From Candidatus Nealsonbacteria bacterium (lineage in GTDB: Bacteria > Patescibacteriota > Minisyncoccia > Minisyncoccales > MHMH01), in contig JACPGX010000001.1 in assembly GCA_016188865.1 (NCBI GenBank), positions 205,197-269,196 on the forward strand: a DNA stretch of 64,000 nucleotides, in the 5' to 3' direction. The position numbers and the translations under genes were made by a program. The first letter of the stretch is position 1. Every line of letters begins with the position of its first letter. Positions 1 to 64,000 of this stretch are shown piece after piece. Below the pieces are notes generated by a model. The model did no database searches and was not told where the DNA came from. It saw only the letters and a list, made by a program, of their open reading frames with translations.

Positions 1-43
1 AAAATAATAAACAGTAGATACACTGCTGCGCCTAATTTTCTCA
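1..43 (-). CDS. 5' end of an unidentified CDS leaving the window (GTG start; VRKLGAAVYLLFII...)
   Basis: AGGAGG lies 5 nt upstream of GTG (41-43). N-terminus is hydrophobic. Promoter at 89-117. Only 14 codons are visible. Confidence 0.3.
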
Positions 44-88
44 CCTTCGCCTCCTCATTTTAAATGTGCGTTTAAAACGCTATACGCC

Positions 89-117
89 ATCTTAGCGCAT
101 TCTTCACTTTCCGTCAA
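89..117 (-). promoter_or_regulatory. sigma70-type promoter TTGACG-17-TAAGAT
   Basis: -35 is revcomp of 112-117 and -10 is revcomp of 89-94, with a 17-nt spacer. Confidence 0.5.
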
Positions 118-132
118 GGTTCTTACCGAACA

Positions 133-163
133 AAAAATACACCGGTTGAACCGGTGTATTTTT
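133..163. repeat. REP-1 hairpin, 3'-flank copy (aaaaatacaccggtt-g-aaccggtgtattttt)
   Basis: 31-nt perfect palindrome overlapping the RAYT-1 stop codon (162-164). The T-run makes it terminator-like. Confidence 0.9.
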
Positions 164-899
164 ATTCTAAAATTATATTTTTAATTATTTCGAAGCCGGA
201 TTTCAACTCAGTTTTATATAAAATCCAATCTTCAACAGATTTTTTAATTTTATCGGAACTGCCGAAAAATTCTGTAACGAAATCTCTTTTTGTAACTGAC
301 GGAAAATTTGGTATTCCGATATAATCTAAATAGCTAGACCAGCGATATGATTCCAAAAATTTAACAGCTTCCTCAACATCTTTTACTCCCACTTCTTTCC
401 AGTTTTTTTCTAATAATTCAAGCGGATTAGTAAATATATAACAAATCAAAGCCATTAATTGTCTATCATCTTCCACGTGAACTGCTTTAAAACGACCCTG
501 GAATAAAGCGCCAATCCCTTTTCTATTATATTTTTCATTAAAGTATCCAGTATAACCATTAGATAATTTTTTCATGAAAAGAGAAATCCCGCCATCAACT
601 AATTGATGCAAAATTAAATGGTAGTGATTTGGCATCAAACAAAAGCTAATAATCTCTACTAGCGGCTCTCTTTTATCTTTACGATCAGATACACCGGTTG
701 AACCGGTGTATTTCTTATTTTCTTTACGGATTTCTATACGGTCACGCATCTTAACTAATTTTTTATCATTTAATTCATAAAGACAAAAAATAAATCTAAA
801 ATTATCAGAGATTTGCTGAAAAATATTTCTTCTTTCTACTCCCCTATTAAAAATATGATAAATCTGGCCAGTAATAAATTTGGGTCGTTTTATTGCCAT
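162..899 (-). CDS. REP-associated tyrosine transposase-like protein (IS200/Y1 HUH family), paralog 1
   Basis: HUH strand FCLMPNHYHLIL and Tyr helix CYIFTNP. N-terminus MAIKRPKF..GQIYHIFNRG aligns with the paralogs at 26070 and 50608. Start trimmed from 929 to ATG 897-899 by that alignment. Confidence 0.85.
   Translation of the reverse strand: MAIKRPKFITGQIYHIFNRGVERRNIFQQISDNFRFIFCLYELNDKKLVKMRDRIEIRKENKKYTGSTGVSDRKDKREPLVEIISFCLMPNHYHLILHQLVDGGISLFMKKLSNGYTGYFNEKYNRKGIGALFQGRFKAVHVEDDRQLMALICYIFTNPLELLEKNWKEVGVKDVEEAVKFLESYRWSSYLDYIGIPNFPSVTKRDFVTEFFGSSDKIKKSVEDWILYKTELKSGFEIIKNIILE
689..711. repeat. REP-1 hairpin, internal in-frame copy
   Basis: atacaccggtt-g-aaccggtgtat lies inside the RAYT-1 ORF and is translated KYTGSTGVS. 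Confidence 0.9.
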
Positions 900-923
900 A
901 CCTAATTTAATATACCACATAAG

Positions 924-946
924 ATACACCGGTTCAACCGGTGTAT
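924..946. repeat. REP-1 hairpin, 5'-flank copy (loop base c instead of g)
   Basis: atacaccggtt-c-aaccggtgtat lies 24 nt upstream of the RAYT-1 ATG. Confidence 0.9.
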
Positions 947-952
947 GTTGCG

Positions 953-987
953 GAAAAAAGAAAGAGCGAGAAGTGTTCTCGCTCTTT
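953..987 (-). terminator. rho-independent terminator of ftsH
   Basis: 12-bp stem aaagagcgagaa/ttctcgctcttt with a 3-nt loop, then a U-run on the minus strand. The stem core resembles the REP-3 core cgagaa..ttctcg. Confidence 0.75.
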
Positions 988-997
988 TATTCTAAGA

Positions 998-2803
998 TTA
1001 TTTAATCTGGGGGCAAACGGCTTCAATCTCTTCCTGTCCAAGGGTTTCAACGGCTAAAAGTCTGTCAAATAATTCCCCGGCTTCTTTTCCCCTTTGCGTC
1101 AAAATATCTCTGGCTTTTGCATAACCTTCCCTGATAATCTTATCCACTTCATCGTCTATGCGCTTAAGGGTTTGCGGACTGACGTCTTCTTTTCTGGACA
1201 CCTCCCTACCCAAAAAAATCTCTTCCTCTTTTGCTCCGAAAACTCTTGGCCCCAAACTAGACATTCCCCATTCGCAAACCATTTTTTGAGCCAAGTCAGT
1301 GGCTTTTCTTAGGTCGTCTTCGGCGCCGGTTGATTTAGTCTTGCAGAAAATTTCTTCAGCTGCCCGGCCGCCTAGCAATTCGGAAATAAAATTCAAAAGA
1401 TACTCGTGTCTATAAAGATGCCTATCTTCATCGGGCAAGCTAAGAGTTTGGCCCAATGAAGTTTCTCTGGCAGTAATAGAAATTTTTCTGACAGGATCTG
1501 CGCCCGGCAGAGATTTGGAAACTACGGTATGGCCAACTTCATGAAAGGCTACAAGTTCCTTTTCATTAGCGCTCATTACCAGCTTTCTTCCCTTGCCCAA
1601 TAAAATCCTGTCTACAGCTTGGAAAAAATGGGCTTGGGCAATCGCTGCAACTCCGTCTTTAGCGGCAATAATAGCTGCTTCATTTGTCATATTTTCCAAA
1701 TCAGCTCCGCTGACTCCCGGCAAACTTTTAGCAAGAACTTCCAGATTAACATCGCCTGCCAAAGGTTTATTATTGGTATGAACCCTAAGAATCGCTTCCC
1801 TACCCCTGACATCGGGCCTGTTGACAACCACTTTTTTGTCGAAACGGCCCGGCCTTAGCAGGGCAGGATCCAGAATATCTGGCCTATTGGTGGCAGCTAT
1901 GACAATAACATTAGTTCTTGGATCAAACCCGTCCATTTCAACGAAAATTTGATTTAAGGTTTGCTCTCTTTCATCGTGAGCATTGCCCAAACCCGAACCA
2001 CGATGACGGCCGACAGCGTCAATCTCATCAATAAAAAGTATTGAAGGAGCTTGGTGCTTGGCTCGCGCGAATAAGTCCCTAACTCTGCTGGCTCCCACGC
2101 CGACAAACATTTCCACAAATTCCGAACCAGACATATGGAAAAATGGCACTCCGGCTTCGCCGGCTATGGCTTTGGCCAGCAAGGTTTTGCCGGTGCCCGG
2201 AGGTCCTGAAAGCAGCACTCCTCTCGGAATCCTGGCTCCAAGTTTTTGATATTTTTCCGGATGTTTCAAAAAATCAACGATATCTTGAAGTTCTTCTTTA
2301 ACTTCGTCAATACCAGCAACATCATCAAATCTTTCTCTCGGCGGCTTATCATCAGTAGCTGTTGAGCGAGCTAAACTTTTGGCAAAAGTTTTCGCTCCAT
2401 TTACTTGCCGGGCAGATCCCCATCGAGTTATAAGAACATACACAACAACAAAACCAAGCATCCACCAAATCCAGGAATAGGAAGGAGGCTGGGGCTTAAT
2501 TTTGAACAAACCGGCCTGTTTTGCTTTATCAAACAGCTCGCTATAAGCATGCGCTGGGAAATACGCTTTATAATTTTTGCCATCTTTTAGCGTGACCTGA
2601 ATAATGGCGCTGGAATCTTTATTAATATTTTCATGGGCAATAACTGAAGTGACTTCCCCGGGCTGGTCTAATTTTGCTAAGAAATCTTCATAAGTTATAC
2701 TTTCAGCCGGAGGCTGCGACATTGTGGTGATGCCCCAATAAAGCAAAGCGAACAGCATCAATAACCCGATAATCAATATCCAGTTAAACTTCACTTTACT
2801 CAT
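998..2803 (-). CDS. ftsH: ATP-dependent zinc metalloprotease FtsH
   Basis: N-terminal TM segment, Walker [12 protein letters not shown] second region of homology, and zinc motif HEVGH. Confidence 0.97.
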
Positions 2804-2848
2804 TGCGTCCTCCCTGACGATTTGTAAAGGTACTTTTTAAAAGTAGCA

Positions 2849-4159
2849 CTATTCAGTGCGGGATTCAAGTACAACCTTAAAAATCAATTCTTTTCCGCTC
2901 CTAAAAACTTTCAGGACAACTTCATCTCCAGAATTATATTTTTGCATGATTTTTGCCAAAGAATTTTCAGCAGTTATTTTTTCACTATTGAATTCTAAAA
3001 TAATATCTGCCTCTTTAAGGCCTGCTTTTTCTGCGGCAGAATTAGGCAAAATAGCAGCTTCTCCCTTGCCGGTTACAAGCCAAGCGCCGTAAGAAACTGG
3101 CAAGTTATTATCTTGCTGAATTTTTTCTGTGATAATGGTGTATTTTATTCCTAAAAAGGGATAAATAATTTTCCCTGAATATTTAACTTGCTCAATATCT
3201 CTTTTAGCTTTATTGACCGGTATGGCAAAGCCAATGTTTTGAGCTTCAAGGACTGTGGCCGTGTTGATTCCAACGACTTCGCCCATTAAATTCAAAAGGG
3301 GGCCGCCCGAATTGCCTTTGTTGATTGCCGCATCTGTTTGAATAACATCCTCAATGGTTTCCACTAGACCGCCGCCTTCGGCAGTAATTGTTCTGCCCAA
3401 ACCGGAAATTACTCCAACGGAAATGGTATTCCTAAATTCGCCTAAAGCGTTTCCAATGGTAATGACTGTTTGGCCAATCTGCAGTTTGTCAGAATTACCG
3501 AGCTCAACCACTGGAAAATATTTTTGAATCAGCTGGCCCGAATCGTCAATTCGGCTTTTCGTTTCAATTCTTAATACGGCTAAATCCTGTAGAGGATCTC
3601 TAGCTAAAACTTTTGCTGAAAACTTTTTTCCATCATTGGTAAAAACAGTGTAATCCGCTTCCTCGTCTAGAACTACGTGTTTATTAGTTAAAATCATGCC
3701 ATCTTCAGAAACAATGAAGCCGGTACCTCCGCCAATTTCTTTCTTTTCCGTTCCTATTTGGCGCTTCTGAGGAACGCCAAAATTAAAAGGCTCCCCAAAA
3801 ATCTGTTCAAATTCCTGAAAAGGATTAATGTAATACTGCTCAAAAACCGGCAAATCCTTGCTAATAACAATGCTAACTACAGCCGGAGAGGCAGTTTTAA
3901 TCACATTGATAATTTTTTCCTCTTCAGTAGTTTGAGGAATATATTCTTTTTCAATTGCTTTTTCTGGAGATGGGGTGCTAAACTTTGAAAGATAGTCTTT
4001 GGCTTCAAAATAAAAAACGCTGCCGGAAATAATGCCTGCCAAAAAGCCAAAAAATGAAGACGCAAAAATAATGGATGCAAAAATCCAAAAAGTCTTATTT
4101 TTCCAGAACTTGGGGAATTTTATTTTTATATTAGGAGAATCCAAATCGTAAAGCGTCAT
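2849..4159 (-). CDS. htrA: HtrA/DegP-type trypsin-like serine protease with C-terminal PDZ domain
   Basis: TM anchor, TNKHVV, GNSGGPLLN, and a PDZ-like tail. ATGA overlap with the iscU stop. Confidence 0.9.
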   Translation of the reverse strand: MTLYDLDSPNIKIKFPKFWKNKTFWIFASIIFASSFFGFLAGIISGSVFYFEAKDYLSKFSTPSPEKAIEKEYIPQTTEEEKIINVIKTASPAVVSIVISKDLPVFEQYYINPFQEFEQIFGEPFNFGVPQKRQIGTEKKEIGGGTGFIVSEDGMILTNKHVVLDEEADYTVFTNDGKKFSAKVLARDPLQDLAVLRIETKSRIDDSGQLIQKYFPVVELGNSDKLQIGQTVITIGNALGEFRNTISVGVISGLGRTITAEGGGLVETIEDVIQTDAAINKGNSGGPLLNLMGEVVGINTATVLEAQNIGFAIPVNKAKRDIEQVKYSGKIIYPFLGIKYTIITEKIQQDNNLPVSYGAWLVTGKGEAAILPNSAAEKAGLKEADIILEFNSEKITAENSLAKIMQKYNSGDEVVLKVFRSGKELIFKVVLESRTE

Positions 4160-5631
4160 TTTTTAAATTTTTGATTGTAATCGTCAACTGCAGCTTTTAA
4201 AGCTGACTTAGCTAAGTAAGAGCAATGAACTTTAGCCGGCGGAACTTCACCAAGCTCTTTGACGATATCTTTATAGTCGATTTTTAATGCCTCTTCAATT
4301 GTTTTTCCTTTAACCACTTCGCACATTATATCAGAAATGCTTATGGCGTGCCCGCAATTATGTACCGCAAAACCTTTAACTAAATAAGAATTGGGCGTTC
4401 CGTCTACCAACATATTATATACATATCCTGCATATTTGCTTCTAATTATTTTTTTGATGGGCACAAGGAAATAATTTTTCGTGAAATAAACAAAATTATG
4501 ACCTTTTCTTTTCAGCCTAAAGAAAACATCGTAAATCGGCCCAGATGACACCTTGCGACCTTCTATATAATTTCTCGATGGGTCAAATTTTCTTTTTCTA
4601 ATACTGGAAAATATCTTGCATCTCGCCAAAATTTCTTGCATTTGGATGGCCAAATCTTTGGAGGCGGTCGTTATCTCGTATCGCGGATAATCTCCCACTC
4701 TCCGTACCGAAGACGAGCCATCTCCTTTAATATAAGTTTTAATCATTTCCCATTGTTTTTTAGACGGCAAAACTAGTATCTCATCAGCTAATTTCTTTTG
4801 AGTAGCGTAGCTTCCGCAAATTTTCTTAAAAAATTTACACCACTGCCTAGAGCAAATATAAATTTCGATGACATTGCCCCTAATTCTTTCTTTGGGAACC
4901 TTTTTTGTAACATCGATAAGTAATTTCTGGAGCTCTGCAATATTATCTTTTTCATTTTTATTAAGGGAGAAGTTTAATGCTCCACTATTAGCCGTAACGT
5001 ATCCCTCTGCCAGATAATAACCGATTAATTTCATTATTTTTGAAGTAAATTGAGGATTGTCTTTTATTTTTCTATTAGAAACATAAACAAGGTAATCACC
5101 CCTTACTAATTCTCCGGCGAATACAGGGTCGGGTTTTTTAGACAAAAGCTCATCTTTTTTAATTTTGAGCCAATCGCATTTTTTGTTATAGCGTCGAGCA
5201 GATTTAAGCTTATTCCTTTTTATGCAAAACACTGGATGTTCGGAAGTGACAGAAAATTTATTAAATGGTGAAACAAAAGGCAGTAAAGTCAACATCGGAC
5301 CGCTATATTTTCTTTTAAATGTTTTGAGCACTGTCGTTGCTCGACCATTGCTATTTAAAACTGTTTTACCTTTCTTAATTGTAGAAATTGCACCCCAATC
5401 TCCCTCATTAAATAACACTTCTCCTTTAGGCGGTAGACATCCAAAAGTTTCGAACTTTACATCTTCAATAATTTCTTTTCCTCCGACTTTCTTTACTTTT
5501 ATGTACATTTTCATAACGTCTCCGCAGCGCATATTCTGGGTATCGCCAATGCCCGAGGCATCTTTAATTTTACCCATATTTTTAGGATGAAGAAAATGCT
5601 CTATGACTTTTTTGCTATAGTAAGGTTTCAT
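4156..5631 (-). CDS. iscU: IscU/NifU-type Fe-S scaffold interrupted by an intein
   Basis: Exteins: 64 aa ending ..NMRCGDVM..KFETFG, and 66 aa beginning CGHAISISD..KVHCS. Spliced, they give the canonical TFGCG..HCS IscU core. Confidence 0.9.
   Translation of the reverse strand: MKPYYSKKVIEHFLHPKNMGKIKDASGIGDTQNMRCGDVMKMYIKVKKVGGKEIIEDVKFETFGCLPPKGEVLFNEGDWGAISTIKKGKTVLNSNGRATTVLKTFKRKYSGPMLTLLPFVSPFNKFSVTSEHPVFCIKRNKLKSARRYNKKCDWLKIKKDELLSKKPDPVFAGELVRGDYLVYVSNRKIKDNPQFTSKIMKLIGYYLAEGYVTANSGALNFSLNKNEKDNIAELQKLLIDVTKKVPKERIRGNVIEIYICSRQWCKFFKKICGSYATQKKLADEILVLPSKKQWEMIKTYIKGDGSSSVRRVGDYPRYEITTASKDLAIQMQEILARCKIFSSIRKRKFDPSRNYIEGRKVSSGPIYDVFFRLKRKGHNFVYFTKNYFLVPIKKIIRSKYAGYVYNMLVDGTPNSYLVKGFAVHNCGHAISISDIMCEVVKGKTIEEALKIDYKDIVKELGEVPPAKVHCSYLAKSALKAAVDDYNQKFKK
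4357..5439 (-). mobile_element. Full-length intein (361 aa) with LAGLIDADG homing-endonuclease domain
   Basis: Cys1 (CLPPKG..), block B TSEHP, LAGLIDADG motifs LIGYYLAEGYV and YIKGDGSS, terminal VHN followed by +1 Cys. Confidence 0.85.
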
Positions 5632-5687
5632 ACGATTAAAGATTTCCTAAACCGATTTAATATTTGGAGGTCCCCTCCCCGAATTCG

Positions 5688-6839
5688 TTATTTATAGCCA
5701 GATATTTGCCTCAATCTCTGTATAACCTGCGGTAGAACTTTTAAAAACTTGGTAATCTCTTCTTGGGTTGTGTATCTCCCCAAGGTAATCCTTAGGGAAC
5801 CGTGGGCTTCTTCGTGAGAAAGGCCTAAGGCCAAAAGCACATGGGACGGCTCTAGGCTCTTTGCCGAGCAAGCGGAGCCCGTAGAAACGGCAATGCCTTT
5901 TTGGTCTAAAGCTATGACCATAGCTTCCCCCTCCGCCCCATCTATGGTGACATTAATGTTATTAGGCAAACGCTGGATCGGCGAGCCGTTCAATTTAGAG
6001 TCAGAAACAATCTTTAAAATTGTCTTAATCAATTTATCGCGAAATTGCCTGATCCTTATAATATTAATTTTGATTTTTGGGTTTTGAGTTTCTTCGATGG
6101 CAGCTCCCAAGCCGACAATTGCAGGCACATTTTCAGTGCCCGACCTTCTGCCCTGTTCTTGGCCGCCGCCGTAAATTAGCGGGTTTAACAAAATTCCCTT
6201 TTTTACAAAAAGAGCCCCTACGCCTTTTGGCCCGTAAATTTTGTGGCCGCTTAGCGTCAGCAAATCTACGCCAAGTTTTTTTACGTCGCAGTCTAAATAA
6301 TTTGCCGCCTGCACCGCATCGGTATGAAAATATATTTTATTTTTCCGAGCTTTTAGCAATTCTCCAATCTCGGCAATGGGTTGTATGGTGCCAATTTCGT
6401 TATTGGCGTACATTATGGAAACCAAAATAGTATTTAGCTTAATAGCTTTTTCAACATCGGAAACTTTCACTAAGCCATCTTTGTCTACCGGCAAGTAAGT
6501 CACTTCCACTCCTTCTTTTTCTAGCTTTTGGCATGGCTCTAAAATAGCATGATGCTCAATCTGCGTCGTAATTATGTGATCGCCTTTTTTAATTAAGCCG
6601 AAAATTGCTAGATTATTTGCTTCAGTGGCAGAACCGGTAAAAATAACTTCGTCAAGCTCGCAACCTAAAAAACTCGCTACTTTTTGCCGAGCATCGTCAA
6701 TGGCGGCAATAGCCTTCTGGCCAAAACTATGTATAGAAGAGGGATTGCCAAAATCCTTTTTAAAGTAAGTCTTCATCGCCTCCATGACCTTAGGGTCAAC
6801 GGGCGTGGTAGACGCGTAGTCTAAATAAATCTTTGGCAT
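5688..6839 (-). CDS. iscS: Cysteine desulfurase (NifS/IscS class)
   Basis: PLP lysine SGHKIYGPKG and active-site STGSACS. Confidence 0.93.
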   Translation of the reverse strand: MPKIYLDYASTTPVDPKVMEAMKTYFKKDFGNPSSIHSFGQKAIAAIDDARQKVASFLGCELDEVIFTGSATEANNLAIFGLIKKGDHIITTQIEHHAILEPCQKLEKEGVEVTYLPVDKDGLVKVSDVEKAIKLNTILVSIMYANNEIGTIQPIAEIGELLKARKNKIYFHTDAVQAANYLDCDVKKLGVDLLTLSGHKIYGPKGVGALFVKKGILLNPLIYGGGQEQGRRSGTENVPAIVGLGAAIEETQNPKIKINIIRIRQFRDKLIKTILKIVSDSKLNGSPIQRLPNNINVTIDGAEGEAMVIALDQKGIAVSTGSACSAKSLEPSHVLLALGLSHEEAHGSLRITLGRYTTQEEITKFLKVLPQVIQRLRQISGYK

Positions 6840-6871
6840 GTTTAGGTTATATTTAATATTTTACACTAACT

Positions 6872-8428
6872 TTATTTATTTTCAACCACCTTCCTGAATT
6901 TTTCAGTCGGAAAAAAGCCCATATACTTTCCCAGCATTAATCTAGTTTGGGCATCAATGGCCGGAATCGCCCCGAAAATCACTAAAGCAACTGGAAGAAA
7001 AAGCCATTGGGTCGCCATTGATAATAACTTTTTACGGGTAAAATGAAAAGCGCTGAAGCGAAGCAATAATGTGCTTACAATAATGCCTGCTACCAAACCT
7101 ACCAATGCTAATGTCATTAAATTGCTAGTTATCTGGGGAAGATTATAAGATAGGACCATTCCATTAAAATCGCTGCGCCCAAGCAGCAAGGGCAGCCAGC
7201 CCAAAAAAAGCAATAATAAGGCATTAGTCCCCCAGGCCCAAAAAGATTCTATCATTAAGAAGGCGTAGCGGAATTTTTTACGTAAAGATATTTTGTTATT
7301 TTTTAGAAATCCGAAAAGCAAATAAGGAATGCCTTCAGAGCCCCAGGCCCAGCGCCGCTGCTGTTTGTATTGATTAATAGCTGTCTGCCATGCATTCTTG
7401 GCAACGCAGGAATCCATTGATAAAGGATAATGAATCGGAATAATTTGGTAATCGCCGTCGTAAAATAAAAAAGCCTTCCAAAAAATTCCTGCGTCTTCTG
7501 AAACCACATTTTTTTGCCAAAAACCAATTTCCACCAATGCTTTAAAGCTCATTGAGTGAGATGAATAAGTGGTCAACTTTTCCGGCCTCTGCTGCTGCAT
7601 CATCTGCCAAAAAACATTAGAGGAAGAAACTATCCTGGAAAAAAATGGGGCCTCCAAAATATTGTTGAAATAAAGGGGAATCGGCTGAAAGCTTGATCTA
7701 ACTGCATCTTTGCTGGTCAAATAGTAGTAAGTCAAACAGTTGAAATATTGAGGATAGACTTGCGTGTCAGCGTCAAAACAGGAAACAATAATATTTTGAT
7801 AAGGAATTTTTAATTTATCGATAATCTCTTTCTTCGCCTGCCTGCCAGCCCAGCTTTCATTGGAACCTTTCCCGGCAATTTCGCCTTCAATGCCTTTGGG
7901 ATGGCGGGTTACCAGTAAACGGAAAAATTTATTTCCAAATTCTTTTTTTATTCCTTCTGCCATCTCTCTTGCTTGCAATTCAGCCCTTTCTTCTGTGGCC
8001 AGCACTGCAATTATTTTATCTTTCGGATATTTGCTGACAGCCAAAGCTTTAAAAGAGCCGCGCATTACTCTTAAATCTTCTTTATATGTCGGAAAAATCA
8101 CCAAATGGTATACTTCTTCCCAATTAGCCGCCGGCAGCTGATTTAATTTCTCTTGCCAATCAATATTTAAATTTTTTTTCATTTGCCTGTATTCTAAAGT
8201 TAAATGCAGCACAAAATGAATAGTCCTTAGCAGCCAATAAACGCAAAATCCGATGATAAAATAAGCAACAAAAACCGGAAAAAGCCAGGAAAAAACAGGC
8301 ATGCCGATTAAAGTGCTCCAAATTAAAACGCCGGGCAAAATTTCAAAAGCCCGATAAACTATTCTTTCTTTTTTATCTTTCAAATCAGTCGCTCTGCCGA
8401 TATTAATGTAATATTTATGAATAACCAT
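6872..8428 (-). CDS. Processive family-2 glycosyltransferase (cellulose/chitin-synthase-like), multi-TM
   Basis: FDADTQ and QQRRWAWG (QxxRW), with TM helices at both ends. Start trimmed to ATG 8426-8428, which overlaps the TAA of the upstream ORF (TAATG). Confidence 0.75.
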   Translation of the reverse strand: MVIHKYYINIGRATDLKDKKERIVYRAFEILPGVLIWSTLIGMPVFSWLFPVFVAYFIIGFCVYWLLRTIHFVLHLTLEYRQMKKNLNIDWQEKLNQLPAANWEEVYHLVIFPTYKEDLRVMRGSFKALAVSKYPKDKIIAVLATEERAELQAREMAEGIKKEFGNKFFRLLVTRHPKGIEGEIAGKGSNESWAGRQAKKEIIDKLKIPYQNIIVSCFDADTQVYPQYFNCLTYYYLTSKDAVRSSFQPIPLYFNNILEAPFFSRIVSSSNVFWQMMQQQRPEKLTTYSSHSMSFKALVEIGFWQKNVVSEDAGIFWKAFLFYDGDYQIIPIHYPLSMDSCVAKNAWQTAINQYKQQRRWAWGSEGIPYLLFGFLKNNKISLRKKFRYAFLMIESFWAWGTNALLLLFLGWLPLLLGRSDFNGMVLSYNLPQITSNLMTLALVGLVAGIIVSTLLLRFSAFHFTRKKLLSMATQWLFLPVALVIFGAIPAIDAQTRLMLGKYMGFFPTEKFRKVVENK

Positions 8429-9009
8429 TATTTCTTGAATTCTTCTTTTGGCTTCAATATGCCGACGGCTGCAGCTAAAATAATTACAATTATTGTGAGA
8501 GTGAAAAATAAACCAATAATCCACAGCCATTCTTTCAATAATGCCAGAGAAAACTTTGCGTATAGCAAGGCGGAAATCATTAAAGCGAACCAGTAATCGA
8601 CTGGCAAATGCAAAAACCATTTTTTATGCCACAAAACATGCTCTCCCCAAAAACTTCTAAAATCGTACTTGGGATTAACAACAAACCACAGGAAATCCCA
8701 GATAATCACAACCAAAAATAGAAAAGAAAGGGCAGTGAATTCTGAAGAAAAATTCCATACTTTTCCAGCGAAATACGGATAATGCATGAAAATAAAAACC
8801 AGGCTAAAAACCAGCAAATGGTAAAGCGTCAATTCCCTGCCGCCCATAAACTTTCCATAAAGACGCGAATACCACTTAGATGAGACGGGCTTCCAAGTAG
8901 GCAAATTAGCCGCCCAGCCGGCTGCGCCCTCTATTTGCGTTTCCAAACCGGCCAGCACCAGACAGAACAAAAAAAGAAAAATAATTTGAATAAATAAATG
9001 AAAATCCAT
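8428..9009 (-). CDS. Polytopic membrane protein, unknown function
   Basis: 193 aa with about 6 hydrophobic segments. Translationally coupled to the GT2 gene. Confidence 0.6.
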   Translation of the reverse strand: MDFHLFIQIIFLFLFCLVLAGLETQIEGAAGWAANLPTWKPVSSKWYSRLYGKFMGGRELTLYHLLVFSLVFIFMHYPYFAGKVWNFSSEFTALSFLFLVVIIWDFLWFVVNPKYDFRSFWGEHVLWHKKWFLHLPVDYWFALMISALLYAKFSLALLKEWLWIIGLFFTLTIIVIILAAAVGILKPKEEFKK

Positions 9010-9025
9010 AAAATTTTATTTGAAT

Positions 9026-9067
9026 GAGGTCCGACCTCCCGACAAATATGACGGGAGGTCGGACCTC
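9026..9067. repeat. PE hairpin element, intergenic copy (gaggtccgacctcccg-10 nt-cgggaggtcggacctc)
   Basis: 16-bp perfect stem. Arms are identical to the copy inside tsaD (34384-34425). Confidence 0.9.
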
Positions 9068-9073
9068 CCAATA

Positions 9074-10084
9074 TTACTGAAACAGCTTTTTGGCTTCTTC
9101 CCAGATTTCTAGCTGATTCTGTTTCTCTTTCATCCAATACCACCATTCTGCTCCCCAGAAATAGATTTCCTTTAAACCTGTATCTCTGGCAAATCTAACA
9201 TTCTTTTGAAACTGCTCTAAACTCATCGTTTTTTTCTGCTCCTCTGGCAGACAATCGGCAATGCCTTGCGGACACCAGGGCTCCGCCTGAAGTTCGCCCA
9301 CAAACACTTCTTTGCCGAAAAATTTCTTTATAATTTGGGCTCTCCTCCAGTAGAAAATAGGCCTCAATGGATAGGTAATATAGGCTTTTATCTCTCCGAA
9401 CAAAACTTTCCGATGTAAGGTGGTGCTGACCATATCTCCCAGTTTAGCTGCTTTAATCCAAAAGGAAAACTCACCGCTGTCAGAAATAATCGCTGGTCTT
9501 GTTGGGTCTAAAGATTTTATCAGTTCTGTCTCTTTTTTCAAGAAATTTTTATCGAGCCTAATTGAGCATTCTCCGAACGGAAAAAATGGCTCATTCTCCA
9601 CCTGCCACGCCCAAATGGTCTTATTATCTTTATATCTATTTATTATTTTTTCTAAATATTCCAATAAAAAATTTCGACTTTTGATCCGCCAGCTGGCGGA
9701 TTGATTCTGAACTCTAATCCATTCAGGTTCATGGCATTCCGGCCAGCGGCCCGTCTTCACGCCAACTACCAGCAAAACATTTATCCCTCTTTTTTGGGCT
9801 TGCTCTATCTGCCAATCTAAATCTCCAAAATCATATTTTCCCTCTTTTTGCTCAATCAAATCCCAAAAAGTCAGTATCTTTATCTTTTTTACTCCAAGTT
9901 CATCGAGTAAAGCCAAATAGGTCCCCTGCCAATCCAACCCTAAATATTTAGCATGCTTTTGGGAAAAATTAACTCCCCAACTGATATCTGCGGCCGGCTT
10001 TACTGTACCAATAGATAAATAGCCGGCAAAAAGCAAAATAATATTTAAAATTCCGAATATAATCATTTTTATGATTCTTCTCAT
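9074..10084 (-). CDS. Membrane-anchored clan GH-A glycoside hydrolase (GH5-like)
   Basis: Signal anchor, WQVENEP acid/base motif, TIM-barrel-like pattern. Confidence 0.6.
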   Translation of the reverse strand: MRRIIKMIIFGILNIILLFAGYLSIGTVKPAADISWGVNFSQKHAKYLGLDWQGTYLALLDELGVKKIKILTFWDLIEQKEGKYDFGDLDWQIEQAQKRGINVLLVVGVKTGRWPECHEPEWIRVQNQSASWRIKSRNFLLEYLEKIINRYKDNKTIWAWQVENEPFFPFGECSIRLDKNFLKKETELIKSLDPTRPAIISDSGEFSFWIKAAKLGDMVSTTLHRKVLFGEIKAYITYPLRPIFYWRRAQIIKKFFGKEVFVGELQAEPWCPQGIADCLPEEQKKTMSLEQFQKNVRFARDTGLKEIYFWGAEWWYWMKEKQNQLEIWEEAKKLFQ

Positions 10085-10992
10085 TATTTAAAAGCTAATA
10101 AAACTAATCCGGAAACTATGAATAAAACACCGGTAATTTTCTGAAAAAGGGCCATCCCCCCCATTTCTTCTTTCAAAAGCAGGGGTTTCCAACGAAACAG
10201 CAGAAAAACAAAAAACAGCAAGAAGAGGTGCCTTGTCCCTTCTAGGGCGTTAATTATTGGAACTTGGCCGGGTTTTGCCAAAAAAATAGCATAATACTGC
10301 GCAAAGACCCCCAAGCCGCCGATTATCTGGCCGAAAATAAAAAGTCCCGATATTTTTTGAGTAACCTTTTGGGTAAAAATTTCTTTTCTAAATGAAGGGG
10401 TGACAAGCATGCTGCCCAAGAAAATCACCCCGCCTATTGATGTTAGGAAAAATCCGGTTAGGAAATCAGTTTTCATAAAAAGTATTTTTGTTATCAAAAA
10501 AGATAGGGCAAAAAGCAGGGCAGAAAAAAATGGATATTTTAATGTTTTAAAATGAATGAATTCTTTAGTAAATTTTGAGAAGGAAATTACAATAGATCCT
10601 GAAACCAAAAGAACAAAAGCTATAATTTGATATAAATTTACAATTTCTGTTATGGGAAAGTAAAGAAAAAAGAAAATAAAAGCGAAAATCGGCAAAAATC
10701 CGCTGACAGCGGGGACGATCCTTGAAACTTCGCTTCTGATTATCCCTTCAGTTAAAAATAAAATGGCTAAAGCCCTGATCAATCCGCTTGCCAATCCTAC
10801 TAAAATTATACTGACTGCCGGTAAATTTATTCCGAAGGGAATCAGGAGAATGCCCACTAAAAACCACAAAATTACCACATTAAAAGTGTAAATCCTCGGG
10901 CTGGGAATTGAACCAACTAAAAAATAACGATCGAATAAAGAGACGATAGCCAAAAAGAAATAAGCTAAAATGGTAAGCAATAACCAAAACAT
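10084..10992 (-). CDS. Polytopic membrane protein (DMT/EamA-like transporter?)
   Basis: 302 aa with about 10 TM segments. Family call is tentative. Confidence 0.5.
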   Translation of the reverse strand: MFWLLLTILAYFFLAIVSLFDRYFLVGSIPSPRIYTFNVVILWFLVGILLIPFGINLPAVSIILVGLASGLIRALAILFLTEGIIRSEVSRIVPAVSGFLPIFAFIFFFLYFPITEIVNLYQIIAFVLLVSGSIVISFSKFTKEFIHFKTLKYPFFSALLFALSFLITKILFMKTDFLTGFFLTSIGGVIFLGSMLVTPSFRKEIFTQKVTQKISGLFIFGQIIGGLGVFAQYYAIFLAKPGQVPIINALEGTRHLFLLFFVFLLFRWKPLLLKEEMGGMALFQKITGVLFIVSGLVLLAFK

Positions 10993-10994
10993 AG

Positions 10995-12281
10995 TTAGAT
11001 GATTTGTTCAATATTCATTGTTCCCATTTTTTCTCCCTCAATAAAGCCCTCCATGGCAGCTTCAGCCAGATAGCCCTGCCGGATCCAATCATTAAGCCAC
11101 TGGTAAGCATATCTGGGATTTTCCTGCAGGCTGCCAAAACCTGATTTCAAAAGCCACCTTTTGTTAAATTCTTCCTGAGAACCAATGGGCGGGGCTATAA
11201 TTATGGGCAATCCCAAAGCAGAATAAAAAGAAAGCTCGGATGGCTTAGTCCACAAAATATCGGTTTTTCTCAGAGCTTCATTAAATTTCTGAAAATAATC
11301 TTCGATATTTTCTTCAAAAATAATCTCTATACTAGGATTGCCTTTTAGCTTTAATTTTTCTAAATTATGCTCAAAATATTCCTTAACTTTTTCTTTAATG
11401 CCAGCGACTAAAATCACCTTAAGTTCTTTCGCCCATATTTTTACTACCAGCGATTTAGCAATCTGGATGCCGATTTCTCTCTGAGCCCCGGCTCCTCCAA
11501 CGGCAAACATTATAGTTAAAGGATGGTCCGAAGATGATGGTAAGTTTCCAAGATAGGTTTCAAGCAAATGCTCGTATTTGCTAAGGTATCTTTTTTGCGG
11601 ATCTAAATTTAAAATTCTACTGCCCAAATCATCTTTAAGATTGCGCATTTCTTCCCCGTCAATAATATCTTGGGGCAAGGGATACCCTGTAAAAAAAATA
11701 TTCTCCGACTTTATCCCGTAAGCTTTAAGTCTCTCCACCACCCTAAGATTGGGAGCGCAATACTTTATTCTGCTCCTACCCGGCTCGAGGGGGGCCCAGG
11801 TTCTGGAAATGTCGGCATCGGCAACAACGCAAAAAATCTCGCCAGGGTAATTAAAGTATTCAGCCATAAAAGCTGGCACGAAAAACGTAGTGACAAATGG
11901 CAAATTTCCGTTCCTCAATTTTAATTCTTCAATAAGATGTCTGCCCCAGTTTTTTTTAATCAGGGAGTAAATTTGTTTTAGCTGAATATTCGACTTAGAC
12001 AAGTCTCTTTTGGGATAATAGCTTAAAATTTCTTGAAGCTTATCCATAACGGCAAAAGCCAGCTGACCAATGATGGGAATCCGTTTGATCCGGGAAATAA
12101 ATTCATAAAATTTTCTTGATTTTTCCCAGATATTCCTGTCTTTGGAAGGAATTCCTTCGTAATTGTTGGCATTGATGATTTTTCCCTCCAAAGCCAGGTG
12201 CCTCAAAGGATAAGCAGTCCTTTGGTGCCCGTAACCCATGTTTACCGCTACCACCCAGGCTTTTTTAGTTGTACTTGCCAT
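10995..12281 (-). CDS. GT-B glycosyltransferase, MGDG-synthase/UgtP-like
   Basis: N-terminal VAVNMGYGH motif and a central GGAGAQ. Overlaps the comEC stop by 34 nt. Confidence 0.5.
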   Translation of the reverse strand: MASTTKKAWVVAVNMGYGHQRTAYPLRHLALEGKIINANNYEGIPSKDRNIWEKSRKFYEFISRIKRIPIIGQLAFAVMDKLQEILSYYPKRDLSKSNIQLKQIYSLIKKNWGRHLIEELKLRNGNLPFVTTFFVPAFMAEYFNYPGEIFCVVADADISRTWAPLEPGRSRIKYCAPNLRVVERLKAYGIKSENIFFTGYPLPQDIIDGEEMRNLKDDLGSRILNLDPQKRYLSKYEHLLETYLGNLPSSSDHPLTIMFAVGGAGAQREIGIQIAKSLVVKIWAKELKVILVAGIKEKVKEYFEHNLEKLKLKGNPSIEIIFEENIEDYFQKFNEALRKTDILWTKPSELSFYSALGLPIIIAPPIGSQEEFNKRWLLKSGFGSLQENPRYAYQWLNDWIRQGYLAEAAMEGFIEGEKMGTMNIEQII

Positions 12282-13684
12282 ACACGTTTATTGTACCACC
12301 AAATAAAGCCAAACAGAATGAAATAAAAAACTATCAGCCAAAGCCAGTGCAAATTGCCCACAGCCATGGAAACTAACGGCATTTTGCTAAACCAATCAAC
12401 AATTTTCGTAATATATGTCAAAGAAAGCCAAACGGGCCAAGACAATAAAAACCCAAGAGGTTGCAAGATAATACCGAAAATTGCAAAAATAAAAATTAAG
12501 ATAGTAATTGGAGCCAAAAAGGGAACTATTAAAATATTAACAACAGGACTCAATAAGGATATTCTGCCAAAATTATAAGCTAAAATCGGCAAAGTAAAAA
12601 CTTGGGCCGAAAGAGTAGCAGATAAAGTGGTTCTTAATGGAAAAACTTTTGGATTAGGTAAAAGCCTTAGCCAATTTGAAAAATACGGCTCTAAATAAAT
12701 AAGGCCTAAAATGGCTAAAAAAGAAAGCTGGAAACCTACGTCTTTCGTCAAGAGAAAAGGATTTTGAACAAGCATAAAAGTTGCCGCAAAAAATACCGCT
12801 CTTGAGCCGGATGACATGCGTCCTAATTTTTTAGCTAAAATAAAAATAACGGCCATAATAAAAGCCCTGACAGCTGAAGCCTGGGCTCCGATCATTAAAA
12901 TGTAAAGAAAAAGCAAAACTATCGAAATATAAAACGGCGCAAAGGAAGATATTATAGAAGAAATAATGGTTATATTCATTCCGGAAACCGCCGCAATATG
13001 GCGGGTGCCGGTAATATTGAGCTTGTCTTTCCATTCTCGGGAAATATTAGATTCTTGGCCGAAAACTAATGCCTCCAAAAAACCTTCTTGCGGCGGCGAA
13101 ATAAAAGAACCGGCGGTATCTCTAAATTTATTTTTAAAAGATAAAATAATTTCCATTATCGGGTTGCCAAACCCGGAACTCATAAACTCAATTTTTGGAA
13201 AACTCATTACTGCCGTAATGCCGTCTTTTTTAAGATAATCACGATAGTTAAAATCATCGAAAACCGGCGGCATTTCCAAACGGCCAATAATTTTTAGTCT
13301 ATCCCCATAATTATATTTCGGATACCTCCCCGCCGTCACCAAAATCGGGCGAGAACCGTTCTCGCCCGATTTTATCACAAGCTTTATGCTAGCAGGCCTG
13401 ACATCGGGTTCTTTAACCACGATTCCGACAAACTCGACATTCCCTTCTTGGGGATAAACAATTTTTGACTCCGCCATCTGATACCGCCAAATTCCCAAAA
13501 CTAAAAACAGTAAGCAAAATCCGCCCGTAGCCAGTTTTTTATAACGCCAAAAAATTGAAATTAAAAATACTCCAATAATTAAAAAACCCAGTAAAAATAA
13601 CTGGGGCATAAAAATAAATGAACTCGCAAAAATTCCTCCTACAAACGCCAGACAAAAATACAAAAATATCCGCGACTTAGTCAT
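12248..13684 (-). CDS. comEC: ComEC/Rec2 DNA-uptake channel protein (no metallo-beta-lactamase domain)
   Basis: N-terminal TM plus OB-like region, HIAAVSGMNITI, many TM segments. Confidence 0.85.
   Translation of the reverse strand: MTKSRIFLYFCLAFVGGIFASSFIFMPQLFLLGFLIIGVFLISIFWRYKKLATGGFCLLFLVLGIWRYQMAESKIVYPQEGNVEFVGIVVKEPDVRPASIKLVIKSGENGSRPILVTAGRYPKYNYGDRLKIIGRLEMPPVFDDFNYRDYLKKDGITAVMSFPKIEFMSSGFGNPIMEIILSFKNKFRDTAGSFISPPQEGFLEALVFGQESNISREWKDKLNITGTRHIAAVSGMNITIISSIISSFAPFYISIVLLFLYILMIGAQASAVRAFIMAVIFILAKKLGRMSSGSRAVFFAATFMLVQNPFLLTKDVGFQLSFLAILGLIYLEPYFSNWLRLLPNPKVFPLRTTLSATLSAQVFTLPILAYNFGRISLLSPVVNILIVPFLAPITILIFIFAIFGIILQPLGFLLSWPVWLSLTYITKIVDWFSKMPLVSMAVGNLHWLWLIVFYFILFGFIWWYNKRVWQVQLKKPGW
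13341..13373. repeat. REP-3-like hairpin variant in-frame in comEC (aaaatcgggcgagaac-c-gttctcgcccgatttt)
   Basis: 33-nt perfect palindrome translated KSGENGSRPIL. It shares the core cgagaaccgttctcg with REP-3. Confidence 0.85.
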
Positions 13685-13777
13685 TTTTAATTTATATCAA
13701 ATTATTGCATCTAATGGAATCTAGACGACCCCGATCATTAATTCAAAACCACCGAAGATTTATTATCTATCTAAATA

Positions 13778-13823
13778 AAAAAATCGTATTATTATTGCCA
13801 TGGCTTTAATTTTACGATTTTTT
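13778..13823. repeat. Imperfect palindrome aaaaaatcgta..gccatggc..tacgatttttt at the 3' end of the 13822-14400 gene
   Basis: Related to the palindrome at 14414-14449. Could act as a terminator and/or a second operator. Confidence 0.6.
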
Positions 13824-14400
13824 ATAAATTAAACGCTTTCCTTAGCTCTCTGTCATCGCCCAAATTTTCAGCTACCACCAAACGCAACTCTTTTTCTAGC
13901 AAACCAAAAAATGTCCGCAATAAATCTATCTCAGCCCGACAATCGAAAGGATAAACCCAAATGCTTTTCTGAAACTGATAAAATCCCAATGTCTTTAATT
14001 TACTTCTGAAAGCATCTCGATGAAACTTTTTAAGTTGGGCGATGTCAAACATTACCATTCTCCATTTATCGTCCCACTTCTTTGGTTTGGCAATTTTTAA
14101 ATTATCGATCTGCAGCCATCCGGCTTTTTTCTTTCCTTCCCTTGTCAGAGAAATGCATATTTGGTGATTATTTTCTTGAATATTAATTAACCCTTGTTTT
14201 CTAAAATGATAGAAAGTATCAGAAACTTTCTGCTTGGGATATTTTTTAAATTTTTGGTGATATTTTAAAAGATTGGTTAGAAAACAGGGTGAAGTAGCCG
14301 CAATAGACACCGCTCCAGCGATCATTAACCAGCGAAAGATGTCTTTCCCAATTTCCGATTTTGGTTTTGTAAAATAATATTTATATTTTCTTATACTCAT
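13822..14400 (-). CDS. PaaX-like / Cas2-fold domain protein with N-terminal TM and wHTH-like segment
   Basis: WRMVMFDI..LKTLGFYQFQKSIWVYP resembles the Cas2/PaaX_C ferredoxin-fold pattern. No SD sequence before the ATG. Confidence 0.5.
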   Translation of the reverse strand: MSIRKYKYYFTKPKSEIGKDIFRWLMIAGAVSIAATSPCFLTNLLKYHQKFKKYPKQKVSDTFYHFRKQGLINIQENNHQICISLTREGKKKAGWLQIDNLKIAKPKKWDDKWRMVMFDIAQLKKFHRDAFRSKLKTLGFYQFQKSIWVYPFDCRAEIDLLRTFFGLLEKELRLVVAENLGDDRELRKAFNL

Positions 14401-14413
14401 ATTAATAAATAAT

Positions 14414-14449
14414 ATCGTATAATTAACGCCATGGCAATAATTATACGAT
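14414..14449. promoter_or_regulatory. 36-nt near-perfect palindrome (atcgtataatta..gccatggc..taattatacgat); candidate operator over the promoter
   Basis: Lies 14-49 nt upstream of the ATG at 14400 and contains TATAAT-like boxes. Confidence 0.5.
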
Positions 14450-14522
14450 AAATATTATGAATTATCCGTTACTGCTTACCTAAAAATAAAAAAGTGTCGA
14501 AATGACACTCCTTTGGCTACTC

Positions 14523-14807
14523 TTAGTTTATTGTTATTTCTTTTTTGCAGCAAAGACTGAATTTGTATTTTCTTTCATCGACTGAAAGTTCCCGTTCGCA
14601 TCGAGGACAAACGATAATGCCTTCACGCTTTACTAATCGCACTTCATGCGCCACCAAATAGATAGTCGCAACGCCAACTATTAAACCGGCAATCCAATAA
14701 ACGGTTACAGTAAGTATATAGGATAGCCAGACGCCAATTAAAATCCAAAACCATAAAGACCCTCTGGACCGCTTTAACGCCTCCCTCCAGCTTAAACTCT
14801 TCTCCAT
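14523..14807 (-). CDS. Small membrane protein with C-terminal zinc-ribbon (CPRC..CC)
   Basis: 94 aa, 2 TM segments, terminator hairpin at 14492-14511. Confidence 0.55.
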   Translation of the reverse strand: MEKSLSWREALKRSRGSLWFWILIGVWLSYILTVTVYWIAGLIVGVATIYLVAHEVRLVKREGIIVCPRCERELSVDERKYKFSLCCKKEITIN

Positions 14808-14865
14808 TGTTCCTCCCTTATTTTATTTTCAACTAAAAACATCTTAGCAAATGCCTAAAATTATA

Positions 14866-15144
14866 TCAAGCAAAGGTAAATAGGCTGATAAGGCCCTTAA
14901 TGGCTAAAAAGGCGGCAATGCCTAATAAGACAAAGGGATGCATAATGGAAATCCAGCCGGAAACCAATAAAATTCCGGCGCCGATATCTATCAAACTGAA
15001 GAAATTCATAAAGAAAATCAGGCCTTTTAAAATAAGATAAATGCCAAAAGCAATCATCATCCCCCTGGGTATGTCTATATGATAGAAGCTGGCCACAAAT
15101 AACAAACCGGATATGATGTCGGCAAGGCCGAAAAATCTAGCCAT
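14866..15144 (-). CDS. Small polytopic membrane protein
   Basis: Start trimmed to MARFFG (ATG 15142-15144), just after the nrdJ stop. Confidence 0.5.
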   Translation of the reverse strand: MARFFGLADIISGLLFVASFYHIDIPRGMMIAFGIYLILKGLIFFMNFFSLIDIGAGILLVSGWISIMHPFVLLGIAAFLAIKGLISLFTFA

Positions 15145-15146
15145 AA

Positions 15147-17354
15147 TTATATATTGCAAGTTGGGCAGGCGCCTGGCGGCAAATCAGGAATCTGCGGAGA
15201 AGGATCTCTCAATTCCGGAGGAATTTCCTGTTCTGGAATTTTTTCTTTTTCCTCCTTAAGCTGAATTTCTGATTGCCCGCTAGATTTTATATTCAACACC
15301 TGCTGCTGCCGGCTGCCAGTCCTAAATACGGTAACGCCCTTGCATCCCAAATCAAAAGCCAGGAAGTAAGCTTTTCTTACATCATCTTCTGAAGCCTCAA
15401 ATGGGAAATTAATTGTCTTTGATACGGCATTATCTGAGTATTTTTGGAAAGCCGCTTGAATACGAACATGGTCTTCCGGAACAATGTCAAAAGTGGTTAT
15501 AAAAATTTGCCTGATGTCTTTCGGTATCTCTTCAAAATTTTGAATGCTGGGCTCTCCAGAAATTTTTTCAATTAGTTCTTCTGAATAAAATCCTCTCTTT
15601 TTTGCTATTTCCTCAAAGACAGGATTTATTTCTACTAATTCCTGCCCGCCTAAAACATGCTTTCTGGTAAAAGCCACTGTGAATAAAGGCTCTATCCCAG
15701 AAGAACAGCCGGCAATAATGCCGATAGTGCCAGTGGGCGCTATAGTGGTGGTGGTAGCGTTTCTCATTTTTAACAAAGACCCCTCTTTATCGTAAATGCT
15801 GTTCTTAAAATTAGGAAAAGCTCCTCTTTCTTCAGCCAGCTTGGCTGAAGTATTTTTGGATTCATCTTGAATAAATTTCATTATTTTTTCGGCTATGGAT
15901 AAAGCCTCTTTAGAATTATAAGGCATCTCCAATCTAATCAGCATGTCGGCAAAACCCATTACCCCTAAACCAATTTTTCTGTTGCCCTTAGTCATTTCTT
16001 CAATTTGCGGCAAAGGATAGCGGTTTACCTCGACAACATTATCCAAAAAGCGCACCGCGTTAGAAACTGTTTCTCTAAGTTTCTGCCAATTAATTTCCCA
16101 CCTACCCTGAGCCGCGCCGAAGGGTTTTTTTTCTGCAAGCATTTTAGCCAAATTAATACTGCCCAAGTTGCACGATTCGTACGGCAATAATGGTTGTTCA
16201 CCGCATGGGTTGGTGCTTTCAATGTCTCCCAATCTCGGAGTCGGATTAAACTCGTTAATTCTATCAATAAAAATCACTCCGGGGTCGCCCGTCTGCCAAG
16301 CGTAGCGGACAATCATATCAAAAACTTTTTTAGCATTAAGCTTGCCCCAAACTTGGCCGGTTCGCGGATTAATCAAGTCGTAATCTTCCCCCAATTTGGC
16401 TTTTTTCATAAAATCATCCGTGGCGGCAACGGAAATATTAAAATTAGAAAGAATGCCTTCTTCTGTCTTGGCAGTAATAAACTCAAGAATATCAGGATGG
16501 TCTACTCTTAAAATACCCATATTAGCGCCGCGTCTTTTTCCGCCTTGCTTTATGGTTTGAGTAGCTGCATCGAAAACGGTCATAAAACTTATGGGGCCAG
16601 AAGCTACGCCTTTGGTGGATTTCACAATATCGCCCTTTGGCCTTAAACGGGCGAAAGAATAGCCCGTTCCCCCTCCAGACTGATGAATTAAAGCACCATT
16701 TTTTACGGCATCAAAAATTCCATCCATTGAGTCTGGGATCGGGATCACAAAACACGCACTAAGCTGCTGCAGGGGGTTGCCGGCATTCATCAATGTCGGA
16801 GAATTGGGTAAAAATTCCAGAGAAGCCATCATGTGATAAAATTTTTCTTCTATCTGAAATACCTGCTCATCGGTCAAATCCGGCTTATAAATTTTTTCAG
16901 CCGAAGATATATTTTGAGAAACCCTCTTGAATAATTCCTGCGGCGTTTCAACGATTTTACCTTCGTCATTTTTGTTTAAATACCTTGATTCTAAAACTCG
17001 AAGCGCGTTAGAGCTCAATTTTGTCTTAAACTCAAAATTCAATAGCCACCACTTGGCTTCCCTGATTTCCGCTCTTTTCTGGCGATAGGTATGATAAGCA
17101 TGGGCAACTTTTTCCAATCCGTTAGTCTGCAAAACCTCTTCAACAATATCTTGGATTTGCTCCACTCCGGGAATTTTGCCAGCCAATCTTTCATTCAAAA
17201 TTAAAACTACCTTATCTGAAAGACCTCCGGCCAGCGTTTCATTTTCTCCAGTAGCTACTAATGCTTTAGAAACAGCATCGGTAATTTGGCTTTGATCCCA
17301 GTCAACTAGCCTGCCGTCCCTTTTTTTAATTTTTGGAAATTTGCTTTCTGCCAT
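15147..17354 (-). CDS. nrdJ: Class II (adenosylcobalamin-dependent) ribonucleotide reductase with ATP-cone
   Basis: N-terminal ATP-cone, active-site NPCGEQPL, C-terminal Cys pair (CPTC). Confidence 0.93.
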   Translation of the reverse strand: MAESKFPKIKKRDGRLVDWDQSQITDAVSKALVATGENETLAGGLSDKVVLILNERLAGKIPGVEQIQDIVEEVLQTNGLEKVAHAYHTYRQKRAEIREAKWWLLNFEFKTKLSSNALRVLESRYLNKNDEGKIVETPQELFKRVSQNISSAEKIYKPDLTDEQVFQIEEKFYHMMASLEFLPNSPTLMNAGNPLQQLSACFVIPIPDSMDGIFDAVKNGALIHQSGGGTGYSFARLRPKGDIVKSTKGVASGPISFMTVFDAATQTIKQGGKRRGANMGILRVDHPDILEFITAKTEEGILSNFNISVAATDDFMKKAKLGEDYDLINPRTGQVWGKLNAKKVFDMIVRYAWQTGDPGVIFIDRINEFNPTPRLGDIESTNPCGEQPLLPYESCNLGSINLAKMLAEKKPFGAAQGRWEINWQKLRETVSNAVRFLDNVVEVNRYPLPQIEEMTKGNRKIGLGVMGFADMLIRLEMPYNSKEALSIAEKIMKFIQDESKNTSAKLAEERGAFPNFKNSIYDKEGSLLKMRNATTTTIAPTGTIGIIAGCSSGIEPLFTVAFTRKHVLGGQELVEINPVFEEIAKKRGFYSEELIEKISGEPSIQNFEEIPKDIRQIFITTFDIVPEDHVRIQAAFQKYSDNAVSKTINFPFEASEDDVRKAYFLAFDLGCKGVTVFRTGSRQQQVLNIKSSGQSEIQLKEEKEKIPEQEIPPELRDPSPQIPDLPPGACPTCNI

Positions 17355-17362
17355 AGTTGAAA

Positions 17363-17408
17363 GATTACTCTATTTTACCCCGACAAAAAAACGGGGTCAA
17401 AACCCCGT
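17363..17408 (-). terminator. ftsZ-operon terminator with the embedded nrdJ promoter (TTGACC-17-TAAAAT)
   Basis: Stem acggggt/accccgt followed by U7 on the minus strand. The -35 sits in the hairpin, and TAAAAT lies ~17 nt before the nrdJ ATG with no SD. Confidence 0.6.
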
Positions 17409-17442
17409 CAATCCCTCTGGGAATTATCACTTATCCACACCG

Positions 17443-18375
17443 CTATTTTTCTTCAAACCCCGTGGCAATAACCGTGATTTTAATCTCGTCTTTTGAGAGG
17501 CGCTTGTCCAAGACTGCGCCGAAAATAACTTTAGCCCGAGAGTCGGCATTTTTGGTTATGGTTTTTGCCGCCAAGTCAATTTCATTCAAGCTTAAACTGC
17601 TGCCGCCCGAGATATTAAATAAAATTCCCTTGGCTCCCTTAATTGAAAAATCAAGCAAAGGAGAATTGATAGCCAAATTAGCGGCTGTTTCCGCCCTATT
17701 TTCCCCTTTGGCCCTGCCTTGACCGAAAAAAGCGGAACCCGCCTCCCGCATAATAGTTTTAACATCAGAAAAATCAACATTAACAATGCCAGGTATGGTA
17801 ATCAAATCAGTAATTCCCTGCACCGCCTGGCGTAAAACCTCGTCGCAATGCCAAAAAGCTGACAATAATGTAGCAGTTTTATCACCTAATGCAATAATCT
17901 TATCATTGGGAACCACCAAAAGAGTGTCTACTTTTTCTTTAAGAGCCGCCAAGCCTTCCTTAGCCAATTGGTTTCTGTAAGAACCCTCAAAAGAAAAAGG
18001 AAGGGTAACTACTCCCACTACCAGAGCCCCTAAAGATTTAGCTGTCTGGGCCACGACAGGAGCTGCTCCCGTACCCGTGCCCCCGCCAAGCCCGGCAGTC
18101 ACAAAAACCATATCTGCTCCTTTTAAAAGCTGGCTTATTTCTCCCTTATTTTCTTCGGCTGCCAATCTGCCGACTTCCGGATCCATGCCGGCTCCCAGCC
18201 CTTTAGTTAAATTTCTGCCAATGCGCAATTTTTGATGGGCTCTGGCTTTCTGCAGGTCCTGAGCATCGCAGTTAATCACCGCTAAATCCACCCCCTGAAT
18301 TTTACAGGCTGCCATTCTGGAAACAGCATTAGAACCTGCTCCGCCAACCCCAACTACTTTAATTTTTGTAGCCAT
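17443..18375 (-). CDS. ftsZ: Cell-division GTPase FtsZ (short, 310 aa)
   Basis: GVGGAGSNAV and GGGTGTGAAPV. Confidence 0.96.
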   Translation of the reverse strand: MATKIKVVGVGGAGSNAVSRMAACKIQGVDLAVINCDAQDLQKARAHQKLRIGRNLTKGLGAGMDPEVGRLAAEENKGEISQLLKGADMVFVTAGLGGGTGTGAAPVVAQTAKSLGALVVGVVTLPFSFEGSYRNQLAKEGLAALKEKVDTLLVVPNDKIIALGDKTATLLSAFWHCDEVLRQAVQGITDLITIPGIVNVDFSDVKTIMREAGSAFFGQGRAKGENRAETAANLAINSPLLDFSIKGAKGILFNISGGSSLSLNEIDLAAKTITKNADSRAKVIFGAVLDKRLSKDEIKITVIATGFEEK

Positions 18376-18390
18376 AATTTATTTAAAGAG

Positions 18391-19617
18391 TTAAGGAATG
18401 AAAAATTTAAATGCCTTTTTTATTTTTTCAGCAAAACCGCTGTTTAAAACAGGAATAATTATTCCGCCAGCGTCCATTTCTAAATCTGACCCCTCTAAAA
18501 TAAGCCCGACTGCCGCACTTATAGACGGATCTCCGCTCAAACCGGCTATTCCTTCGGGCAAGCCAATCCGGCAGGGCAGTTTTGTTTCTTTTTTGGCAAA
18601 CTCTACAATTTTAGGCAGCATAGCTCCCCCGCCGGTTAAAACTATGCCGGCTGGCAATATTGATTTTGGAGAAACCCTCTTTAATTCCTGGAGGGCTAAG
18701 CTGAATATTTCAGAAACTCTCGCTTCAATAATTTTTACCAGCATTTTATGGTTGAAAACTAGGGGCTCTCCGTTGCCCGGATGCTGCGGCGGAATAATTT
18801 TTTCTTTTTTATCGCCTCCTTTCAAGACGCAGGAACCAAATTCTTTTTTAATTTTTTCAGCTGTTTCAATATCGGTTTTCAAGCCAATGGCTATGTCATG
18901 GGTAATCAATTCCGAACCTACAGGAAATACGGCTAAATGCGCCAAGTCGCCCTCTTCATAAAGCGCCATATCAGTCGTGCCGGCTCCGATATCCAATAAG
19001 CAAACCCCCAATTCTTTCTGCTGGGGAGTTAAAACCGCCCTGGCTGCAGCTATGGCAGAAGGAATAATGTCGGAAATTTGAAAACCTGCTTCTAAAACAG
19101 CTGCTGTCAAATTTTTCAAAAAAGGCGAGAAAGCGCAAAGAGCTAAAATTTTTACCTCGAGGCGCAATCCCTGCATATTGAGAGGGTCTTTGATTTTACC
19201 TTGGTCGTCAACAATAAATTCTCTGGGGAAAATATTCAAAATTTCCTTGTTAGACGGCAAAGAAAATGTTTGGGCTGTTTGAATAACCCTATTTTTATCT
19301 TCTTCAGAAATTCTCTGGTCTGCCCTGGAAACCACTATAGAACCTGAAGAGGGAGTGGCAAAAATATGGCTGCCGCCGATGTTGATATAAACGTCTTCGA
19401 TTTTTTGGCCGAGTTCTTGGCTAAGCTGGGCCATCGCTTCGGAAATTCTTTTTGAAACTTCTTCCGGCTTCACGACCGTTCCCCGCCTCAAACCAAAAGA
19501 AGGATAACGGGCCTGCCCCAAGACCTCAAGATTTCTATTATCGGTTTTTACAGCGGCTAAAACTTTAATTTCGCTGGTGCCGATATCCAATCCGCAAATT
19601 ATACGATTTTTAGCCAT
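18391..19617 (-). CDS. ftsA: Cell-division protein FtsA
   Basis: Actin-fold motifs GLDIGTS and DIGAGTTD. Located upstream of ftsZ. Confidence 0.93.
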   Translation of the reverse strand: MAKNRIICGLDIGTSEIKVLAAVKTDNRNLEVLGQARYPSFGLRRGTVVKPEEVSKRISEAMAQLSQELGQKIEDVYINIGGSHIFATPSSGSIVVSRADQRISEEDKNRVIQTAQTFSLPSNKEILNIFPREFIVDDQGKIKDPLNMQGLRLEVKILALCAFSPFLKNLTAAVLEAGFQISDIIPSAIAAARAVLTPQQKELGVCLLDIGAGTTDMALYEEGDLAHLAVFPVGSELITHDIAIGLKTDIETAEKIKKEFGSCVLKGGDKKEKIIPPQHPGNGEPLVFNHKMLVKIIEARVSEIFSLALQELKRVSPKSILPAGIVLTGGGAMLPKIVEFAKKETKLPCRIGLPEGIAGLSGDPSISAAVGLILEGSDLEMDAGGIIIPVLNSGFAEKIKKAFKFFIP

Positions 19618-20080
19618 GGAGTGATTCTTTAACTATTTGGGAAACCAAATTACCGTTGGCGCGGCCCTTGACCTGCGGCATAAGAATTACCATCACTTTG
19701 CCCATATCTTTTTGCTCTTTGGCGCCGGACTTTGCAACAGCTTGAATAACTAATTTTTTAATTTCATCTGCCGATAATTGTTCGGGCAGATATTTTTGCA
19801 AAATCTCCAGTTCTGACTTTTCTTTTGCTGCCAACTCTGACCTCCCGCCTTTTTCATATAACTCTGCTGCTTCTTTTCTTTTTTTTGCTTCCAAAGAAAC
19901 TACTTCCAAAATCTCTTCATCGGTTAATAAAGTATCTTGATTTTCTTTTAGTTTGTATCTTTTATCTTTCTCTTTGTTTAAAATTGAAGCTAAAAGCATT
20001 CTCAAAACAGAAGTTTTTAATTCTTTTTTAGCTTTTAAGGCTTCGATCAAGTCTTGCTGAATTTTTTCTTTGAAGGACAT
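19610..20080 (-). CDS. GatB/YqeY-domain protein
   Basis: Helical 156-aa protein with the typical YqeY N-terminus. Confidence 0.75.
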   Translation of the reverse strand: MSFKEKIQQDLIEALKAKKELKTSVLRMLLASILNKEKDKRYKLKENQDTLLTDEEILEVVSLEAKKRKEAAELYEKGGRSELAAKEKSELEILQKYLPEQLSADEIKKLVIQAVAKSGAKEQKDMGKVMVILMPQVKGRANGNLVSQIVKESLHG

Positions 20081-20105
20081 AATCTATCTTTAATTTTTCC
20101 CCGCC

Positions 20106-20345
20106 TCAATACCTCCTCGCTTTAGGCGAATCTAGTTTGCCCAATTTCTTAAGCTTTTCGTATTCTTTTCTTGTTTCTTCCCTCCTTAAAGCGGCTTTCT
20201 TTCTTGCTAAACGGCTCTTTGGCCTATGCAAAAACTGGCGCTTTCTTGCGCCAAATAAAACGCCGCTTTGCTGCACTCCTTTGGCAAAGCGCCTGACTAA
20301 AGCTTGAGACGATTCGGTTGATTGTTTTTTGACTTCTATAACCAT
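20106..20345 (-). CDS. rpsU: 30S ribosomal protein S21
   Basis: Basic 79-aa protein containing ALVRRFAK..RKRQF..KPS..RK. Confidence 0.8.
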   Translation of the reverse strand: MVIEVKKQSTESSQALVRRFAKGVQQSGVLFGARKRQFLHRPKSRLARKKAALRREETRKEYEKLKKLGKLDSPKARRY

Positions 20346-20671
20346 AATAGTTTTTTTCCTCCCAATAAATGCAAATGAAGATGATCGACTGTTTGCCCGG
20401 CATCTCTGCCGACGTTAAAAATTAACCTGTAGCCCGATTGCAAAGTGGCCTGATTCTCGGCAATTTTTTTAGCCGTTAGAATCATCTCTCCAATTAATTC
20501 TTTATCATGTAATTCAATCTGGTCAAGGGGCGGCACATGTTCTTTGGGAATTATTAAGATGTGAAAGGGAGCTATAGGATTAATATCCTTAAAAGCTATA
20601 AAATTTTTATCTTCATAAATAATTTCGGACGCTATTTCTTTATGGACGATTTTGCAGAAAATGCAATCCAT
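20336..20671 (-). CDS. HIT-family nucleotide hydrolase
   Basis: CIFCKI and histidine triad HLHLHLLGG. Confidence 0.92.
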   Translation of the reverse strand: MDCIFCKIVHKEIASEIIYEDKNFIAFKDINPIAPFHILIIPKEHVPPLDQIELHDKELIGEMILTAKKIAENQATLQSGYRLIFNVGRDAGQTVDHLHLHLLGGKKLLWL

Positions 20672-20674
20672 AAT

Positions 20675-21976
20675 TTATTTTTCCAATCTTTTCTGCATTT
20701 CTGCAATTACTTTCTCTATTTTTACTATATCTTGCTTGCCCGATCGCATATCTCTAATTATTATTGTCCCTTCCAAGGCTTCTTTCTGCCCTAAAATCAA
20801 AGCATAAACCGCTCCTATTTTATCGGCTGATCTCAACTGAGTTTTTAAAGAATCTTTCCCTAAAGATTCGGCAATAGGAATCTTAGCTTTTCTGAATTCT
20901 TCAGAGAGCCGCAGGCTTTTTCTTTTGGCTAATTCTCCCAATTGAGCTAAGAAAACTTTTATTTGGGACGGCTCTTTTCCCTGACTCGCGTCGAAGGACT
21001 TTTTTTGCCTTTCTTTTAAAACTTGGACTATTCTTTCTACGCCAGCTGCAGCGCCTGTTGCGGGGACATCTTTACCTGATAAAATTTTCACTAAAGCATC
21101 GAATCTCCCTCCGCCCGCTAAAGCTCCCAAGGCTTTGCCCTGCTCGGTGTCTTCAAAAATTTCAAAAACAGTTTTAGTATAATAATCTAAGCCTCTGACC
21201 AAATACGGGTTAAGCCTGTAAGGAAGCTCGGCTTCATCTAAAAATTCCAGAACTTGCTTAAAATGTACCTTGCATTCGTCGCAGAGATGATCAATAATTT
21301 GCGGAGCATGAGCTTTTACCGGTTGGCATTTTTCTTCTTTGCAGTCAAGAACCCTTAAGGGATTTTCCCTAAGCCTTCTTCGGCAATCAGAGCAGAGAGA
21401 ACTCTCGCGGGCTTTTAAATAATTTGTCAGTAATTTTTTATAATAAGGCCGGCATTGGCTGTCTCCGATGCTGTTTACTTCTATGACAAGATTTTTAAAT
21501 TTCAACTCTTTAAGGATATTATGAAAAATTTGTATAATCTGAGTATCTATCGCCGGGCTTTTTTCGCCAAAAGATTCGAGATCAATCTGATGAAATTGGC
21601 GGAAACGTCCAAATTGCGGCCTTTCGTAGCGGAAAAGAGGGCCGGAAGTATAAAGTTTAACCGGTTGAGACAGGTTAAACATGCCATGCTCAATGTACGA
21701 GCGCGAAATGGCAGCGGTAAACTCCGGGCGCAATGCCAAATAATCTCCTCCCTTGCTCTTGAAAGTGTACATTTGCTTTTCAACTATGTCCGTCGTCAAG
21801 CCTACACCTTTAGAAAATAACTCGGCATCTTCAATGATTGGCGTATCTATTCTTTGGAAACCATAAAACTCTGCCACATGGGCCGCAGTATTGTAAATTT
21901 TTTGATAAATCGGCTGGTCTTCCGGCAATATGTCGTGCATGCCGGAAGGTGTCTGAAATTTTGCTTGTTTTGTCAT
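20675..21976 (-). CDS. hisS: Histidine--tRNA ligase
   Basis: Class II motifs including RPEFTA and GGGRFD. Confidence 0.95.
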   Translation of the reverse strand: MTKQAKFQTPSGMHDILPEDQPIYQKIYNTAAHVAEFYGFQRIDTPIIEDAELFSKGVGLTTDIVEKQMYTFKSKGGDYLALRPEFTAAISRSYIEHGMFNLSQPVKLYTSGPLFRYERPQFGRFRQFHQIDLESFGEKSPAIDTQIIQIFHNILKELKFKNLVIEVNSIGDSQCRPYYKKLLTNYLKARESSLCSDCRRRLRENPLRVLDCKEEKCQPVKAHAPQIIDHLCDECKVHFKQVLEFLDEAELPYRLNPYLVRGLDYYTKTVFEIFEDTEQGKALGALAGGGRFDALVKILSGKDVPATGAAAGVERIVQVLKERQKKSFDASQGKEPSQIKVFLAQLGELAKRKSLRLSEEFRKAKIPIAESLGKDSLKTQLRSADKIGAVYALILGQKEALEGTIIIRDMRSGKQDIVKIEKVIAEMQKRLEK

Positions 21977-21986
21977 TATTTAAAAA

Positions 21987-22535
21987 TTAATAATCGGGCG
22001 CTTCAATCATTGCCATGGCGGCAAATGGCCAAACCCTCAAAAGAACCTTGCCAATAATATTTTCTCTGGGCAGAGTACCCCACCGTCTCGAATCGGAAGA
22101 AGCAACCCTATTGTCACCTAAAACAAAATATTCGCCGTCGGCCAGCTGAACTTCTGTGCTGCCAGATGTTTCAATAAATACAGGAAGATAGCTTAGTTCA
22201 TCTAAAATTTGCGGAACGCCGTTTGAGTTGTAAACATTTACTTTGCCATATTTAATTTCTACTATTTCTCCCGGCAATCCAATAATTCTTTTAATATAGC
22301 GCTGGCTGGTATTTCCCGGATATTTAAAAACAATCACTTCTCCTCTCTGGGGATCTCTCATCCTGTAAGAAATTTCATCGACAATCAAATAATCGCCGTT
22401 TTGAAAATTCGGCTCCATCGATGCGCCCTTCACAAAGAATGGCTGAAAAATAAAATACCTGATAGGCACCACTATCAGTAAAGCAATAATCACAATTTTT
22501 GACATTTCCCAAATAAAAAGAAAGAAGCTTCTCAT
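21987..22535 (-). CDS. lepB: Signal peptidase I
   Basis: GASMEP, KRIIGLPGE, GDNRVASSDSR. Confidence 0.93.
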   Translation of the reverse strand: MRSFFLFIWEMSKIVIIALLIVVPIRYFIFQPFFVKGASMEPNFQNGDYLIVDEISYRMRDPQRGEVIVFKYPGNTSQRYIKRIIGLPGEIVEIKYGKVNVYNSNGVPQILDELSYLPVFIETSGSTEVQLADGEYFVLGDNRVASSDSRRWGTLPRENIIGKVLLRVWPFAAMAMIEAPDY

Positions 22536-22575
22536 GTGCTTCCACTATTATAACAAAGTGATAAAATAAAACAAT

Positions 22576-23037
22576 ATGTTAATCGTCGGTCTGGGCAATC
22601 CGGGGAAAAAGTATAAAAATACCCGGCATAATGTCGGCCATATGGTTATTGATGAATTAGAGAAAGAAAATCTCGATGGTTTTACTTTGGCAAAAACCGA
22701 TGCTTTTATGAATGAATCCGGTATGGCAGTTAAAAAATTAACTAAAAACTATAAACTAAAAACCATAAACCTGGTTATAGTTCACGACGATATTGATTTG
22801 CCTTTAGGTGAATTCAAAATACAGAAAGGCCGGGGAGCAGCCGGACACAAGGGCGTGCAATCGGTTATAAATGAATTAAAAACAAAAGATTTTTGGCGAG
22901 TACGAATCGGCATCTGCCCCAAGGGGGGAAAACCTGCAAATGTTGAAAAATTCGTTTTGCAAAACTTCACCAAAGAAGAACAAAAAATTCTAACTGGAAT
23001 AATTTCCGAAATCCCAAATTACCTCCCGAAGGTGTAG
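22576..23037 (+). CDS. pth: Peptidyl-tRNA hydrolase (short, 153 aa)
   Basis: GLGNPG..Y..TRHNVG and HDDIDLPLG. The last 5 codons lie in the hairpin at 23021-23055. Confidence 0.88.
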   Translation: MLIVGLGNPGKKYKNTRHNVGHMVIDELEKENLDGFTLAKTDAFMNESGMAVKKLTKNYKLKTINLVIVHDDIDLPLGEFKIQKGRGAAGHKGVQSVINELKTKDFWRVRIGICPKGGKPANVEKFVLQNFTKEEQKILTGIISEIPNYLPKV

Positions 23038-23055
23038 CGTAAACCTTCGGGAGGT
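23021..23055. repeat. 13-bp perfect hairpin acctcccgaaggt/accttcgggaggt spanning the pth stop codon
   Basis: The left arm encodes ..YLPKV and the stop codon sits in the loop. Confidence 0.8.
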
Positions 23056-23079
23056 GAACGCTGATGGATTTCGGAAATC

Positions 23080-23110
23080 AAAAAGCTGAGGCGTTAACCT
23101 CGGCTTTTTT
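23080..23110. terminator. Bidirectional terminator between pth (+) and the 23120-23353 gene (-)
   Basis: aaaaagctgagg..cctcggctttttt, with A/T runs on both sides. Confidence 0.7.
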
Positions 23111-23119
23111 GTTTTGCCT

Positions 23120-23353
23120 CTAGTCGGTTGTTCCCTCGCTTCCCATGCCTGTTGGTTGCCTTACGGTCTTTTCTTCTATAATATCGCCAATATTGGCAAT
23201 AACGCTTTCTCTCAAATCAGTACTGCCGCATTCCGGACAAGGGCCTTCATGCGATAAGGGCAGTATCATGCCGCACTCGCAGAGTTTTCCTCCAATATGG
23301 GAAACAACTTGGCCATCAGCTCTGATAACTCGGTATTTTTGCTCATTAGCCAT
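23120..23353 (-). CDS. Small zinc-ribbon protein
   Basis: CxC..CPEC pattern, with a strong AAGGAGG RBS. Confidence 0.6.
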   Translation of the reverse strand: MANEQKYRVIRADGQVVSHIGGKLCECGMILPLSHEGPCPECGSTDLRESVIANIGDIIEEKTVRQPTGMGSEGTTD

Positions 23354-23370
23354 CCAGCGCCTCCTTCTTT

Positions 23371-23796
23371 TTATTTTCTCAGCTTTCTTAAAAGTTCTTG
23401 GGCCATTCCTCGCTGAATGCCGTATATATCAAAGTTCTTATCATAGATAATTTTGCAAGGAAACCACTGGGCATCCAGAATTTCATCTGGGTCTATTTTT
23501 ATCGTTCCCGGAGTAGGATAGCCGATGAAAGCGACTTTTAAATAATCTTTCTGCCTTCTTTCTACCCTTATTCGCGAATTAACTTCCGGAAAAATGCCGA
23601 TTTCATGTAGAACCTCTCTTTCTGCTACAGCAATTTCGTCTTTGTCTTGAGGCTCACCTCTGCCTCCGGACATTCCCCACTTAGACGGCTTTGGAAAAGT
23701 TTCACCGTTCGGCTTTGTGATTAGTTTCTCCTTTTCCAGTACAAAGAGAATTTGATTATCATCAAGCATCAGCACTTTCACATCAATATCTTCCAT
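23371..23796 (-). CDS. NUDIX hydrolase
   Basis: Nudix box GGRGEPQDKDEIAVAEREVLHEIG. Confidence 0.85.
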   Translation of the reverse strand: MEDIDVKVLMLDDNQILFVLEKEKLITKPNGETFPKPSKWGMSGGRGEPQDKDEIAVAEREVLHEIGIFPEVNSRIRVERRQKDYLKVAFIGYPTPGTIKIDPDEILDAQWFPCKIIYDKNFDIYGIQRGMAQELLRKLRK

Positions 23797-23973
23797 TTTC
23801 CGCCTCCCTTAATCTACCCGCGAGACCGCAGTGATTTGAAGGCGCATAAAGCGCCTTGCCGCGAAGAGTCCTGGGATTCTTAATCCCATACCCGGCCTTC
23901 TAGACTTAAAGTATCGTCCAGAATACCACTCGCGAGCAGGTTAAGGAAAGGGAAATTTTGACAAGTTGCTAAC
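23797..23973 (-). promoter_or_regulatory. ~175-nt GC-rich structured 5' leader of the NUDIX operon (candidate riboswitch or regulatory RNA, unclassified)
   Basis: 8-bp closing helix CUCGCGAG/CUCGCGGG encloses three hairpins, including GGGAUU-AAG-AAUCCC and AAGGCGC-UUUAU-GCGCCUU. The RBS AAGGGAGG follows directly. Confidence 0.4.
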
Positions 23974-24009
23974 TGTGTACTATATATCACATATAGATGG
24001 AAAAGTCAA
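23958..24009. promoter_or_regulatory. Face-to-face promoters sharing one palindromic -10 box: TTGACA-17-TATATA-17-AGTCAA
   Basis: Plus strand: -35 at 23958-63 and -10 at 23981-86, driving mfd (ATG 23997). Minus strand: -35 is revcomp of 24004-09 with the same -10, driving the NUDIX leader. Confidence 0.55.
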
Positions 24010-26024
24010 CGGTGCCGGGTGTTAAATCGATTCTAATCGTCAGTATCAACCCCTACTTTTTAGACAGGGAGAATTTTTGGTTTGAAGAAAATATCAAACA
24101 AATACTGGAAGCGCGGAAAAATCAAACCTTCTTTCAAGATAATACCATATATGTAGACGTAGAAAAAAGCCCCGCCTTCGCCAAGGCTTCGGCGGGCAAG
24201 CAGAAAATTAAGCTTTCTGAATTTTTAAGAAAAATTGATGAAATGGGCTATGAAAAAGTTCAAAAGGTCTCCGAGCCCGGAGAATTTTCCCGCCAAGGAG
24301 GAATTATTGATATTTTCCCGTTAAATATAAATTGTGCCGTTAGAATTGAATTTTTCGGCAACTCAATAGAAAACATGGAAAAACTGCCCATTATTATTGA
24401 AAATGAAAAAGAAATCAAAGAAAGAATAAAAAATAAACTGAAAAGGCAGAAAATTTACTCGCAATTGGGAACATTAAAGCCGGGTGATTATTTGGTGCAT
24501 CTAGACCACGGCGTCGGAATTTACAGAGGTCGGACCTCCCAAGGAGGTCCGACCTCAAACGACTCAAACGATTACTACACATTGGAATATGCCCAGAACG
24601 ATAAACTCTATGTTCCGATTGGGCTGGAAAGAAAACTTTCAAGATATGTTGGATTTTCAGAGCCGAAAATATCGCGGCTAAGCTCGCCCGTCTGGATAAA
24701 CACCAAAAGAAAAATTAAAGAAGAAACTGAAAAACTAGCTAAAGAACTTTTGGAAATTTACGCCCAGAGAGAAATTTCAACTCGCCCATATTATATAGAA
24801 GATACGGAAATTGACGCCTTGCTGGCAAGTACTTTTGTTCACGAAGAAACTCCGGATCAAATCCAAGCCATGGAAGAAATTAAAAAAGATTTGGAAGAAA
24901 AAGAAGAGCCAATGGACAGAATTGTTTGCGGCGACGTGGGTTTTGGCAAAACTGAAATTGCCTTAAGGACCATTATTAAAGCGGTCAATTCCGGATATCA
25001 ATCGGCTTTGATTTGCCCAACCACTATTTTGGCCTCGCAGCATTGCCAGACTTTCCAAAAAAGAATTGGTGATCTTCCGATAAAAGTTGAATTATTAAGC
25101 CGTCTTCAATCAAAGAGGGAGCAGAAACAAATAATTCAAAATATCAAAGATGGCAAAACAGATATCGTTATAGGAACCCACCGCCTTTTATCAAATGACG
25201 TTAACTTTAAAAACTTAGGATTGCTGGTTATTGACGATGAACAAAGATTCGGAGTCAGGCAGAAAGAAAAATTAAAAAAAATAAGGACTTCCCTAGATGT
25301 TTTATCGCTTTCAGCCACGCCAATTCCCAGAACCCTCTACTTGGCCATGTCTTCTTTAAAAGATATCAGCATAATTCAAACGCCGCCTGCTCAACGGCTT
25401 CCGATTAAAACTTTGGTAAAACCATGGTCAAAAGAAATCATTAAAAAGGCAATTCAGGAAGAAATTTCGCGCAACGGCCAAGTTTATTACCTGCACAATC
25501 GCGTAGAAACTATTGAAACAGCAAAAAAATTGCTGGAAGATTTACTGCCGAAAGTAAAATTTGGAATTATCCACGGCAAAATGGAAGAAAAAAATTTAAT
25601 AAAGATAATGGATGATTTTACCAATAAAAAAATTGGCGTTTTAATCGCTACCACCATTATTGAAAACGGCCTGGACCTGCCCAATGTCAACACTTTAATT
25701 GCGGCCAATGCCGCCAAACTCGGACTTTCCCAGGCATATCAAATAAGAGGCAGAATCGGCAGGTCGCACATTCAGGCATTCGCTTATTTCTTGCATGGCG
25801 GCAATCTTTCTGAGCTAGCAAAGGAAAGATTAAGAGCTTTAAAAGAGGCGGAAGAGCTTGGTTCGGGATACCGAATTGCCATGAAAGATTTGGAACTTCG
25901 GGGCGCCGGCAACATTCTAGGAAAAGAGCAATCAGGCAACATCAACCATGTGGGACTGAATCTATATTGTCAAATGTTATCCGATGCGATTGAAAAACTG
26001 AAGGCTTACGATTATAATAAATAA
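23997..26024 (+). CDS. mfd: Transcription-repair coupling factor Mfd (short form, 675 aa)
   Basis: RNAP-interaction module PGDYLVHLDHGVGIY, helicase motifs DVGFGKTE and DDEQRFG, and a TRG-like region. Confidence 0.9.
   Translation: MEKSTVPGVKSILIVSINPYFLDRENFWFEENIKQILEARKNQTFFQDNTIYVDVEKSPAFAKASAGKQKIKLSEFLRKIDEMGYEKVQKVSEPGEFSRQGGIIDIFPLNINCAVRIEFFGNSIENMEKLPIIIENEKEIKERIKNKLKRQKIYSQLGTLKPGDYLVHLDHGVGIYRGRTSQGGPTSNDSNDYYTLEYAQNDKLYVPIGLERKLSRYVGFSEPKISRLSSPVWINTKRKIKEETEKLAKELLEIYAQREISTRPYYIEDTEIDALLASTFVHEETPDQIQAMEEIKKDLEEKEEPMDRIVCGDVGFGKTEIALRTIIKAVNSGYQSALICPTTILASQHCQTFQKRIGDLPIKVELLSRLQSKREQKQIIQNIKDGKTDIVIGTHRLLSNDVNFKNLGLLVIDDEQRFGVRQKEKLKKIRTSLDVLSLSATPIPRTLYLAMSSLKDISIIQTPPAQRLPIKTLVKPWSKEIIKKAIQEEISRNGQVYYLHNRVETIETAKKLLEDLLPKVKFGIIHGKMEEKNLIKIMDDFTNKKIGVLIATTIIENGLDLPNVNTLIAANAAKLGLSQAYQIRGRIGRSHIQAFAYFLHGGNLSELAKERLRALKEAEELGSGYRIAMKDLELRGAGNILGKEQSGNINHVGLNLYCQMLSDAIEKLKAYDYNK
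24526..24556. repeat. PE hairpin element, short-loop copy in-frame in mfd (gaggtcggacctcc-caa-ggaggtccgacctc)
   Basis: 14-bp perfect stem translated RGRTSQGGPTS. The arm sequence matches the copies at 9026 and 34384. Confidence 0.9.
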
Positions 26025-26030
26025 ATTATC

Positions 26031-26057
26031 AATCTTACGAGGCGAAGCCTCGTAAAT
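26031..26057. repeat. REP-2 hairpin, 5'-flank copy (ttacgaggc-gaa-gcctcgtaa)
   Basis: Lies 12 nt upstream of the RAYT-2 ATG. Confidence 0.9.
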
Positions 26058-26069
26058 TCGTAAATTTTA

Positions 26070-26783
26070 ATGAAGAGAGTAATATTCGCCAAAGATCAAA
26101 TCTATCATGTTTATAATCGCGGTGTAGAAAAACGAAATATCTTTTTAGATGATAAAGATTATTTTCGGTTTATTCACAATCTCTTTGAATTTAACGATGA
26201 AAAACCAGCAGAAAATATTTATTATAAACAACCAATGCTTCAGTCGCAGAAAATACAATCTTACGAGGCTTCGCCTCGTAAGATTAATATGCCTAGAAAA
26301 TTACTAGTAGAAATTATGGCATTTTGTCTGATGCCCAATCACTATCATTTATTGCTAAGACAAAAACAAGATAGGGGGATCACCAGATTTATGCAAAAAT
26401 TAGGTACTGGATATTCTATGTATTTTAATCAAAAGCACGAAAGAACCGGAATTTTATTCCAGGGACCGTTCAAGGCCATTTTAGTCGATAGGGAAACTTA
26501 TTTTTATTATTTACCATATTACATTCACTTTAATCCCCTAGATTTGATTGAGCCAGAATGGAGAAATGGCAAAATTAATAATTACAAAGAAGCCTTAAAT
26601 TTTCTGGAAAATTATCGCTGGTCAAGCCATCTTGATTATATTGGCAAGAAAAATTTTCCCTCGGTGACCCAACGGGAATTTCTTTTAGAATACCATCAAA
26701 ATGGAAACCGATATAAACAATCTATTGAAAATTGGCTAAAAGAAATACAACTAGAAAAAATAAAAGATATAATGCTGGAATAA
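26070..26783 (+). CDS. REP-associated tyrosine transposase-like protein (IS200/Y1 HUH family), paralog 2
   Basis: DQIYHVYNRG, FCLMPNHYHLLL, YYIHFNP. Confidence 0.85.
   Translation: MKRVIFAKDQIYHVYNRGVEKRNIFLDDKDYFRFIHNLFEFNDEKPAENIYYKQPMLQSQKIQSYEASPRKINMPRKLLVEIMAFCLMPNHYHLLLRQKQDRGITRFMQKLGTGYSMYFNQKHERTGILFQGPFKAILVDRETYFYYLPYYIHFNPLDLIEPEWRNGKINNYKEALNFLENYRWSSHLDYIGKKNFPSVTQREFLLEYHQNGNRYKQSIENWLKEIQLEKIKDIMLE
26257..26285. repeat. REP-2 hairpin, internal in-frame copy (loop inverted: ttc)
   Basis: aatcttacgaggc-ttc-gcctcgtaagatt, translated QSYEASPRKI. Confidence 0.9.
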
Positions 26784-26811
26784 ATCTTACGAGGCGAAGC
26801 CTCGTAAGATT
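26783..26811. repeat. REP-2 hairpin, 3'-flank copy
   Basis: aatcttacgaggc-gaa-gcctcgtaagatt, starting at the last base of the stop codon. Confidence 0.9.
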
Positions 26812-26854
26812 GAGGGACGATAGAAAAATTAAAAACTAAATGTTGAACTAAAAA

Positions 26855-28882
26855 ATGCAACTAATTATAGTAGAAAGTCCGACTAAATCTAAGACGCTTC
26901 AAGGTTTTTTGGGGCCTCAATATAGGGTCCTTTCTTCTTATGGACACATCCGTGATTTGCCGAAAAGTGAGCTTGGCGTTGATGTGGAAAAAAACTTCCA
27001 GCCGAAATACGTAATTCCGGCAAAGGCGAAAAAAACTATAAAAACGCTTACTGAAGCGGTTAAAGAAACTGACTCAACCATTTTGGCCACCGATGAGGAC
27101 AGAGAAGGAGAAGCTATTTCCTGGCATCTCATTAAGGCCCTAAAACTGGACGGCGAAAAAGAGCCGTACCAAAGAATCGTTTTCCATGAAATCACAAAAC
27201 AAGCCGTGGAAGAAGCTTTAAAAAATCCCAGAAAAGTTGACATGAATCTGGTGGACGCCCAGCAGGCAAGAAGGATTCTGGACAGAATTGTCGGCTACAA
27301 GCTGTCTCCGTTCTTATGGAAAAAAATCGCCCGAGGACTTTCAGCCGGCAGAGTGCAATCGGTGGCAGTTAGACTTGTTGTGGAACGCGAAAGAGAAATA
27401 GAAAAATTTAAACCAGACGAGTACTGGACGATTGAAGCCCGGCTCCGACGGAATGAAGCCGGGCTTCTCTCGCCAGAATTTACGGCTTCTTTGGCTAAAA
27501 AAGACGAGAAAATTTTAGATAAGCTTTTTATTAAAAATGAAAAAGAAGCTAAAGAAATAGTAAATAATTTGGGAGGAGCTGAATATAGGATTAGTAATAT
27601 CGAGAAAAAAGAAACAACAAAGAATCCTTATCCGCCGTTTACCACTTCAACATTACAGCAGGAGGCCTGGAGACGTTTTAAATTTCCGGCGAAATTTACC
27701 ATGCGCCTGGCGCAGAATCTTTATGAAAAAGGCTTTATTACTTATCACAGAACGGATTCTTTAAACCTTTCTGATTTAGCGTTAGGAATCGCAAAAAAAT
27801 TCATCACGGAAAATTATGGTCAAACTTATTACCAATTCAGAAAATATAAAGCCAAGGGCCGCGCCCAAGAAGCCCACGAAGCAATCAGGCCGGCTTACCC
27901 GGAAAAAATGGAAATTGAAACCGATGAGCCGGGGGCAAAATTATATAACTTGATTTGGAAAAGATTTATTGCCTGCCAAATGTCGCAAGCCGTTTTTGAT
28001 TCAACAGCGGTTGATATTAATGCGAAAAATTATGGTTTTAGGGCCAACGGCCAAATTCTAAAGTTTGACGGATTTTTAAAGGTTTACCCGATAAAATACG
28101 AGGAGTCGGAACTTCCAAATTTGAAAAAAGATGATATTTTAGAATTGCTCAAACTTTCTCCTCTGCAGCATTTTACTCAGCCACCGGCAAGATACAGCGA
28201 AGCCACTCTGATTAAAGCCTTGGAACAGGAGGGAATAGGACGCCCCTCAACCTATGCCCCGGTTATTTCTACTATTCAGGAAAGAAATTACATTGAAAAA
28301 GATGAAAAAAAATTCTTCAAGCCGACAGAAATAGGCATTGTAGTAAATGATGTTTTGGTAAGACATTTTCCTCAAATAGTTGATATTAAATTTACCGCAT
28401 CAATGGAAGAAGACCTGGATAAAATAGCCGAAGGCGAAAAGAAATGGGAAAAAGTCATGGAAGAATTTTATCGCCCCTTTGAAGAAAATCTTAAAAAAAA
28501 ATATAAAGAAGTTTCAAAAAAAGAATTTACCGAGGAGCCGACTAAAAAAAAATGCCCCAAATGCGGCTCGCCTTTGTTGATCAGATTAGGCAGGTACGGC
28601 AAATTCTATGCCTGCTCGACTTTCCCAAAATGCAATTATACCGAATCACTGCCTAAAAATATCTTAGGAATAAAATGCCCGAAGTGTAATGAGGGGCAGC
28701 TTGTGGAAAAAAGAACGGCCAAGAGGAAAATCTTTTACGGCTGCAATAAGTACCCTAATTGCAATTTTGCTTTATGGGATAAGCCTATCGGAGATAAATG
28801 CCCCAAGTGCGATTCCCTATTGGTGAAAACTAAAAGAAAACAAATCAAATGCTCAAATAAGGACTGCGACTACGCAAGGTGA
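26855..28882 (+). CDS. topA: DNA topoisomerase I with C-terminal zinc ribbons
   Basis: TOPRIM domain (IVESPTK, DEDREGE), active-site YHRTDS, and repeated CPKC zinc-ribbon motifs. Confidence 0.96.
   Translation: MQLIIVESPTKSKTLQGFLGPQYRVLSSYGHIRDLPKSELGVDVEKNFQPKYVIPAKAKKTIKTLTEAVKETDSTILATDEDREGEAISWHLIKALKLDGEKEPYQRIVFHEITKQAVEEALKNPRKVDMNLVDAQQARRILDRIVGYKLSPFLWKKIARGLSAGRVQSVAVRLVVEREREIEKFKPDEYWTIEARLRRNEAGLLSPEFTASLAKKDEKILDKLFIKNEKEAKEIVNNLGGAEYRISNIEKKETTKNPYPPFTTSTLQQEAWRRFKFPAKFTMRLAQNLYEKGFITYHRTDSLNLSDLALGIAKKFITENYGQTYYQFRKYKAKGRAQEAHEAIRPAYPEKMEIETDEPGAKLYNLIWKRFIACQMSQAVFDSTAVDINAKNYGFRANGQILKFDGFLKVYPIKYEESELPNLKKDDILELLKLSPLQHFTQPPARYSEATLIKALEQEGIGRPSTYAPVISTIQERNYIEKDEKKFFKPTEIGIVVNDVLVRHFPQIVDIKFTASMEEDLDKIAEGEKKWEKVMEEFYRPFEENLKKKYKEVSKKEFTEEPTKKKCPKCGSPLLIRLGRYGKFYACSTFPKCNYTESLPKNILGIKCPKCNEGQLVEKRTAKRKIFYGCNKYPNCNFALWDKPIGDKCPKCDSLLVKTKRKQIKCSNKDCDYAR
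27434..27467. repeat. GC-rich hairpin in-frame in topA (gaagcccggct-12 nt-agccgggcttc)
   Basis: 11-bp perfect stem translated EARLRRNEAGLL. Sits in a segment that varies between TopA proteins recalled from memory. Confidence 0.75.
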
Positions 28883-28893
28883 CAGACGGACTA

Positions 28894-28923
28894 AAAAAGT
28901 TGGACATTAATGTCCAACTTTTT
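28894..28923. terminator. topA terminator (aaaaagttggacatt/aatgtccaacttttt)
   Basis: 15-bp perfect palindrome with flanking A and T runs. Confidence 0.8.
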
Positions 28924-28973
28924 CGTATTGCCAAATTACTTTCTATGATATATGGTAAAATATAAAAAGGAAT

Positions 28974-30962
28974 ATGTCAATTTTTGATTTAATCCCGAAA
29001 ATTACTAAACAAAACAATGATTCAAGCTTGCCTGAAAGGGCTTTGGAATTTGCAAAAGAGGCCCATTGCGGCCAAAAAAGAGCTTCCGGCGAAGATTATA
29101 TTCAGCATCCTATCAGAGTGGCCCAAATTCTAACGGAAATGCATCTTGACCCAAAAGCCATAGCAGCCGGCTTTCTGCACGACGTTCCCGACGACACGCC
29201 AAAAACGATCAAAGATATTGAAAAAGAATTCGGCAAAGAAGTCGCTTTCCTGGTGGAGGGGGTAAGCAAACTGGGAAAGTTAAGGTATCCTAAAACTGGC
29301 TGGGAAATAAAAACCGCAAAAGACAGGCTCCGTGAGCCAATCGACCTTAGGGCAGAAAACTTAAGGAAAATGTTTTTTGCCATGGCTCAAGACTTAAGAG
29401 TTGTTTTGATAAAATTGGCCGATAGACTTCATAATATGGAAACATTGGGGTCTCTGCCTCCTGAAAAACAAAAGAGGATTGCTCTGGAAACAATGGAAAT
29501 ATTTGCTCCCATAGCTAACAGATTGGGCATGGGAGACATAAAGGGTAAATTAGAGGATTTGGCCTTTCCCCATCTTTACCCTAAGGAATTTGAATGGTTA
29601 ATGCGCAATGTAAAAGAAAAATATGAAGAACAAGAAAAATATATCAGGAAGATTAGACCAACTTTTAAAAAAATTCTGGGCAAGGAAGCTATTTCTGTTA
29701 TAGATATTCACTCTAGGGCCAAACATTACTGGTCTCTCTATCAAAAACTTCAAAGATACGATATGAACTTCGATAAAATATATGATTTGGTTGCTTTAAG
29801 GGCGATTGTTGATGATGTTAAAACCTGCTACAAAATTTTAGGAATTATCCACAAACTATGGAGGCCGCTGCCCGGACTGATTAAAGATTATATCGCCTTC
29901 CCTAAGCCTAATAATTACAGGGCCATTCATACTACTTGTTTTTGCCTTGATGGAAAAATTACCGAATTCCAGGTCAAAACCAGAGAAATGCATCAAGAAG
30001 ATGAATACGGCATTGCCTCCCACTGGGCTTATAAAGAAGGCATTGATTTAAAAACTCAAAGAAGAAAATTCGCCTGGGTTCAGCAGTTAAGAGACTGGCA
30101 AAAAGAAGTTTCAAAATCAGGAGAATTTATAGAAAGTCTTAAAATTGACTTCTTTAAAAATAGAATCTTTGTTTTTACTCCCAAGGGCGACGTCATTGAC
30201 TTGCCGGAAGGCGCCACTCCCGTTGATTTTGCTTACAGCGTGCACACCGAAATAGGCCAACATTGCTCTGGGGCTAAAATTAATGGCAAAATAGATAATC
30301 TTTCTCGAATGCTGCAAAACGGTGATGTAGTTGAAATTTTAATTGATAAAAAGAAAGGGCCCTCAAGAGATTGGCTGGAGTTTGTCAAAACTGCCATAGC
30401 CCGTTCTAAAATAAGAGAATACTTGAAAGAAAAGGCGCCGGAAAAAACCTTGCCAAGGGCAGTTTTCCCGCCTTTATTAAGGCCGGAGTTTGCCGAAATT
30501 CCATTAAAAACAAGGGGAAATTCTCCAACGATTTTCTTAGCCGGGCAAACTGGCATGCAAATGTATTTAGCTAAGTGCTGCCGACCTGAAATAGGCCAGG
30601 AAATCAAAGCCTATTTAACAAAATCGCAGGGAGCGGCTGTCCACAGAGCCGACTGCCGTAATTTTATAAAATCTCAAAAAAAATGGCCTCAAAAAATCGT
30701 GGAGGCATCATGGTCAAATAAGAGGTGGGGTACCACTTCTTTAGAAATACAAGCTCAAGATCGCGTAGGATTGTTAAGCGATGTTTCTCTGGCCATCAGC
30801 AGGTTGGGAATAAATATTATAAATTGCGAAACTAAAACTAAGCCCGGAGAAAAATCAGCTACAATTTCGGCTGAAGTAGAAATTCCCAAATGGAATGACC
30901 TAGATCGTCTTTTCCGCCGCCTCCATCAAATCAAAGGCGTAAAGGATATTAAAAAAGCTTAA
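28974..30962 (+). CDS. rel: Bifunctional (p)ppGpp synthetase/hydrolase (RelA/SpoT homolog)
   Basis: HD domain (HPIRVA..HD), synthetase domain, TGS domain and C-terminal ACT domain. Confidence 0.94.
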   Translation: MSIFDLIPKITKQNNDSSLPERALEFAKEAHCGQKRASGEDYIQHPIRVAQILTEMHLDPKAIAAGFLHDVPDDTPKTIKDIEKEFGKEVAFLVEGVSKLGKLRYPKTGWEIKTAKDRLREPIDLRAENLRKMFFAMAQDLRVVLIKLADRLHNMETLGSLPPEKQKRIALETMEIFAPIANRLGMGDIKGKLEDLAFPHLYPKEFEWLMRNVKEKYEEQEKYIRKIRPTFKKILGKEAISVIDIHSRAKHYWSLYQKLQRYDMNFDKIYDLVALRAIVDDVKTCYKILGIIHKLWRPLPGLIKDYIAFPKPNNYRAIHTTCFCLDGKITEFQVKTREMHQEDEYGIASHWAYKEGIDLKTQRRKFAWVQQLRDWQKEVSKSGEFIESLKIDFFKNRIFVFTPKGDVIDLPEGATPVDFAYSVHTEIGQHCSGAKINGKIDNLSRMLQNGDVVEILIDKKKGPSRDWLEFVKTAIARSKIREYLKEKAPEKTLPRAVFPPLLRPEFAEIPLKTRGNSPTIFLAGQTGMQMYLAKCCRPEIGQEIKAYLTKSQGAAVHRADCRNFIKSQKKWPQKIVEASWSNKRWGTTSLEIQAQDRVGLLSDVSLAISRLGINIINCETKTKPGEKSATISAEVEIPKWNDLDRLFRRLHQIKGVKDIKKA

Positions 30963-30964
30963 CG

Positions 30965-31840
30965 CTATTTTATCTTCTTGAGCAGATTTTCCAGTTCTTT
31001 TTTGGAATTAAAGAAAACGATCAGTTTAGGCAAGCCGGATTCGATTCTTAATTTAATATTTTTGATTCCGAAGATATTTCTTATTTCCTCTTCTAGGTTT
31101 TTCATTTCTTTTGAGGCGGCAGTTATTTGCTTTTTAATCGGCTGCCAGATATTTAATTTTTGGACTAAACTTTCAGCATCCCTAACGCTTAAACCATTCC
31201 TAACAACTTGGGCAAAAACGTCTTTTTGTTTTTGAATATCCTGAAGAGCTAAAATGGCTCTGGCATGCCCTTCAGAAATTTTATTTTCTTTTATTCCCTC
31301 CTTTATTTCCAATGGCAAGTCCACTAATCGCATGGTATTGGCTACCGCTTCCCGGCTTTTGCCCACCATCTGGGCAATATCTTTTTGCAGCAGCTTAAAT
31401 TCACTCTGCAAACGCTTATACGCTTCGGCTTTTTCCATGGGATTTAAGTCTTCTCTTTGAATGTTTTCAATTAAAGCTATTTCTAATTTTTCCTGCTCAG
31501 TCGGATCTCTGACAATAACCGGCACCTGGGATAATCCCGCCATCTTTGAAGCCAAAAGACGCCTTTCACCGGCCACCAGCTGATATTCTGTAACGCCGTC
31601 AGACTCTTTTTGTATGCGGCTAACGAGCAACGGCTGCAAAATGCCGTGCTCTTTTATTGATTCTGCCAAAGATTTTAAGCCATCCTGATCAAAAATTCTT
31701 CTGGGCTGATAAGGATTAGATTTTATTTTTGCTATATCAATATAAAAAATCGGCTCTTGTTTTATTTCCCCCGTCCCTTGATCGCCGTTGTCTTTCTTGG
31801 GGATTAATGATTCCAACCCCTTGCCAAATGTTTGTTTCAT
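30965..31840 (-). CDS. parB: Chromosome partitioning protein ParB
   Basis: ParB box GILQPLLV and an HTH segment. Overlaps the parA stop. Confidence 0.93.
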   Translation of the reverse strand: MKQTFGKGLESLIPKKDNGDQGTGEIKQEPIFYIDIAKIKSNPYQPRRIFDQDGLKSLAESIKEHGILQPLLVSRIQKESDGVTEYQLVAGERRLLASKMAGLSQVPVIVRDPTEQEKLEIALIENIQREDLNPMEKAEAYKRLQSEFKLLQKDIAQMVGKSREAVANTMRLVDLPLEIKEGIKENKISEGHARAILALQDIQKQKDVFAQVVRNGLSVRDAESLVQKLNIWQPIKKQITAASKEMKNLEEEIRNIFGIKNIKLRIESGLPKLIVFFNSKKELENLLKKIK

Positions 31841-32610
31841 AGATGTTGATTCGTTGAATTGATTATTTCCTCTGCCAAATCCCTATAGGACTGGGCGGCT
31901 TGAGATCCGGGGGCATACTGCAAAATTGTCTTGCCAAACCTCGGGGCTTCAGCTAAAACTACGGCTCTGGGAATTACAGCATTAAAAACTCGTCCGGGAA
32001 ATTTTTCTCTGACTTCTCTGGCCACCTCTTTCGATATTTTATTACTTTTATTATACATAGTCAAAAGTGCGCCGGCAATTTTTAAATCGTGACCTAAATT
32101 ATTTTTTACTAAATTAATGGTATCCAATAATTGCCCCAATCCCTCCAAGGCCAAATATTCGCATTGCACGGGAATCAAAACTTCATCAGCCGCGCAAAAA
32201 GCATTAAGAGTAAGCAGGCCTAAGCTTGGCGGAGAATCAATAATAATAAAGTCATAGGAATCTTTAACCTTATCTAAAATCTGTCTTAATTTGGATTCTC
32301 TGTTATCGGCTGAAACAAGTTCTACCGCGGCTCCGGCCAAGTCTGGAGAAGCTGGCATAATCTCATAGTTAAAAAACGGGCTTTTCCTGATAATAGCTGA
32401 TGGGCTGACTTGGCCAGCCATGGCGTGATAAATGGATAAAGGCAAATTTTTAGGAGCTATTCCCAAAGAAAAAGTGGCATTAGCCTGATTATCAAGGTCC
32501 ACCAGCAAAACTTTCTTCCCCATAGCTGCCAAAAAAACAGGCAAATTTACAGCTGTCGTTGTTTTCCCGGTTCCTCCCTTGTTATTAGCTATAACAATAA
32601 CCCTCGTCAT
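31837..32610 (-). CDS. parA: Chromosome partitioning ATPase ParA/Soj
   Basis: Deviant Walker A NNKGGTGKTT. Confidence 0.95.
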   Translation of the reverse strand: MTRVIVIANNKGGTGKTTTAVNLPVFLAAMGKKVLLVDLDNQANATFSLGIAPKNLPLSIYHAMAGQVSPSAIIRKSPFFNYEIMPASPDLAGAAVELVSADNRESKLRQILDKVKDSYDFIIIDSPPSLGLLTLNAFCAADEVLIPVQCEYLALEGLGQLLDTINLVKNNLGHDLKIAGALLTMYNKSNKISKEVAREVREKFPGRVFNAVIPRAVVLAEAPRFGKTILQYAPGSQAAQSYRDLAEEIINSTNQHL

Positions 32611-32637
32611 TAAATCAAATTATCACAAAACTTCATC

Positions 32638-32666
32638 TTTGACAAATAAGAAAATTTTTGGTAAAT
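32638..32666 (+). promoter_or_regulatory. Promoter TTGACA-17-TAAATT for tRNA-Leu
   Basis: Lies ~35 nt upstream of the mature tRNA 5' end. Confidence 0.55.
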
Positions 32667-32701
32667 TTAAATAGTTTAGGGCTTGCCCCGAGCTTGCCGA
32701 G

Positions 32702-32784
32702 GGGCGAGTGGTGGAATGGCAGACACGATGGATTCAAAATCCATTGAGCGCAAGCTCATGAGAGTTCGACTCTCTCCTCGCCCA
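32702..32784 (+). tRNA. tRNA-Leu (anticodon CAA), class II, no encoded CCA
   Basis: Acceptor GGGCGAG/CUCGCCC plus discriminator A. Anticodon arm AUGGA-UUCAAAA-UCCAU. Long variable arm GAGC-GCAA-GCUC. T arm GAGAG-UUCGACU-CUCUC. Confidence 0.92.
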
Positions 32785-32815
32785 TATGGCACATTAAAAA
32801 TTATTGGAGGTGTGA

Positions 32816-33094
32816 ATGGCTGAAAATCCAAACCAAGAGAAAAAAACAGATCCTCTAATGCAGGAATTTCACGAAACAAAAAATGCCATTAAGGAAAATC
32901 TTTTGACATTGGTTGTAGCAGCGTTTACTTTAGTAGCTGCTTTGGCATGGAATGATGCTGTTCAAAGCTTAGTCAAGACTATTTTTCCCCAAGGCAATGG
33001 AGGAATTATTAGTAAATTCGTTTATGCCATTATTGCCACTATTATAGTGGCTGTGATTTCTTTGCGATTGAGAAAAATCGCTGCAAAAAAATAA
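32816..33094 (+). CDS. Small 2-TM membrane protein
   Basis: GGAGGTG RBS. 92 aa. The 3' end overlaps the convergent PAP2 gene by 53 nt. Confidence 0.6.
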   Translation: MAENPNQEKKTDPLMQEFHETKNAIKENLLTLVVAAFTLVAALAWNDAVQSLVKTIFPQGNGGIISKFVYAIIATIIVAVISLRLRKIAAKK

Positions 33095-33584
33095 TAGTTA
33101 ACCAGCCAGAAATAACGCCGACTATCGCTCCGGCTAAAATATCTGAAGGCCAATGAACTCCCGCAAAAACGCGCGCAATTGAAATTAAGAAGCTGGCAAT
33201 AAAAACCCATATGCCGGCTTTTTTGTTATATTTATAAACAACAAAAGACAGGGCAAAGAAAAAAGCAGCATGACCCGAAGGAAAAGACGCTTGATTGACT
33301 TTATCAATAAGCAAATTGATATGGTTTTCAATGAAAGGTCGCGGCCTTGGCCACAGCCAGCGAATCAATTCCACAACAGCAAAACGAGCAATAAATGACG
33401 CTAAAAATGCCTGAAAAATTATTTTCCATTTATTTACCTGCCTGCCGGCAGGCAGGTAGAATAATAAAATAATTAAAGCAACTAAAATATAGCCAAGATA
33501 TTTGGCGGAAAAAACAGCTAAATTATCCAGCCAAGCATATTGGCCTGCTAAATTATTTATTTTTTGGAATAAAAAATAGTCCAT
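33042..33584 (-). CDS. PAP2-family phosphatase (undecaprenyl-diphosphatase-like)
   Basis: PSGHAA and SRVFAGVHWPSD motifs, with several TM segments. Confidence 0.85.
   Translation of the reverse strand: MDYFLFQKINNLAGQYAWLDNLAVFSAKYLGYILVALIILLFYLPAGRQVNKWKIIFQAFLASFIARFAVVELIRWLWPRPRPFIENHINLLIDKVNQASFPSGHAAFFFALSFVVYKYNKKAGIWVFIASFLISIARVFAGVHWPSDILAGAIVGVISGWLTIIFLQRFFSIAKKSQPL
33435..33458. repeat. 24-nt loop-less perfect palindrome tacctgcctgcc|ggcaggcaggta in-frame in the PAP2 gene
   Basis: Translated YLPAGRQV. A GC-rich island within an AT-rich gene. Confidence 0.8.
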
Positions 33585-33586
33585 AT

Positions 33587-34648
33587 TTAGGAGATCCGTA
33601 AATTAGCTTCGGCTTTAATATTTTTTCTGACGTCTTTTCTGTGGAAATAAGCAGTTGCGGCCACCATTGCGGCATTGTCGGTGCACAAATTTTTTGGCGG
33701 AACCAAAAAATTTAGTTTATAGTTTAGAGTTTTTAGTTTATAGTCGAATTGTTTTCTTAACTCTTCATTCGCTGCTACGCCGCCTCCAAGAATGATTGAT
33801 TTTACTCCAAAATCCCTTGCTGCCTTTATGGTCTTATGCATCAAAACATCAATTATCGCCTGCTGAACTTCGTAACACATCTCTATTTTATCATAATTAC
33901 CCTTTTTTACTTTATATAATACGGCTGTTTTAAGACCGGAAAAACTAAAATCATAATTTTTTTGCCTAATCATCGGCCTCGGCAGTTGGTCGGAAACCCG
34001 ACGTCCGACCATTTTTGCGGCTGTGGCTGCAATAGCTGGGCCACCGGGATAGCCGAGGCCTAAAATCCTGGCAACCTTATCAAGGCATTCGCCAGCTGCG
34101 TCATCACGAGTTTCGCCTATTAATTTATATTTTCCGATAGCTTTCATCAAAACTAACTGCGTATGCCCACCCGACACCACCAAAGCCACCGCCGGAAAAA
34201 CTATTGAGGCCGGGCCTCCATAGTGTTCGCTAATGAAATTGGCGAGAATGTGCGCTTCGATGTGGTTGACTGAAATTAATGATTTTTTATATTTTTTTGC
34301 AATTTCTTTGGCAAAGTTGATCCCCTGCCATAAACAGGGTTCTAATCCTGGGCCGACGGTCACGGTGACGAAATCAATTTTTAGAGGTCCGACCTCCCGT
34401 AATATTTTTCGGGAGGTCGGACCTCCTAATATTCTCAAAACTTTTTCAAAGACAACCGGTAAATTCTTTTGATGCTCGCGTTTCGCTAAGAAGGGATAAA
34501 CCCCTCCATATTTTGCGTGGATTTTCACTTGCGAAGAGACTGTATTTGATATAATTTTGAAATTAGAATTTTTTACTTCCAGTAAAGCAATGGCTGTATC
34601 ATCGCAGGAAGTGTCAATTCCTAATATCTTAATATTTTGGGAGGCCAT
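33587..34648 (-). CDS. tsaD: tRNA N6-adenosine threonylcarbamoyltransferase TsaD
   Basis: GIDTSCDDT, VNHIEAH, CTDNAAM. Confidence 0.95.
   Translation of the reverse strand: MASQNIKILGIDTSCDDTAIALLEVKNSNFKIISNTVSSQVKIHAKYGGVYPFLAKREHQKNLPVVFEKVLRILGGPTSRKILREVGPLKIDFVTVTVGPGLEPCLWQGINFAKEIAKKYKKSLISVNHIEAHILANFISEHYGGPASIVFPAVALVVSGGHTQLVLMKAIGKYKLIGETRDDAAGECLDKVARILGLGYPGGPAIAATAAKMVGRRVSDQLPRPMIRQKNYDFSFSGLKTAVLYKVKKGNYDKIEMCYEVQQAIIDVLMHKTIKAARDFGVKSIILGGGVAANEELRKQFDYKLKTLNYKLNFLVPPKNLCTDNAAMVAATAYFHRKDVRKNIKAEANLRIS
34384..34425. repeat. PE hairpin element, in-frame copy inside tsaD
   Basis: gaggtccgacctcccg-10 nt-cgggaggtcggacctc, translated GGPTSRKILREVGP. This gives about 11 extra residues relative to E. 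coli TsaD as recalled. Confidence 0.9.
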
Positions 34649-35154
34649 ATGGTTAAATCAATAACTTTTGATGGTTTGGCTTTTTTAAGATTGCCAGCAT
34701 CAACCGCCAAGTCGGGCTGATGCCTTTTGCCTTCAAATTGTTTTATCACTTCTTTAATTTTCGTTGAAGCCGGCTGGCCTGATATATTCGCCGAAGTTTC
34801 CGCCAAAGGGCCCGTGTGCTTGACTAAGTCAAGCACAAATTTATAGTTAGGAATGCGAATACCGGGCTTTTTATAATGAAAAACCGCTGTCACCGGCCCC
34901 GGCCAAACTCGTTTAAGAAATTTTTCCTGTCTGGGATTGATCTCGGCTAATTTTTTAGCCATTTTGATATCGCTGACAAAAATAGGTATCAATTTATTTT
35001 TGGGCCTCTTTTTTATTTTATATAATCTTGCAACCGCTTCTTTATTCCCGGCATCGCAAATCAACCCGTAAACTGTATCGGTGGGACAAATAATCACTTT
35101 GCCCTCCTTTATGGCCTTAATTACTTTTTTAAGATTTGGCTTGGTAATCTCCAT
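34621..35154 (-). CDS. tsaC: L-threonylcarbamoyladenylate synthase (TsaC/YrdC/Sua5 family)
   Basis: PTDTVYGL and SANISG. Confidence 0.9.
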   Translation of the reverse strand: MEITKPNLKKVIKAIKEGKVIICPTDTVYGLICDAGNKEAVARLYKIKKRPKNKLIPIFVSDIKMAKKLAEINPRQEKFLKRVWPGPVTAVFHYKKPGIRIPNYKFVLDLVKHTGPLAETSANISGQPASTKIKEVIKQFEGKRHQPDLAVDAGNLKKAKPSKVIDLTIWPPKILRY

Positions 35155-35184
35155 ATTATTAAATTTAACCTATTTTCTTGAAAC

Positions 35185-35207
35185 AAAAAAGAGGAGCTAT
35201 GCTCCCC
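35185..35207 (-). terminator. Terminator of the small-ORF pair
   Basis: GGGGAGC-AUA-GCUCCUC followed by U6. The stop codon lies in the loop. Confidence 0.6.
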
Positions 35208-35418
35208 TTCTGATTGCTCTATACTCTCTATACTGCTCAAGCTTGCCTATAAGCTCTTTTAACTGCGAATGACTAATCACCCCATATTGATTGCCGCCAC
35301 CCCTGATTACGCGACTACTCTCTTCTATGAGAGCGTGAATTATTGCCTCAAGTTCTTCTTCTGTCGGGACAACAGCTCCATCCTTTAGCCAACTGCCAAC
35401 ACTAGGAATTATCAACAT
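35197..35418 (-). CDS. Hypothetical 73-aa protein
   Basis: AAGGAGG RBS. No family recognised. Confidence 0.55.
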   Translation of the reverse strand: MLIIPSVGSWLKDGAVVPTEEELEAIIHALIEESSRVIRGGGNQYGVISHSQLKELIGKLEQYREYRAIRRGA

Positions 35419-35435
35419 TTTCCACCTCCTTCTTT

Positions 35436-35708
35436 TTAATAATTTCCGAAAAGAGTATCTTCGTCAAGACCTCTTTTTTTTATTTCATCTCGAACCGCAA
35501 AAACATCGCATTCATGACAATACCCCGGCGTACGAATGCCGCAATAAACTTCCAAACAACCATCAAGCCAGCAGGGCGCCTCTCTATGGCTTACTGCATT
35601 AACCCATATCCACCAACAAGCTTTAGAGCAAGTTGGATGGTAATCTCGGTTGATAAATTCGCTCTTGCAAATAGGGCATCTATCTATCTGGCCAATAGCG
35701 CTCCTCAT
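35436..35708 (-). CDS. Hypothetical Cys-rich 90-aa protein (12 Cys)
   Basis: CPIC..C..C..C patterns. More GC-rich than the neighbouring genes. Confidence 0.55.
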   Translation of the reverse strand: MRSAIGQIDRCPICKSEFINRDYHPTCSKACWWIWVNAVSHREAPCWLDGCLEVYCGIRTPGYCHECDVFAVRDEIKKRGLDEDTLFGNY

Positions 35709-35740
35709 TATGCCGCCTTCATTTTCAAAATACCAAAGTG

Positions 35741-35769
35741 ATTATAGAAAACTTAATGCTTCTTGTCAA
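35741..35769 (-). promoter_or_regulatory. Consensus promoter TTGACA-17-TATAAT
   Basis: -35 is revcomp of 35764-69, inside the 3' end of the upstream CDS. -10 is revcomp of 35741-46. Confidence 0.7.
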
Positions 35770-36898
35770 GCACGTTTGAGAACTTACTGTAAAAAATTGT
35801 GTTATCTTCAAGATTTTCAAAAACAACCGAAGCGGGCCCAATCGCGCAATTCGACCCGATTAATACTCCGGGCATTAAAGAAACATGGATGCCGGTCTGT
35901 GTGTTATCGCCCATAATGCAGCCGAGTTTCGTCCGGCCGGTATCGACAGGATTGCCCTTAATTTTCGCCCTAATCGTGTTTTTATCAAAACGCAAATTAG
36001 CGGTAATCGTGCCGGCGCCCAAATTGCAGTTTTGGCCGATAACTGAATCGCCCACGTAGCTTAAGTGGGGAATTTTTGAATTATCGCCAATAATCGAATT
36101 TTTAATTTCAACGCCGTTGCCGATGTGGCAATTATCTCCGATAGAAACCGGCCCGCGCAAAACGCAGTTCTTGCTGATGCGGCAATTCTTGCCAATGTAA
36201 ACTTTCGTCTTGCTATTATTGAGAAGATGCTCTAAAATGGCAAACAAATCCCAAGGGTATTTTAAAGAAACCGGCTCTTCCTTTGCCAAAACAAACTCGG
36301 CGCCCCTTTCTTTTATCAATAAATTTATTGTGTCTATTAAATTATCTTCTTTTTGGGGAACCTTTTTGTAATAATCAAAAAAATTAGCTGGAAAAATATA
36401 GGTTTCAGCGGCTTTAATTTTTGAGGGCTCTTTGCCTTTTTCTGGATTTTCAACGATTTCAACAATCTTCTTGCCCCGGAACTTTATCATGCCAAAATCC
36501 CACGGCCGGTCGGTTTTTACTCCCAAAAGGACGGCTTTTGCCGTATTTGTCTTAAATTTTACAAGCAATCGCGGCAAATATTCTTTAACGTCAACCTTGT
36601 GCGGACCAACAACGACAAATGGCCCTTTGATGAATTTTCTGGCTTGCCAAATGGCATCACCCGTACTTTCTGGTTTTGATTGAACAACATATTTAACGCT
36701 TTTATCTTTTAAATCATTTTCAATGTCTTTTTGAGGCCCCTGAACAACAATTATATCCTTAATGCCGGATTTTCTTAAACCTTTTATCGTATGCAAAATT
36801 AAGGGCTCTCCCATTATTTGGGTTAAAGATTTGTGCTTTAAATTGAACGGCCAGAATCTTGAAGATTTGCCGGCAGCTAAAATAATGGCTTGGGGCAT
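35753..36898 (-). CDS. Sugar-phosphate nucleotidyltransferase with C-terminal left-handed beta-helix (GlmU-like)
   Basis: LAAGKSSRF followed by hexapeptide repeats. Confidence 0.8.
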   Translation of the reverse strand: MPQAIILAAGKSSRFWPFNLKHKSLTQIMGEPLILHTIKGLRKSGIKDIIVVQGPQKDIENDLKDKSVKYVVQSKPESTGDAIWQARKFIKGPFVVVGPHKVDVKEYLPRLLVKFKTNTAKAVLLGVKTDRPWDFGMIKFRGKKIVEIVENPEKGKEPSKIKAAETYIFPANFFDYYKKVPQKEDNLIDTINLLIKERGAEFVLAKEEPVSLKYPWDLFAILEHLLNNSKTKVYIGKNCRISKNCVLRGPVSIGDNCHIGNGVEIKNSIIGDNSKIPHLSYVGDSVIGQNCNLGAGTITANLRFDKNTIRAKIKGNPVDTGRTKLGCIMGDNTQTGIHVSLMPGVLIGSNCAIGPASVVFENLEDNTIFYSKFSNVLDKKH

Positions 36899-37836
36899 AG
36901 ATTCAAAATTATTTTTGACAGTTTATCCGAGTCGTGAACAATCGCACCCCTATCTGTCAAAATGTCTCCTCCTATAAATTTATCTATGTCTAAAATTTCG
37001 GAAAATTTTACCAACTCCAATAATTCGGAATGATTTTTTTTATAATTAGCAATTCTTAAGGGAGACGGCTTGCGTTTGTTGAAAATAACATTGTTAAATT
37101 CCTGTCCAAGATATCTTTCCATTTCAAAAGTAAAATCCAAAACTGAAAAATTATCGGTCTCTCCATGCTTTGTCATCAAATTACAAATATAAACTTTTCT
37201 GGCATAACTTTTTCTGATTGCTTCAGAAATTCCCTTAACCAGCAAAATTTGCGCCAAAGATGAATATAAATCTCCGGGGCCCATAATAATTACATCCGCT
37301 TCTTGAATGGCCCTTAAGACGGGCTGGTAAGCTTTGGCTTCGGGCTCTAAGAAAACTTTTTTAATTTTTATGTTTCCATCGTGTTTGGGAACATCTATAT
37401 TAGTTTCTCCTCTGATGGTTTGACCATTCTCCAGCTGGGCGCAAAGAGTGGCGTTGTCCAGAGTAACCGGAAGCACTTCCCGATTATCGGGGATATTCAG
37501 ATCTTCCTTAAGCGCACTTGGGAGTTCCTTTGCATCAAAGGCTAGGGAAATACTTGTGCAATAAGCATTAGCTAAAATAACTCCATTTTCAAAACGATGC
37601 GAAAATAATTCTTTCTTTTCTTTAGGCGCTTCGGATAAAGCTAAAGCCGCTCTTCTAATGTCGCCGAAAGCCACTTTAGTCTTAAATAGCTCTCTTTCTT
37701 TGCCGGCAAAACCGCCCGAATCGAGCATAGCCGAAATCGCCGTTATCTTTACCGGGTATTTTTTAAGACCCTCCAGCACCGCCTTGGGCATAGCATTCCC
37801 CCCGCCCAAGACCACTATTTTAGTAATTTCTTTCAT
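36877..37836 (-). CDS. YvcK/CofD-family protein
   Basis: VVLGGGNA..SAMLDSGG pattern. Confidence 0.75.
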   Translation of the reverse strand: MKEITKIVVLGGGNAMPKAVLEGLKKYPVKITAISAMLDSGGFAGKERELFKTKVAFGDIRRAALALSEAPKEKKELFSHRFENGVILANAYCTSISLAFDAKELPSALKEDLNIPDNREVLPVTLDNATLCAQLENGQTIRGETNIDVPKHDGNIKIKKVFLEPEAKAYQPVLRAIQEADVIIMGPGDLYSSLAQILLVKGISEAIRKSYARKVYICNLMTKHGETDNFSVLDFTFEMERYLGQEFNNVIFNKRKPSPLRIANYKKNHSELLELVKFSEILDIDKFIGGDILTDRGAIVHDSDKLSKIILNLCPKPLF

Positions 37837-37842
37837 TGCGTA

Positions 37843-37867
37843 ATGTAACGGGTCGTACCAGTTACAT
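37843..37867. repeat. Hairpin atgtaacggg-tcgta-ccAgttacat (copy 1 of 2)
   Basis: Directly downstream of the korB-like stop. The second copy is at 44340-44364. Confidence 0.8.
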
Positions 37868-37872
37868 ATGGA

Positions 37873-38745
37873 TTATTTAAATTCTCTGATTATGTTATCC
37901 CAGTTGGTTTTTCTGTCAATTGTATGCCAGGGTTGTTTTAATTGAGGCCACTGGGATTCAAAAGTGGCGCGTTCCGTCTGGTAAAAAACGCCAATGGGCA
38001 CTTTGGTATCTTTTTCGTAAGAATAATCCCATTCTCTGACTCTCTCCAGGGCTTGGCTAAAATTGCCAGCATCGTGAGTCTCCTCTAATTTATAAACATT
38101 TTTAGTCAAATAAGGCACTGAATGCTTATGGTAAACAATGCAGGGCTGTAAAATATCAAGAAAGGCAAAACCTTTATGCGTTATGGCTTTTTTCATCAGT
38201 TCTTTTAAATGCGGCCCCTGCAAAGCATAACCCCTGGCCACGAAAGTAGCGCCCAAATCTAAGGCCATAAGTAAGGAATTAATCGGCTTTTCTCCTTGGC
38301 CTAAAGGAGTGGAACCATCAACAAATCCTTTTTCCGTAAGAGCAGTAGCTTGTCCGGTAGTCAAAGCAAAAACCTGATTAGTATGCACCATCATGGTCAT
38401 GTCGGCGTTATACCTGCAAGCGTGAACAAAATGAGAAACGCCTTCGTCAAAAGTATCGCCGTCTCCTCCGAATCCTACCACAGTTAAATCGGGGTTTCCC
38501 AATTTTATTCCTAAACAAACCGGCAAAACCCTGCCATGCAGCCCGTTAAAGCCGTTTAAATTTACGTAGTCAAAAATCTTGCCGTGGCAGCCGATGCCAG
38601 CCACTAAAGAAGTATCTTTGACGCTTATTTTTCCTTCATTGACCAATTCGGCCAGCGCCTCTTTAATTGAGTTCAAAATGCCGAAATTGGGACAGCCGGG
38701 GCACCAGGTATTTATTTCTTTTGTTGTAAAATCTTGCGGAGTCAT
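37873..38745 (-). CDS. korB: 2-oxoacid:ferredoxin oxidoreductase, beta (TPP) subunit
   Basis: WCPGCPNFG and GGDGD. Confidence 0.88.
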   Translation of the reverse strand: MTPQDFTTKEINTWCPGCPNFGILNSIKEALAELVNEGKISVKDTSLVAGIGCHGKIFDYVNLNGFNGLHGRVLPVCLGIKLGNPDLTVVGFGGDGDTFDEGVSHFVHACRYNADMTMMVHTNQVFALTTGQATALTEKGFVDGSTPLGQGEKPINSLLMALDLGATFVARGYALQGPHLKELMKKAITHKGFAFLDILQPCIVYHKHSVPYLTKNVYKLEETHDAGNFSQALERVREWDYSYEKDTKVPIGVFYQTERATFESQWPQLKQPWHTIDRKTNWDNIIREFK

Positions 38746-40337
38746 AGTTGATTAATTATATCATCCGGAGTAAACGGCCTCCCGTCGTACTTTAAAATCT
38801 TATTTTTAATCGTAATGCCGGTTTCTTCTTTGATAACATCAGCCAAGGAGCCCGTAACGCTATTTTCTACCAAAACAACCTTCTTGGCCTGCCTGCCGGT
38901 AGGCATGGATTTTTTGATTTCTTTAGCAACTTTTTCTGCCGGGAAAGGTTTTAAATAAGAAATCTGCATAAATCTAAAATTCTTTATTTGGGGTAAGGCA
39001 TCTAGAATCGCGCCCTTAGTTGAACCGTGACTAATAAGCAAATTACTTCCTTTGCCATAAACAGAAATCGGATTTAATTTATCAATCTCTTTTTTAAGAT
39101 AAGGCAATTTTTTAAATCTTTTATCCTGCATTTTAACTGCCCCAGCAGAATCTTCAATGGTATAGCCATATTCATTATGCTCATAGCTATTTGCCCTAAC
39201 CACAAAGTTGCCTTGTCCCGGAACAGCTCTTGGAGAAATGCCATTCGGCGTTAAAGCATAGGGCCTGTAATCTTCCTGCGGATTTTCCACGATAAAGCGA
39301 TCAATCGGCAAAGATGACTTTGCTATTTCATCAAAAGTATAATTGCTTTCAGCCAAATGCTTATCCGATAAAAGAATAACGGGGATTCTATATTTATTGG
39401 ACAGATAAAAAGCCTCCTGGGTTCTGATCACGGCCTCTTGTGCGTCACCCGGAGATAAAACCACCCTCAAAAATTCCCCATGTCCGGCGTTTAAAGCGAA
39501 CTTCAAATCTCCCTGACCAGTATGGGTAGCTAATCCGGTTGCAGGAGCCGGCCTCTGCCCTAAATAAATTACCAAAGGAAGTTCGGTCATAGCTGCCAAG
39601 CTCAATCCTTCGGTCATTAAAGCAAAACCGCCGCCCGAAGTCCCGACCATAGCTTTAGCTCCCGCGAATGAAGCCCCCAAGGCGGCATTAATAACTGCAA
39701 TTTCATTTTCCGGCTGAAAAACCAAGATATTATTTTCCAGCTGCCTCTTGGCCAAAAAATGGAGCACGGGACTAGCCGGAGTCATGGGATAAGCTAAATA
39801 AATATCCATGCCAGCGGCTATTGCTCCAATGCCTATGGCTTCCGTGCCGGAAATAAAACACTTAGGTTTTAATTTTTTAAGTTTTTCTTTTTCAGAGTCC
39901 AATTGATAACCCTCTTGAATTGATTTTTTTACCAAGTCGGCGTTTTTACCGAATGTTTTTTCTGCGGCTGCAAAAAGAATATTTAAATCCACTCCGAAAT
40001 ATTTGAAAAGCAGGCCGATTAGAATATTGTTAGCTAAAATTTTCGGCTCCGTTTCTTTGGCTTTAAAAACCAAACCGCTTTGTTTTAAATCTTTCTTGTG
40101 AATATCAACTGTTTTTTGGTCTAAAGCCAAAATAAAATCATATTTATATTCGTGGGAATAAACCGGCTTATCAGAAATTTTCAGAATATTAAAATTATGC
40201 CCTCCCCTGATTAAGGAGGGATAATCTCGGTAATTAAAAACGTAATATCCCAAACTAGTAAAAATTTTCCCGACAAAATGCGAGGTAACAGCCGTGCCCA
40301 GCCCCGCCTCCCCGCCGATGAGAATCGTTTTTTGCAT
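38742..40337 (-). CDS. korA: 2-oxoacid:ferredoxin oxidoreductase, fused gamma-alpha subunit
   Basis: Gamma-like N-terminus GEAGLG, then alpha-subunit YPMTPAS. Start trimmed to MQKTILIGG (ATG 40335-40337). Confidence 0.85.
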   Translation of the reverse strand: MQKTILIGGEAGLGTAVTSHFVGKIFTSLGYYVFNYRDYPSLIRGGHNFNILKISDKPVYSHEYKYDFILALDQKTVDIHKKDLKQSGLVFKAKETEPKILANNILIGLLFKYFGVDLNILFAAAEKTFGKNADLVKKSIQEGYQLDSEKEKLKKLKPKCFISGTEAIGIGAIAAGMDIYLAYPMTPASPVLHFLAKRQLENNILVFQPENEIAVINAALGASFAGAKAMVGTSGGGFALMTEGLSLAAMTELPLVIYLGQRPAPATGLATHTGQGDLKFALNAGHGEFLRVVLSPGDAQEAVIRTQEAFYLSNKYRIPVILLSDKHLAESNYTFDEIAKSSLPIDRFIVENPQEDYRPYALTPNGISPRAVPGQGNFVVRANSYEHNEYGYTIEDSAGAVKMQDKRFKKLPYLKKEIDKLNPISVYGKGSNLLISHGSTKGAILDALPQIKNFRFMQISYLKPFPAEKVAKEIKKSMPTGRQAKKVVLVENSVTGSLADVIKEETGITIKNKILKYDGRPFTPDDIINQL

Positions 40338-40543
40338 AATACAACTAATTCCTATATTACCACTTTTCTTCCAAAATAAAAAGTGTGCGACACTCGGTGT
40401 CGCACGCTTATATTTCAACCCACGAAGTTGAAGATTTTACGAAAATTGTGCTTTATCGTGGCAGCAGCCGTTATCAAGCAATACGAGTATTTTCTTTTAC
40501 AATACTAGTGTTATGAGTTGTTCAAAATATTTTACATAAACCG

Positions 40544-40858
40544 CTATAATTTCCTCGGGGAATTCTTCCGGATATTCATCTTTATTAAATTTTTATTAAA
40601 TTTCCTCAATGCAGTCTCCAAATACTTCGCCGCTTCTTCTAATTTTTCAAGATCTTCTAGATTATTTTTATCTCGCAAAATCTTCTCCGCTGCTTCGGTA
40701 AATATAGAAACATCTCTTAAAAATCTTTTGCCCTTTCCGTCAGGAAGTTTTTTATCCATATCGCCTAATACTGTGTATTTTTGGCTATCGCTTTTTGCTC
40801 TTTCAAGTCTATCGACCGCCATTTTTAATACCTGTCCTTCTGTCTTTTGTTTAACCAC
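40544..40858 (-). CDS. Hypothetical helical 104-aa protein (GTG start)
   Basis: AGGAGG lies 5 nt upstream of the GTG. The plus-strand ORF 40518-40916 is judged to be its shadow. Confidence 0.5.
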   Translation of the reverse strand: MVKQKTEGQVLKMAVDRLERAKSDSQKYTVLGDMDKKLPDGKGKRFLRDVSIFTEAAEKILRDKNNLEDLEKLEEAAKYLETALRKFNKNLIKMNIRKNSPRKL

Positions 40859-40955
40859 TTTTGCCTCCTCATGTACTGCTATCCTATACCCAAACTTTTT
40901 AAAGAAATGGCGTTAGCTCGGAAGTGCGCAACGCTCGGTATCGCATACGTCATTT

Positions 40956-41168
40956 TTAAGGAAGCCTTGCTTCATTAAAAATAATAATCTCTTCTTTTAA
41001 GGCAAACCAATCACCTGTGCGTCTTTTTTTGTCTCTAATTTCTTGAATAAACACTTCGGCTTCTTTGCGAGCTTCTCGCCTTGATTTGGCGTTTAGTTTT
41101 TTCCGCACATCTATTACAGTCGCGCCGCCATAATATTGATAACAAAGGTAGTATGACTTATTTTCCAT
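40956..41168 (-). CDS. Hypothetical 70-aa protein
   Basis: AAGGAGGGAG RBS. Confidence 0.5.
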   Translation of the reverse strand: MENKSYYLCYQYYGGATVIDVRKKLNAKSRREARKEAEVFIQEIRDKKRRTGDWFALKEEIIIFNEARLP

Positions 41169-41347
41169 TTCTCCCTCCTTATTTATTCCAATGATCTAAT
41201 CGTAGCCTATCAAACCTCAAAATAAAAATCAAGCGTATAAATAGTGTACACCCCGCGGGAATGCACACTATTATTTATTCTTACTCATATTTTTAGCCCT
41301 GTGGATAACCTCTTGCTTGACACGAGCTTATGTGCTATAATAAGGAT

Positions 41348-41405
41348 GTAGGAGAAATCCTACTAATCACGCGGTCCCGCCTAAAGCGGGATTTTCGCTT
41401 TTTAT
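41348..41405 (+). ncRNA. Candidate ~58-nt antisense sRNA overlapping the 3' end of the NYN gene
   Basis: Promoter TTGCTT-17-TATAAT (41313-41341). Hairpin GUAGGA-GAAA-UCCUAC. Terminator CCCGC-CUAAA-GCGGG with a U-rich tail found only on the plus strand. Confidence 0.3.
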
Positions 41406-42080
41406 ATAACCCCTCTTTCCTGTATAAAATTTACCGAAATCAATATATTTATCTTTAATGCGATGCAACTCCCCTGCCACCATATCGCGTACTCCAACCA
41501 CGTAAATATTTTTTCCCCTTACTTTTAGACGCTCTAATGGCGCGACCAAATCGGAATCACCAGAAAAAAGCATAACTGCCGTTATTTTTTCCGCATCGTC
41601 TAACATATCCATTGTCATCTCAACATCAAAATTACATTTTGGCTCCTCGAGAATTATTCCAGATTTTTGCAACTCATCTATCAACTCGTAAATTTTCTCT
41701 TTAACTTTTCCATCAAATAAAGTCATGGTACGACGCTGAAAAAACAATGCTTCATCAATGTCTTTCTTAATAAATTTCATAACTTTTGGCGGATTTGGTC
41801 TCAAAATTGCTCCAGTCTTTTTTATGCGATTATGAAATGCTTCAGAATTTTCCCTATCCCTTTCATTCAATCCGTAATACACCTTTACCTCTTTAATGTT
41901 TGGGAAAGTAAAAAGTTGCCCAACTACGTCTTCTATTCTAAATCTCCAGCCCAAAACATCTTGCCAATGAAACATATTAGTTAAATCCAAATATACAAAA
42001 ATAGATGTTTCCTTGTTTATCCAATCTAAATAATCTCTTCTGACTATAAAATTATTTTTAATATTTTGAGGTATATCCAT
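41367..42080 (-). CDS. NYN-domain (LabA/DUF88-like) putative RNase
   Basis: FSGDSDLVAPLERLK..GKNIYVVG. Confidence 0.75.
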   Translation of the reverse strand: MDIPQNIKNNFIVRRDYLDWINKETSIFVYLDLTNMFHWQDVLGWRFRIEDVVGQLFTFPNIKEVKVYYGLNERDRENSEAFHNRIKKTGAILRPNPPKVMKFIKKDIDEALFFQRRTMTLFDGKVKEKIYELIDELQKSGIILEEPKCNFDVEMTMDMLDDAEKITAVMLFSGDSDLVAPLERLKVRGKNIYVVGVRDMVAGELHRIKDKYIDFGKFYTGKRGYIKSENPALGGTA

Positions 42081-42162
42081 AATGTTCAGTTCCCCTTATC
42101 TTAACAAATAGAAAATCCGGATTCAACCGGAAGAAAATAGATCTACTATTACCATCCCCAAT

Positions 42163-42383
42163 AAAAAAAGAAACCCCTGAATGCTCTTTTGAGCTATTCA
42201 GGGGGGCTTCTTCTCGGGGCCCCTATTACTCTCTTGCACAGCGGGGCCAGAAGACCGTGCAAGATATACCTGTTAAAGTCTTTCCCCGCAGACCGGTAGA
42301 CGTCTTACGAGAATACCCCTGTCAAAATCCTCTTTGCATGCCGGGGAACGCATTGCTCGAGTGGTGTCCTTCTCTATCTTTAC
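42163..42383 (-). ncRNA. ~220-nt GC-rich structured RNA of unknown class (free sRNA, or terminator-controlled leader of the NYN gene)
   Basis: Own promoter and intrinsic terminator (CCCCCCUGAAU..AUUCAGGGG plus a U-run). Internal CUUGCAC/GUGCAAG helix and pseudoknot-capable GGCCCC/GGGGCC and UCUUCU/AGAAGA pairs. Confidence 0.55.
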
Positions 42384-42389
42384 TATAAC

Positions 42390-42418
42390 AGTATAGCATG
42401 GAACTCAAATTCTGTCAA
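42390..42418 (-). promoter_or_regulatory. Promoter TTGACA-17-TATACT
   Basis: -35 is revcomp of 42413-18 and -10 is revcomp of 42390-95. Confidence 0.7.
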
Positions 42419-42443
42419 TAGGCCTATCGTACGAGGGTGCACA

Positions 42444-44255
42444 CTATTCTACGGTGACGGATTTGGCTAGGTTACGAGGCTTGTCTACATCGCAGCCGCG
42501 AAGGACGCCCATGTGGTAAGCGAAAAGCTGGAGAGGAATGACGCTTAAAATGGGGGTGAGCATTTCCAATGTTTTGGGGATATAAATGACATCGTTAGCC
42601 AATTTTTTAATTCCCTCATCGCCCTCGGTGGCAATAACAATAATTTTTCCTTTGCGGGCTTTGATTTCCTCTATGTTTGATATATTTTTTTCGTAAACCG
42701 AATCGGCTGGAGCAATGACTATAGTGGGGAAATTTTCATCAATCAAAGCGATGGGACCGTGCTTCAATTCGCCGGCTCCGTAACCTTCAGCGTGAATGTA
42801 GGATATTTCTTTTAGTTTTAAAGCGCCCTCTAAAGCAACGGGATAATTATATTTTCTGCCAAGATAGAAAAAATTATTATAGTCCTTATATTTCTCGGCT
42901 AATTTTTTAATTTGAACGCTGGTACTCAAAACTGTTTTTATCAATCCCGGCAAAAGCTGAAGCTCTTTGGCGATTCTTTGGCCCGTGACAACTGAAAGTT
43001 CTTTTTGCCTGCCAAGGTATAAAGTTAAAAGCGCTAAAATTGCCAATTGGGAGGTGAAGGCCTTGGTGGAAGCCACGCCAATTTCCGCGCCGGCCCGATT
43101 GTAAACACCGGCATCGGTTTCTCTGGCCACAGAAGAACCAACCATATTAACAATTCCCATGGTTTGCACGCCTTTTCTTTTTGCTTCTTTGAGAGCAGCT
43201 AAAGTATCGGCAGTTTCTCCAGATTGGGAAATCGCCAAAACCGCTGTTTTTTTATCGAAAATCGGCTTTCTGTAACGGAATTCCGAGGCTAAATCCACAT
43301 CGGTTGAAATGCCGGCATATTCTTCCAGCATGTACTCGCCTACCAAGCCGGCATGATAAGCAGTGCCGCAGGCGATAATATCAATGCTATCAATTTCTCG
43401 AAGTTTTTCTTTGACTGATTCAAGCCCGCCAAGCCTGGCAGCTCCCTGATTAGTTAGCACCCTGCCTTTAAGGGCGTTATCAATGGTTTCTGACTGCTCC
43501 ATAATTTCTTTAAGCATAAAATGAGGAAAACCTTTTTTCTGGGCATCTTCCGATTCTATTTCCAGAAGCTCCGGCTGCTTTTCTCTTAGAATAAGCAAAT
43601 CGTTTGGAGTAATAACTGCTATTTCATTATCATCCAAATTAACTACTTTTTTAGCATAAGGAGCTATGGCATTGGCGTCAGATGCGACGAGGTATTCCTT
43701 TTTGCCGGTAATGCCGATTAAAAGAGGGCTGGAAAGCCGGGCTACTACAATTTTCCCCGGATCTTTTTTGGCAATAATGGCTAAGGCGTAAGCGCCTCTA
43801 ACCTGCCTCAAGGCCTTTCTAACTGCTTCCTCTAAATTTTTATGAAAAAATTTCTCAATTAAATGAGCTACGACTTCAGTATCTGTTTCAGAACTGAAAA
43901 CGTGGCCTTCTTTTTCCAGGCCTTCTTTCAACTCGCGATAATTTTCAATAATCCCATTGTGAACAAGCCAAATGTTGCCATGGCAATCGGAATGAGGATG
44001 GGCATTGGCTTCAGTTACGCCGCCGTGAGTTGCCCATCTTACGTGCCCAAGGCCAAAAGTGCCTTCAATGTTGCAATCTTTTAGTTTATTTTCTAATGCA
44101 TCAAGTTTTCCTACTGCTTTTAAGCAAATGGTTTTATCGTTATCAAAAATAACAAGACCCGAGGAATCATATCCCCGGTAGCTTTCTCGCTGAAGCCCAT
44201 TAATCAAAATGGGCACAGCTTTCTGTTTTCCCAAATAACCGACTATCCCGCACAT
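42444..44255 (-). CDS. glmS: Glutamine--fructose-6-phosphate aminotransferase
   Basis: MCGIVGY N-terminal nucleophile and two SIS domains. Start set to the Met directly preceding Cys. Confidence 0.96.
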   Translation of the reverse strand: MCGIVGYLGKQKAVPILINGLQRESYRGYDSSGLVIFDNDKTICLKAVGKLDALENKLKDCNIEGTFGLGHVRWATHGGVTEANAHPHSDCHGNIWLVHNGIIENYRELKEGLEKEGHVFSSETDTEVVAHLIEKFFHKNLEEAVRKALRQVRGAYALAIIAKKDPGKIVVARLSSPLLIGITGKKEYLVASDANAIAPYAKKVVNLDDNEIAVITPNDLLILREKQPELLEIESEDAQKKGFPHFMLKEIMEQSETIDNALKGRVLTNQGAARLGGLESVKEKLREIDSIDIIACGTAYHAGLVGEYMLEEYAGISTDVDLASEFRYRKPIFDKKTAVLAISQSGETADTLAALKEAKRKGVQTMGIVNMVGSSVARETDAGVYNRAGAEIGVASTKAFTSQLAILALLTLYLGRQKELSVVTGQRIAKELQLLPGLIKTVLSTSVQIKKLAEKYKDYNNFFYLGRKYNYPVALEGALKLKEISYIHAEGYGAGELKHGPIALIDENFPTIVIAPADSVYEKNISNIEEIKARKGKIIVIATEGDEGIKKLANDVIYIPKTLEMLTPILSVIPLQLFAYHMGVLRGCDVDKPRNLAKSVTVE

Positions 44256-44262
44256 CATATTC

Positions 44263-44292
44263 ATAATAGCTATTTATAGCCGCCGCTGTCAA
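44263..44292 (-). promoter_or_regulatory. glmS promoter TTGACA-18-TATTAT, implying a leaderless mRNA
   Basis: The -10 box ends 5-8 nt before the ATG-ATG-TGC start. No SD and no room for a glmS ribozyme. Confidence 0.5.
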
Positions 44293-44299
44293 CGGCAGT

Positions 44300-44330
44300 A
44301 ATATAAAACCTCGGTTAAAAACCGAGGTTT
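44300..44330 (-). terminator. Terminator of the dehydrogenase/OFOR operon
   Basis: aaacctcgg-loop-ccgaggttt followed by UUUUAU. Confidence 0.7.
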
Positions 44331-44339
44331 CTTTTTCTG

Positions 44340-44364
44340 ATGTAACGGGTCGTACCCGTTACAT
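44340..44364. repeat. Hairpin atgtaacggg-tcgta-cccgttacat (copy 2 of 2, perfect)
   Basis: Abuts the stop codon of the dehydrogenase gene. Confidence 0.8.
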
Positions 44365-45563
44365 TATCTTAAAATTTGAGCGAGATAAATTTTTTCTTCG
44401 GCTAGCATGTCAGCTACTATATTGGTAGGCAGATTAAGCCTTTTCGAGTACCAGAAAACTTTCATTAAATTAGGAAAAATACTTTCCAGTTTTTCCTGCA
44501 CCCTTACTTCACTGTAGCCATCGGGGTGTCTTTCATCATCAACATTTATTAAGCCCCCGGCATTAATAACATAATCTGGCGCGTAAAGAATTCCTTTTTT
44601 CATCAATAGTTTACCGGCAACAGAATCCTGCAGCTGGTTGTTAGCAGCGCCAGCCACAATCCGGCACCTTAAATTAGAGACAGTCTGTTTAGTGAGAATG
44701 CCCCCAGCGGCGCAGGGAGCAAAAATATCGCATTCTTGAGAAAAAATTTCTTCTTGAGCCACTACTTTGCTTAATTTCTTAAATTCCCCAAGCGCTTTCT
44801 CTTTAAGCTCTTCCTGAAAATGAGCTATCCTTCTCGGATCGATATCTGAGCCAATAATTTGCTTTACTCCTTCTTGATATAAAAATTCAGCCAATCGATA
44901 GCCGACTTTTCCTAAACCCTGAATGGCGACAGTTTTGCCTTCCAGCGGCCCCATATTCAAAAACCTTAAACAGGCTTTCATTCCGTAAACAATCCCCCGG
45001 GCAGTAACTGGTGATGGATCACCGCTGCCGCGCAATTTCCCGTAGCGATAGGTTTCCGGCAAGCCTGCCACAAAAGAAGTTTTCATCCTCATTAAACGAA
45101 CATCCTGCTCGTCAATATTCATATCTTCGCCGCCAATATATTCGCCTCTCAAGGCTTCAATTTCTTCCGCCAATTCCCATAGGAGAAAGTTGGTTTTATC
45201 TTCTCTAGGATTGCCCCAAACCACGCATTTGGCTCCGCCTTTTTTAATGCCAGCTATAGCTGCTTTATAAGTCATGGCTTTGGAAAGGCGAAGAACGTCG
45301 GTAATCGCCTCTTTTTCGTCTCGATATTGGAGCATACGGATTCCGCCGAGAGCCTGTTCCGCAATGGCTCGATTGTGAATGGCGATGGCCGTTTTTAATT
45401 TCACTTCGGGATGATAAAATAAATAAATTCTTTCGTGGCCCTCTTTTCTCATTACTTCGGCGATCCATTCCGCTTCTGGATAAGGCACTAAATCTGGCCG
45501 AACCTCAAGCTTTCTCTGGCTATTTTCCAGCATCCTTTCAAAGACGCCATTATTTTCTCCCAT
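44364..45563 (-). CDS. Glu/Leu/Phe/Val dehydrogenase family, leucine/valine-dehydrogenase-like
   Basis: GGIRM, KKGGAKCVV, and Rossmann motif GLGKVG. Own promoter TTGACA-16-TAGATT at 45613-45640. Confidence 0.85.
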   Translation of the reverse strand: MGENNGVFERMLENSQRKLEVRPDLVPYPEAEWIAEVMRKEGHERIYLFYHPEVKLKTAIAIHNRAIAEQALGGIRMLQYRDEKEAITDVLRLSKAMTYKAAIAGIKKGGAKCVVWGNPREDKTNFLLWELAEEIEALRGEYIGGEDMNIDEQDVRLMRMKTSFVAGLPETYRYGKLRGSGDPSPVTARGIVYGMKACLRFLNMGPLEGKTVAIQGLGKVGYRLAEFLYQEGVKQIIGSDIDPRRIAHFQEELKEKALGEFKKLSKVVAQEEIFSQECDIFAPCAAGGILTKQTVSNLRCRIVAGAANNQLQDSVAGKLLMKKGILYAPDYVINAGGLINVDDERHPDGYSEVRVQEKLESIFPNLMKVFWYSKRLNLPTNIVADMLAEEKIYLAQILR

Positions 45564-45680
45564 ATTTTGCCTCCTTAGCTACACGCTTTTACAAGGTGCT
45601 TAATCTATTTTTAATCTATCTCCTACAAATTTCTTGTCAAACCCTTCAGCGGACTCTGAGTAAATAAAAAGTCCCGAAGA

Positions 45681-46604
45681 CTAAGCTTGGGACTTTATTA
45701 AAGATAGTTTTTTAAGATAGTCCATTTGAGAATCAACACTTTTTTGAATTTCAGAAATTTTTTCTTTGATTAAATGCCTAAACCTTCCTTGCAGCCTTAA
45801 ATAATCATCAACGGGAATCTTATCGGGCATTTTGTTAATCACATATTTTTTCCCGCCAAAAACTTCGTAAAGCGGAAAAACTCTGGAAGCTACAGCTAAT
45901 CTTGATATTTCAATCGATAGATTTTCCGATAAGCGCCAGCCAGTCGGGCAAGGGGTAAACAAATGAATGAATCTGAAGCCCTGAATGTCTTTGGCTTTTC
46001 TGACTTTTTCCCGCAAATCATCAAGAAAAGCAACTGCTGCCGTAGCTACATAAGGAACGCCGTGGTCAGCCAAAATCCTTACGATATCCTTTTTAGCATC
46101 TTTCTTGCCTTCGGTTGTCACGGTTGTCCACGCTTCCCTGGGAGTGGAACCAGACTGCTGAATTCCCGTATTCATATAAGCTTCATTATCGTGGCAAAAG
46201 ACAAGAATATTTTCATTGCGGGTTGCTGCAGCCGATAAAGAACCAAAACCGATATCAAATGCGGCTCCGTCGCCCATCCATGGGACGACTAAAGCGTCCT
46301 GAATGCCGTAACAATCGAGCGCCATTCTCAAGCCGGTCGCCCTGTCAGGCGCTGACATGAATAAGCTGGCCATGTCAAACACTTTTTCAGCGTTTGCTTC
46401 AAAGCTGGCGCAAACGCTTTTGCAGGAAGCCGGAGTGACAAAAATAATGATCTTTTTCTTACTTTCCCCGAGCGAAGTCGAGGGGTCTTCAGCCAAAACG
46501 CTTAAAACTTGGCGCAACAATACAGGTTCTGCACAGCCCGGGCAAAAAGAATGTCCGGGCCAAAGCATTTCTTCTGCAGGTTTTGCATAAATTTGTTCTG
46601 GCAT
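45681..46604 (-). CDS. 2-oxoacid:ferredoxin oxidoreductase beta (TPP) subunit, second OFOR
   Basis: CPGCAE and GDGAAFDIG. Confidence 0.88.
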   Translation of the reverse strand: MPEQIYAKPAEEMLWPGHSFCPGCAEPVLLRQVLSVLAEDPSTSLGESKKKIIIFVTPASCKSVCASFEANAEKVFDMASLFMSAPDRATGLRMALDCYGIQDALVVPWMGDGAAFDIGFGSLSAAATRNENILVFCHDNEAYMNTGIQQSGSTPREAWTTVTTEGKKDAKKDIVRILADHGVPYVATAAVAFLDDLREKVRKAKDIQGFRFIHLFTPCPTGWRLSENLSIEISRLAVASRVFPLYEVFGGKKYVINKMPDKIPVDDYLRLQGRFRHLIKEKISEIQKSVDSQMDYLKKLSLIKSQA

Positions 46605-46606
46605 TT

Positions 46607-47746
46607 TTAACTCCTCCAGCGAATCATTCGAGGATTGTCTGATTTAAGAGCGTCTTCGATGTCTTCAACAATGTGCTCTGGTCTGATATCTTTGCCGCCC
46701 ATGCCGCGGATATAGTTAAAAATGGGAATATTTGAATTATACATAGCTGATTCAATCTCTTGGGCAAAAATTCCTTTGGCTCCATAACTCATCGACCTGT
46801 CAAAAACCGCAATTTTCTTACCCTTAGACAGCCAATATCTTAAAGCTGTTGAGGGAAATGGCCTAAACAAACGAAGCTTTAACAGGCCAACCCTATCGCC
46901 GTACAAATCAACCGCCTCTTTGGCAATGGAAGCAGTAATGCCTGCTGCCACTAAAATTAATTCCTGTTTTGGTTGAATCTTGTAGGGCATTACCAGACGA
47001 TAATTTCTGCCAAAAGATTTATTGAATGCAACCATTACTTGCTTGATTATTTTCGGAGCTGACCGCATTGCTTCAAAAAGCCTCTGGCTATGAACCGGCG
47101 TGCGCGAAGAGCCACTGAAAACATAAGGGTCATCCGGATTCAAGGGCAAGAGAGTATTTACGGGCGGTAAAAATCCGTCAATTGCTTCCTGACTAGGAAT
47201 ATCGATTATTTCCGATAAATGCGAAAGAATAAATCCTTCATAGCAGACCATCGCCGGGATTTTTACAGTTTCAGTTATTTTAAAAGCCTGCAAAACAGTA
47301 TCAAAAACTTCCTGAACGTCTTCGCAATATAATTGAATCCAGCCGGTGTCTCTTTGCGACAAACTATCCTGAAAATCAGGCCAAATATTCCAAGGCAAAC
47401 CTAGAGAACGATTGGCTACGGCTAAAACAACGGACGCTCTTTCTTTAGCTGCCGAATGCATAGACTCGCTCATTAAAGTCAAACCGTGCGAGCTGGTAGC
47501 GGTCATAACTCTCAGTCCGAGAAGGGCAGCTCCAACGCAAGCTTCCATTGCCGCATGCTCATTATACATCCAGCGGGTTTGCGACCCGCTCTCTCCGAGA
47601 AACTCTATGAGTTTTTCAACCGCTCCCGTACTTGGAGTAATGCAGTAATTCGGTGAAGCTTGGACTCGGGCAGCAAAACCAGCCAAAGCAACAGCGGTAT
47701 TGCCGTCTAAAAGCATTTTTTTACCGAGCATTTCACTCGCCTTCAT
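46607..47746 (-). CDS. 2-oxoacid:ferredoxin oxidoreductase alpha subunit, second OFOR
   Basis: GNTAVALAG..ITPST. Start set to MKASEM, preceded by GGAGGAAGAAA. Confidence 0.88.
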   Translation of the reverse strand: MKASEMLGKKMLLDGNTAVALAGFAARVQASPNYCITPSTGAVEKLIEFLGESGSQTRWMYNEHAAMEACVGAALLGLRVMTATSSHGLTLMSESMHSAAKERASVVLAVANRSLGLPWNIWPDFQDSLSQRDTGWIQLYCEDVQEVFDTVLQAFKITETVKIPAMVCYEGFILSHLSEIIDIPSQEAIDGFLPPVNTLLPLNPDDPYVFSGSSRTPVHSQRLFEAMRSAPKIIKQVMVAFNKSFGRNYRLVMPYKIQPKQELILVAAGITASIAKEAVDLYGDRVGLLKLRLFRPFPSTALRYWLSKGKKIAVFDRSMSYGAKGIFAQEIESAMYNSNIPIFNYIRGMGGKDIRPEHIVEDIEDALKSDNPRMIRWRS

Positions 47747-49244
47747 TTTCTTCCTCCATAACAATCACTCCCCTCGGGCATTCTTTGGCGCAAATACCGC
47801 AGCCCTTGCAGTAATCATAATCAACAATGTATGGTTTTTTTGCATTGCCGGTTTTTTTAACAGCCGGTTCCGGGCAAAAATTAAAACAATTTTCGCATTC
47901 GCGGCAAAGTCCGCAAGAAAAGCATCTTTTAACCTCTTTTTTCAAATCAATTTTTCTTGGCTGTGGTTCAAAATAAGCAAAGTTAATGCTGTCGCGGTTA
48001 ATCCTGATTTTTGGCTTAGCCCGAAGATGCGGCTTTCCATTCAGAAAGTTAATAATCTTTCTGGCGCTTTCTTTGCCGGAATTAATAGCTTGAGCAACTG
48101 TTTTAGGCCCCAAAAGGAAATCGCCTCCGGTAAACAAATAAGGTTTTTGGCCCTTAACAATCTTTTCCCAAAATGGCGATTTTTCCTGGCCGACGGCAAA
48201 AATTAAAAGATCGCATTCGTCCGTGAAATTAGAAATTGGCGACTGAAATTCTACAGTTAATCTTGGGGTATTCTCTGAAATTTTTACCGGCAGAGCCAAC
48301 GGCCGAAATTCAGCCCCGGCTTGCCGGGTTTTCTCAATTTCCTGCTGGCTGGCTTTCGCTTTATCGCCCCGATAAAAAATTGATGCTTTCGCCCCAAGTT
48401 GCAAAGCCACTCGAGAGCAGTCCATGGCTGTGTTGCCGGCGCCGACAATAAATACGGTTTTATCGACTAATGGCGCTATATCTCCGTAAGTTGCTTTTTT
48501 CAAAAAATCAATGGCAGTTATAACGCCTGCTTGACGAACTCCGGGAATATCCAGCGTTTTGCCAAAAGTAAATCCGGGCGCCAAAAAAATAGCTGAAAAT
48601 TCTTTTTCTATTTCTTTGAAATTATTTTCAGTAATTTCAGTATCAAGACGAAAATCAATTCCCTGAAAATGAAGGATCAGTTCCCTGTCAAGAATTTCTT
48701 TGGGCAGACGGTCTTCGGGAATGCCATACCTTAAAAGTCCGCCTAATTTGCTCTCTTTTTCAAAAACTGTAACAAAGTATCCTTTCAATCTTAAAGAATA
48801 AGCGCAGGTGAGGCCGGCAGGGCCGGAACCTACTATTGCCACTTTTTTATCTTTAGCAACAGCCGGGAAATCAATATGAAATTTGCTCTTTATTGCCAAG
48901 TCGCCTAAAAACTTTTCAGTCTGGCTAATAGCAACAGGCGTATCGAAATCTTTGCGCAAAAAAGCGCAGCCTTTCTCGCAAAAAGCAGGGCAAACTCTGG
49001 AAACAGAAGCCGGCAAAGGATTTTGCAAGAGCAATTTGCGCATAGCTGTTTTAGGGTTTTTATCCTTAAGACTTGCCAGCCAGCCTCTGATATCTTGATG
49101 AATCGGGCAGGAAATCATGCAGAGTGAGATAGTCTCTGTCTCCTGCAAATATCTCGGCTTTTGCTTTAATTCAGCATCGCGCCAAGAACCGGTTTTCCTG
49201 GAAAGAGTATTTTCTCTAAAAATAGGCCTTTCAATTTCAGTCAT
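47733..49244 (-). CDS. Fusion of a GltD-like NAD(P)H-dependent FAD/FeS oxidoreductase with a 2x[4Fe-4S] ferredoxin (OFOR delta) domain
   Basis: N-terminal Cys clusters, VAIVGSGPAGL and VGAGNTAMD, then a C-terminal CFSCGLCRECENC..CP and CKGCGICAKECP. Confidence 0.8.
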   Translation of the reverse strand: MTEIERPIFRENTLSRKTGSWRDAELKQKPRYLQETETISLCMISCPIHQDIRGWLASLKDKNPKTAMRKLLLQNPLPASVSRVCPAFCEKGCAFLRKDFDTPVAISQTEKFLGDLAIKSKFHIDFPAVAKDKKVAIVGSGPAGLTCAYSLRLKGYFVTVFEKESKLGGLLRYGIPEDRLPKEILDRELILHFQGIDFRLDTEITENNFKEIEKEFSAIFLAPGFTFGKTLDIPGVRQAGVITAIDFLKKATYGDIAPLVDKTVFIVGAGNTAMDCSRVALQLGAKASIFYRGDKAKASQQEIEKTRQAGAEFRPLALPVKISENTPRLTVEFQSPISNFTDECDLLIFAVGQEKSPFWEKIVKGQKPYLFTGGDFLLGPKTVAQAINSGKESARKIINFLNGKPHLRAKPKIRINRDSINFAYFEPQPRKIDLKKEVKRCFSCGLCRECENCFNFCPEPAVKKTGNAKKPYIVDYDYCKGCGICAKECPRGVIVMEEENEGE

Positions 49245-49245
49245 C

Positions 49246-49806
49246 TTACGCCTCCTTTAAAGGTTGAGCCAGCTCATAAGCTTCCTTGGTCGCCTCAATG
49301 TTTTCTTTTTTATATGCCGGAATTTTTTCTTGAATAATCTCTATTAAATCAGCGAGACTAAAAAGATTGGTCATTTTAGCAAAGGCTCCCAGCATGATGG
49401 TATTTAACCTATTCAAGTTATGATATCTGGCAATGGCTGAAGCATTAAATGCCACTACTCTGTAGCCGGGGTATAAACGAGATAAATCTTGAGATGTCTT
49501 GCGGCTGTTAACAATCAAACAACCCGAAGGCTTCAAATTATCTTTCAAATCCCTGGTCTTTAAAAGATCTGCTCCTAAAACTATGAAATAGTCGGCTTGC
49601 TTTATTTGGCACTTCAATCGTATGGGTTTTGAATCAGATCTGACGAAGCCTTCGACCGGTTGACCAATTCTTTCTGAACCAAAAAAGGGGAAACACTGAA
49701 GGCTGTATTCTTTATCACCTAACGCCCTAAAAAGAGCCTCGGCTAAAATTTCTGAAGCTAACCTAGTGCCTTTTCCGCCGCGCCCAAAAATCGTTATTTC
49801 TATCAT
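49246..49806 (-). CDS. 2-oxoacid:ferredoxin oxidoreductase gamma subunit, second OFOR
   Basis: IFGRGGKGTRLASEILA. Confidence 0.85.
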   Translation of the reverse strand: MIEITIFGRGGKGTRLASEILAEALFRALGDKEYSLQCFPFFGSERIGQPVEGFVRSDSKPIRLKCQIKQADYFIVLGADLLKTRDLKDNLKPSGCLIVNSRKTSQDLSRLYPGYRVVAFNASAIARYHNLNRLNTIMLGAFAKMTNLFSLADLIEIIQEKIPAYKKENIEATKEAYELAQPLKEA

Positions 49807-49851
49807 TTATCAAAGACCTCCTTATTCAATTAACAAAGGACTCATCTTTTC

Positions 49852-49880
49852 AAGATAGTCCCTGCAATTTTTAATGTCAA
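49852..49880 (-). promoter_or_regulatory. OFOR-operon promoter TTGACA-17-TATCTT
   Basis: -35 is revcomp of 49875-80 and -10 is revcomp of 49852-57. An AAGGAGG RBS follows. Confidence 0.6.
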
Positions 49881-50045
49881 CTATCTGGGAAAATCTCTAA
49901 AAAATTGCTCGGCTTTCCTCGACAGGACTCGAGATAAGTCGCTTAAAACAAGTAAAAAGCTACCACTGAATAATTTTGTTGGTAGCTTTATTTTCTTCTT
50001 TAAGATATTGGTCTCTTAAAATACTCCGTTATCCTTTCAAAATTT

Positions 50046-50444
50046 TCATCTCCAGCGCGGATTTTCCTCTCCTGAAGCCTTTATCTTGGCGTTTTCTTTA
50101 TCCCCCCTTAAACGACTTTCTATTGATATCCCTTCAATATAATATGACTCGCCTCTGTCATGCGGCTCCAGTTTAGCATTCCATGAGATTATTTCTAATT
50201 CGGGATGGGCTTTTTCAAAGGCATCGAGAACTAAAAATACTGTCTCGTAGTAATCCGACCACTCATAAGTCCGAACATGCATGGGCAGAAATGTGCGATT
50301 TCCTACGGTGATGCCGGCTTTTAGATTTATTGATCCTTTGAAAAAAACGCTAGAATTTTCGTTTTCTTGAACGCAAGCTATTAAGCCGGCCGTTAAAACG
50401 ATCAGGATGGCGAAGAAAAGAATAACGCTCCTTCTTGTAATCAC
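50046..50444 (-). CDS. Small membrane-anchored or secreted protein (GTG start)
   Basis: AAGGAGG RBS and signal anchor. Promoter TTGACG-16-TATAAT upstream. Confidence 0.55.
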   Translation of the reverse strand: MITRRSVILFFAILIVLTAGLIACVQENENSSVFFKGSINLKAGITVGNRTFLPMHVRTYEWSDYYETVFLVLDAFEKAHPELEIISWNAKLEPHDRGESYYIEGISIESRLRGDKENAKIKASGEENPRWR

Positions 50445-50576
50445 CTTTTCCTCCTTTACCCCCTTATTCCTTTATTTGTTAAATCAATGTATTATACGCC
50501 CATATAAATATCCGTCAACACCCAGCATTTATTTACTTCAAAAATACTCAAAAAGCTACCCGGCAAAAAACTGACG

Positions 50577-50607
50577 AAAACTGACGAGAACCGTTCTCGT
50601 CAGTTTT
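50577..50607. repeat. REP-3 hairpin, 3'-flank copy (aaaactgacgagaac-c-gttctcgtcagtttt)
   Basis: Ends one base before the RAYT-3 stop codon. Preceded by a partial duplicate, ctgacgaaaa. Confidence 0.9.
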
Positions 50608-51333
50608 TTATTCGATGGCAACACGTTGAGAATCAGCTAATTCTTTTTTGAACTGAAGCCAATCGTTAACGAATCTTTGCCCTTCGCCCGCTCCGCCGAC
50701 TGTTTCAAATAAAAACTCTCTGCTGGTTACTGAAGGAAAATTCCTCTTGCCTAAATAGTCAGAATAACTTGACCATCGGTAATTTTCTAAAAATTCTATT
50801 ATTTCTTGCAATTTCCTGCCGCTAATTCCCCTTTCCTTCCAATTCTGAACTAAAATTGCCACTGGGTTTGTATGAATATAAACGAAAACTGTTATTAATT
50901 GTTTATCATCTTTAACGTGGACTATTTTATATTTTCCCTGAAACAGGTGGCCACTTCTTTTATATTTTTTATTATAATATCCGCCGTATCCCGCCCCAAT
51001 TTTTCTCATAAACTTGCTTATTCCTCCATTTCTTAACTGTCTTACCAGCAGATGCGCGTGATTCGGCATCAAACAAAACGCTAAAATCTCCAATAAACAT
51101 TCCCTGCCCGTATGTCTTTTATACGAACTATCTAAACTGACGAGAACGGTTCTCGTCAGTTTTTGTTCTTGACGATAGTATGAAGAAGTAGGTTTTTCAT
51201 CATTGAATTCAAATAAATCATGAATCATTCTAAAATAATCTTTTTGATCTTTGAAAAGCTTTAACCCTTCTACGGCTCTAATAACGATGTGATAAATTTC
51301 GCCGTTTACTAATGGTGGTCGTTTTATTGGCAT
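50608..51333 (-). CDS. REP-associated tyrosine transposase-like protein (IS200/Y1 HUH family), paralog 3
   Basis: GEIYHIVIRA, FCLMPNHAHLLV, VYIHTNP. Confidence 0.85.
   Translation of the reverse strand: MPIKRPPLVNGEIYHIVIRAVEGLKLFKDQKDYFRMIHDLFEFNDEKPTSSYYRQEQKLTRTVLVSLDSSYKRHTGRECLLEILAFCLMPNHAHLLVRQLRNGGISKFMRKIGAGYGGYYNKKYKRSGHLFQGKYKIVHVKDDKQLITVFVYIHTNPVAILVQNWKERGISGRKLQEIIEFLENYRWSSYSDYLGKRNFPSVTSREFLFETVGGAGEGQRFVNDWLQFKKELADSQRVAIE
51134..51162. repeat. REP-3 hairpin, internal in-frame copy (centre g)
   Basis: aaactgacgagaac-g-gttctcgtcagttt, translated KLTRTVLVSL. Confidence 0.9.
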
Positions 51334-51364
51334 AAAACTGACGAGAACCGTTCTCGTCAGTTTT
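51334..51364. repeat. REP-3 hairpin, 5'-flank copy
   Basis: Starts at the base next to the ATG (51331-33), leaving no room for an SD sequence. Confidence 0.9.
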
Positions 51365-51401
51365 ATTATAACGGAATAAATTTAAATGAAAAGCCCTGAG
51401 C

Positions 51402-52733
51402 TTAGCTCGGGGCTTTTGTTGCTTTTGCCAAAGCTTTTTCAAACTTGGCTACAATTTTATCTATATCATCTTTAGTTACAATTAATGGAGGCAGAAAACG
51501 GATAATGGGATTCCTTTGAGCGTGACCGGCAGCCAAAGGAAGAATGCCTTGCTCCACACATTCTTGAAGCACCGCGTTTCTCGAGGCAGGATTCGGTCCG
51601 CCCGATTCATCAACAAATTCTACTCCAACCATCAGCCCCATCCCCCGCACATCTCCAATAAAATGATTCTTAATTCCTTTCAACTTCTCAATAAAATATG
51701 CGCCATTTTCTGCAGCTCTCTTAATCAATTTTTCTTCTTCGAGTACTTCAAGGGTTGCTTTCGCAGCTGCCCAGCCAAGCGGCCCTCCGCCAAATGTGGT
51801 TGAATGTCGACCGGCTCGGGAAAAATCCCAATCCCGCGGAAAAACAATAGCTCCAATGGGAACGCCCGAACCAAGCTTCTTGGCTAAACAAATGATATCG
51901 GGTATTGCGGCGAAATGTTCAATCGCAAACATCTTGCCAGTTCTGCCCAAGCCAGTTTGCACTTCATCAGCGACTAAAGCCCAGTCATATTTCTGGCAAA
52001 GACGGTGAAGATCGTGTATTGCTAAGAGACTGGGTACGACGAATCCGCCCTCTCCCTGAATCGGCTCTATAATCACCCCGTTTATTTCGTCAGGATCACA
52101 AAATCGACCGAGATACTCTTGCTCAATAAAACGAATGCAGAGTTGGGCGCAATCTTCCGGCTTTTTCTCGTAAGCGCAATGCCGACAATCAGGATATGGC
52201 AAATGAATCACATCAAGAGCTTTGGGAAAATCTCTCTTATGCAATGATTTACTGGAAGCCACATCCAGCGCATAGCCGAATCTGCCGTGAAAGGCGCCGA
52301 GAAAACTGATAAATTTCTTTCGCTGCGGCCTGCGGTCAATTAAAAGTTTTATTGCAGCATTATTCGCTTCACCGCCCGAGGAGCAAAAATAAACTCGCCA
52401 ATCTCTTTCAGGAAAACTATTATGAGTTATTCTCGCCAATTTCTCAGCTGCCTCAACTTGGGAAGAATTGTAAACATCGGTGCCTATGCAGGCCATTAAC
52501 TTATCTGCTTGCTGTTTTACCGCTTCCACAACTTTAGGATGGCAATGCCCGATGTCAGCGATGCTTACTTGGGTAAAACAATCAATAAATTTATTGCCGT
52601 CGGCATCCCAGACATAAATGCCTTTTCCCCTTTCAACTGTTACGGGAAAATTTATATCGTGAGTAGTTGTCGCCAAAACTTCCTTATGCCTTGCAATCAA
52701 CCCCAATGTTTTAGAGCCGGGAATCTCTTTCAT
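51402..52733 (-). CDS. Class III PLP aminotransferase (4-aminobutyrate/omega-amino-acid type)
   Basis: DEVQTGLGRTGKMFA. Confidence 0.88.
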   Translation of the reverse strand: MKEIPGSKTLGLIARHKEVLATTTHDINFPVTVERGKGIYVWDADGNKFIDCFTQVSIADIGHCHPKVVEAVKQQADKLMACIGTDVYNSSQVEAAEKLARITHNSFPERDWRVYFCSSGGEANNAAIKLLIDRRPQRKKFISFLGAFHGRFGYALDVASSKSLHKRDFPKALDVIHLPYPDCRHCAYEKKPEDCAQLCIRFIEQEYLGRFCDPDEINGVIIEPIQGEGGFVVPSLLAIHDLHRLCQKYDWALVADEVQTGLGRTGKMFAIEHFAAIPDIICLAKKLGSGVPIGAIVFPRDWDFSRAGRHSTTFGGGPLGWAAAKATLEVLEEEKLIKRAAENGAYFIEKLKGIKNHFIGDVRGMGLMVGVEFVDESGGPNPASRNAVLQECVEQGILPLAAGHAQRNPIIRFLPPLIVTKDDIDKIVAKFEKALAKATKAPS

Positions 52734-52846
52734 CTTTTACCTCCTGTTGCATTGTCAAATAACTCATTTTATCTAAACACGCTAACAAAAAACTTGCAAG
52801 AAAAACAAAAAGAGCCCTTCGATAAACTCAGGACTCTTTTTTATTT

Positions 52847-53983
52847 TTACTTTAAAAATTTTCTTGAAAGAACTTCCAGCTGGACTTCGGAGGCGCCTTC
52901 ATAAAGAGTTAAAGCTCTGGCGTCGCGGAACATTCTCTCAACCGGAGTTTCATCCATGTAGCCCATGCCGCCGTGAATCTGTAAAGCGTCATAAGTTATT
53001 TTCTGAACCATCTCGGTGGCAAACCATTTGGCTCTGGCTGCAGCCAATTTGACATCATGGCCTTGGTCTTTTTGCCAGGCAGCATACCAGGTAAGCCAAC
53101 GGCTGGCTTCAATTTGGGCTTCCATTTTAGCTAATTTATGCTGGCAATCTTGAAGATCAATCAATCTCTTGCCAAACATCTGACGATTTCTGGCGTAGTT
53201 TACGGCTTCTTCAAAAGCGCCTTGAGCTATACCTACGGCTTGGGCCGCGATATTGATTCTGCCGCCATTTAAAGTCTGCATAGCCACTTTCCAGCCGTCG
53301 CCTTCCTGGCCAAGCATATTGGCATGGCTGACTTGGCAGTCAGTCAAAACTATCGGGGAAGTCGGCGAACAGTGAAGCCCCATTTTCTTTTCAATTTTCG
53401 GCACTGAAAATCCCGGAGTGGAAGTTTCCACGATGAAAGCGGAAAGCCCATGATGAGGATGATCGCTGGTTCTGGCTATTAAAACGCAAACTTTCGCTTT
53501 AGCGACATTGGTAATGAATTGCTTGGTACCATTAATCACCCAACCATTATCATTTCTTACAGCCCGAGTTTTGATTCTCGTCACATCAGAGCCGGCATCC
53601 GGCTCTGTTAAAGCATAACATCCCAATGCCTTGCCTTGAGCCAAAGAAGCAAGATATTTCTTTTTTTGATCTTCATTGCCCCACTCCAAAATGGGAGCTC
53701 CGGATAAGGAATTATTGGCTGACATAATCAAAGCAAGCGAAGCCCAAACTCTGGCCAACTCTTCTTCGGCAATGGCATAAGCTAAAATATCCGAGCCCAT
53801 GCCGCCGTACTGCTCTGGAACAAATATACCCATAAAGCCCATTTCGCCGAGTTTTTCAACAAGCTCTTTGGGAAATTTTCCTTTTTCTTCAAATTCTTTA
53901 ATCCTTGGCCTGACTTCTTTTTCGGCAAATTCTCTCATCAAGTTGCGGATACCCGCATGCTCTTCCGACAACCGAAAATCCAT
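52847..53983 (-). CDS. Acyl-CoA dehydrogenase
   Basis: YALTEPDAGSD, and QIHGGMGY..YEGASEVQ. Confidence 0.93.
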   Translation of the reverse strand: MDFRLSEEHAGIRNLMREFAEKEVRPRIKEFEEKGKFPKELVEKLGEMGFMGIFVPEQYGGMGSDILAYAIAEEELARVWASLALIMSANNSLSGAPILEWGNEDQKKKYLASLAQGKALGCYALTEPDAGSDVTRIKTRAVRNDNGWVINGTKQFITNVAKAKVCVLIARTSDHPHHGLSAFIVETSTPGFSVPKIEKKMGLHCSPTSPIVLTDCQVSHANMLGQEGDGWKVAMQTLNGGRINIAAQAVGIAQGAFEEAVNYARNRQMFGKRLIDLQDCQHKLAKMEAQIEASRWLTWYAAWQKDQGHDVKLAAARAKWFATEMVQKITYDALQIHGGMGYMDETPVERMFRDARALTLYEGASEVQLEVLSRKFLK

Positions 53984-53994
53984 TTCCGCCTCCC

Positions 53995-55914
53995 TTATAA
54001 AGATTTCTCTATCAATTCCAGCAAGTCAATCACTGAAATCTCTTCGCCCTGTAGCATTTGCAGACACCAGGGACAGCTGACCGCCGCTATATTGGCTTCC
54101 GTTTCCTTAGCATCTTTAAGGCGCAGTTGGTTAACTCTTTTTTGAGGATCTTCCTCTTGCCACATTCTGCCGCCGCCTCCGCCGCAGCATAAACTTTGTT
54201 TTTTGGAACGCTTCATTTCAACTATTTTTTCAGCGCAAACGGCTTTTAGAATTTCTCGGGGAGCTTCAAAAATACCATTATAACGGCCAAGATAGCAAGA
54301 ATCATGATAGGTTATTTTACCAGATATTTTCTTGCTTACTTTAAGTTTTCCTTCTTTGATGAGCTTGGCTATGAATTCGGTGTAATGATAAACTGCGAAA
54401 TCAGCGCCAAAATCAGGATATTCATTTTTTAAAGTATTAAAGCAGTGAGGGCAAGCGGTAATAATTTCTTTCACGCCGTAACGATTCAAAATTTCAATAT
54501 TCTTTTTGGCCAATTCCTGAAATAAATATTCGTTGCCCATTCTTCTTGCCGGGTCCCCGCAGCAAAGCTCTTCAGAGCCAAGTATGCCGAAGTTAACCCC
54601 GGCTTTTTCCAATATTTTAACCAGAGAAACAGCTGCTTTGGTATTCTGCTCATTCAAAGCCGCGGTGCAGCCGACCCAGTAAAGAACATCTATTGCTCTA
54701 TCTGAAGAAAGCGTTTTGACCTTTAAATCCTTTGCCCAATCAGTTCTTGAAAGATTGGTTCCCCTCCAAGGATGTCCCCGGGCCTCAATGCTTTCCAAGG
54801 CTCGCATAGCTGAATCGGGCAACTGGGATTTTTCAAGCACTAAATTGCGCCGCATTTCCACAATTTTATCAATATGGGTATTTAAAACAGGACACTGCTC
54901 TTGGCAGGCGCGGCAGGTAGTGCAAGACCAGAGATCATCTTCCTTAATTGCTCCGCCAATTAAATTATCGTTATTTTGATTCAGCAGAGGCTTTTTTAGA
55001 TTTTGAATCATTTCTTTTGGGTTAAGCGATTTTCCGCTCAAATAGGCCGGACAAGCTTCCTGACAGCGGCCGCAGACAACGCAGGCGTAAAGATCGAGCA
55101 GCTGCTTTTGGCTGAAATCTTCAATCTTTGCCGCGCCGAAAGTTTCCGTATTTTCCAAATCAAGAGTTTCCAGGGCCCCTTTGGGCCGTGAACTTTTCAG
55201 AAAAATATTGAGAGGGCCGGCTAAAATGTGAAGATATCTGGAATAAGCTATGAAAACCAAAACGAACAAAACCGTCAGCCAATGCGCCCAGAAAAAAGTC
55301 ATGTTGGCTATTGCCAGCGCGGACAAGCTGAAATCCTTAAAAAAATAACTTAGGGCTGAACTAAGCGGCGGTAAAAGAGTGCTTTCGCTGGTAGCTTCTT
55401 TCAGTAAATGCGTTACGGGATGCAGAAAAACTGTGACTAAGATAATCAATGCCTCAAAAGTCTGCTCTCCTTTAAGCCGAGGCGGTCGCACAACATATCT
55501 TCGCAGAATTCCCCAAAGGGCTGCCAGCATGATAAAAGGAGCTGCCATGTCCATCACCCAAGAGTAGTAAAAGAAAAGCTTGGTGTTTTCCATTGCTCCT
55601 GACAAACCGAAGCCTGCTCCGATGATGATATATAGAAAATAATATCCGACAAAAATCAGAAATCCCCATGCCATAAAAATATGGCCGAGGCCGGCTCTGT
55701 CTTTCAGAGATATGGACTTTAACTGGCGCCATTGCCCGACAAGATAAGCTAAAACAAGCAATATCCTTTTGAGCGCGCTATTCTTTAAGTTATGATTTTC
55801 TTTCTTACCCCGGCTCAAAAAACCGTAGAGCCGGTATATTCTGAAAAAGAAAAGGCCGAAAGCTATCAGGGTCAAACCCCAGAAAAAAATATAGAACATC
55901 GAATCCCTCCGCAT
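53995..55914 (-). CDS. Membrane FeS oxidoreductase (HdrD/GlpC-like: TM domain + 2x[4Fe-4S] + two CCG domains)
   Basis: About 5 N-terminal TM segments, CVVCGRCQEACP, CTTCRACQEQCP, and CCG motifs. Confidence 0.8.
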   Translation of the reverse strand: MRRDSMFYIFFWGLTLIAFGLFFFRIYRLYGFLSRGKKENHNLKNSALKRILLVLAYLVGQWRQLKSISLKDRAGLGHIFMAWGFLIFVGYYFLYIIIGAGFGLSGAMENTKLFFYYSWVMDMAAPFIMLAALWGILRRYVVRPPRLKGEQTFEALIILVTVFLHPVTHLLKEATSESTLLPPLSSALSYFFKDFSLSALAIANMTFFWAHWLTVLFVLVFIAYSRYLHILAGPLNIFLKSSRPKGALETLDLENTETFGAAKIEDFSQKQLLDLYACVVCGRCQEACPAYLSGKSLNPKEMIQNLKKPLLNQNNDNLIGGAIKEDDLWSCTTCRACQEQCPVLNTHIDKIVEMRRNLVLEKSQLPDSAMRALESIEARGHPWRGTNLSRTDWAKDLKVKTLSSDRAIDVLYWVGCTAALNEQNTKAAVSLVKILEKAGVNFGILGSEELCCGDPARRMGNEYLFQELAKKNIEILNRYGVKEIITACPHCFNTLKNEYPDFGADFAVYHYTEFIAKLIKEGKLKVSKKISGKITYHDSCYLGRYNGIFEAPREILKAVCAEKIVEMKRSKKQSLCCGGGGGRMWQEEDPQKRVNQLRLKDAKETEANIAAVSCPWCLQMLQGEEISVIDLLELIEKSL

Positions 55915-55966
55915 GTATTTTCAAAGTACCGCATCTAATGACTTCTAACACGAAGAAAAAACTCGG

Positions 55967-55996
55967 TCAACAAAAAAGGACGCTAGGCGTCCTTTG
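55967..55996 (-). terminator. Terminator/-35 cassette, copy 1 (caacaaaaaaggacgctaggcgtcctttg)
   Basis: On the minus strand this reads AAAGGACGC-CUA-GCGUCCUUUUUU, followed directly by GTTGAC. Confidence 0.75.
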
Positions 55997-56004
55997 GTTA
56001 TTGT

Positions 56005-56163
56005 TCATCTTTTAACCGGAACGGGCACTTTTTCGGGCATTGGCGTTTTTTCCGGTACGGGGCTCGAAGGCTCCGGTTTGGTTCTGGGAACTCTTCTGGG
56101 AATTCTTACCGGTTCTTCTGTAGGAATAGTTTCCCTACGGTTATTTTCTGCGGAATCAAGCAT
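56005..56163 (-). CDS. Pro-rich 52-aa ORF (not in the supplied ORF track)
   Basis: AGGAGG lies 6 nt upstream of ATG 56161-63. The ATG overlaps the upstream stop (AATGCTTGA). Terminator lies 10 nt downstream. Confidence 0.4.
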   Translation of the reverse strand: MLDSAENNRRETIPTEEPVRIPRRVPRTKPEPSSPVPEKTPMPEKVPVPVKR

Positions 56164-57517
56164 TTTCTTCCTCCTTTTTTTGCTGATAACGCTTTTGGTA
56201 TTCTACGCTTTGGTCTGGAAAATTTTTGTAATCTATGAAAGGCTCTCTTTCTTGGTCTGGAGGCAAAAATTCAGAACAAATCTTTTTGCCTTCCAAAACT
56301 AAACGGATATCAGTGGCCTTATCAACAACCAATCTTTGCACTTCGCGAATAAACTTATTGCCCAGAGGAACATTACCTTCATCGGCTTCCCTTTGAAGAA
56401 TAACTGCCTCAATTTTCCTAAGGTAGGGCAAAAGCCGAGACCAGGAATTGTCTATTGCATATAAATCATTTAACCATTCTTTGTCAGGGTAAAGGCATTC
56501 TTCTAAAAGATACTTAAGGGATTCTTTTCTGGCCAAATTGTATTTTTCCTGTCCGGGAATCTCATAAATAGCTTCGGGATTAAGCAGGGAGTTAAACTTT
56601 CTTAAAATTTGTACCAATTCCGCTTCAAAATTTTCGTACAGCGAAATGATAGTTGAATGAACTGGCGTCACGTTAAGCGAGCTTCTTTCTGGCTGGGGAT
56701 ATTTCCAGTAAGCAGTGGTTAAAAGCAAGCCCAAATTAAGATATTGCAAAAAATAAATCAATTGAGCCAAGTTTCCCTGGCTTATTTCCGGAGATACATG
56801 GAAAAGATAATCAATCCGATGCCGAGCTATATTAATTTCATTCAATGCTTTAACTTCTGCGCCCCTGATGACTAAGCCGTAAGAAGCTCCATGGTCTCTT
56901 TTGGGCACATCTTTAAATGTTGTAAAATGATCGAGGTTAACAGAAATAATAAACAAAGCTAAGGCAATAAACTTGGCGCGATGCTGATATTTATTAAAAC
57001 CAGTATCAAAACCAACTGATATTTGTATTTCGCCTGCCTTAATGAGCCTTGCTTTTATTTGGCTGGCCAATGCTTGGGAATCGACTGTCGGCTGAAAACA
57101 GTGCTTTTCTCTTCCTTGGCCGGGATAAATTTTAGCCCCTAAAGTCACAAAAGATAAAAGCTGCCGGCTATTATTTAGAGAAGAAAATATGATTGAACCT
57201 GGCCAGTAAGGCGAATTAGCTAAAGCTTGGGCTGCTGCCTCACGGACACCAGGGTCTGGATCATATTTTGAGGCCTTCTTTAATGACGGGATTGCTTCCA
57301 GAGAGCCGATTACTCCCAAGGCCTCGGCTGCTTTCTCGCGGACAAAATAATACTGATCTGTTTCCAAAACTTCGATTAAAGCTTTGGTTGCTTCCGAAGA
57401 GCCGATTACTCCCAAGGCCTTAGCTGCTTCGTAACGGCTAAAATTATCTCCCTTGTTTAATTGATGCAAAAGACTTTTAATACTGGCCTTACTCGCCTTT
57501 TCTTTCTTATTTTCCAT
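56156..57517 (-). CDS. HEAT-repeat (PBS-lyase type) protein with ~330-aa unknown C-terminal domain
   Basis: Repeated AAxALGVIGSxEA units. Start trimmed to MENKKEK, because the longer ORF runs through its own promoter. Confidence 0.65.
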   Translation of the reverse strand: MENKKEKASKASIKSLLHQLNKGDNFSRYEAAKALGVIGSSEATKALIEVLETDQYYFVREKAAEALGVIGSLEAIPSLKKASKYDPDPGVREAAAQALANSPYWPGSIIFSSLNNSRQLLSFVTLGAKIYPGQGREKHCFQPTVDSQALASQIKARLIKAGEIQISVGFDTGFNKYQHRAKFIALALFIISVNLDHFTTFKDVPKRDHGASYGLVIRGAEVKALNEINIARHRIDYLFHVSPEISQGNLAQLIYFLQYLNLGLLLTTAYWKYPQPERSSLNVTPVHSTIISLYENFEAELVQILRKFNSLLNPEAIYEIPGQEKYNLARKESLKYLLEECLYPDKEWLNDLYAIDNSWSRLLPYLRKIEAVILQREADEGNVPLGNKFIREVQRLVVDKATDIRLVLEGKKICSEFLPPDQEREPFIDYKNFPDQSVEYQKRYQQKKEEENA

Positions 57518-57557
57518 CGCCGTCATTCCTCCACAAATTTCAATGTACTCTAATAAC

Positions 57558-57586
57558 TTAATAGCACTAAGGGAAAACCCGGTCAA
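57558..57586 (-). promoter_or_regulatory. Promoter TTGACC-17-TATTAA
   Basis: The -35 box directly follows the REP-3-like hairpin. Confidence 0.6.
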
Positions 57587-57590
57587 CAAA

Positions 57591-57621
57591 AAAACTGACG
57601 AGAACCATTCTCGGCAGTTTT
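57591..57621. repeat. REP-3 hairpin, solo degenerate copy (two mismatches) acting as a terminator
   Basis: aaaactgacgagaac-c-attctcggcagtttt. Confidence 0.8.
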
Positions 57622-57670
57622 AATTATTTATAAAGGCACTCTAAAATTCATTTAAGGAGGGTTGCTACTG

Positions 57671-57958
57671 CTACCACCCAGAGTTGCTGCTGCTACTACC
57701 CCAAAAATAAACGTCACTAAGTTTTATTATTACGAAGGATATAAGACTGCTAAAAAAAGAAATGCCTCCGACGAATATTATGATATTACTTATGTTATGG
57801 AGAAGTTCGCTCTGGAACATGAACCTTAATACTGCGCCCACACCAATCAGGAATACATTTGAAAATATCAAGATATAAAATATCTTATCTATCTTCTTGT
57901 TCATCCTCTTATAGTTCTCGTAAATTTGCCGTGATTCTTCATCAATTTCATGGGCCAT
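57671..57958 (-). CDS. Small 2-TM membrane protein (95 aa)
   Basis: AAGGAGGTG RBS. Promoter TTGACA-17-TAAGAT at 58004-58032. Confidence 0.6.
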   Translation of the reverse strand: MAHEIDEESRQIYENYKRMNKKIDKIFYILIFSNVFLIGVGAVLRFMFQSELLHNISNIIIFVGGISFFSSLISFVIIKLSDVYFWGSSSSNSGW

Positions 57959-58041
57959 ATTATATTCACCTCCTTTTTAATGTGCCGCATAATTATAGAG
58001 TACATCTTAGTTCAACGCAAAAAATCTGTCAAGACATCGTA

Positions 58042-58087
58042 TTACGAGACCCGGACTCGTAAAAAATTACGAGTCCGGATCTCGTAA
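58042..58087. repeat. Inverted REP doublet (REPIN-like): ttacgag-acccgga-ctcgtaa / ttacgag-tccggat-ctcgtaa
   Basis: The two hairpins are reverse complements of each other apart from one base. Their stems equal the REP-2 stem. Confidence 0.8.
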
Positions 58088-58104
58088 AACTAGCGGAAAC
58101 CGAA

Positions 58105-58134
58105 ACAACAAAAAAGGACGCTAGGCGTCCTTTG
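58105..58134 (-). terminator. Terminator cassette, copy 2
   Basis: Hairpin identical to copy 1. The -35 part is degenerate (TTGTTG). Confidence 0.7.
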
Positions 58135-58185
58135 ATTGTTTATTCTACTGATCGAGAGTATTTGGCGGCCTTTTGTTTTTACCCT

Positions 58186-58500
58186 TCAGTCAACCAAGGC
58201 TCTTCGGCTTCGATGGCGTCCCAATAAATCGTACAATTTCTGAATTGGTTTTGAAAAAAATCGGAACCCCCTATCTCTTAATTCAATCTCTCTCCCCTCA
58301 TTCTCAACGCGCAGGCACAAATCCGGGGAGGTAGATACCCAGCCACAAATACTTTCACCATGGTAGTATCTCAACGACAAACCATAACCTTCAAATTCGG
58401 TATGCCACACATCAGACCACGCGTCACCCCCTCGAAGCCACTGAAGTTCTCCGCTCCTAGTTTTTTCAATGACCATCTTCAGTAGTCTTGAATTATTCAT
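58186..58500 (-). CDS. Hypothetical 104-aa protein
   Basis: GAGGAGGAG RBS. Promoter TTGACA-17-TATATT at 58536-58564. Confidence 0.55.
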   Translation of the reverse strand: MNNSRLLKMVIEKTRSGELQWLRGGDAWSDVWHTEFEGYGLSLRYYHGESICGWVSTSPDLCLRVENEGREIELRDRGFRFFSKPIQKLYDLLGRHRSRRALVD

Positions 58501-58577
58501 TCTCTCCTCCTCTCATTTTTTTTACACCATATGACAATATATACCCATTCATTGAATATGTCAAATCGAATGGAATC

Positions 58578-58607
58578 GTCAACAAAAAAGGACGCTAAGC
58601 GTCCTTT
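58578..58607 (-). terminator. Terminator/-35 cassette, copy 3 (loop taa); contains the etfA stop codon
   Basis: The 5' arm encodes the EtfA C-terminus ..TKDA. GTTGAC follows. Confidence 0.75.
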
Positions 58608-59605
58608 GTGAGTTCTTTTAATTTTTCAATAAATGCCGGTAAAACTTCCTGCCACCGACCGACTATTCCGAAATCAGCTTCTTTAAAGATATTGGCTTCC
58701 GGATCGCTATTAATTGCCACAATAACTTTGGCTCCGGAGCAGCCAGCCAAATGCTGACTCGACCCGGAAACTCCGACAACGATGTAAAGATCGGGGACGA
58801 CAATTTTGCCGGTAAGGCCGATCTGCAGACTAGCAGGCATCCAACCCTGATCGCAAGGAGGCCGACTGGCGCCCACTGCTCCTTTTAGCACCCTAGCTAA
58901 TTCCTCTAATTTCTTAAAACCTTCCGGCCCGCCTATGCCCCGGCCGCCGCAAACAATCACTTTAGCTGCTTCTAGTTTAACTCCGGAGTATTCTTCGATT
59001 TTCTTGCCAATGACCTTTGTTTTTAATTCAGCTTGTAGTACGGCCGGATCTATTATAATGCATTCTATCACCTGACCTGTTCTCTTTTCATCTCTTGGCA
59101 AAGGAGAAAATGCTTTCTGCCTGACTGTGGCCATTTGCGGAAAGAAATCCGAAGCAAAGACTGCCCTGGCACTGCCGCCGTAAACCGGCTTTGTCATCAA
59201 AAGATTTTTTTTAGCAGAATCAATGCTTAGCTCGAGGCAATCGGTCACTAAGCCAACTCTCAACCTGAAAGCTAATCTGGGGGCTAAGTCTCTGCCCATA
59301 GCCGTCTGGCCAAAAAGCAAAATATTTGGAAGCCCCATGCTCACCATTTGTTCCAGTGCATACAGATAAGTTTCTGCCTGATAATTATCGAGCAAAGAAT
59401 TCTGGACAAGGTAAACTCTATCTGCTCCCAAAGCAATAACTTCTTGAGAAAAATCGCTTGCTCTGCTGCCAAATAAAACACAGGAAACTTTTTCTTTAAG
59501 GCTATCGGCAAGCAATCTAGCGCATGCTAAAAGTTCTGCGGTAACTGAATTTAATTTTCCTTCGCTAACTTCTCCTAAAACCATTATTCCTTTATATTCT
59601 CTCAT
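58595..59605 (-). CDS. etfA: Electron transfer flavoprotein alpha subunit
   Basis: C-terminal FAD-binding region GVSGSSQHLAG..INSDP. Confidence 0.93.
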   Translation of the reverse strand: MREYKGIMVLGEVSEGKLNSVTAELLACARLLADSLKEKVSCVLFGSRASDFSQEVIALGADRVYLVQNSLLDNYQAETYLYALEQMVSMGLPNILLFGQTAMGRDLAPRLAFRLRVGLVTDCLELSIDSAKKNLLMTKPVYGGSARAVFASDFFPQMATVRQKAFSPLPRDEKRTGQVIECIIIDPAVLQAELKTKVIGKKIEEYSGVKLEAAKVIVCGGRGIGGPEGFKKLEELARVLKGAVGASRPPCDQGWMPASLQIGLTGKIVVPDLYIVVGVSGSSQHLAGCSGAKVIVAINSDPEANIFKEADFGIVGRWQEVLPAFIEKLKELTKDA

Positions 59606-59615
59606 AACTGCCTCC

Positions 59616-60395
59616 TCAAACCGCCTTTGCTTCGCGCAGTTTTAAAGCAAGCTTTGCGCCGGCTTCGGCCGGATTGTCAGCCTTCACCATTTGGCACTGT
59701 TTTTCCTTGATTGGCTGAAAGACTTTAAGGAGTTTAGAATGCGGAACGTCCAAGCTAATATCGGTTTTATTCCAAATAGTGGGCGTTTTCTTTTTGGCGG
59801 CCAGCACTCCCTTAACGCTGGCATACCTCGGATCTCCCAGTTCATTGGTTACGGTAATTAAAGCGGGCAAAATAGTTTCAATGGTTTCGTAACCGTCGGG
59901 AAGCAGGCGCTCTATCCTGACCTTAGTGTCAACTATTTCAATTTGTTTGGCTAAAGTTACTGCAGGAATTCCCAAAAATTCGGCAATGCCTATGCCGACT
60001 TGGCCGTTATCCCAATCAGCTGCCTGCCTGCCGCAAAGAATTAAATCGTATCTGCCGATTTTTCTAATAGCTGCTGCCAAAGCATGAGCCGCAGCCCAGC
60101 TATCAAGCCCATCAAAAGCCTCGTCTTCCAAAAGAATTAATTCGTCAGCTCCCATGGCTAAAGGTTTTTTAACCACTTCTCTGACAAAATTATTTCCTAA
60201 GCTCAAAATGGTAATTTTGCCTGATAATTTATCTTTAATGCGTAAAGCCGCTTCAACAGCGTGCATGTCAAAGGGACTGATAACCGAAGCTGTTCCGGAC
60301 GGCGTAATTATTTTTTTACCGGTTTCGTCTATCTTTAAATTCGAAGGCGGAATTTCAGGGTCAATTATCTGCTTGCAGCAAACAATTATATCCAT
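59616..60395 (-). CDS. etfB: Electron transfer flavoprotein beta subunit
   Basis: IVCCKQ..DP and LILCGRQAADWDNGQVG. Confidence 0.93.
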   Translation of the reverse strand: MDIIVCCKQIIDPEIPPSNLKIDETGKKIITPSGTASVISPFDMHAVEAALRIKDKLSGKITILSLGNNFVREVVKKPLAMGADELILLEDEAFDGLDSWAAAHALAAAIRKIGRYDLILCGRQAADWDNGQVGIGIAEFLGIPAVTLAKQIEIVDTKVRIERLLPDGYETIETILPALITVTNELGDPRYASVKGVLAAKKKTPTIWNKTDISLDVPHSKLLKVFQPIKEKQCQMVKADNPAEAGAKLALKLREAKAV

Positions 60396-61120
60396 TAAAA
60401 CTTTACCTCCTTTATGCCTTGCATCAATTCGGGAAAACCATCGCCATTGAGCGAATTGACTTTATAAAGCTTTTTGCTTTGGCCAAAGTGCGTTGTCAAA
60501 TCTTGAAAAGCCTGATCTGCTTTCGGCGAATCGGATCTGTTCAAAACAATTATATCGGCTGTTTCAATAACGCCGCCCTTAAACAGCTGAATCTCATCTC
60601 CGATGTCGGGCGAGGTTACGTAAATCAAGGCCCTCACTTGCTCCCTGAATCCTAAATTTTCCTGGCCGGAACCGACGGTTTCAACAATGATAACGTCTTT
60701 TCCCATAGCACCGAAAATCTTGATCAGGTAGGAAATTTCCGGACTCGCTCCCTTAAAATTCTGGCGCTGGGTCAAACTCCTGATAAAAACTTGTTCTTTG
60801 CCGGCGTGCTCCTGCATCCTGATTCTGTCGCCCAAAAAAGAGCCGTCAGAAATAGACACCGGGTCGCAGCATAAAATGCCGATGCTTTTTTGCTCTTTCA
60901 AAAAATAATGAATTAATTTATTTATCAAAGTGCTTTTGCCCACGCCGCCAGAACCAGTAACTCCAATCAAAAGAGTCTTATCTGGCAAAGTAAGCTTGGA
61001 AACCATTCTCTTGGCTGTTTTGTTGTCCCATTGAATTTTGCTCATTAATCTACTGGCCGCCAAAGCCTCTCCATTTTTCGTTCTTTCAAGCAAATCTTTG
61101 ACAGAGCCTCTTTTTGCCAT
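60395..61120 (-). CDS. G3E-family P-loop GTPase, MeaB/ArgK-like (short, 241 aa)
   Basis: GVTGSGGVGKST, DPVS..GSFLGDRIRM, ETVGSGQ, NRSD. TAATG overlap with etfB. Start set to MAKRGS after AAAGGAG. Confidence 0.8.
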   Translation of the reverse strand: MAKRGSVKDLLERTKNGEALAASRLMSKIQWDNKTAKRMVSKLTLPDKTLLIGVTGSGGVGKSTLINKLIHYFLKEQKSIGILCCDPVSISDGSFLGDRIRMQEHAGKEQVFIRSLTQRQNFKGASPEISYLIKIFGAMGKDVIIVETVGSGQENLGFREQVRALIYVTSPDIGDEIQLFKGGVIETADIIVLNRSDSPKADQAFQDLTTHFGQSKKLYKVNSLNGDGFPELMQGIKEVKF

Positions 61121-61330
61121 TTTGTTCTCCTTTGCGGTTATTTTCAAAGTTCTCTAAAATTTTTAACACAACTTCGAGCAAAAGAAAAGCCCCGGATTTC
61201 TCCAGAGCTTTATGAAACTAAAAAATGATTTATTGGCCTAAAATTTCCTGGCCCATCTTTGAAAATTTAGAGGAGGCCGTTATGCGCTGCCAGAAGATGG
61301 AAAGTTTTTCTTGAGCTTAACCAGTAAACA

Positions 61331-61357
61331 AAAAGCGATCTCTTGCGAGATCGCTTT
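61331..61357 (-). terminator. Terminator of the acetoacetyl-CoA synthetase gene
   Basis: aaagcgatctc/gagatcgcttt followed by a U-run. Confidence 0.75.
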
Positions 61358-61363
61358 AAATTT

Positions 61364-63316
61364 TCAATCTTCCTGAAGCTCGAGAATGTTTTTGTAAAAC
61401 TCCAGAGCTTCCGGATTAGCAATGGCATTTAAATTCTTAATGGGTTTGCCGTGAATGGCGTTCTTAACTGCTGATGCCACCTTTTTCCCGTTAAAAGTAT
61501 AGGGAATGTCGGGAACTGCAATAACTTTTGCCGGAACATGGCGCGGCGTAGCGTTTTCCCTGATTCTCAACTTAATCTTATTAACCAGCTCTTCTGTCAA
61601 CTCAATGCCTTCTTTCATTTTAACAAAAAGAATAACCCTATTATCTCCCTGCCAATCCTGACCGACAGCTATGCTATCTGAAACTTCTTGGATTGTTTCC
61701 ATCTGGCGGTAAATCTCGGCTGTGCCGATTCTCACTCCAGCCGGCTTTAGGGTATCATCCGACCTGCCGTAAATTACCATACTACCGGTTTTAGTAATTT
61801 TTGCGATATCGCCATGGCACCAAATACCGGGGTATTTCTCAAAATAGGCCTCTTGATACTTTTGATTATTTTGATCGTTCCAGAAAAAAAGAGGCGCTGA
61901 AGGAAAGGGAGCGGTGCAAACCAGCTCACCTTGCTGTTCTGCGATTGAATTTCCCTCATCATCAAAAACTTCCACTTTCATGCCCAAAGCGCGGCACTGG
62001 AGTTCGCCCGAATAAACCGGCAAAAGAGAATTTCCCAGAGCAAAACATCCGTTAAGATCAGTGCCGCCGGAAATGGAAGCCAATAAAACGTCTTTTTTGA
62101 TATCGCGATAAACATACTCAAAGCTTGCTTCAGAAAGCGGGGAACCGGTAGATAAAATAGTCTGCAAACTTTGCAAATTGTATTGCCAGCCGGGTTTTGC
62201 TCCTCTCTTTTCCAATTCGGAAAGATATTTGGCGCTTGTTCCAAAAATCGTTATTTTCAAATCTTCCGCCAGCTGAAAGAGAGCGCCCGTATCGGGATAA
62301 AACGGCGAACCGTCGAAAAGAACAATGGTTGCTCCGAGCGCCAAAGAACTGACCAGCCAATTCCACATCATCCAGCCGCAAGTGGTGTAATAAAAGATGA
62401 CATCGTCTGCTTTTACATCGGTGTGGAGCTTTAACTCTTTGAAATGATTAATTAAAACGCCCGACCCCTGAACTATGCATTTCGGCAAGCCGGTTGTGCC
62501 CGAGGTATACATAATGTAAACCGGATGGTCAAAAGTAACCTGCTCAAAAACGCATTCGGCATTTCTATCTTGGGAAATAAAATCGTAAAAATTTACAGCT
62601 GAAGGCAGTCTGCTCACATCGGAATTTTTTTCTGCGTAAGGAACGACTATTATCTTTTCTAAAGACGGCAGGTTTTTTATTATTTCTGAAACTTTTTCCA
62701 AAGAGTTGAATTTTTTGCCGTTGTAGTAATAACCATCGGCGCAAAAAAGCATTTTCGGAAAAATTTGGGAAAAACGGTCCAAAGCTCCTTTAATTCCGAA
62801 ATCCGGAGAACAGCTTGACCAAACAGCTCCGATACTGGTTGTTGCCAGCATGGCAACTACGGTTTCTGGCATGTTAGGCAAAAAGCCTGCCACTCTATCG
62901 CCCTTTTGAATCCCCGACTCCCGCATTGATTTTGCCAGCCTTGCCGTTAATCCATAAAGCTCGTTATAGTTAACCTTTCTTATTTCTTGTCCCTCGCCTT
63001 TAAAAATTAAAGCTGGTTTTTGACCGCGAAAGCATAACAGATTTTCGGCGAAATTCAATTCCGCCCCCTCAAACCATTTCACTCCCGGCATCTGATTTTC
63101 ATCGCTAACTACTCTATGATAAAGCTTCGATGACTTGATATCGCAAAAATCCCAGACAGCCGACCAAAACTCTGAAATATTTTCTATTGACCATTGATAC
63201 AGCTCTTCATAGTTATGGATTTTTTTCCCGCGAGTCTTATCTAGGAAATCCGTGAATTTGGTTAAATTAGCATTTTGTTTTCTTTTTCGGGACGGACTCC
63301 AAAGCTTTTTTGCCAT
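61364..63316 (-). CDS. Acetoacetyl-CoA synthetase (acetoacetate--CoA ligase)
   Basis: N-terminus LWSPS..FW..VWDF and AMP-binding motif YTSGTTGLPK. Length 650 aa. Confidence 0.88.
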   Translation of the reverse strand: MAKKLWSPSRKRKQNANLTKFTDFLDKTRGKKIHNYEELYQWSIENISEFWSAVWDFCDIKSSKLYHRVVSDENQMPGVKWFEGAELNFAENLLCFRGQKPALIFKGEGQEIRKVNYNELYGLTARLAKSMRESGIQKGDRVAGFLPNMPETVVAMLATTSIGAVWSSCSPDFGIKGALDRFSQIFPKMLFCADGYYYNGKKFNSLEKVSEIIKNLPSLEKIIVVPYAEKNSDVSRLPSAVNFYDFISQDRNAECVFEQVTFDHPVYIMYTSGTTGLPKCIVQGSGVLINHFKELKLHTDVKADDVIFYYTTCGWMMWNWLVSSLALGATIVLFDGSPFYPDTGALFQLAEDLKITIFGTSAKYLSELEKRGAKPGWQYNLQSLQTILSTGSPLSEASFEYVYRDIKKDVLLASISGGTDLNGCFALGNSLLPVYSGELQCRALGMKVEVFDDEGNSIAEQQGELVCTAPFPSAPLFFWNDQNNQKYQEAYFEKYPGIWCHGDIAKITKTGSMVIYGRSDDTLKPAGVRIGTAEIYRQMETIQEVSDSIAVGQDWQGDNRVILFVKMKEGIELTEELVNKIKLRIRENATPRHVPAKVIAVPDIPYTFNGKKVASAVKNAIHGKPIKNLNAIANPEALEFYKNILELQED

Positions 63317-63317
63317 T

Positions 63318-63749
63318 CTAACCTCCTTTTGGATAAGCTGCGCAAGTGCCTTTGAGAAATTCTTCGGGAGAAGCGCCTTCTTTTACGGCGCACTCCATCA
63401 AAACCCAAGCTGCAAAATCAATGACAATGGTGGCCAAATTCCTCAAATGAACGCAGCCGGTTTCGCCGCCTAAAATATCTGAAACATCTTTTAATATGCC
63501 TTTTTTAATGACCAGCCCTTTTAATCTTTTAACTTTAACTAAAACTGTCGAACAAATATCGTGGGGAACTTTTTGCATTTCAGCTTTTGCTCTTATGATT
63601 TTACGTTCTTTGGGCTCTATCTCCAAACTAATGTGAATAAGATGGAAGCCGTCTAAAAGCTCTGATTCAACCAGCAAGTTGCCATTTTTCAATCTGTAAG
63701 CCCGCGGGCTGATGGCCCTCTGGGCAATCAATTCTTTGCCATTAGTCAT
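63318..63749 (-). CDS. DUF2889-like protein
   Basis: 143 aa containing GGETGCVHLRNL. Family assignment is from memory. Confidence 0.45.
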   Translation of the reverse strand: MTNGKELIAQRAISPRAYRLKNGNLLVESELLDGFHLIHISLEIEPKERKIIRAKAEMQKVPHDICSTVLVKVKRLKGLVIKKGILKDVSDILGGETGCVHLRNLATIVIDFAAWVLMECAVKEGASPEEFLKGTCAAYPKGG

Positions 63750-63792
63750 TTCTTCCTCCTTATTTAACTGTAAAAGTTCTCACAACATTCTT

Positions 63793-63831
63793 GCATAAAA
63801 AAGCAGCTGCATCAACTATGCAACTGCTTTT
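63793..63831 (-). terminator. Terminator of the partial upstream CDS
   Basis: aaaagcagctgcat/atgcaactgctttt followed by U6. Confidence 0.7.
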
Positions 63832-63841
63832 ATTTTTTTAT

Positions 63842-64000
63842 TTAACAATTGTCTCGGCGTAAAGAACGCGGCAGACGGTCTAGCCGGGAAATGGTTTCCA
63901 ACTCCGGTTTGCTAACCCAAAGAGTTCCCTCCATAACCAGATTGGTCAAAGCCGAACCTCTTTCCAGCCAAGATAACAAAGCAGCTGGATTCTCAACCGC
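63842..64000 (-). CDS. 3' end (52 codons) of an unidentified CDS entering from the right edge
   Basis: Open frame ..LVMEGTLWVSKPELETISRLDRLPRSLRRDNC, ending at TAA 63842-44. Confidence 0.4.
   Translation of the reverse strand, partial: AVENPAALLSWLERGSALTNLVMEGTLWVSKPELETISRLDRLPRSLRRDNC

Follow-up and report, generated by a model that had tools for sequence, protein, structure and literature searches.

Gene X, which occupies the delta position of an OFOR operon in the 64-kb stretch of Candidatus Nealsonbacteria DNA analysed here (the window), encodes, as far as can be judged from its sequence, a delta subunit that is interrupted by a circularly permuted NfnB/GltD-like cassette (residues ~39-445), and not an end-to-end fusion. 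The complex to which this subunit belongs is probably a non-bifurcating, ferredoxin-independent 2-oxoacid:NAD(P)+ oxidoreductase, and its role is most likely in amino-acid catabolism.

Gene X and its operon

Gene X is an uninterrupted reading frame with an ATG start (Table 1). A Shine-Dalgarno sequence (AAGGAGG) is located 6 nt upstream of the start codon, within the 3' end of the gamma gene, and only 1 nt separates the gamma stop codon from the start of X. The first-pass annotation, made from the sequence alone, had proposed the gene order gamma / X / alpha / beta with an X protein of 503 aa, and both the coordinates of the reading frames and the Pfam and NCBIfam matches agree with it. The genes are tightly packed and are followed by an amino-acid dehydrogenase gene of the ELFV family. 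The alpha gene most likely starts with the ATG at position 47746, which has GGAGG in front of it and would make the gene share 14 nt with the 3' end of X. In the beta subunit, a TPP motif (GDG...DN...N) is present and, like the invariant cysteines C21, C24, C61 and C219, is conserved across the 55 beta subunits of related loci; these cysteines are taken to hold the subunit's own [4Fe-4S] cluster. Promoter and terminator scans gave counts not above those obtained for shuffled sequence, so hits around 49880 and at about 44306-44330 are suggestive at most.

Gene X was confirmed to be a genuine gene. A 100% identical protein is present in the database and, together with 119 more cluster representatives, constitutes the set of the best 120 homologs, which cover 94-100% of the query. 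Invariant residues flank every domain junction of the protein on both sides, and AlphaFold2 (AF2) folds the chain as a single unit (pLDDT 92.1, pTM 0.90).

Table 1. Positions in the window of the operon genes and of the parts of the gene X protein
Feature	Residues	Position	Strand	Basis
Gamma subunit (PorC/KorC family)		49246..49806	minus	PF01558, 96 bits; TIGR02175, 141 bits (cutoff 81)
Gene X, 503 aa		47733..49244	minus	Intact ORF; Pfam and NCBIfam domains; 120 full-length homologs; AF2
Gene X, PorD/VorD-type delta N-terminal arm (SRKTGSWR...KPRY)	1-38	49131..49244	minus	Profile matches and chimera scores
Gene X, Fer4_20 part of the cassette (C42, C46, C85, C89, C93, E110)	39-122	48879..49130	minus	Pfam; alignments to 4ylf_B and 5jca_L
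Gene X, flavin body with two dinucleotide-binding motifs	131-405	48030..48854	minus	Pfam; Foldseek
Gene X, FAD motif GSGPAG	139-144	48813-48830	minus	Sequence motif
Gene X, NAD(P)H motif GAGNTA	268-273	48426-48443	minus	Sequence motif
Gene X, relocated Fer4_20 leader ending EVKRC441FSC444G	420-445	47910..47987	minus	Re-permutation scores; motif census
Gene X, 2x[4Fe-4S] ferredoxin domain of delta	446-499	47748..47909	minus	PorD_Arch; TIGR02179; PDB 9bt4_G
Alpha subunit (POR_N + PFOR_II)		46607..47746	minus	Pfam
Beta subunit (TPP-binding)		45681..46604	minus	TPP_enzyme_C (Pfam); PRK11864, 318 bits
Leu/Val/Phe/Trp-type amino-acid dehydrogenase (ELFV family), last gene of the unit		44364..45563	minus	ELFV_dehydrog and ELFV_dehydrog_N (Pfam)

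Delta identity and the permuted cassette

The first ~420 aa had initially been read as GltD-like, and the Pfam search set as a test of this reading showed that the N-terminal part is indeed of that kind. Fer4_20 was detected at residues 41-120 (57.1 bits, threshold 25.8) and Pyr_redox_2 at 133-357 (74 bits, threshold 26.1), Pyr_redox and NAD_binding_8 also match the flavin body, and the best PDB matches, both in sequence and in fold, were NfnB-type modules. The span itself needs correction, as the GltD-like part extends from about residue 39 to 445, while residues 1-38 belong to delta. Similarly, the two dinucleotide-binding motifs of that reading were found, whereas its N-terminal Cys clusters hold only in part. 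The N-terminal region carries five cysteines (C42, C46, C85, C89 and C93), but its motif is incomplete and consists of C-x3-CP only (C42, C46), the missing first two cysteines being C441 and C444, displaced behind the flavin body. A motif census revealed RCxxCGxCxxCxxCxxxCP behind the flavin body in 117 of the 120 homologs, and the canonical C-x2-C-x4-C-x3-CP ahead of the flavin domain in none of them. The Fer4_20 match in the native protein covers profile positions 31-111 only. When the leader was placed before C42, the match of the window protein widened from profile 31-111 (61.5 bits) to profile 11-111 (79.2 bits), and the same rearrangement of homolog P0024 increased its score from 75.3 to 97.4 bits (profile 1-108).

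The C-terminal 2x[4Fe-4S] delta domain, already recognized in the first-pass annotation, was recovered as a Pfam 4Fe-4S dicluster (residues 447-496), by PorD/KorD models of NCBIfam (439-499; PorD_Arch 63 bits, TIGR02179 55.9 bits) and by a match of PDB PorD 9bt4_G to residues 446-497. Its ligands form two CxxCxxCxxxCP motifs (C447/C450/C453/C457 and C479/C482/C485/C489). The other delta-specific part is the N-terminal arm, in which T18, G19, W21 and P30 are invariant; the N-terminal 89 aa of P0024 match the VorD model PRK09623 (positions 12-53) with an E-value of 1.7e-6. The pLDDT is low for residues 1-20, which is expected of an arm that needs partner subunits. Against TIGR02179 (cutoff 60.05) the native protein scores 55.9 bits, and 65.7 bits once the insert is removed in silico. 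In chimeras that join the arm to the ferredoxin domain, the window protein rose from 57.7 to 65.7 bits and P0024 from 63.4 to 94.9 bits, and the coverage extended to profile position 6 onward.

Both delta-specific parts are thus present in X, and ferredoxin-type Cys motifs were found nowhere else in the operon, which supports the earlier claim that X replaces the small delta ferredoxin. In the whole 64-kb window, such motifs occur, besides gene X, only in a membrane CCG protein (53995-55914). A simple N-to-C fusion of GltD and delta was ruled out, as the delta arm sits at the N-terminus. Among 70 homologs, E110 and 14 of the 15 cysteines are invariant, the exception being the nearly invariant C450 (at least 90%). 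In alignments to NfnB (4ylf_B, 5jca_L), E110 corresponds to the Glu that ligates the proximal cluster; together with the 15 cysteines it brings the number of ligands to 16, which suffices for four clusters.

Relatives and comparison with known systems

A survey of the gene order placed 64 of 80 related genome loci, from at least 10 phyla, in OFOR operons, and the same architecture was observed in all 120 best homologs and in dozens of genomes spanning phyla. It is therefore widespread, neither an artefact nor rare. The long forms P0024, P0096 and P0104 match the NCBIfam model PRK12771 ('NAD(P)-binding protein', 566 positions, cutoff 516 bits) end to end, with 558, 631 and 600 bits, respectively. 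The window protein reaches 394 bits in two stretches and stays below the cutoff, as do homologs P0002 and P0009; it therefore belongs to a sub-clade in which this architecture is shortened, and it is divergent. Missing from it are the ER..NF.EV leader and, in the NAD(P)H domain, a hairpin of ~20 residues. Where PfNfnI-B has Arg325, a residue that contacts NADP(H) (PMC12221290), it reads YRG-D instead of the YRR-T of the family, and the AF2 confidence dips (pLDDT 73, residues 291-300) in this loop. In its nucleotide binding or specificity, the window protein may therefore depart from other family members. Among the relatives, an ELFV dehydrogenase gene is also found after beta in one from the Niyogibacteria and before gamma in one from the Bacillota (L049). 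A paralogous locus of Nealsonbacteria is adjoined by a 2-hydroxyacid dehydrogenase gene.

Comparison with PorD/VorD (TIGR02179; 9bt4_G) revealed the same operon slot between gamma and alpha, the N-terminal arm and two CxxCxxCxxxCP motifs, and gene X without its insert matches the delta models over nearly their whole length. It differs in being broken by a flavin/FeS cassette of ~410 residues and in having two extra cysteines ahead of the first ferredoxin motif.

The best PDB sequence matches of the protein were 9bov_A, 9n5u_A, 4ylf_B and 5jca_L (E-values from 1e-62 to 1e-48), and Foldseek gave query-normalised TM scores (TMq) of 0.71-0.72 to NfnA(Bfu) and StnC, and target-normalised ones (TMt) of 0.70 to NfnB 4ylf_B and 0.71 to 5jfc_L. 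The Fer4_20 + Pyr_redox_2 fold, the Glu ligand and the FAD-contacting Arg are shared with NfnB/NfnL (4ylf_B, 5jca_L), while the lack of an NfnA partner and of Arg333 is shared with the stand-alone ferredoxin:NADP+ oxidoreductases of the Cac_0764 type (PMC12221290). In contrast to both, the leader with the first two cysteines has been moved behind the flavin body, and the module is embedded in an OFOR subunit instead of being a free protein. An NfnL/GltD-like domain inserted into a host FeS protein is also found in StnC (8oh5_C) and in NfnA of the Bfu type (9n5u_A, 9bov_A), and 9n5u_A has a comparable '...NF.EV...EA.RCxSCG' segment behind the flavin body. In these two proteins, the inserted module provides the NADPH site, where electrons enter or exit, and its FAD is non-bifurcating (PMC10482914, PMC12018979). 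There, however, the module resides in a NuoG/Fdh-like subunit of a bifurcating transhydrogenase instead of an OFOR delta, and Lys takes the place of Glu (E110 in gene X) as the non-Cys ligand.

Coupling of an OFOR to NAD(P)+ is known in principle from PadEFGHI, KorABC and Euglena PNO, each with another flavoprotein. KorABC of Azoarcus evansii is a 2-oxoglutarate:NADP+ oxidoreductase and PNO (Euglena, Cryptosporidium) a pyruvate:NADP+ oxidoreductase; in both, the OFOR is coupled to a flavoprotein, so NADP+ is reduced instead of ferredoxin. Their flavoproteins are of other families (FNR-like KorC and a cytochrome-P450-reductase-like domain in PNO) and are attached end-to-end or form a separate subunit, and their OFORs are of the two-subunit and single-chain types. 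In the Pad system, the flavoprotein PadH is likewise a separate subunit. PadEFGHI of A. evansii was characterized as a phenylglyoxylate:NAD+ oxidoreductase (Hirsch et al. 1998, as cited in PMC5109826), and it is a por-type OFOR that reduces NAD+ via an added FAD protein. PadE, PadG and PadI are distant homologs of the gamma, alpha and beta subunits described here, but Pad has an ordinary small ferredoxin, PadF (78-position model), as its delta subunit. Membership in the Pad system was ruled out, as the scores against the Pad models (NCBIfam NF045762-NF045766) are far under the cutoffs: 93.6 bits versus 300 for gamma, 207 versus 700 for alpha and 196.5 versus 700 for beta. Dihydropyrimidine dehydrogenase (PMC8097209) has a similar linear chain, in which FAD, two GltD-type and two ferredoxin-type [4Fe-4S] clusters and the catalytic site follow each other; it differs in running from NADPH to an FMN/pyrimidine site, in its canonical domain order and in having no TPP chemistry.

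The initial reading knew of no biochemical characterization of the arrangement, and the literature search, of incomplete coverage, agrees: it yielded no description of an OFOR delta subunit with a GltD/NfnB-like module and no biochemical data on members, and PRK12771 was met in it solely as a domain label in hydrogenase typing.

Proposed electron path and its alternatives

In the proposed 2-oxoacid:NAD(P)+ oxidoreductase, the alpha/beta core would decarboxylate a 2-oxoacid on TPP to an acyl-CoA. The co-transcribed ELFV dehydrogenase is the likely supplier of the substrate, probably a 2-oxoacid of the branched-chain, aromatic or another aliphatic kind; as oxidation of the 2-oxoacid with NAD(P)+ is strongly exergonic, the unfavourable amino-acid dehydrogenase step would be pulled by it. 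The two electrons would exit singly through the beta-subunit cluster to the two delta clusters and from there to the cassette, which is predicted to be equipped with two [4Fe-4S] clusters, FAD and an NAD(P)(H) site. By motif logic, C42, C93, C441 and C444 would ligate its distal cluster and C46, C85, C89 and E110 the proximal one, and electrons would pass through them in this order. FAD would then gather both electrons before hydride transfer to NAD+ or NADP+.

If electrons of -500 mV are handed over to NAD(P)+, energy is lost that is conserved in many anaerobes, and this counts against NAD(P)+ as the acceptor. It is conceivable, although rather unlikely, that delta still reduces free ferredoxin and that the flavin module is a tethered ferredoxin:NAD(P)+ oxidoreductase forming a side branch, with the redox state partitioning electrons between ferredoxin and NAD(P)+, or with NAD(P)H re-reducing the clusters. 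The ferredoxin domain of delta is fully conserved apart from C450, and the second OFOR of the window is devoid of any ferredoxin domain and must use a free carrier, which suggests that ferredoxin or flavodoxin is present in the organism. Moreover, stand-alone NfnB-like proteins function with free ferredoxin, and PFOR, ferredoxin and such an NfnB-like Fnor together reduced NADP+ with pyruvate in vitro (PMC12221290). However, a ferredoxin gene is absent from both the operon and the 64-kb window, and the six-Cys segment physically links a cassette cluster to a delta cluster, making the internal path the shortest; the high pTM of the model also indicates a fixed arrangement. Even so, free ferredoxin might still reach the distal delta cluster.

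We consider it improbable that the complex works in the biosynthetic direction, as an NAD(P)H-dependent 2-oxoacid synthase catalysing reductive carboxylation of acyl-CoA and, with the ELFV dehydrogenase, making amino acids from scavenged short-chain acyl-CoAs in a host of reduced biosynthesis. Such a role would suit the presence of this dehydrogenase in the operon, which thermodynamically favours amination, the poor biosynthetic capacity of Patescibacteria, the group to which the host is assigned, and an AMP-forming acyl-CoA synthetase-like gene located nearby (61364-63316). Without coupling, however, reductive carboxylation (about -500 mV) is beyond the reach of NAD(P)H (about -320 mV) as the reductant; genes for a coupling partner are absent, and the neighbouring genes (acyl-CoA dehydrogenase, EtfAB and membrane FeS oxidoreductase) are catabolic.

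Bifurcation or confurcation is very improbable. In this case, electron pairs would be split or merged at the NfnB-like FAD, and 2-oxoacid oxidation or synthesis would be coupled to a second acceptor or donor besides NAD(P)(H), e.g. NAD(P)H and a second partner would drive 2-oxoacid synthesis, or NAD(P)+ and ferredoxin would each receive a share of the 2-oxoacid electrons. In favour of this, the module is a homolog of NfnB, the bifurcating subunit, and retains both E110 of the proximal cluster and the FAD-contacting R179 (= Arg201). Bifurcating NfnB is distinguished from simple ferredoxin:NADP+ reductases by an nfnA gene directly upstream, a long N-terminus and a conserved Arg333 (PMC12221290). 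In the alignment, the Arg333 position of PfNfnI-B is occupied by S299 in the gene X protein and by Ile in the family consensus, the gene upstream of X is gamma, and the N-terminus is the delta arm, a combination that reads as a non-bifurcating signature. The operon contains neither an nfnA-like partner gene nor a third electron path, and the nearest solved relatives are non-bifurcating.

Finally, an artefact of assembly or sequencing joining two genes (a missed stop or a frameshift), the risk raised at the outset, is refuted by conservation of the fusion in full-length homologs and in hundreds of genomes, by the end-to-end PRK12771 matches of the long forms and by the layout of the protein, which has delta parts at its N-terminal as well as its C-terminal end; a simple error that joins two genes could not give such a layout.

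When metabolism is reconstructed from genomes and MAGs, por/vor operons are routinely counted as sources of reduced ferredoxin. A bifurcating complex, if the very improbable reading above were true, would constitute a new class of bifurcating enzymes in many phyla, including Patescibacteria. The predicted ferredoxin-independent 2-oxoacid:NAD(P)+ oxidoreductase would be attractive as a component for pathway engineering (cf. PMC12221290) and, if it exists as proposed, the NfnL/GltD-like cassette (cf. Stn and Bfu-type NfnA) would be a reusable, permuted plug-in connecting FeS chains with pyridine nucleotides. If electrons pass to NAD(P)+ in this widespread delta variant, the redox balance predicted for many lineages, among them Patescibacteria, Bipolaricaulota, Chloroflexota, Planctomycetota and many Actinomycetota and Proteobacteria, would shift, with consequences for energy conservation, for H2 production and for whether hydrogenase or Rnf is needed.

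Domain organization of X

The protein X (503 aa) is encoded in an operon for a 2-oxoacid:ferredoxin oxidoreductase (OFOR), where its start codon is preceded by an AAGGAGG ribosome-binding site and the final 14 nt of its gene are shared with the alpha gene, counted from the probable ATG of the latter. The top NCBIfam match of X was PRK12771 ("NAD(P)-binding protein"), which it hit with 394 bits (cutoff 516). The first-pass annotation had placed at this position a GltD-like N-terminal part fused to a C-terminal delta ferredoxin, and its coordinates and its observation of a fused protein within the operon are borne out by the reading frame, the gene order and the Pfam and NCBIfam domains.

Features of the window and of X (nucleotide positions in the window, or residues of X where indicated)
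Feature	Position	Strand	Remarks
NifU_N/IscU-like FeS scaffold protein (491 aa)	4156-5631	minus	NifU_N in two stretches, LAGLIDADG_3, Intein_splicing
Class-V aminotransferase (NifS/IscS-like)	5688-6839	minus	adjoins intein-split NifU_N/IscU-like gene
582-aa ORF	6872-8620	minus	Pfam search: zero matches at E <= 1e-5
Second OFOR, two-subunit type	37873-40418	minus	gamma-alpha fusion (558 aa) and beta with PFO_beta_C
ELFV-family amino-acid dehydrogenase	44364-45563		downstream of beta
beta, TPP-binding	45681-46604		downstream of alpha
alpha, POR_N/PFOR_II	probable ATG 47746		overlaps X end
X	47733-49244	minus	uninterrupted 503-codon frame
gamma, PorC-type	49246-49806	minus	same operon; stop codon 1 nt before X start
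Terminator-like hairpin	50577-50607		14-bp stem; after transposase-like ORF
IS200/Y1-transposase-like ORF (241 aa)	50608-51333	minus	between OFOR operon and upstream aminotransferase/acyl-CoA dehydrogenase cluster
Catabolic cluster	51402-63316	minus	upstream of operon, same strand
Delta arm	X residues 1-38		
Permuted NfnB-like cassette	X residues 39-445		
Delta ferredoxin domain	X residues 446-503		
Fer4_20	X residues 41-120		Pfam
Pyr_redox_2	X residues 133-357		Pfam
4Fe-4S dicluster	X residues 447-496		Pfam
PorD/KorD models	X residues 439-499		NCBIfam

Alignments of 16 and then of 70 homologs revealed, within the first ~35 residues, an invariant T18-G19-x-W21 ... P30 pattern that is also a feature of PorD N-termini (R22 was likewise invariant among the 16 sequences). 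A search with the first 89 aa of the homolog P0024 gave a match to VorD (model PRK09623, profile positions 12-53, E 1.7e-6). When this N-terminal arm was joined to the ferredoxin domain, the scores of P0024 rose from 63.4 to 94.9 bits against TIGR02179 (profile coverage from 26-78 to 6-78) and from 53 to 99.5 bits against PRK09623 (profile 12-105 of 105), while those of X rose from 57.7 to 65.7 bits against TIGR02179, above the cutoff after joining, and from 58.9 to 74.7 bits against PorD_Arch. On these matches, the N-terminal arm of X is assigned to delta.

The GltD/NfnB motif C-x2-C-x4-C-x3-CP (RCLQCPTHPCVSGCP in 4ylf_B) is shortened in X to C42-x3-C46-P, and the C-terminal part carries ten conserved Cys residues, not eight (nine invariant, C450 nearly so), with the surplus pair located in E437-x2-R440-C441-F-S-C444-G. 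In the long forms, the ER..NF.EV stretch ahead of this pair is the normal N-terminal leader of Fer4_20. In silico placement of the surplus-Cys segment before C-x3-CP restored the C-x2-C-x4-C-x3-CP motif, and Fer4_20 scores increased from 75.3 bits (profile 28-108) to 97.4 bits (1-108) for P0024 and from 61.5 bits (31-111) to 79.2 bits (11-111) for X. Ahead of the flavin domain, none of the 120 best homologs had the canonical motif and 115 had C-x3-CP; after it, 117 had the six-Cys string RCxxCGxCxxCxxCxxxCP. The [TS]GxWR arm was present in 110 of the 120.

The arm, Cys-motif and rearrangement tests, together with the census, thus resolve X into a delta arm, a circularly permuted NfnB/GltD-like FAD/NAD(P)(H) module (the cassette) and a delta ferredoxin domain. 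A head-to-tail "GltD then delta" layout is rejected by the delta arm at the N-terminus, the incomplete N-terminal Cys motif and the ten-Cys C-terminal part; of the fusion first proposed, the GltD-like and delta parts are both present, but their order is that of an insertion into delta. By its arm, its ferredoxin domain and its operon position, X is assigned to the delta family. Its 15 conserved Cys residues and one Glu make 16 ligands, the count needed by four [4Fe-4S] clusters.

Distribution of the architecture

Among 5.8 billion protein clusters, a search for homologs found an identical protein, labelled as a MAG of Candidatus Nealsonbacteria, and 119 other cluster representatives, each spanning 94-100% of X, which rules out an artefact; the architecture is real and not rare. 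The homologs came from Niyogibacteria, Chloroflexota, Bipolaricaulota, Aminicenantes, WOR-3, Desulfobacterales, Planctomycetes and Firmicutes, and those of ~700 aa bear an extra gamma domain at the N-terminus.

At least 597 relatives were detected when one genome per GTDB species was scanned, and the best 80 loci were re-analysed with our own ORF calling and phmmer. The X-like gene lies beside OFOR subunit genes in 64 of these 80 loci. The gene order is gamma-alpha-beta-X in ~41 of the 80 (Proteobacteria, Actinomycetota) and gamma-X-alpha-beta, as in the window, in ~13, and gamma is N-terminally fused to X in 6 (L036, L043, L047, L053, L054 and L055). These fusions, like the proteins P0004, P0011, P0013 and P0020, are single gamma-arm-cassette-ferredoxin chains of 700-790 aa and belong to Planctomycetota, to Bacteroidota and to some of the Patescibacteria. 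The other 16 loci have no OFOR neighbours, and 11 of them encode other proteins that match in the GltD core only. At locus L085 (protein P0019), gamma and X adjoin M18/M28 peptidases and an oligopeptide transporter and have no alpha/beta genes next to them; either alpha and beta are encoded elsewhere, or the gamma-X pair partners something else.

Long-form relatives align end to end with the 566-position PRK12771 model (558-631 bits), and thus NCBI already models exactly this architecture, under no functional name. The nearest relatives of X, P0002 and P0009, score 407 and 484 bits, respectively, against this model, and X forms a shortened sub-clade with them.

Related structures and conserved residues

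The top PDB sequence matches of X were two entries for NfnA of Bfu-type NfnABC, 9bov_A and 9n5u_A (E about 3e-62), followed by 4ylf_B, 5vj7_A and 5jca_L (NfnB, Xfn and NfnI-L) and then by 8oh5_C (StnC), glutamate synthase small subunits and DPD. An AF2 model of X (pLDDT 92.1, pTM 0.90; low only at residues 1-20 and the extreme C-terminus) gave an agreeing Foldseek ranking (TMq 0.71-0.72 to NfnA and StnC; TMt 0.70 to NfnB). The GltD/NfnL-like domain of StnC and NfnA(Bfu) is itself an insert, carried by a NuoG-like subunit, and its FAD serves there as a simple site for NADPH and does not act as the bifurcating flavin (PMC10482914; PMC12018979). The alignment of 9n5u_A also contains this type of post-flavin segment ("NFKEVEP...EAQRCMSCG"), and the permuted cassette is thus a recurring insertable unit; OFOR delta is not named as its host in these two papers or in the reviews consulted. 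The NCBIfam models YgfK (putative selenate reductase subunit) and PRK12814 align across the post-flavin segment of the homologs P0024, P0096 and P0104, and so these uncharacterised families may also contain the permuted cassette with Cys-rich segments behind it.

Although the cassette falls within the GltD/NfnB superfamily, it shows neither the canonical motif order nor the NfnB-specific characters. Residues of X were mapped to PfNfnI-B via the 5jca_L alignment. The invariant E110 aligns with Glu126, which provides the non-Cys ligand to the FAD-proximal cluster, and the nearly invariant R179 aligns with Arg201, at the flavin. The position of Arg333, which is conserved in bifurcating NfnB and replaced by Ser/Thr in simple Cac_0764-type Fd:NADP+ reductases (PMC12221290), is occupied by S299 in X and by Ile in the family consensus. 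That of Arg325 (YRR motif), one of the NADP(H)-contacting residues (PMC12221290), is G293 in X, followed by Asp, in a loop (residues 291-300) where AF2 confidence drops to pLDDT 73; the family has YRRTR. On this mapping the X family looks NADP(H)-type and non-bifurcating, and we infer that X itself may have a changed nucleotide preference.

Predicted electron transfer and genomic context

Across 55 relatives, the beta subunit retains four invariant Cys residues (C21, C24, C61 and C219) together with the TPP motif GDG...DN...N. Among the NCBIfam models, those of por/vor type gave alpha and beta their highest scores, all under the equivalog cutoffs, and these scores do not fix substrate specificity. 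The observations on X itself cover its composition, topology, conservation and context. Electrons would pass from the TPP intermediate via the beta cluster to the two delta clusters, and from there to a cassette cluster putatively bound by C42/C93/C441/C444, to the presumed C46/C85/C89/E110 cluster and to FAD, which would reduce NAD(P)+; the ligand assignments follow motif logic. On this model, each protomer would hold 1 FAD, 1 TPP and about 20 Fe, the latter in five [4Fe-4S] clusters of which X would carry four. The unbroken six-Cys string puts a cassette cluster and a delta cluster on one short segment, which favours a short internal path.

In its predicted function, the X complex resembles PadEFGHI, KorABC and Euglena PNO, which are OFORs linked to NAD(P)+. 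These contain other flavoproteins, attached by other means, which differ from the NfnB/GltD-like cassette. Membership of the X complex in any of the three is rejected, and Pad scores lie far under the cutoff. The architecture of X is common in databases and already modelled by NCBIfam, and a literature search of incomplete coverage found no published description or assay of it. An in-trans precedent for the proposed chemistry is the pyruvate-driven NADP+ reduction obtained in vitro with PFOR, ferredoxin and a stand-alone NfnB-like reductase (PMC12221290).

The upstream catabolic cluster comprises genes for a class-III aminotransferase, an acyl-CoA dehydrogenase, an HdrD-like membrane FeS protein of 639 aa that carries two CCG domains, a HEAT-repeat protein, EtfA, EtfB, a MeaB GTPase and a protein resembling AMP-forming acyl-CoA synthetases. 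For the ELFV dehydrogenase, the highest-scoring model was one for Trp dehydrogenase, at a score under the cutoff; the same gene is likewise located after beta in a Niyogibacteria relative, and in a Bacillota relative it lies ahead of gamma. At a second Nealsonbacteria locus, a 2-hydroxyacid dehydrogenase and a Cys/Met-metabolism PLP enzyme adjoin the operon. The neighbouring genes thus point to amino-acid and 2-oxoacid catabolism as the context of X. An Etf/membrane-oxidoreductase set is unexpected in a genome labelled Patescibacteria (Nealsonbacteria), the label being NCBI metadata. Elsewhere in the window, the NifU_N/IscU-like scaffold is interrupted by an intein with a LAGLIDADG homing endonuclease.

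No free ferredoxin gene was found within the 64-kb window. The second OFOR lacks a ferredoxin domain, and so the genome encodes a carrier-dependent OFOR as well as the predicted NAD(P)-linked one. The transfer of 2-oxoacid electrons (about -500 mV) to NAD(P)+ (about -320 mV) is strongly downhill, and oxidative deamination by an ELFV-type enzyme is unfavourable. Such a downhill step fits a role in which the X complex would pull the ELFV oxidative deamination, and speaks against NAD(P)H-driven carboxylation.

Follow-up and report, generated by a model that had tools for sequence, protein, structure and literature searches.

The RAYT-like gene P3 carries, in frame within its own coding sequence, a third copy of the palindrome that also brackets the gene on both sides. 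This internal copy is our main result: it is a conserved and co-evolving feature of the gene family, which a sequence-only reading of the same DNA had not recognised. All three paralogues (P1, P2 and P3) in the window, by which we mean the whole analysed stretch of 64,000 nucleotides from a Nealsonbacteria genome (candidate phyla radiation), have such a 5'/internal/3' triad, and each of them uses a different private palindrome (Table 1). Literature searches returned no earlier description of a REP inside a RAYT ORF, and the three-site layout with co-evolving private palindromes was found nowhere described for this enzyme class.

Table 1. Coordinates of the RAYT-like genes, their palindromes and associated signals in the 64-kb window
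Feature	Position	Strand	Remarks
Paralogue 1, 3' copy	133..163		own palindrome AAAAATACACCGGTT.AACCGGTGTATTTTT; overlaps stop codon
Paralogue 1	162..899	-	47-49% identical to P3; start chosen by homology (MAIKRP)
Paralogue 1, internal in-frame copy	689..711		YTGSTGVS
Paralogue 1, 5' copy	921..949		-35-like TTGAAC inside
Solo palindrome, CGAGAA class	961..987		follows the gene that precedes paralogue 1; terminator-like hairpin
Solo perfect palindrome, same class	13341..13373		AAAATCGGGCGAGAAC.GTTCTCGCCCGATTTT; in frame in comEC
Paralogue 2, 5' copy	26031..26066		aatcttacgaggc gaa gcctcgtaaatt, then 8-nt half-arm duplicate cgtaaatt
Paralogue 2	26070..26783	+	44% identical to P3
Paralogue 2, internal in-frame copy	26257..26285		QSYEASPRKI; loop ttc, complementary to gaa in the flanking copies
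Paralogue 2, 3' copy	26783..26811		one-base overlap with stop codon
10-nt outer half-arm tandem duplicate	50567..50576		aaaactgacg; repeats 50577-50586
P3, 3' REP-3 copy, including A/T ends	50577..50607		abuts stop codon; terminator-like on minus strand
Paralogue 3 (P3), RAYT-like HUH/Y1 enzyme	50608..51333	-	241 aa; ORF, Pfam, invariant residues, AF2 fold
P3, internal in-frame REP-3 copy	51134..51162		codes KLTRTVLVS (residues 58-66) within low-confidence linker
P3, 5' REP-3 copy, 31 bases	51334..51364		abuts ATG (51333-51331); -18.2 kcal/mol, z -6.0
Promoter-like TTTTCA-16-TATAAT (prediction)	51365..51392	-	-10 box abuts 5' hairpin
Degenerate solo REP-3 copy, intergenic	57592..57620		2 mismatches; then seven T, then TTGACC-17-TATTAA

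Profile searches and a structural model identify P3 as a RAYT-like member of the HUH/Y1 single-strand DNA enzymes. The protein matches Pfam PF01797 (Y1_Tnp) with 43 bits (6e-11), and P1 and P2 score 33-34 bits against the same profile, which has a curated cut-off of 23. The cut-off of 80 of the NCBIfam RAYT equivalog model (NF047646) was not reached by the three window paralogues (45, 37.5 and 35.8 bits). P3 contains the HUH motif (H92/H94) and the catalytic motif Y152-x3-N156-P157; we take Y-x3-N-P to be the RAYT form of the tyrosine motif. H92, H94, Y152 and N156 are invariant in 67/67 aligned homologues and P157 is nearly so (at least 90%). The top Foldseek match of the AF2 model (pLDDT 82.6) is 4ER8_A, the E. 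coli RAYT with its REP hairpin (E 2e-4, target TM 0.71), followed by the TnpA proteins of IS608 and ISDra2 with probability 1.00. The identification of the gene as a RAYT paralogue in the sequence-only reading is borne out by the Y1_Tnp profile, the 4ER8 fold match and the occurrence of at least three such genes in the window. The genome as a whole has at least five diverged paralogues, which are 44-73% identical to each other and all have different hairpins. P3 itself is 100% identical to one Nealsonbacteria MAG protein. MAG annotation of these Patescibacteria genes is plain 'transposase'. Since the N-terminus M-P-x-K-R-P is kept across the 67 homologues, the ATG of P3 is the true start. Residues 59-72 form the sole internal segment of the model with pLDDT below 50, and the homologue alignment shows that this linker region is hypervariable in both sequence and length.

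The P3 palindrome, REP-3 (AAACTGACGAGAACNGTTCTCGTCAGTTT), is present as exact copies at 50578-50606, 51134-51162 and 51335-51363 and with two mismatches at 57592-57620; 100 shuffles produced no copy by chance. The internal copy had already been read as in frame, correctly, and at its loop it has the base complementary to that of both flanking copies. It was likewise correct that REP-3 begins at the base adjoining the ATG, and the pairing even extends into the start codon (17-nt arms, 51332-51348 / 51350-51366). At the other end of the gene, one base had been placed between REP-3 and the stop codon, but the two are in direct contact, as the TAA on the minus strand occupies 50608-50610 and the palindrome ends at 50607. 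The reported half-site duplication before the 3' copy proved to be an exact 10-nt tandem repeat, which allows an alternative pairing register finishing in a U-run; similar partial-arm duplications adjoin 6/162 family hairpins. The degenerate solo copy and the -35 box behind it were also found as described. This copy lies 50 nt past the stop of an ORF at 57671-57958(-), its predicted RNA stem has -18.6 kcal/mol (z -3.4), and the T7 that follows it precedes TTGACC-17 nt-TATTAA at 57586-57558.

The triad extends well beyond this window. In a set of 83 homologous loci, nearly all from MAGs labelled as Patescibacteria, the upstream and internal regions share a string of 12 or more identical nt in 66/83 loci, compared with 13/400 mismatched-locus pairs. 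Strings of that length are also common to the upstream and downstream regions (66/79 loci) and to the internal and downstream regions (52/79). In the linker zone, 36/80 genes have a perfect stem that is 9 bp or longer, whereas 190 control windows taken from these genes contain none. The geometry is conserved, with median distances of 185 nt between the ATG and the centre of the internal copy and of 2 nt from the stop codon to the beginning of the 3' copy. As in P3, the internal copy falls in the hypervariable linker, which AlphaFold models with low confidence. About 20% of the loci have no recognisable internal copy, so it is not indispensable. The hairpins are perfect stems of 11-26 bp with a common grammar, in which apical and basal positions are conserved and private positions lie in between; their flanks are A/T runs, and neither GTAG nor CTAC was found there. 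A fixed rule of opposite orientation for the internal and 5' copies did not hold: inversion is frequent, but the orientation of the internal and 3' copies is inconsistent. That loop orientation is not conserved among the three copies argues against a strictly strand-specific mechanism. Two candidate excision products were rejected, as the truncated relative P0041 is merely a shorter gene call and a stretch of N coincides exactly with the linker of locus L074 and marks a gap in the assembly rather than a deletion. Palindromes were seen to coincide with contig ends and with one scaffold gap.

The three copies vary jointly between orthologues whose place on the chromosome is fixed. RAYT orthologues lie beside greA in three species and are 73% identical, compared with 65% for GreA. 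Downstream of greA, the palindrome is GTCGAGAAC.GTTCTCGAC in two of these species and GTCGGGAT.cca.ATCCCGAC in the third, and the greA-linked orthologues have mixed arm variants in both orientations. In the same manner, P3 (CTGACGAGAAC) and its 76%-identical relative (CATACGAGAAC) differ by a change that is found in both arms of all three copies. Two family members, P0064 and P0014, each occur in a single genomic context across 24 contigs from many samples. On this evidence from gene contexts and alignments, the family genes are vertically inherited and show no sign of recent transposition. Carriage by phages was considered and rejected, as no relatives were found among the viral contigs of the IMG/VR collection. 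No empty orthologous site that would define the element ends could be aligned: in Niyogibacteria and other Nealsonbacteria, the counterparts of the upstream aminotransferase gene have other downstream neighbours (rpsB-tsf or an ATP-grasp gene). Strong SD motifs are restricted to genes at 44-64 kb, and a chimeric window was therefore considered; this is unlikely, since MAGs with the label Nealsonbacteria or Niyogibacteria contain homologues of the aminotransferase at 65-80% identity.

Such hairpin types are also found, in frame, in genes for other proteins. The comEC hairpin is a 9-aa insert that is missing from most comEC homologues and that stays palindromic in three species through compensatory changes. 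In two of these species (L096 and L097), the basal sequence of the insert matches RAYT triad types from other metagenome samples; the comEC insert of the window is linked to a paralogue on the same contig (P0097) only via the linker peptide NRARSVLAL. The mfd gene has an in-frame hairpin of these types as well. Dispersed copies are otherwise scarce. In the 64-kb window REP-1 and REP-2 have no copies beyond their triads and REP-3 has one, and within 245 kb of flanks 10/78 loci have extra cognate copies. The substrate population of the enzyme, if there is any, would thus be small.

The position of the 5' copy raises the question how these genes are expressed. The 31 nt upstream of the P3 ATG are hairpin and lack a Shine-Dalgarno sequence, as the sequence-only reading had stated, and this holds family-wide: an SD-like 4-mer at -16..-4 is found in 1/83 family loci vs 12/41 other window genes. 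Of the 83 loci, 26 have a -10-like hexamer whose end lies 6-9 nt ahead of the ATG, among them paralogue 1. There, a -10-like TATATT ends 9 nt before the ATG and a leaderless mRNA is therefore predicted. The earlier idea that translation of P3 starts at the hairpin, either beside a 15-bp stem or on a leaderless mRNA, stands in part. Leaderless expression is plausible for many relatives, as judged from these hexamers, but contact between ATG and hairpin is confined to the P3 clade (including L081), and the family median gap between them is 19 nt. Furthermore, because the predicted -10 box abuts the hairpin, the P3 mRNA probably starts inside the left arm, which would leave a stem of 8-9 bp and not 15. 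The 76%-identical relative L081 has the same promoter geometry (TTGTAA-17-TACAAT). More generally, promoter-like sites adjoin or sit within the 5' hairpin, and -35-like hexamers are found inside many 5' hairpins; these sites were predicted by scanning AT-rich DNA with a consensus, a procedure that gave 12 candidates where 5.3 were expected. All hairpin copies fold strongly as RNA. REP-3 had also been read as a terminator. In the consensus scan, the 3' copy of P3 at 50607-50577(-) fits a terminator-like pattern, and the solo copy, which lay outside the scan, has a stem with a T run behind it; across the family, however, a T-rich tail follows only 22% of the 3' copies and 2% of the internal ones. 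Rfam and tRNA scans of the window yielded nothing except one tRNA-Leu.

On balance, and with limited confidence, we favour the explanation that these genes are domesticated RAYT-like modules whose cognate hairpin is present three times and evolves in concert, and in which we infer a role for the internal site. Each gene would form a unit complete in itself, in which a single private, near-perfect palindrome occurs three times: within the promoter or 5' leader, in the disordered hypervariable linker about 60 codons into the gene, and on or next to the stop codon. The palindromes would be the cognate hairpin sites to which the encoded enzyme binds, and repeated exchange of copies would keep the three alike, either through cleavage and rejoining by the enzyme at the hairpin feet or through short-tract conversion in either orientation. 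The 5' copy may act in expression by overlapping the promoter or as a 5' stem on an mRNA without SD, the 3' copy may sometimes be a terminator, and the internal copy would be a maintained third site. This site would most likely let the enzyme bind its own gene, for self-regulation or to anchor it in cis. It also counts against this explanation that the perfect palindromes could be double-stranded operator sites and that gene conversion alone could homogenise three repeats within 800 bp. A more far-reaching form of the module, which we put forward tentatively as a possibility, is self-referential, in that the enzyme recognises its private hairpin in its own reading frame and at both ends and keeps all cognate copies identical, including the one in comEC, by cutting at hairpin feet and exchanging cassettes. 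If so, specificity could drift and re-synchronise across sites without transposition of the gene, and the internal site would be a permanent linkage of enzyme and substrate that also provides autoregulation in cis.

The internal copy could instead be a frozen accident, i.e. a REP that once inserted in frame in a tolerant loop of an ancestral RAYT and that is functionless but refreshed by homogenisation of the cognate hairpins. In-frame REP inserts are indeed tolerated here in comEC (9 aa) and mfd and are known from genes of other bacteria (PMC3733652), and the segment that holds the internal copy is disordered in the structural model, while about 20% of loci have no such copy. Yet palindromes are prone to deletion, and the site has been kept in the same place down to 38-45% protein identity, with perfect stems that were absent from all control windows. 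Moreover, at a distance of 6 kb the solo copy of REP-3 has decayed to two mismatches, in contrast to the perfect internal copy, and we consider this explanation unlikely. Still less probable is that the palindromes are purely expression signals, acting as RNA or DNA structures only (terminator, 5' stabiliser or promoter element), with identity within a locus as a by-product of local gene conversion. The terminator-like 3' copy of P3, the stem plus seven T of the solo copy, the -35-like hexamers within many 5' hairpins and the strong RNA folding of all copies agree with it. It does not account for the low frequency of T-rich tails at 3' copies, nor for a stable hairpin within the ORF, where an expression role is not obvious and T-tails are rarer still. 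The same private hairpin types also recur with retained palindromy at unlinked sites such as comEC, and the hairpin grammar is family-wide and tracks the protein family.

We give equally little credence to the idea of a minimal IS200-type insertion sequence that is active, in which the flanking hairpins would be the ends of a unit of about 790 bp that moves by single-strand peel-and-paste, and the paralogues would be old transposition products. Such an element would fit the tight bracketing of the ORF by hairpins, the several paralogues per genome and the occurrence of 72-76% identical relatives in different contexts; many family contigs are also about 1 kb long or end in a hairpin, which suggests assembly breaks at repeats. 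The divergence of the paralogues within the genome and of their hairpins speaks against it, as do the single context of the same gene across 24 contigs from many samples, the greA adjacency held across species with GreA only 65% identical, and the absence of relatives from IMG/VR viral contigs. In addition, the nearest fold is that of the E. coli RAYT and not that of IS200/IS608 TnpA, the tyrosine motif has what we regard as the RAYT form, and the internal copy would be left unexplained.

The family bears on the role of RAYTs in their hosts and on the way in which REPs remain uniform and co-evolve with the enzyme. With an enzyme and three presumed substrate copies in about 0.8 kb, each locus is a compact natural test system, and the family offers hundreds of natural specificity variants, several orthogonal pairs per genome and fixed-locus orthologues that display concerted change of the hairpin. 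On it one could test by which rules hairpins are recognised, whether the enzyme drives concerted evolution and whether an HUH protein controls itself via a site inside the ORF. For annotation, it is of importance that the palindromes add short peptides to housekeeping proteins.

Among known systems, the REPtron, E. coli TnpA-REP/yafM with its REP/BIME (PMC2817692; PMC3333891; PMC3479197), resembles the family in its HUH/Y1 enzyme, which is the closest solved fold (4ER8), in having its own palindromes on both sides of the gene, in vertical inheritance without movement as a unit, and in the pairing of separate paralogues with separate palindrome families. RAYTs in general are vertically inherited at a fixed locus with housekeeping-like conservation (PMC5581495). 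Unlike the REPtron, the genes described here have a third, in-frame palindrome within the ORF, perfect palindromes with 1-3-nt loops and no GTAG tag, very few dispersed copies (64-kb window and 245 kb of flanks), at least five paralogues per small genome and no Shine-Dalgarno sequence. Their protein also differs by a linker insertion of about 30 aa and a C-terminal extension of about 80 aa, and it scores 45 bits with the NCBIfam RAYT model, below the cut-off of 80. The E. coli RAYT depends on a GTAG tetranucleotide and on a mismatch in the stem, and it is not active on palindromes that are perfect (PMC3333891). Since the hairpins here are perfect and lack GTAG, recognition, if it occurs, must differ from that of the E. 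coli enzyme.

IS200/IS605 elements (IS200, IS608, ISDra2) have the same Y1 HUH fold and a comparable unit of about 0.8 kb, with one gene between two similar hairpins (subterminal at the left and right ends). They differ from the family in that here recent transposition is not evident, the hairpins are perfect palindromes, an internal hairpin copy is present, and the tyrosine motif and the top fold match are of RAYT type. Another parallel is with pT181 RepC and phiX174 protein A, HUH initiators whose nick site is inside their own coding sequence (repC and gene A, respectively). As with these proteins, the presumed cognate site of the enzyme lies within its own gene, which implies tight linkage and cis preference; unlike these plasmid and phage replication origins with a single site, the locus here lies on a chromosome, comprises three sites and gives no indication of being a replicon. 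The flanking copies, being self-complementary, amount to inverted repeats of 25-35 bp and thus recall the TIRYTs or TIRtrons, RAYT-like genes with long terminal inverted repeats (PMC3733652), but here each repeat forms a hairpin by itself and a third copy is inside the gene. Lastly, intragenic REPs, which are documented in other bacteria, and the Rickettsia palindromic elements (PMC3733652) are short in-frame palindromes translated as tolerated peptides, as are the inserts in comEC and mfd. In the RAYT-like genes, in contrast, the insert sits in the very gene of the enzyme presumed to mobilise it, its site is kept throughout the family and its sequence co-varies with the flanking copies.

The protein encoded by P3, the third RAYT-like HUH/Y1 paralogue, matches Pfam Y1_Tnp at 6e-11 and scores 45 bits against the NCBIfam RAYT equivalog, under its cut-off of 80. 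Its HUH (H92, H94) and tyrosine (Y152, N156) motifs show no variation among homologues, and P157 shows almost none. The AlphaFold model (pLDDT 82.6, pTM 0.81) has as best structural match 4ER8, the E. coli RAYT with bound REP hairpin (E 2e-4, target TM 0.71), followed by IS608 and ISDra2 TnpA. A 'transposase' with 100% identity, together with at least two further paralogues, is encoded on a Candidatus Nealsonbacteria MAG contig of 271 kb. Another RAYT-sized ORF (237 aa, 41367-42080, minus strand) is not a RAYT but encodes an NYN-domain protein (4e-16).

The palindrome of P3, AAACTGACGAGAACNGTTCTCGTCAGTTT (REP-3), has three exact copies in the window (50578-50606, 51134-51162, 51335-51363) and a single 2-mismatch copy at 57592-57620, where none is expected by chance. 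Both flanking copies touch the ORF, since stop codon and ATG directly adjoin them, and pairing of the 5' copy extends into the ATG to give 17-nt arms. Conservation of M-P-x-K-R-P across 67 homologues makes the start codon certain. Read in frame, the internal copy encodes KLTRTVLVS; its loop base is the complement of that in the flanking copies. These positions, contacts and the in-frame copy confirm the sequence-only reading; the half-site duplication it placed near the 3' copy is, more precisely, an exact 10-nt tandem repeat (50567-50586). Terminal stretches aside, pLDDT falls below 50 only at residues 59-72, which coincide with the hairpin-encoded peptide. This linker is hypervariable in sequence and length among homologues and its flanks are strongly conserved. 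The peptide is therefore dictated by the palindrome and tolerated by the protein.

Window positions of the RAYT-like genes, their palindromes, predicted promoter-like sites and in-frame hairpins of other genes
Feature	Position	Strand	Remarks
P3 ORF	50608-51333	minus	241 aa
P3 stop codon	50608-50610	minus	
P3 ATG	51333-51331	minus	
REP-3 3' copy	50577-50607		incl. A/T ends
REP-3 5' copy	51334-51364		incl. A/T ends
P3 promoter-like site	ends at 51365		TTTTCA-16-TATAAT; predicted, consensus scan
L081 promoter-like site			TTGTAA-17-TACAAT; predicted; in the 76%-identical relative L081, outside the window
P1 gene	162-899	minus	
P1 palindrome (REP-1)	921-949, 689-711, 133-163		ATACACCGGTT.AACCGGTGTAT
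P1 promoter-like site			TTGAAC-17-TATATT, then 9 nt; class 2; predicted
P2 gene	26070-26783	plus	
P2 palindrome (REP-2)	26031-26058, 26257-26285, 26783-26811		AATCTTACGAGGC...GCCTCGTAAGATT
comEC palindrome	13341-13373 in ORF 12248-13684	minus	AAAATCGGGCGAGAAC.GTTCTCGCCCGATTTT; perfect 16-bp arms, CGAGAAC class
mfd/TRCF in-frame doublet	24526-24556 in ORF 23997-26024	plus	GAGGTCgGACCTC-ccaag-GAGGTCcGACCTC

The paralogues P1 and P2 are only 44-49% identical to P3; their internal copies, in frame as YTGSTGVS in P1 (689-711) and encoding QSYEASPRKI in P2 (26257-26285), nonetheless lie at the same alignment position. We compared the upstream, internal and downstream regions at 80 related loci, taken from species-representative genomes whose record titles name Patescibacteria MAGs in nearly all cases; the criterion was a shared identical string of 12 nt or more. 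Upstream and internal regions share such a string at 66/83 loci (13/400 mismatched-locus pairs), upstream and downstream regions at 66/79 (7/380), and internal and downstream regions at 52/79 (4/380). All three region pairs share at least 10 nt at 55/79 loci. In 36/80 genes the linker zone contains a perfect stem of 9 bp or more, against 0/190 windows of equal size from other parts of these genes. Median distances are 185 nt from the ATG to the centre of the internal copy, which ends about 57 nt ahead of the HUH motif, and 2 nt from the stop codon to the start of the 3' copy. Between the 5' copy and the ATG the median gap is 19 nt, so the abutting hairpin and ATG are true of P3 and its relative P0008 and special to the P3 clade, not a family-wide trait. 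The palindrome sequence is private to each locus, and one grammar is common to all: an A-rich base, a G-R-n-G-T-Y apex and a loop of usually 1 nt.

The copies change in concert at fixed loci. P0008 (76% identical to P3) has AAACATACGAGAAC.GTTCTCGTATGTTT at all three sites; two positions differ from P3, on both arms and in every copy, as far as its contig, which ends within the 3' copy, can be read. Its 5' copy likewise adjoins the ATG. At codon level, the linker peptides of other close relatives would fit compensatory changes, e.g. K...S to N...R in P0004. In three species a RAYT orthologue directly follows greA: L083 (this genome) and L103, with hairpin GTCGAGAAC.GTTCTCGAC, and L090, with GTCGGGAT.cca.ATCCCGAC. 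Each has its own locus motif in all three copies, with two arm variants (TAGG, TGAG) recombined among them in either orientation. These orthologues are 73% identical, versus 65% for the adjacent GreA proteins. Stem-breaking polymorphisms segregate, since the population variant L092 encodes a protein identical to that of L090, L093 and L095 and has lost one internal-stem base pair by a synonymous T-to-C change. Assemblies break or show N runs exactly at palindromes (L074 2200-2420, a scaffold gap in the linker; 3' ends of L081/L082, the P0008 contigs, inside the hairpin) and contigs of about 1 kb are common in the family, which makes these genes a probable cause of fragmented Patescibacteria MAGs.

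An SD-like 4-mer at -16 to -4 precedes 1/83 family loci versus 12/41 other window genes. The earlier claim of a missing Shine-Dalgarno sequence holds, and an unusual route of initiation is likely, but that reading was too narrow and missed that the internal copy is a co-evolving trait of the family. Promoter-like sites, called as consensus predictions in AT-rich DNA, fall into two classes. The -10 of class 1 (P3, L081 and P2 members) abuts or shortly precedes the hairpin. Class 2 has its -35 within the hairpin and its -10 ending 6-9 nt before the ATG, a geometry that predicts leaderless mRNA; a -10-like hexamer ends at this distance at 26/83 loci. From its predicted promoter, the P3 transcript would start within the left arm and would carry a 5' stem of 8-9 bp ahead of AGUUUU-AUG; all 14-15 bp are predicted to pair only with an upstream transcription start. 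As for the proposed reuse of REP copies as terminators, the P3 3' copy fits a terminator-like pattern (pattern scan) and the solo copy, past a small ORF, folds as a stem with a T7 tail (outside the terminator scan), followed by TTGACC-17-TATTAA. This does not extend to the family at large, where a T-rich tail follows 22% of 3' copies, versus 2% of internal copies.

Solo REP-like, terminator-like palindromes also follow topA (AAAAAGTTGGACATTAATGTCCAACTTTTT, 28894-28923) and the gene upstream of P1 (AAAGAGCGAGAAcacTTCTCGCTCTTT, 961-987), with apical motifs that match RAYT hairpin types in other genomes (L050; L001 and L003). Two near-identical terminator hairpins aaaggacgcNtagcgtccttttttgttg behind consecutive genes (~58575-58600 and ~58105-58130, minus strand) form a separate small repeat family. 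Tandem related imperfect palindromes, tacgagatccggactcgta and tacgagtccgggtctcgta (58040-58090, minus strand), lie upstream of ORF 57671-57958 and resemble the L053 hairpin (CACGAGTCCGGGACTCGTG). The window has two translation-signal regimes: in 1-44000 an SD-like motif precedes only 2/30 genes, and a -10-like box is frequent just ahead of the ATG, versus GGAGG in 10/11 genes of 44300-64000. The latter part is slightly higher in GC (0.40-0.44 vs 0.37-0.43); it codes for an aminotransferase, acyl-CoA dehydrogenase and ETF-like and PFOR-like proteins, and may represent metabolic genes acquired as an island. Close homologues of the aminotransferase occur in MAGs labelled Nealsonbacteria or Niyogibacteria, which makes a chimeric assembly improbable.

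An active IS200-like element fits these loci less well. P0064 has the single context holB-RAYT-frr and P0014 the single context PBP2-greA-RAYT, each in all 24 contigs read, and the family loci give no sign of recent transposition. Paralogues of one genome are old, each with a different hairpin, and no relatives were found in IMG/VR. Within the 64-kb window, REP-1 and REP-2 have no copies outside their own triads and REP-3 has one decayed copy; dispersed copies are rare, with extra cognate copies at 10/78 loci (245 kb of flanks). A purely RNA-level role of the palindromes also fits less well. Since the protein is the only private component and the palindrome the only private sequence at each locus, the palindromes are most economically read as cognate hairpins of the encoded enzyme. 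Copy exchange would keep the three triad copies, plus some unlinked copies, alike; the flanking copies may have been recruited for expression, close to the promoter or in the 5' leader, and at some loci for termination.

The main rival concerns the internal copy, which could be a functionless in-frame REP that is refreshed passively. Other genes also harbour in-frame hairpins. That of comEC (KSGENGSRPIL) is a 9-aa insertion that most ComEC homologues lack; in two related species (L096, L097) an insert occupies the same position, with compensatory arm differences (…TCATACGAGAAC… and …CAGTCGAGAAC…) and basal sequences matching the RAYT triad types of L081 and L083/L103. The mfd doublet, just past the CarD/TRCF domain motif, consists of BIME- or REPIN-like units with complementary loop bases, and its hairpin type is present in no RAYT of the window. 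Such hairpins thus behave like low-copy REPs able to occupy ORFs and to stay palindromic there. We favour an internal copy that would be actively maintained and may act in cis, as autoregulation or anchoring. HUH initiators with a nick site inside their own gene offer an analogy.

REPtrons carry REPs on their flanks and do not move as units, and the E. coli RAYT requires GTAG and a stem mismatch and refuses a perfect palindrome (PMC3333891). The abundance of flanking repeats varies between RAYT groups (PMC5581495), certain Y1 subclasses lack REPs and carry a large C-terminal domain (PMC6006769), and intragenic REPs are documented in other genes (PMC3733652). Neither a cognate REP within a RAYT ORF nor this Patescibacteria RAYT-like family came up in our literature search. 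What is new within the RAYT/REPtron theme is a hairpin module of three co-evolving sites, one of them intragenic.

Follow-up and report, generated by a model that had tools for sequence, protein, structure and literature searches.

Proteins of the EMO/EtfD family are also annotated as FadF or as 'DUF224 FeS oxidoreductase' (Swol_0698 type). Their function as ETF-to-quinone enzymes has been proven both biochemically and structurally (bioRxiv 10.64898/2026.08.18.745454; PMC13083937). The heme ligands have been given as H87, H233 and H251 in SaEMO, the Syntrophus aciditrophicus protein, and as H223 in MsEMO, and the EMO/ETF pair of S. aciditrophicus is reported to run in the crotonate-reducing direction (bioRxiv 10.64898/2026.08.18.745454). 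For bifurcating ETFs, three signature motifs have been defined (PMC9232219). Among bacteria of the Candidate Phyla Radiation (CPR), an acyl-CoA dehydrogenase (ACAD) and an ETF together with a Syntrophomonas-type membrane FeS oxidoreductase have been described in the Parcubacterium 'Candidatus Parcunitrobacter nitroensis' (Castelle et al. 2017, PMC5220378). With this one earlier report, acyl-CoA oxidation with electron transfer to a heme/FeS membrane enzyme is uncommon in CPR but not unprecedented, whereas an earlier note on the present DNA had considered that the capability would be unusual in a CPR-type host.

We analysed a 64,000-nucleotide stretch (the window) of a 271,219-bp NCBI contig labelled Candidatus Nealsonbacteria. 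The TopA protein encoded on this contig was 71–83% identical to Nealsonbacteria, Parcubacteria and Patescibacteria proteins. These relatives and the NCBI label identify the host as a CPR bacterium, which the earlier note, made from the letters alone, had posed as a condition. The host is described as a tiny-genome groundwater bacterium of this radiation. All of the genes named in that note were present where it had placed them, every one on the minus strand (Table 1). We think it reasonably probable that the block represents a catabolic module for electron transfer, acquired long ago by a Nealsonbacteria-lineage CPR bacterium, most likely from Chloroflexota, and since then fully adapted to the host genome.

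Table 1. Features of the block, with window positions, strand and basis of assignment
Feature	Positions	Strand	Basis
Leu/Phe/Val/Trp-type amino-acid dehydrogenase	44364..45563	-	Pfam ELFV_dehydrog and ELFV_dehydrog_N
Four-gene 2-oxoacid oxidoreductase (gamma, GltD-like flavoprotein fused to delta ferredoxin, alpha, beta)	45681..49806	-	Pfam domains
RAYT-like Y1 transposase gene (50608-51333) bracketed by cognate REPs	50577..51364	-	Pfam Y1_Tnp
Class III (omega-amino/ornithine/GABA-type) aminotransferase, last gene of the EMO-ACAD unit	51402..52733	-	Pfam Aminotran_3, 352 bits, E 4e-105
Short-chain (butyryl-CoA type) acyl-CoA dehydrogenase (ACAD)	52847..53983	-	Three ACAD domains, PDB matches
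EMO/EtfD-type membrane ETF:(methyl)menaquinone oxidoreductase	53995..55914	-	PDB 9OJN match, helices, cofactor ligands
Three inserted genes: 104-aa protein, 95-aa membrane protein, HEAT-repeat protein	56156..58500	-	HEAT_2, 62 bits
EtfA, FAD-binding large subunit	58595..59605	-	Pfam ETF and ETF_alpha
EtfB, Chloroflexota-type	59616..60395	-	Pfam ETF
Truncated MeaB-like G3E GTPase, 250 aa	60395..61147	-	Pfam MeaB, 154 bits, profile positions 18-200 of 273
Acetoacetate-CoA ligase (acetoacetyl-CoA synthetase, AACS)	61364..63316	-	TIGR01217 and NF002937, both full length
DUF2889 protein, first gene of the DUF2889-AACS unit	63318..63749	-	Pfam PF11136, 61 bits (cut-off 25)

The 639-aa EMO product (634 aa as called by NCBI, from Met6) joins a NarI-like domain for heme b to an HdrC-like domain for two [4Fe-4S] clusters and an HdrB-like domain that has two CCG motifs. 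PDB 9OJN (M. smegmatis EtfD/EMO) matched it with an E value of 3e-103 in two stretches spanning residues 16–622, and five hydrophobic helices lie inside residues 5–233 at the N terminus. His78, His211 and His229 were invariant in 120 of 120 homologues, aligned with heme ligands and correspond to those given for SaEMO and MsEMO (bioRxiv 10.64898/2026.08.18.745454). All eight cubane cysteines (two CxxCxxCxxxCP motifs) and all ten CCG cysteines are also present. Judged by its sequence, the protein is a member of the EMO/EtfD family, which has been characterised by experiment. This confirms the two [4Fe-4S] motifs and two CCG domains of the earlier note and bears out its assignment to an ETF-to-quinone type, an enzyme type that has been proven elsewhere.

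Only 12 nt separate the EMO stop from the ACAD start, and a bidirectional terminator-like hairpin (51389–51417) lies near the end of the aminotransferase gene. The top PDB match of the ACAD was C. difficile Bcd (5OL2_C, 360 bits), followed by the Bcd enzymes of A. fermentans and M. elsdenii and by SCADs; the scores of isovaleryl-, isobutyryl- and glutaryl-CoA dehydrogenases were ~100–140 bits lower, and residue 361 lies in the catalytic-base context YEG. The etfBA genes lie 2.7 kb upstream of EMO-ACAD, with a terminator-like hairpin (58607–58587) overlapping the EtfA stop and the stop of the MeaB-like gene overlapping the etfB start. The MeaB-like protein has the Walker A (GSGGVGKST), DPVS, ETVGSGQ and NRSD motifs and scored 167 bits against TIGR00750, under the cut-off of 241; no mutase gene was found within the 64-kb window. 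For the 104-aa and 95-aa inserted proteins, a Pfam profile search returned no significant family. Terminator and REP hairpins (58133–58113, 57591–57621 and 55995–55975) separate the three inserted genes, which are probably outside the pathway.

AACS scored well above both curated cut-offs (TIGR01217, 904 bits against 521; NF002937, 938 bits against 639). Its gene starts 2 nt after the end of the DUF2889 gene and is followed by two terminator-like hairpins (61357–61332 and 61211–61186). The 2-oxoacid oxidoreductase contains the Pfam domains POR; Pyr_redox_2, Fer4_20 and Fer4; POR_N and PFOR_II; and TPP_enzyme_C. Its nearest NCBIfam models were VOR/POR and NADH-dependent phenylglyoxylate dehydrogenase subunits, all below cut-off. 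The best NCBIfam matches of the amino-acid dehydrogenase (tryptophan dehydrogenase ScyB, 301 bits, cut-off 600) and the aminotransferase (NF004426, 459 bits, cut-off 552) likewise fell short. Because all three enzymes score below curated equivalog cut-offs, the substrates assigned to them are guesses. A second 2-oxoacid:ferredoxin oxidoreductase is encoded at 37873–40418, and the left part of the window is therefore not purely housekeeping.

In the pathway that we propose, either the Leu/Phe-type dehydrogenase or the class III aminotransferase would remove the amino group from amino acids, and the putatively NAD(P)-linked 2-oxoacid oxidoreductase would convert 2-oxoacids into short-chain acyl-CoAs by oxidative decarboxylation. 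The butyryl-CoA-type ACAD would then oxidise acyl-CoA to enoyl-CoA and pass two electrons to a non-bifurcating EtfAB. EtfAB may dock on the cytoplasmic HdrB-like domain of EMO/EtfD, from which electrons would travel by way of two non-cubane and two cubane FeS clusters and heme b to a membrane carrier of the (methyl)menaquinone type. Acetoacetate may enter the same short-chain CoA pool via the acetoacetate-CoA ligase, and the MeaB-like GTPase and the DUF2889 protein may also have a role. The scheme presupposes heme and a quinone in the host; the 64 kb showed no gene for quinone, heme or a terminal reductase. Beta-oxidation as such, which the earlier note had envisaged, is represented in the window by the dehydrogenase step only, and the ORFs scanned there included no hydratase, 3-hydroxyacyl-CoA dehydrogenase or thiolase. 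To our knowledge, respiratory, quinone, heme and beta-oxidation functions are generally reported absent from CPR bacteria, and we know of no menaquinone or heme synthesis in a Nealsonbacteria-type host lineage. Because of these reported absences, EMO might run in reverse.

Such reverse flow would serve as an electron sink ('enoyl-CoA respiration'), with electrons passing from quinol or another membrane donor through EMO and ETF to the ACAD, which would reduce crotonyl-CoA to butyryl-CoA. The S. aciditrophicus EMO/ETF pair is reported to run this way on crotonate (bioRxiv 10.64898/2026.08.18.745454), the ACAD is nearest to butyryl-CoA dehydrogenases of butyrate fermenters, and for a fermentative CPR cell an electron sink would be more needed than a respiratory chain. 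The block also includes a bona fide acetoacetate-CoA ligase, and in this reading crotonyl-CoA would be derived from acetoacetate via acetoacetyl-CoA. However, neither a membrane hydrogenase nor a formate dehydrogenase that could reduce quinone is encoded in the window, which also lacks a 3-hydroxybutyryl-CoA dehydrogenase and a crotonase, and the adjoining amino-acid dehydrogenase and 2-oxoacid oxidoreductase operon suggest that acyl-CoA is made for oxidation; we therefore consider reverse flow unlikely. A bifurcating Bcd–EtfAB complex, which would use NADH, ferredoxin and crotonyl-CoA and leave EMO either unrelated or as a high-potential outlet as in EtfABCX, seems quite improbable. In overall similarity to PDB entries, EtfA, EtfB and the ACAD are indeed most like bifurcating CarCDE, Bcd–EtfAB (C. 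difficile and A. fermentans) and T. maritima EtfABCX: the best EtfB matches were bifurcating EtfBs (CarD, 175 bits, against 96 bits for human), and that of EtfA was 7koe_B (233 bits). By contrast, the b-FAD stretch DGDTAQVGP reads DWDNGQVGI in EtfB, the SPT anchor is missing and RxFxG reads EAFDG, so the Arg of the NADH site is lost (PMC9232219). The motif loss was also found in eight Chloroflexota-type EtfB relatives, a subfamily in which identical substitutions are fixed, and domain annotation of the EtfA ORF revealed no N-terminal ferredoxin domain. Because the three signature motifs of PMC9232219 are missing, EtfAB is predicted to be non-bifurcating.

The relatives of EMO and EtfB point to a likely foreign origin of the module, as the earlier note had suspected. 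Identity to EMO falls from 100% to 69%, 64% and then ≤57%, the two closest relatives being unlabelled. Taxon labels were drawn from the named fraction of matches only, and within this fraction of the best 120 matches the EMO relatives were Dehalococcoidales/Chloroflexota and one Thermodesulfovibrionales, with no CPR label for either EMO or EtfB. The best 80 EMO loci in GTDB species representatives were all from Dehalococcoidia, Chloroflexota or SAR202, and all named EtfB matches were from Chloroflexi/Dehalococcoidia (59–66%). Two relatives, a labelled Chloroflexota and an unlabelled NCBI assembly, have etfBA in the conserved context prfA-prmC-etfBA-fusA-gatCA, where it therefore looks native. 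The most likely donor is Chloroflexota, the direction of transfer being read from this distribution rather than from a rooted tree.

We found that the right part of the window is richer in GC, as the earlier note had seen by eye (42.3% at 44301–64000 and 42.8% at 51402–63749, against 39.4% at 1–44300; per-gene MWU p=0.0004), but the excess is modest (GC2, +4.3 points, reflecting amino-acid composition; GC3, +3.7 points), and the left-part genes for FtsH (44.6%) and FtsZ (45.7%) are no poorer in GC than the block. The idea of a compositional island did not survive the comparison: codon choice within amino acids correlates between block and rest of window at r=0.984, and tetranucleotide signatures are indistinguishable between the parts (left against right, r=0.948; right pieces against left, 0.918±0.007; within left, 0.933±0.010). 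The RAYT gene and REPs that were said to punctuate the block are real. The palindrome AAACTGACGAGAACCGTTCTCGTCAGTTT forms the REP at 50577–50607, 51133–51163, 51334–51364 and 57591–57621; two copies flank the RAYT ORF and a third lies inside it. Independent Logan contigs from the same project stop in repeated hairpins at ~44.33 kb and ~51.35 kb, so contiguity there rests on the original assembly, composition and repeat sharing. These ends, which fall exactly in the hairpins (~44.34 kb and ~51.34 kb), and the Chloroflexota homologues closest to EMO and EtfB would fit a chimera in which misassembly or misbinning had joined a Chloroflexota fragment to a CPR contig at the hairpins. This is very unlikely, given that Chloroflexota loci of similar GC reach only 0.49–0.63 against the window's tetranucleotide signature and that identity to any Chloroflexota protein is only ≤57–66%. 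The 50.6-kb RAYT is moreover a 45–47% paralogue of two left-part RAYTs (162–929 and 26070–26783) that share its odd architecture, its REP occurs again at 57.6 kb, and Logan contig L091 crosses the 50.6-kb REP. The hairpin at 44328–44364 resembles that at 37831–37867, and the left part encodes another 2-oxoacid oxidoreductase. A recent genomic island mobilised by the RAYT/REP element has equally little to recommend it. Foreign relatives, ~3 points of extra GC and a RAYT gene with REPs inside the block would agree with it, but neither oligonucleotide nor codon usage sets the block apart, RAYT/REP systems of that family are spread over the whole window, and the block has no integrase, no direct repeats and no tRNA at its flanks. 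We know of no RAYT that mobilises cargo. No donor is nearer than 57–66% identity, and the 69% relative is unlabelled and shares the host's own signature. The linkage of EMO, ACAD and VOR already exists in a diverged relative: contig L005, from an unrelated run, carries EMO (68%) and ACAD (57%) adjoining VorG (75% identical to the window's gamma subunit) and a delta subunit in the same order as in the window, with tetranucleotide r of 0.93–0.94 to the window signature. The shared codon choice, tetranucleotide signature and RAYT/REP families argue for an old, ameliorated acquisition rather than a chimera or a recent island.

Like SaEMO and EtfD of M. smegmatis and M. tuberculosis (Rv0338c, 9OJN), the window EMO unites in one polypeptide a five-helix NarI-like membrane domain, all three conserved heme histidines, the HdrC-like domain with its two cubane motifs and the HdrB-like domain with its two CCG motifs; its gene is likewise grouped with an ACAD gene and lies close to etfAB. 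At 639 or 634 aa it is smaller than SaEMO (706 aa) and MsEMO (1042 aa), and its identity to named homologues is ≤57%. Both CCG sites of the window EMO have the full cysteine set, whereas the distal position holds a [4Fe-5S] cluster in SaEMO and a [3Fe-4S] cluster in MsEMO. The AMP-binding ETF that partners EMO in S. aciditrophicus lacks the bifurcation motifs, as does the window ETF. Bcd–EtfAB, CarCDE and EtfABCX (PDB 5OL2, 4KPU, 6FAH and 7KOE) are the solved structures most similar overall to the window ACAD, EtfA and EtfB, but the window ETF lacks their conserved b-FAD and NADH signature motifs, its EtfA has no ferredoxin domain and there is no EtfCX. The window oxidoreductase resembles the NAD(P)-linked phenylglyoxylate dehydrogenase PadEFGHI type and VOR/POR in having, besides its alpha, beta and gamma subunits, both a GltD-like NAD(P)H flavoprotein and a ferredoxin module of the delta type; unlike in the five-component PadEFGHI type, flavoprotein and delta ferredoxin form a single 503-aa polypeptide, and all scores fall below equivalog cut-offs.

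Dehalococcoidia-type Chloroflexota have the nearest named homologues of the window EtfB (59–66%) and EMO (≤57%), and their EtfB likewise carries the AADWD(A/N)GQVG signature but neither RxFxG nor SPT. EMO had no detectable ACAD or ETF homologues within 10 kb in 79 of the 80 GTDB loci; unlike these relatives, the CPR genome has its own MeaB-like-etfBA and EMO-ACAD-aminotransferase units. 'Candidatus Parcunitrobacter nitroensis', compared by description, is a CPR genome in which a short/branched-chain-type ACAD, EtfAB and a membrane FeS oxidoreductase occur together, as here, and Castelle et al. read that cluster as ETF-to-membrane electron transfer and argued against its recent acquisition from non-CPR organisms (PMC5220378). 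The Parcunitrobacter genome has a complete co-located beta-oxidation set and respiratory complexes (PMC5220378), whereas the window has the dehydrogenase step only. Unlike the Parcunitrobacter cluster, the window block is linked to an amino-acid dehydrogenase, a 2-oxoacid oxidoreductase and an acetoacetate-CoA ligase.

By sequence criteria, the 639-residue membrane FeS protein in the right part of the window (the block at about 44.3–64 kb) is a full member of the EMO/EtfD family of ETF:(methyl)menaquinone oxidoreductases (EMBO J 2026, PMC13083937; bioRxiv 10.64898/2026.08.18.745454). These enzymes consist of three parts: a NarI-like domain of five helices that binds heme b, an HdrC-like domain that carries two cubane clusters, and an HdrB-like domain with a pair of non-cubane clusters of the CCG type (PMC13083937; bioRxiv 10.64898/2026.08.18.745454). 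The closest solved structure was the Mycobacterium smegmatis EtfD/EMO (MsEMO; PDB 9OJN, E 3e-103), to whose membrane domain residues 16–309 align. We found five hydrophobic stretches, all within residues 5–233 and none later, as in a NarI-like N-terminal domain with five transmembrane helices. All 120 homologues share His78, His211 and His229. The conserved heme-b histidines are H87, H233 and H251 in the Syntrophus aciditrophicus enzyme (SaEMO) and H223 in MsEMO (bioRxiv 10.64898/2026.08.18.745454); His211 pairs with MsEMO H223 in the alignment, and the 18-residue spacing from His211 to His229 equals that from H233 to H251 in SaEMO. The HdrC-like domain carries both CxxCxxCxxxCP [4Fe-4S] cubane motifs (C278/281/284/288 and C331/334/337/341) and matches Pfam Fer4_8, Fer4_10 and Fer4_9, and the HdrB-like domain matches Pfam CCG in two stretches (128 bits; C416/451/452/488/491 and C540/576/577/614/617), so that the cysteine complement is whole (8 of 8 cubane, 10 of 10 CCG). 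The 639-residue reading frame has no exact database match because the deposited product begins at its Met6 (634 residues). GlmS likewise gave no exact match, probably owing to a similar difference in the start codon. The structural match, the histidine and cysteine ligands and the five helices bear out the earlier note, which had placed this protein in a type proposed to pass ETF electrons to the membrane quinone pool.

All genes between 44.3 and 64 kb lie on the minus strand, and terminator-like hairpins divide the block into units (see table). Pfam and NCBIfam upheld each of the gene identifications that had been made by eye. The acyl-CoA dehydrogenase (ACAD) gene starts 12 nt past the EMO stop codon, and upstream of EMO, at a distance of 2.7 kb and in the same orientation, lies etfBA; EMO thus shows the genomic association with etfAB and an acyl-CoA dehydrogenase that is expected of its family. 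The EMO–ACAD adjacency also occurs in L005, a contig from another sequencing run. In the 64-kb window we recognised neither men or mqn genes nor genes for heme synthesis. We also observed three near-identical copies of a short, GC-rich hairpin with a T-run behind it (AAAGGACGCCTAGCGTCCTTTTTT, minus strand), restricted within the window to the block. The copies are placed exactly at transcription-unit ends and so make up a family of repeated terminators or REP-like elements.

Features of the block and of the rest of the window, with window positions
Feature	Positions	Strand	Basis or remark
DUF2889 and acetoacetate-CoA ligase unit	63749-61364	-	Pfam/NCBIfam, hairpins
MeaB-like GTPase, EtfB and EtfA unit	61147-58595	-	
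MeaB-like GTPase gene	60395-61147	-	
Three small or HEAT-repeat genes	58500-56156	-	no assigned role
Membrane FeS protein, acyl-CoA dehydrogenase and class III aminotransferase unit	55914-51402	-	
EMO gene	53995-55914	-	
ACAD gene	52847-53983	-	
RAYT-like gene and its REPs	51364-50577	-	
132-aa protein, four-gene 2-oxoacid oxidoreductase and Leu/Phe-type amino-acid dehydrogenase	50444-44364	-	GlmS next
Delta-ferredoxin subunit with GltD/NfnB-like fusion	47733-49244	-	
AAAGGACGCCTAGCGTCCTTTTTT hairpin copies	55975-55995, 58113-58133, 58587-58607	-	
Second 2-oxoacid:ferredoxin oxidoreductase	37873-40418	-	
FtsZ	17443-18375	-	
NifU/IscU-type scaffold gene	4156-5631	-	
RAYT-like paralogues	132-946, 26028-26807, 50577-51364 (+ 57591-57621)		
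GAGGTCCGACCTCCC...GGGAGGTCGGACCTC palindrome	9026-9075, 34376-34433		

The partner enzymes could be classified to different degrees. ACAD matched the N, M and C Pfam domains and, at residue 361 of its 378, shows the YEG context of the catalytic base. Its best PDB matches were Bcd and SCAD (320–360 bits), with IVD/IBD at 220 bits and glutaryl-CoA enzymes also much lower; we therefore assign it as a putative short-chain/butyryl-CoA dehydrogenase, with scores under the NCBIfam equivalog cut-offs. The acetoacetate-CoA ligase matched over its full length and scored well above both cut-offs (TIGR01217, 904 bits against 521; NF002937, 938 bits against 639). In the 2-oxoacid oxidoreductase, one polypeptide joins the delta ferredoxin to a GltD/NfnB-like NAD(P)H flavoprotein (Fer4_20, Pyr_redox_2 and a PorD-like C terminus). 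This fusion suggests that the enzyme is linked to pyridine nucleotides, as in the phenylglyoxylate dehydrogenase (Pad) type, and is not simply ferredoxin-dependent.

Among PDB structures, EtfA and EtfB were overall nearest to bifurcating ETFs. We discarded as a discriminator the conserved EtfA arginine that contacts b-FAD, because non-bifurcating ETFs have it too. EtfB argues against an electron-bifurcating ETF, as the three signatures defined for bifurcation (DGDTAQVGP, RxFxG and SPT; PMC9232219) are not conserved. At the b-FAD recognition stretch it reads DWDNGQVGI where CarD and the A. fermentans EtfB (AfeEtfB) read DGDTAQVG(S/P), the NADH-site RxFxG reads EAFDG, with Glu instead of Arg, and the SPT anchor is absent where CarD and AfeEtfB carry (A/G)SPTQV. 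These substitutions are common to eight close relatives and so define an EtfB subfamily, with DWDAGQVG as its consensus. Since the signatures are lost throughout that subfamily, we read EtfAB as a probable plain one-FAD carrier. The same plain-carrier kind includes the AMP-binding ETF of S. aciditrophicus, which uses EtfB to dock on EMO.

The GTPase encoded before etfB is MeaB-like only. Its 250 residues cover profile positions 1–192 of 300 (167 bits against a cut-off of 241), with intact G motifs and without the C-terminal third, the arm that forms the dimerisation region. The window contains no B12 mutase partner for it, and we rejected a true MeaB acting as a methylmalonyl-CoA mutase chaperone on the score, the missing region and the missing mutase. 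The stop codon of this gene overlaps the etfB start. No cobalamin or other riboswitch precedes it, an Rfam scan of the window having returned only a tRNA, and no MeaB-like gene stood beside etfBA in the two relatives that we examined, one of them labelled Chloroflexota.

EMO, EtfB and TopA each gave a 100% match labelled Candidatus Nealsonbacteria, all three on one contig of 271,219 bp. For TopA we found dozens of relatives with 70–83% identity, and all named ones are Nealsonbacteria (81% and 71%), Parcubacteria, Patescibacteria or Pacebacteria. The window contains no ribosomal-protein or 16S gene, and host placement rests on TopA. The CPR-type host that the earlier note had treated as a condition is thus supported by a housekeeping gene that shares its contig with EMO and EtfB.

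We then weighed whether the block belongs to this genome. The expectation that it would be richer in GC held (42.3% compared with 39.4% in the left part, positions 1–44300; about 3 points, significant per gene), whereas a separate codon or tetranucleotide signature did not appear. GC2 and GC3 account for the excess; in the left part, FtsH and FtsZ are equally GC-rich. Codon choice within amino acids agreed between the two parts (r=0.984), including idiosyncratic TGC and GGC preferences, as did composition-normalised tetranucleotide vectors (correlation 0.948). The compositional-island check on tetranucleotides found nothing deviant: 6.6-kb pieces of the right part correlated with the left part at 0.918+/-0.007, compared with 0.933+/-0.010 for pieces within the left part, and Chloroflexota loci of similar GC reached only 0.49–0.63. 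We found no integrase in the window, and its sole tRNA gene is at 32.7 kb, with none at the block borders; the RAYT family (REP-associated Y1 transposase-like genes) is spread through the window and not specific to the block. A recent horizontally acquired island is highly improbable on these grounds, and we rejected it.

A chimeric contig, in which the block would have been joined to unrelated sequence, seems scarcely credible for similar reasons. Independent Logan assemblies reproduced 44.34–50.6 kb, the REP junction at 50.6 kb, and 51.34 kb to past the right end of the window, one of them (L001) extending about 1.2 kb past DUF2889. The point in favour of a chimera is that these assemblies end in hairpins at 44.33 and 51.35 kb, so that the joins there are supported only indirectly. 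Against it stand the codon and tetranucleotide agreement and the repeat families common to both parts: the 50.6-kb RAYT shares 45–47% identity and a peculiar architecture with its two paralogues at 0.2 and 26 kb, a further copy of its REP lies at 57.6 kb, and the 44.33-kb hairpin resembles one at 37.8 kb.

Other features of the window deserve description. The three RAYT-like paralogues (45–47% amino acid identity) are each flanked by their own distinct perfect palindrome, a third copy of which lies inside the reading frame, in the only non-conserved linker (about residues 57–82), which separates the N-terminal IYHxxNRGVE strand from the HUH motif. Because a gene-specific palindrome occurs both at the flanks and inside the gene, the cognate hairpin seems to co-vary with each RAYT. 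A 50-nt composite palindrome (GAGGTCCGACCTCCC...GGGAGGTCGGACCTC), present in two intergenic or gene-end copies 25 kb apart, is another dispersed repeat family of the genome. The left part, which had been called housekeeping, is not purely informational and cell-division genes, because it encodes a second 2-oxoacid:ferredoxin oxidoreductase of two subunits (a gamma–alpha fusion and beta) adjoining CofD/YvcK-like and GlmU-like genes. An intein-like insert appears to split a gene for a NifU/IscU-type Fe-S scaffold: scaffold matches cover residues 5–65 and 409–488, and the intervening region matches intein-containing proteins. FtsZ, encoded directly after ftsA, is 310 residues long and covers the TIGR00065 profile core, and its usual C-terminal linker and tail are missing.

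The relatives of the redox genes point elsewhere. Below the 100% match, the next EMO relatives were two Logan sequences at 69% and 64% identity; all others reached at most 57%, and the named ones at that level are Dehalococcoidales/Chloroflexota and one Thermodesulfovibrionales. The best 80 EMO loci among 185,579 GTDB species representatives were all Dehalococcoidia, Chloroflexota or SAR202, with neither Patescibacteria nor the source genome among them, and a metagenome scan gave no EMO relative above about 50% best-segment identity. Both scans were seeded by exact peptide patterns and missed the 55–57% relatives, so that absence from them is weak evidence. EtfB follows the same pattern (named relatives at 59–66%), and in two close relatives, one labelled Chloroflexota, etfBA stands in a prfA-prmC-etfBA-fusA-gatCA context, whose conservation makes it look native there. 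Synteny of EMO with ACAD and ETF was found in only one of the 80 Dehalococcoidia loci (L053), and transfer of the whole cluster en bloc is therefore not supported. From these affinities, Chloroflexota are the likely source of the genes. Chloroflexota often co-occur in groundwater. The proposed horizontal acquisition is thus likely in view of the Chloroflexota-type relatives of EMO and EtfB, and a recent event is improbable given the host-like composition.

The age of the acquisition can be bounded by L005, which comes from a run (SRR22388340) unrelated to those of the window, has 43% GC and correlates with the window at 0.93–0.94 in tetranucleotides. Its gene order is that of the window: EMO (68%), ACAD (57%), a PALP gene, VorG (75%) of the 2-oxoacid oxidoreductase, and the delta subunit. 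Because the linkage is shared, the acquisition is older than the split of two lineages that differ by 25–43% at the protein level, which agrees with complete amelioration. An intact EMO with conserved ligands, kept together with ETF and ACAD through that amelioration, implies purifying selection on a putative membrane redox function, and its retention in the diverged relative points in the same direction. The runs containing the block (SRR121134xx) belong to a Northern-California groundwater study (He et al. 2021), whose main text (PMC7906910) does not mention the module.

The most economical reading of the block is a five-step route of acyl-CoA oxidation. Amino acids would be deaminated; the 2-oxoacids would be converted to short-chain acyl-CoAs by the oxidoreductase whose delta ferredoxin is fused to the GltD-like NAD(P)H flavoprotein; ACAD would oxidise the acyl-CoAs; electrons would pass to ETF and on to EMO; and EMO would reduce a membrane carrier. 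Acetoacetate-CoA ligase would feed the same CoA pool. The 64-kb window holds none of the other three beta-oxidation steps and no enzyme that re-oxidises or reduces the carrier. Operation in reverse, with enoyl-CoA reduction as an electron sink, is a serious alternative that we consider unlikely; this direction is documented for the Syntrophus system (bioRxiv 10.64898/2026.08.18.745454). One quite speculative extension, to which we give somewhat less weight still, is that a CPR episymbiont unable to make quinones or heme runs EMO, a heme-b/quinone-dependent ETF oxidase, on heme and lipophilic carriers scavenged from the membrane of its host. Menaquinone might then serve as the carrier or, with a methanogen as host, methanophenazine. 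Were this so, oxidation of amino acids or short-chain acyl-CoAs would be coupled to the host's electron transport, as a plug-in to the partner's respiratory pool.

The usual picture of CPR bacteria is one of fermenters that lack respiratory components. Here the interest lies in an implied need for heme and a quinone, both of which the lineage is regarded as lacking. This raises the testable question of their source and of how the carrier is re-oxidised, and with the recent EMO structures the prediction can be approached by experiment. Neither the enzyme family nor the pathway logic is new, nor is the occurrence in CPR. Castelle et al. 2017 (PMC5220378) described a Parcubacterium in which acyl-CoA dehydrogenases lie together with ETF and a membrane FeS oxidoreductase of the Syntrophomonas type; beta-oxidation, they stated, had not been reported before in CPR. 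The block described here is a second, independent and differently organised CPR case, in a Nealsonbacteria lineage; its membrane component now falls in a well-defined enzyme family, and the case shows an affinity to Chloroflexota.
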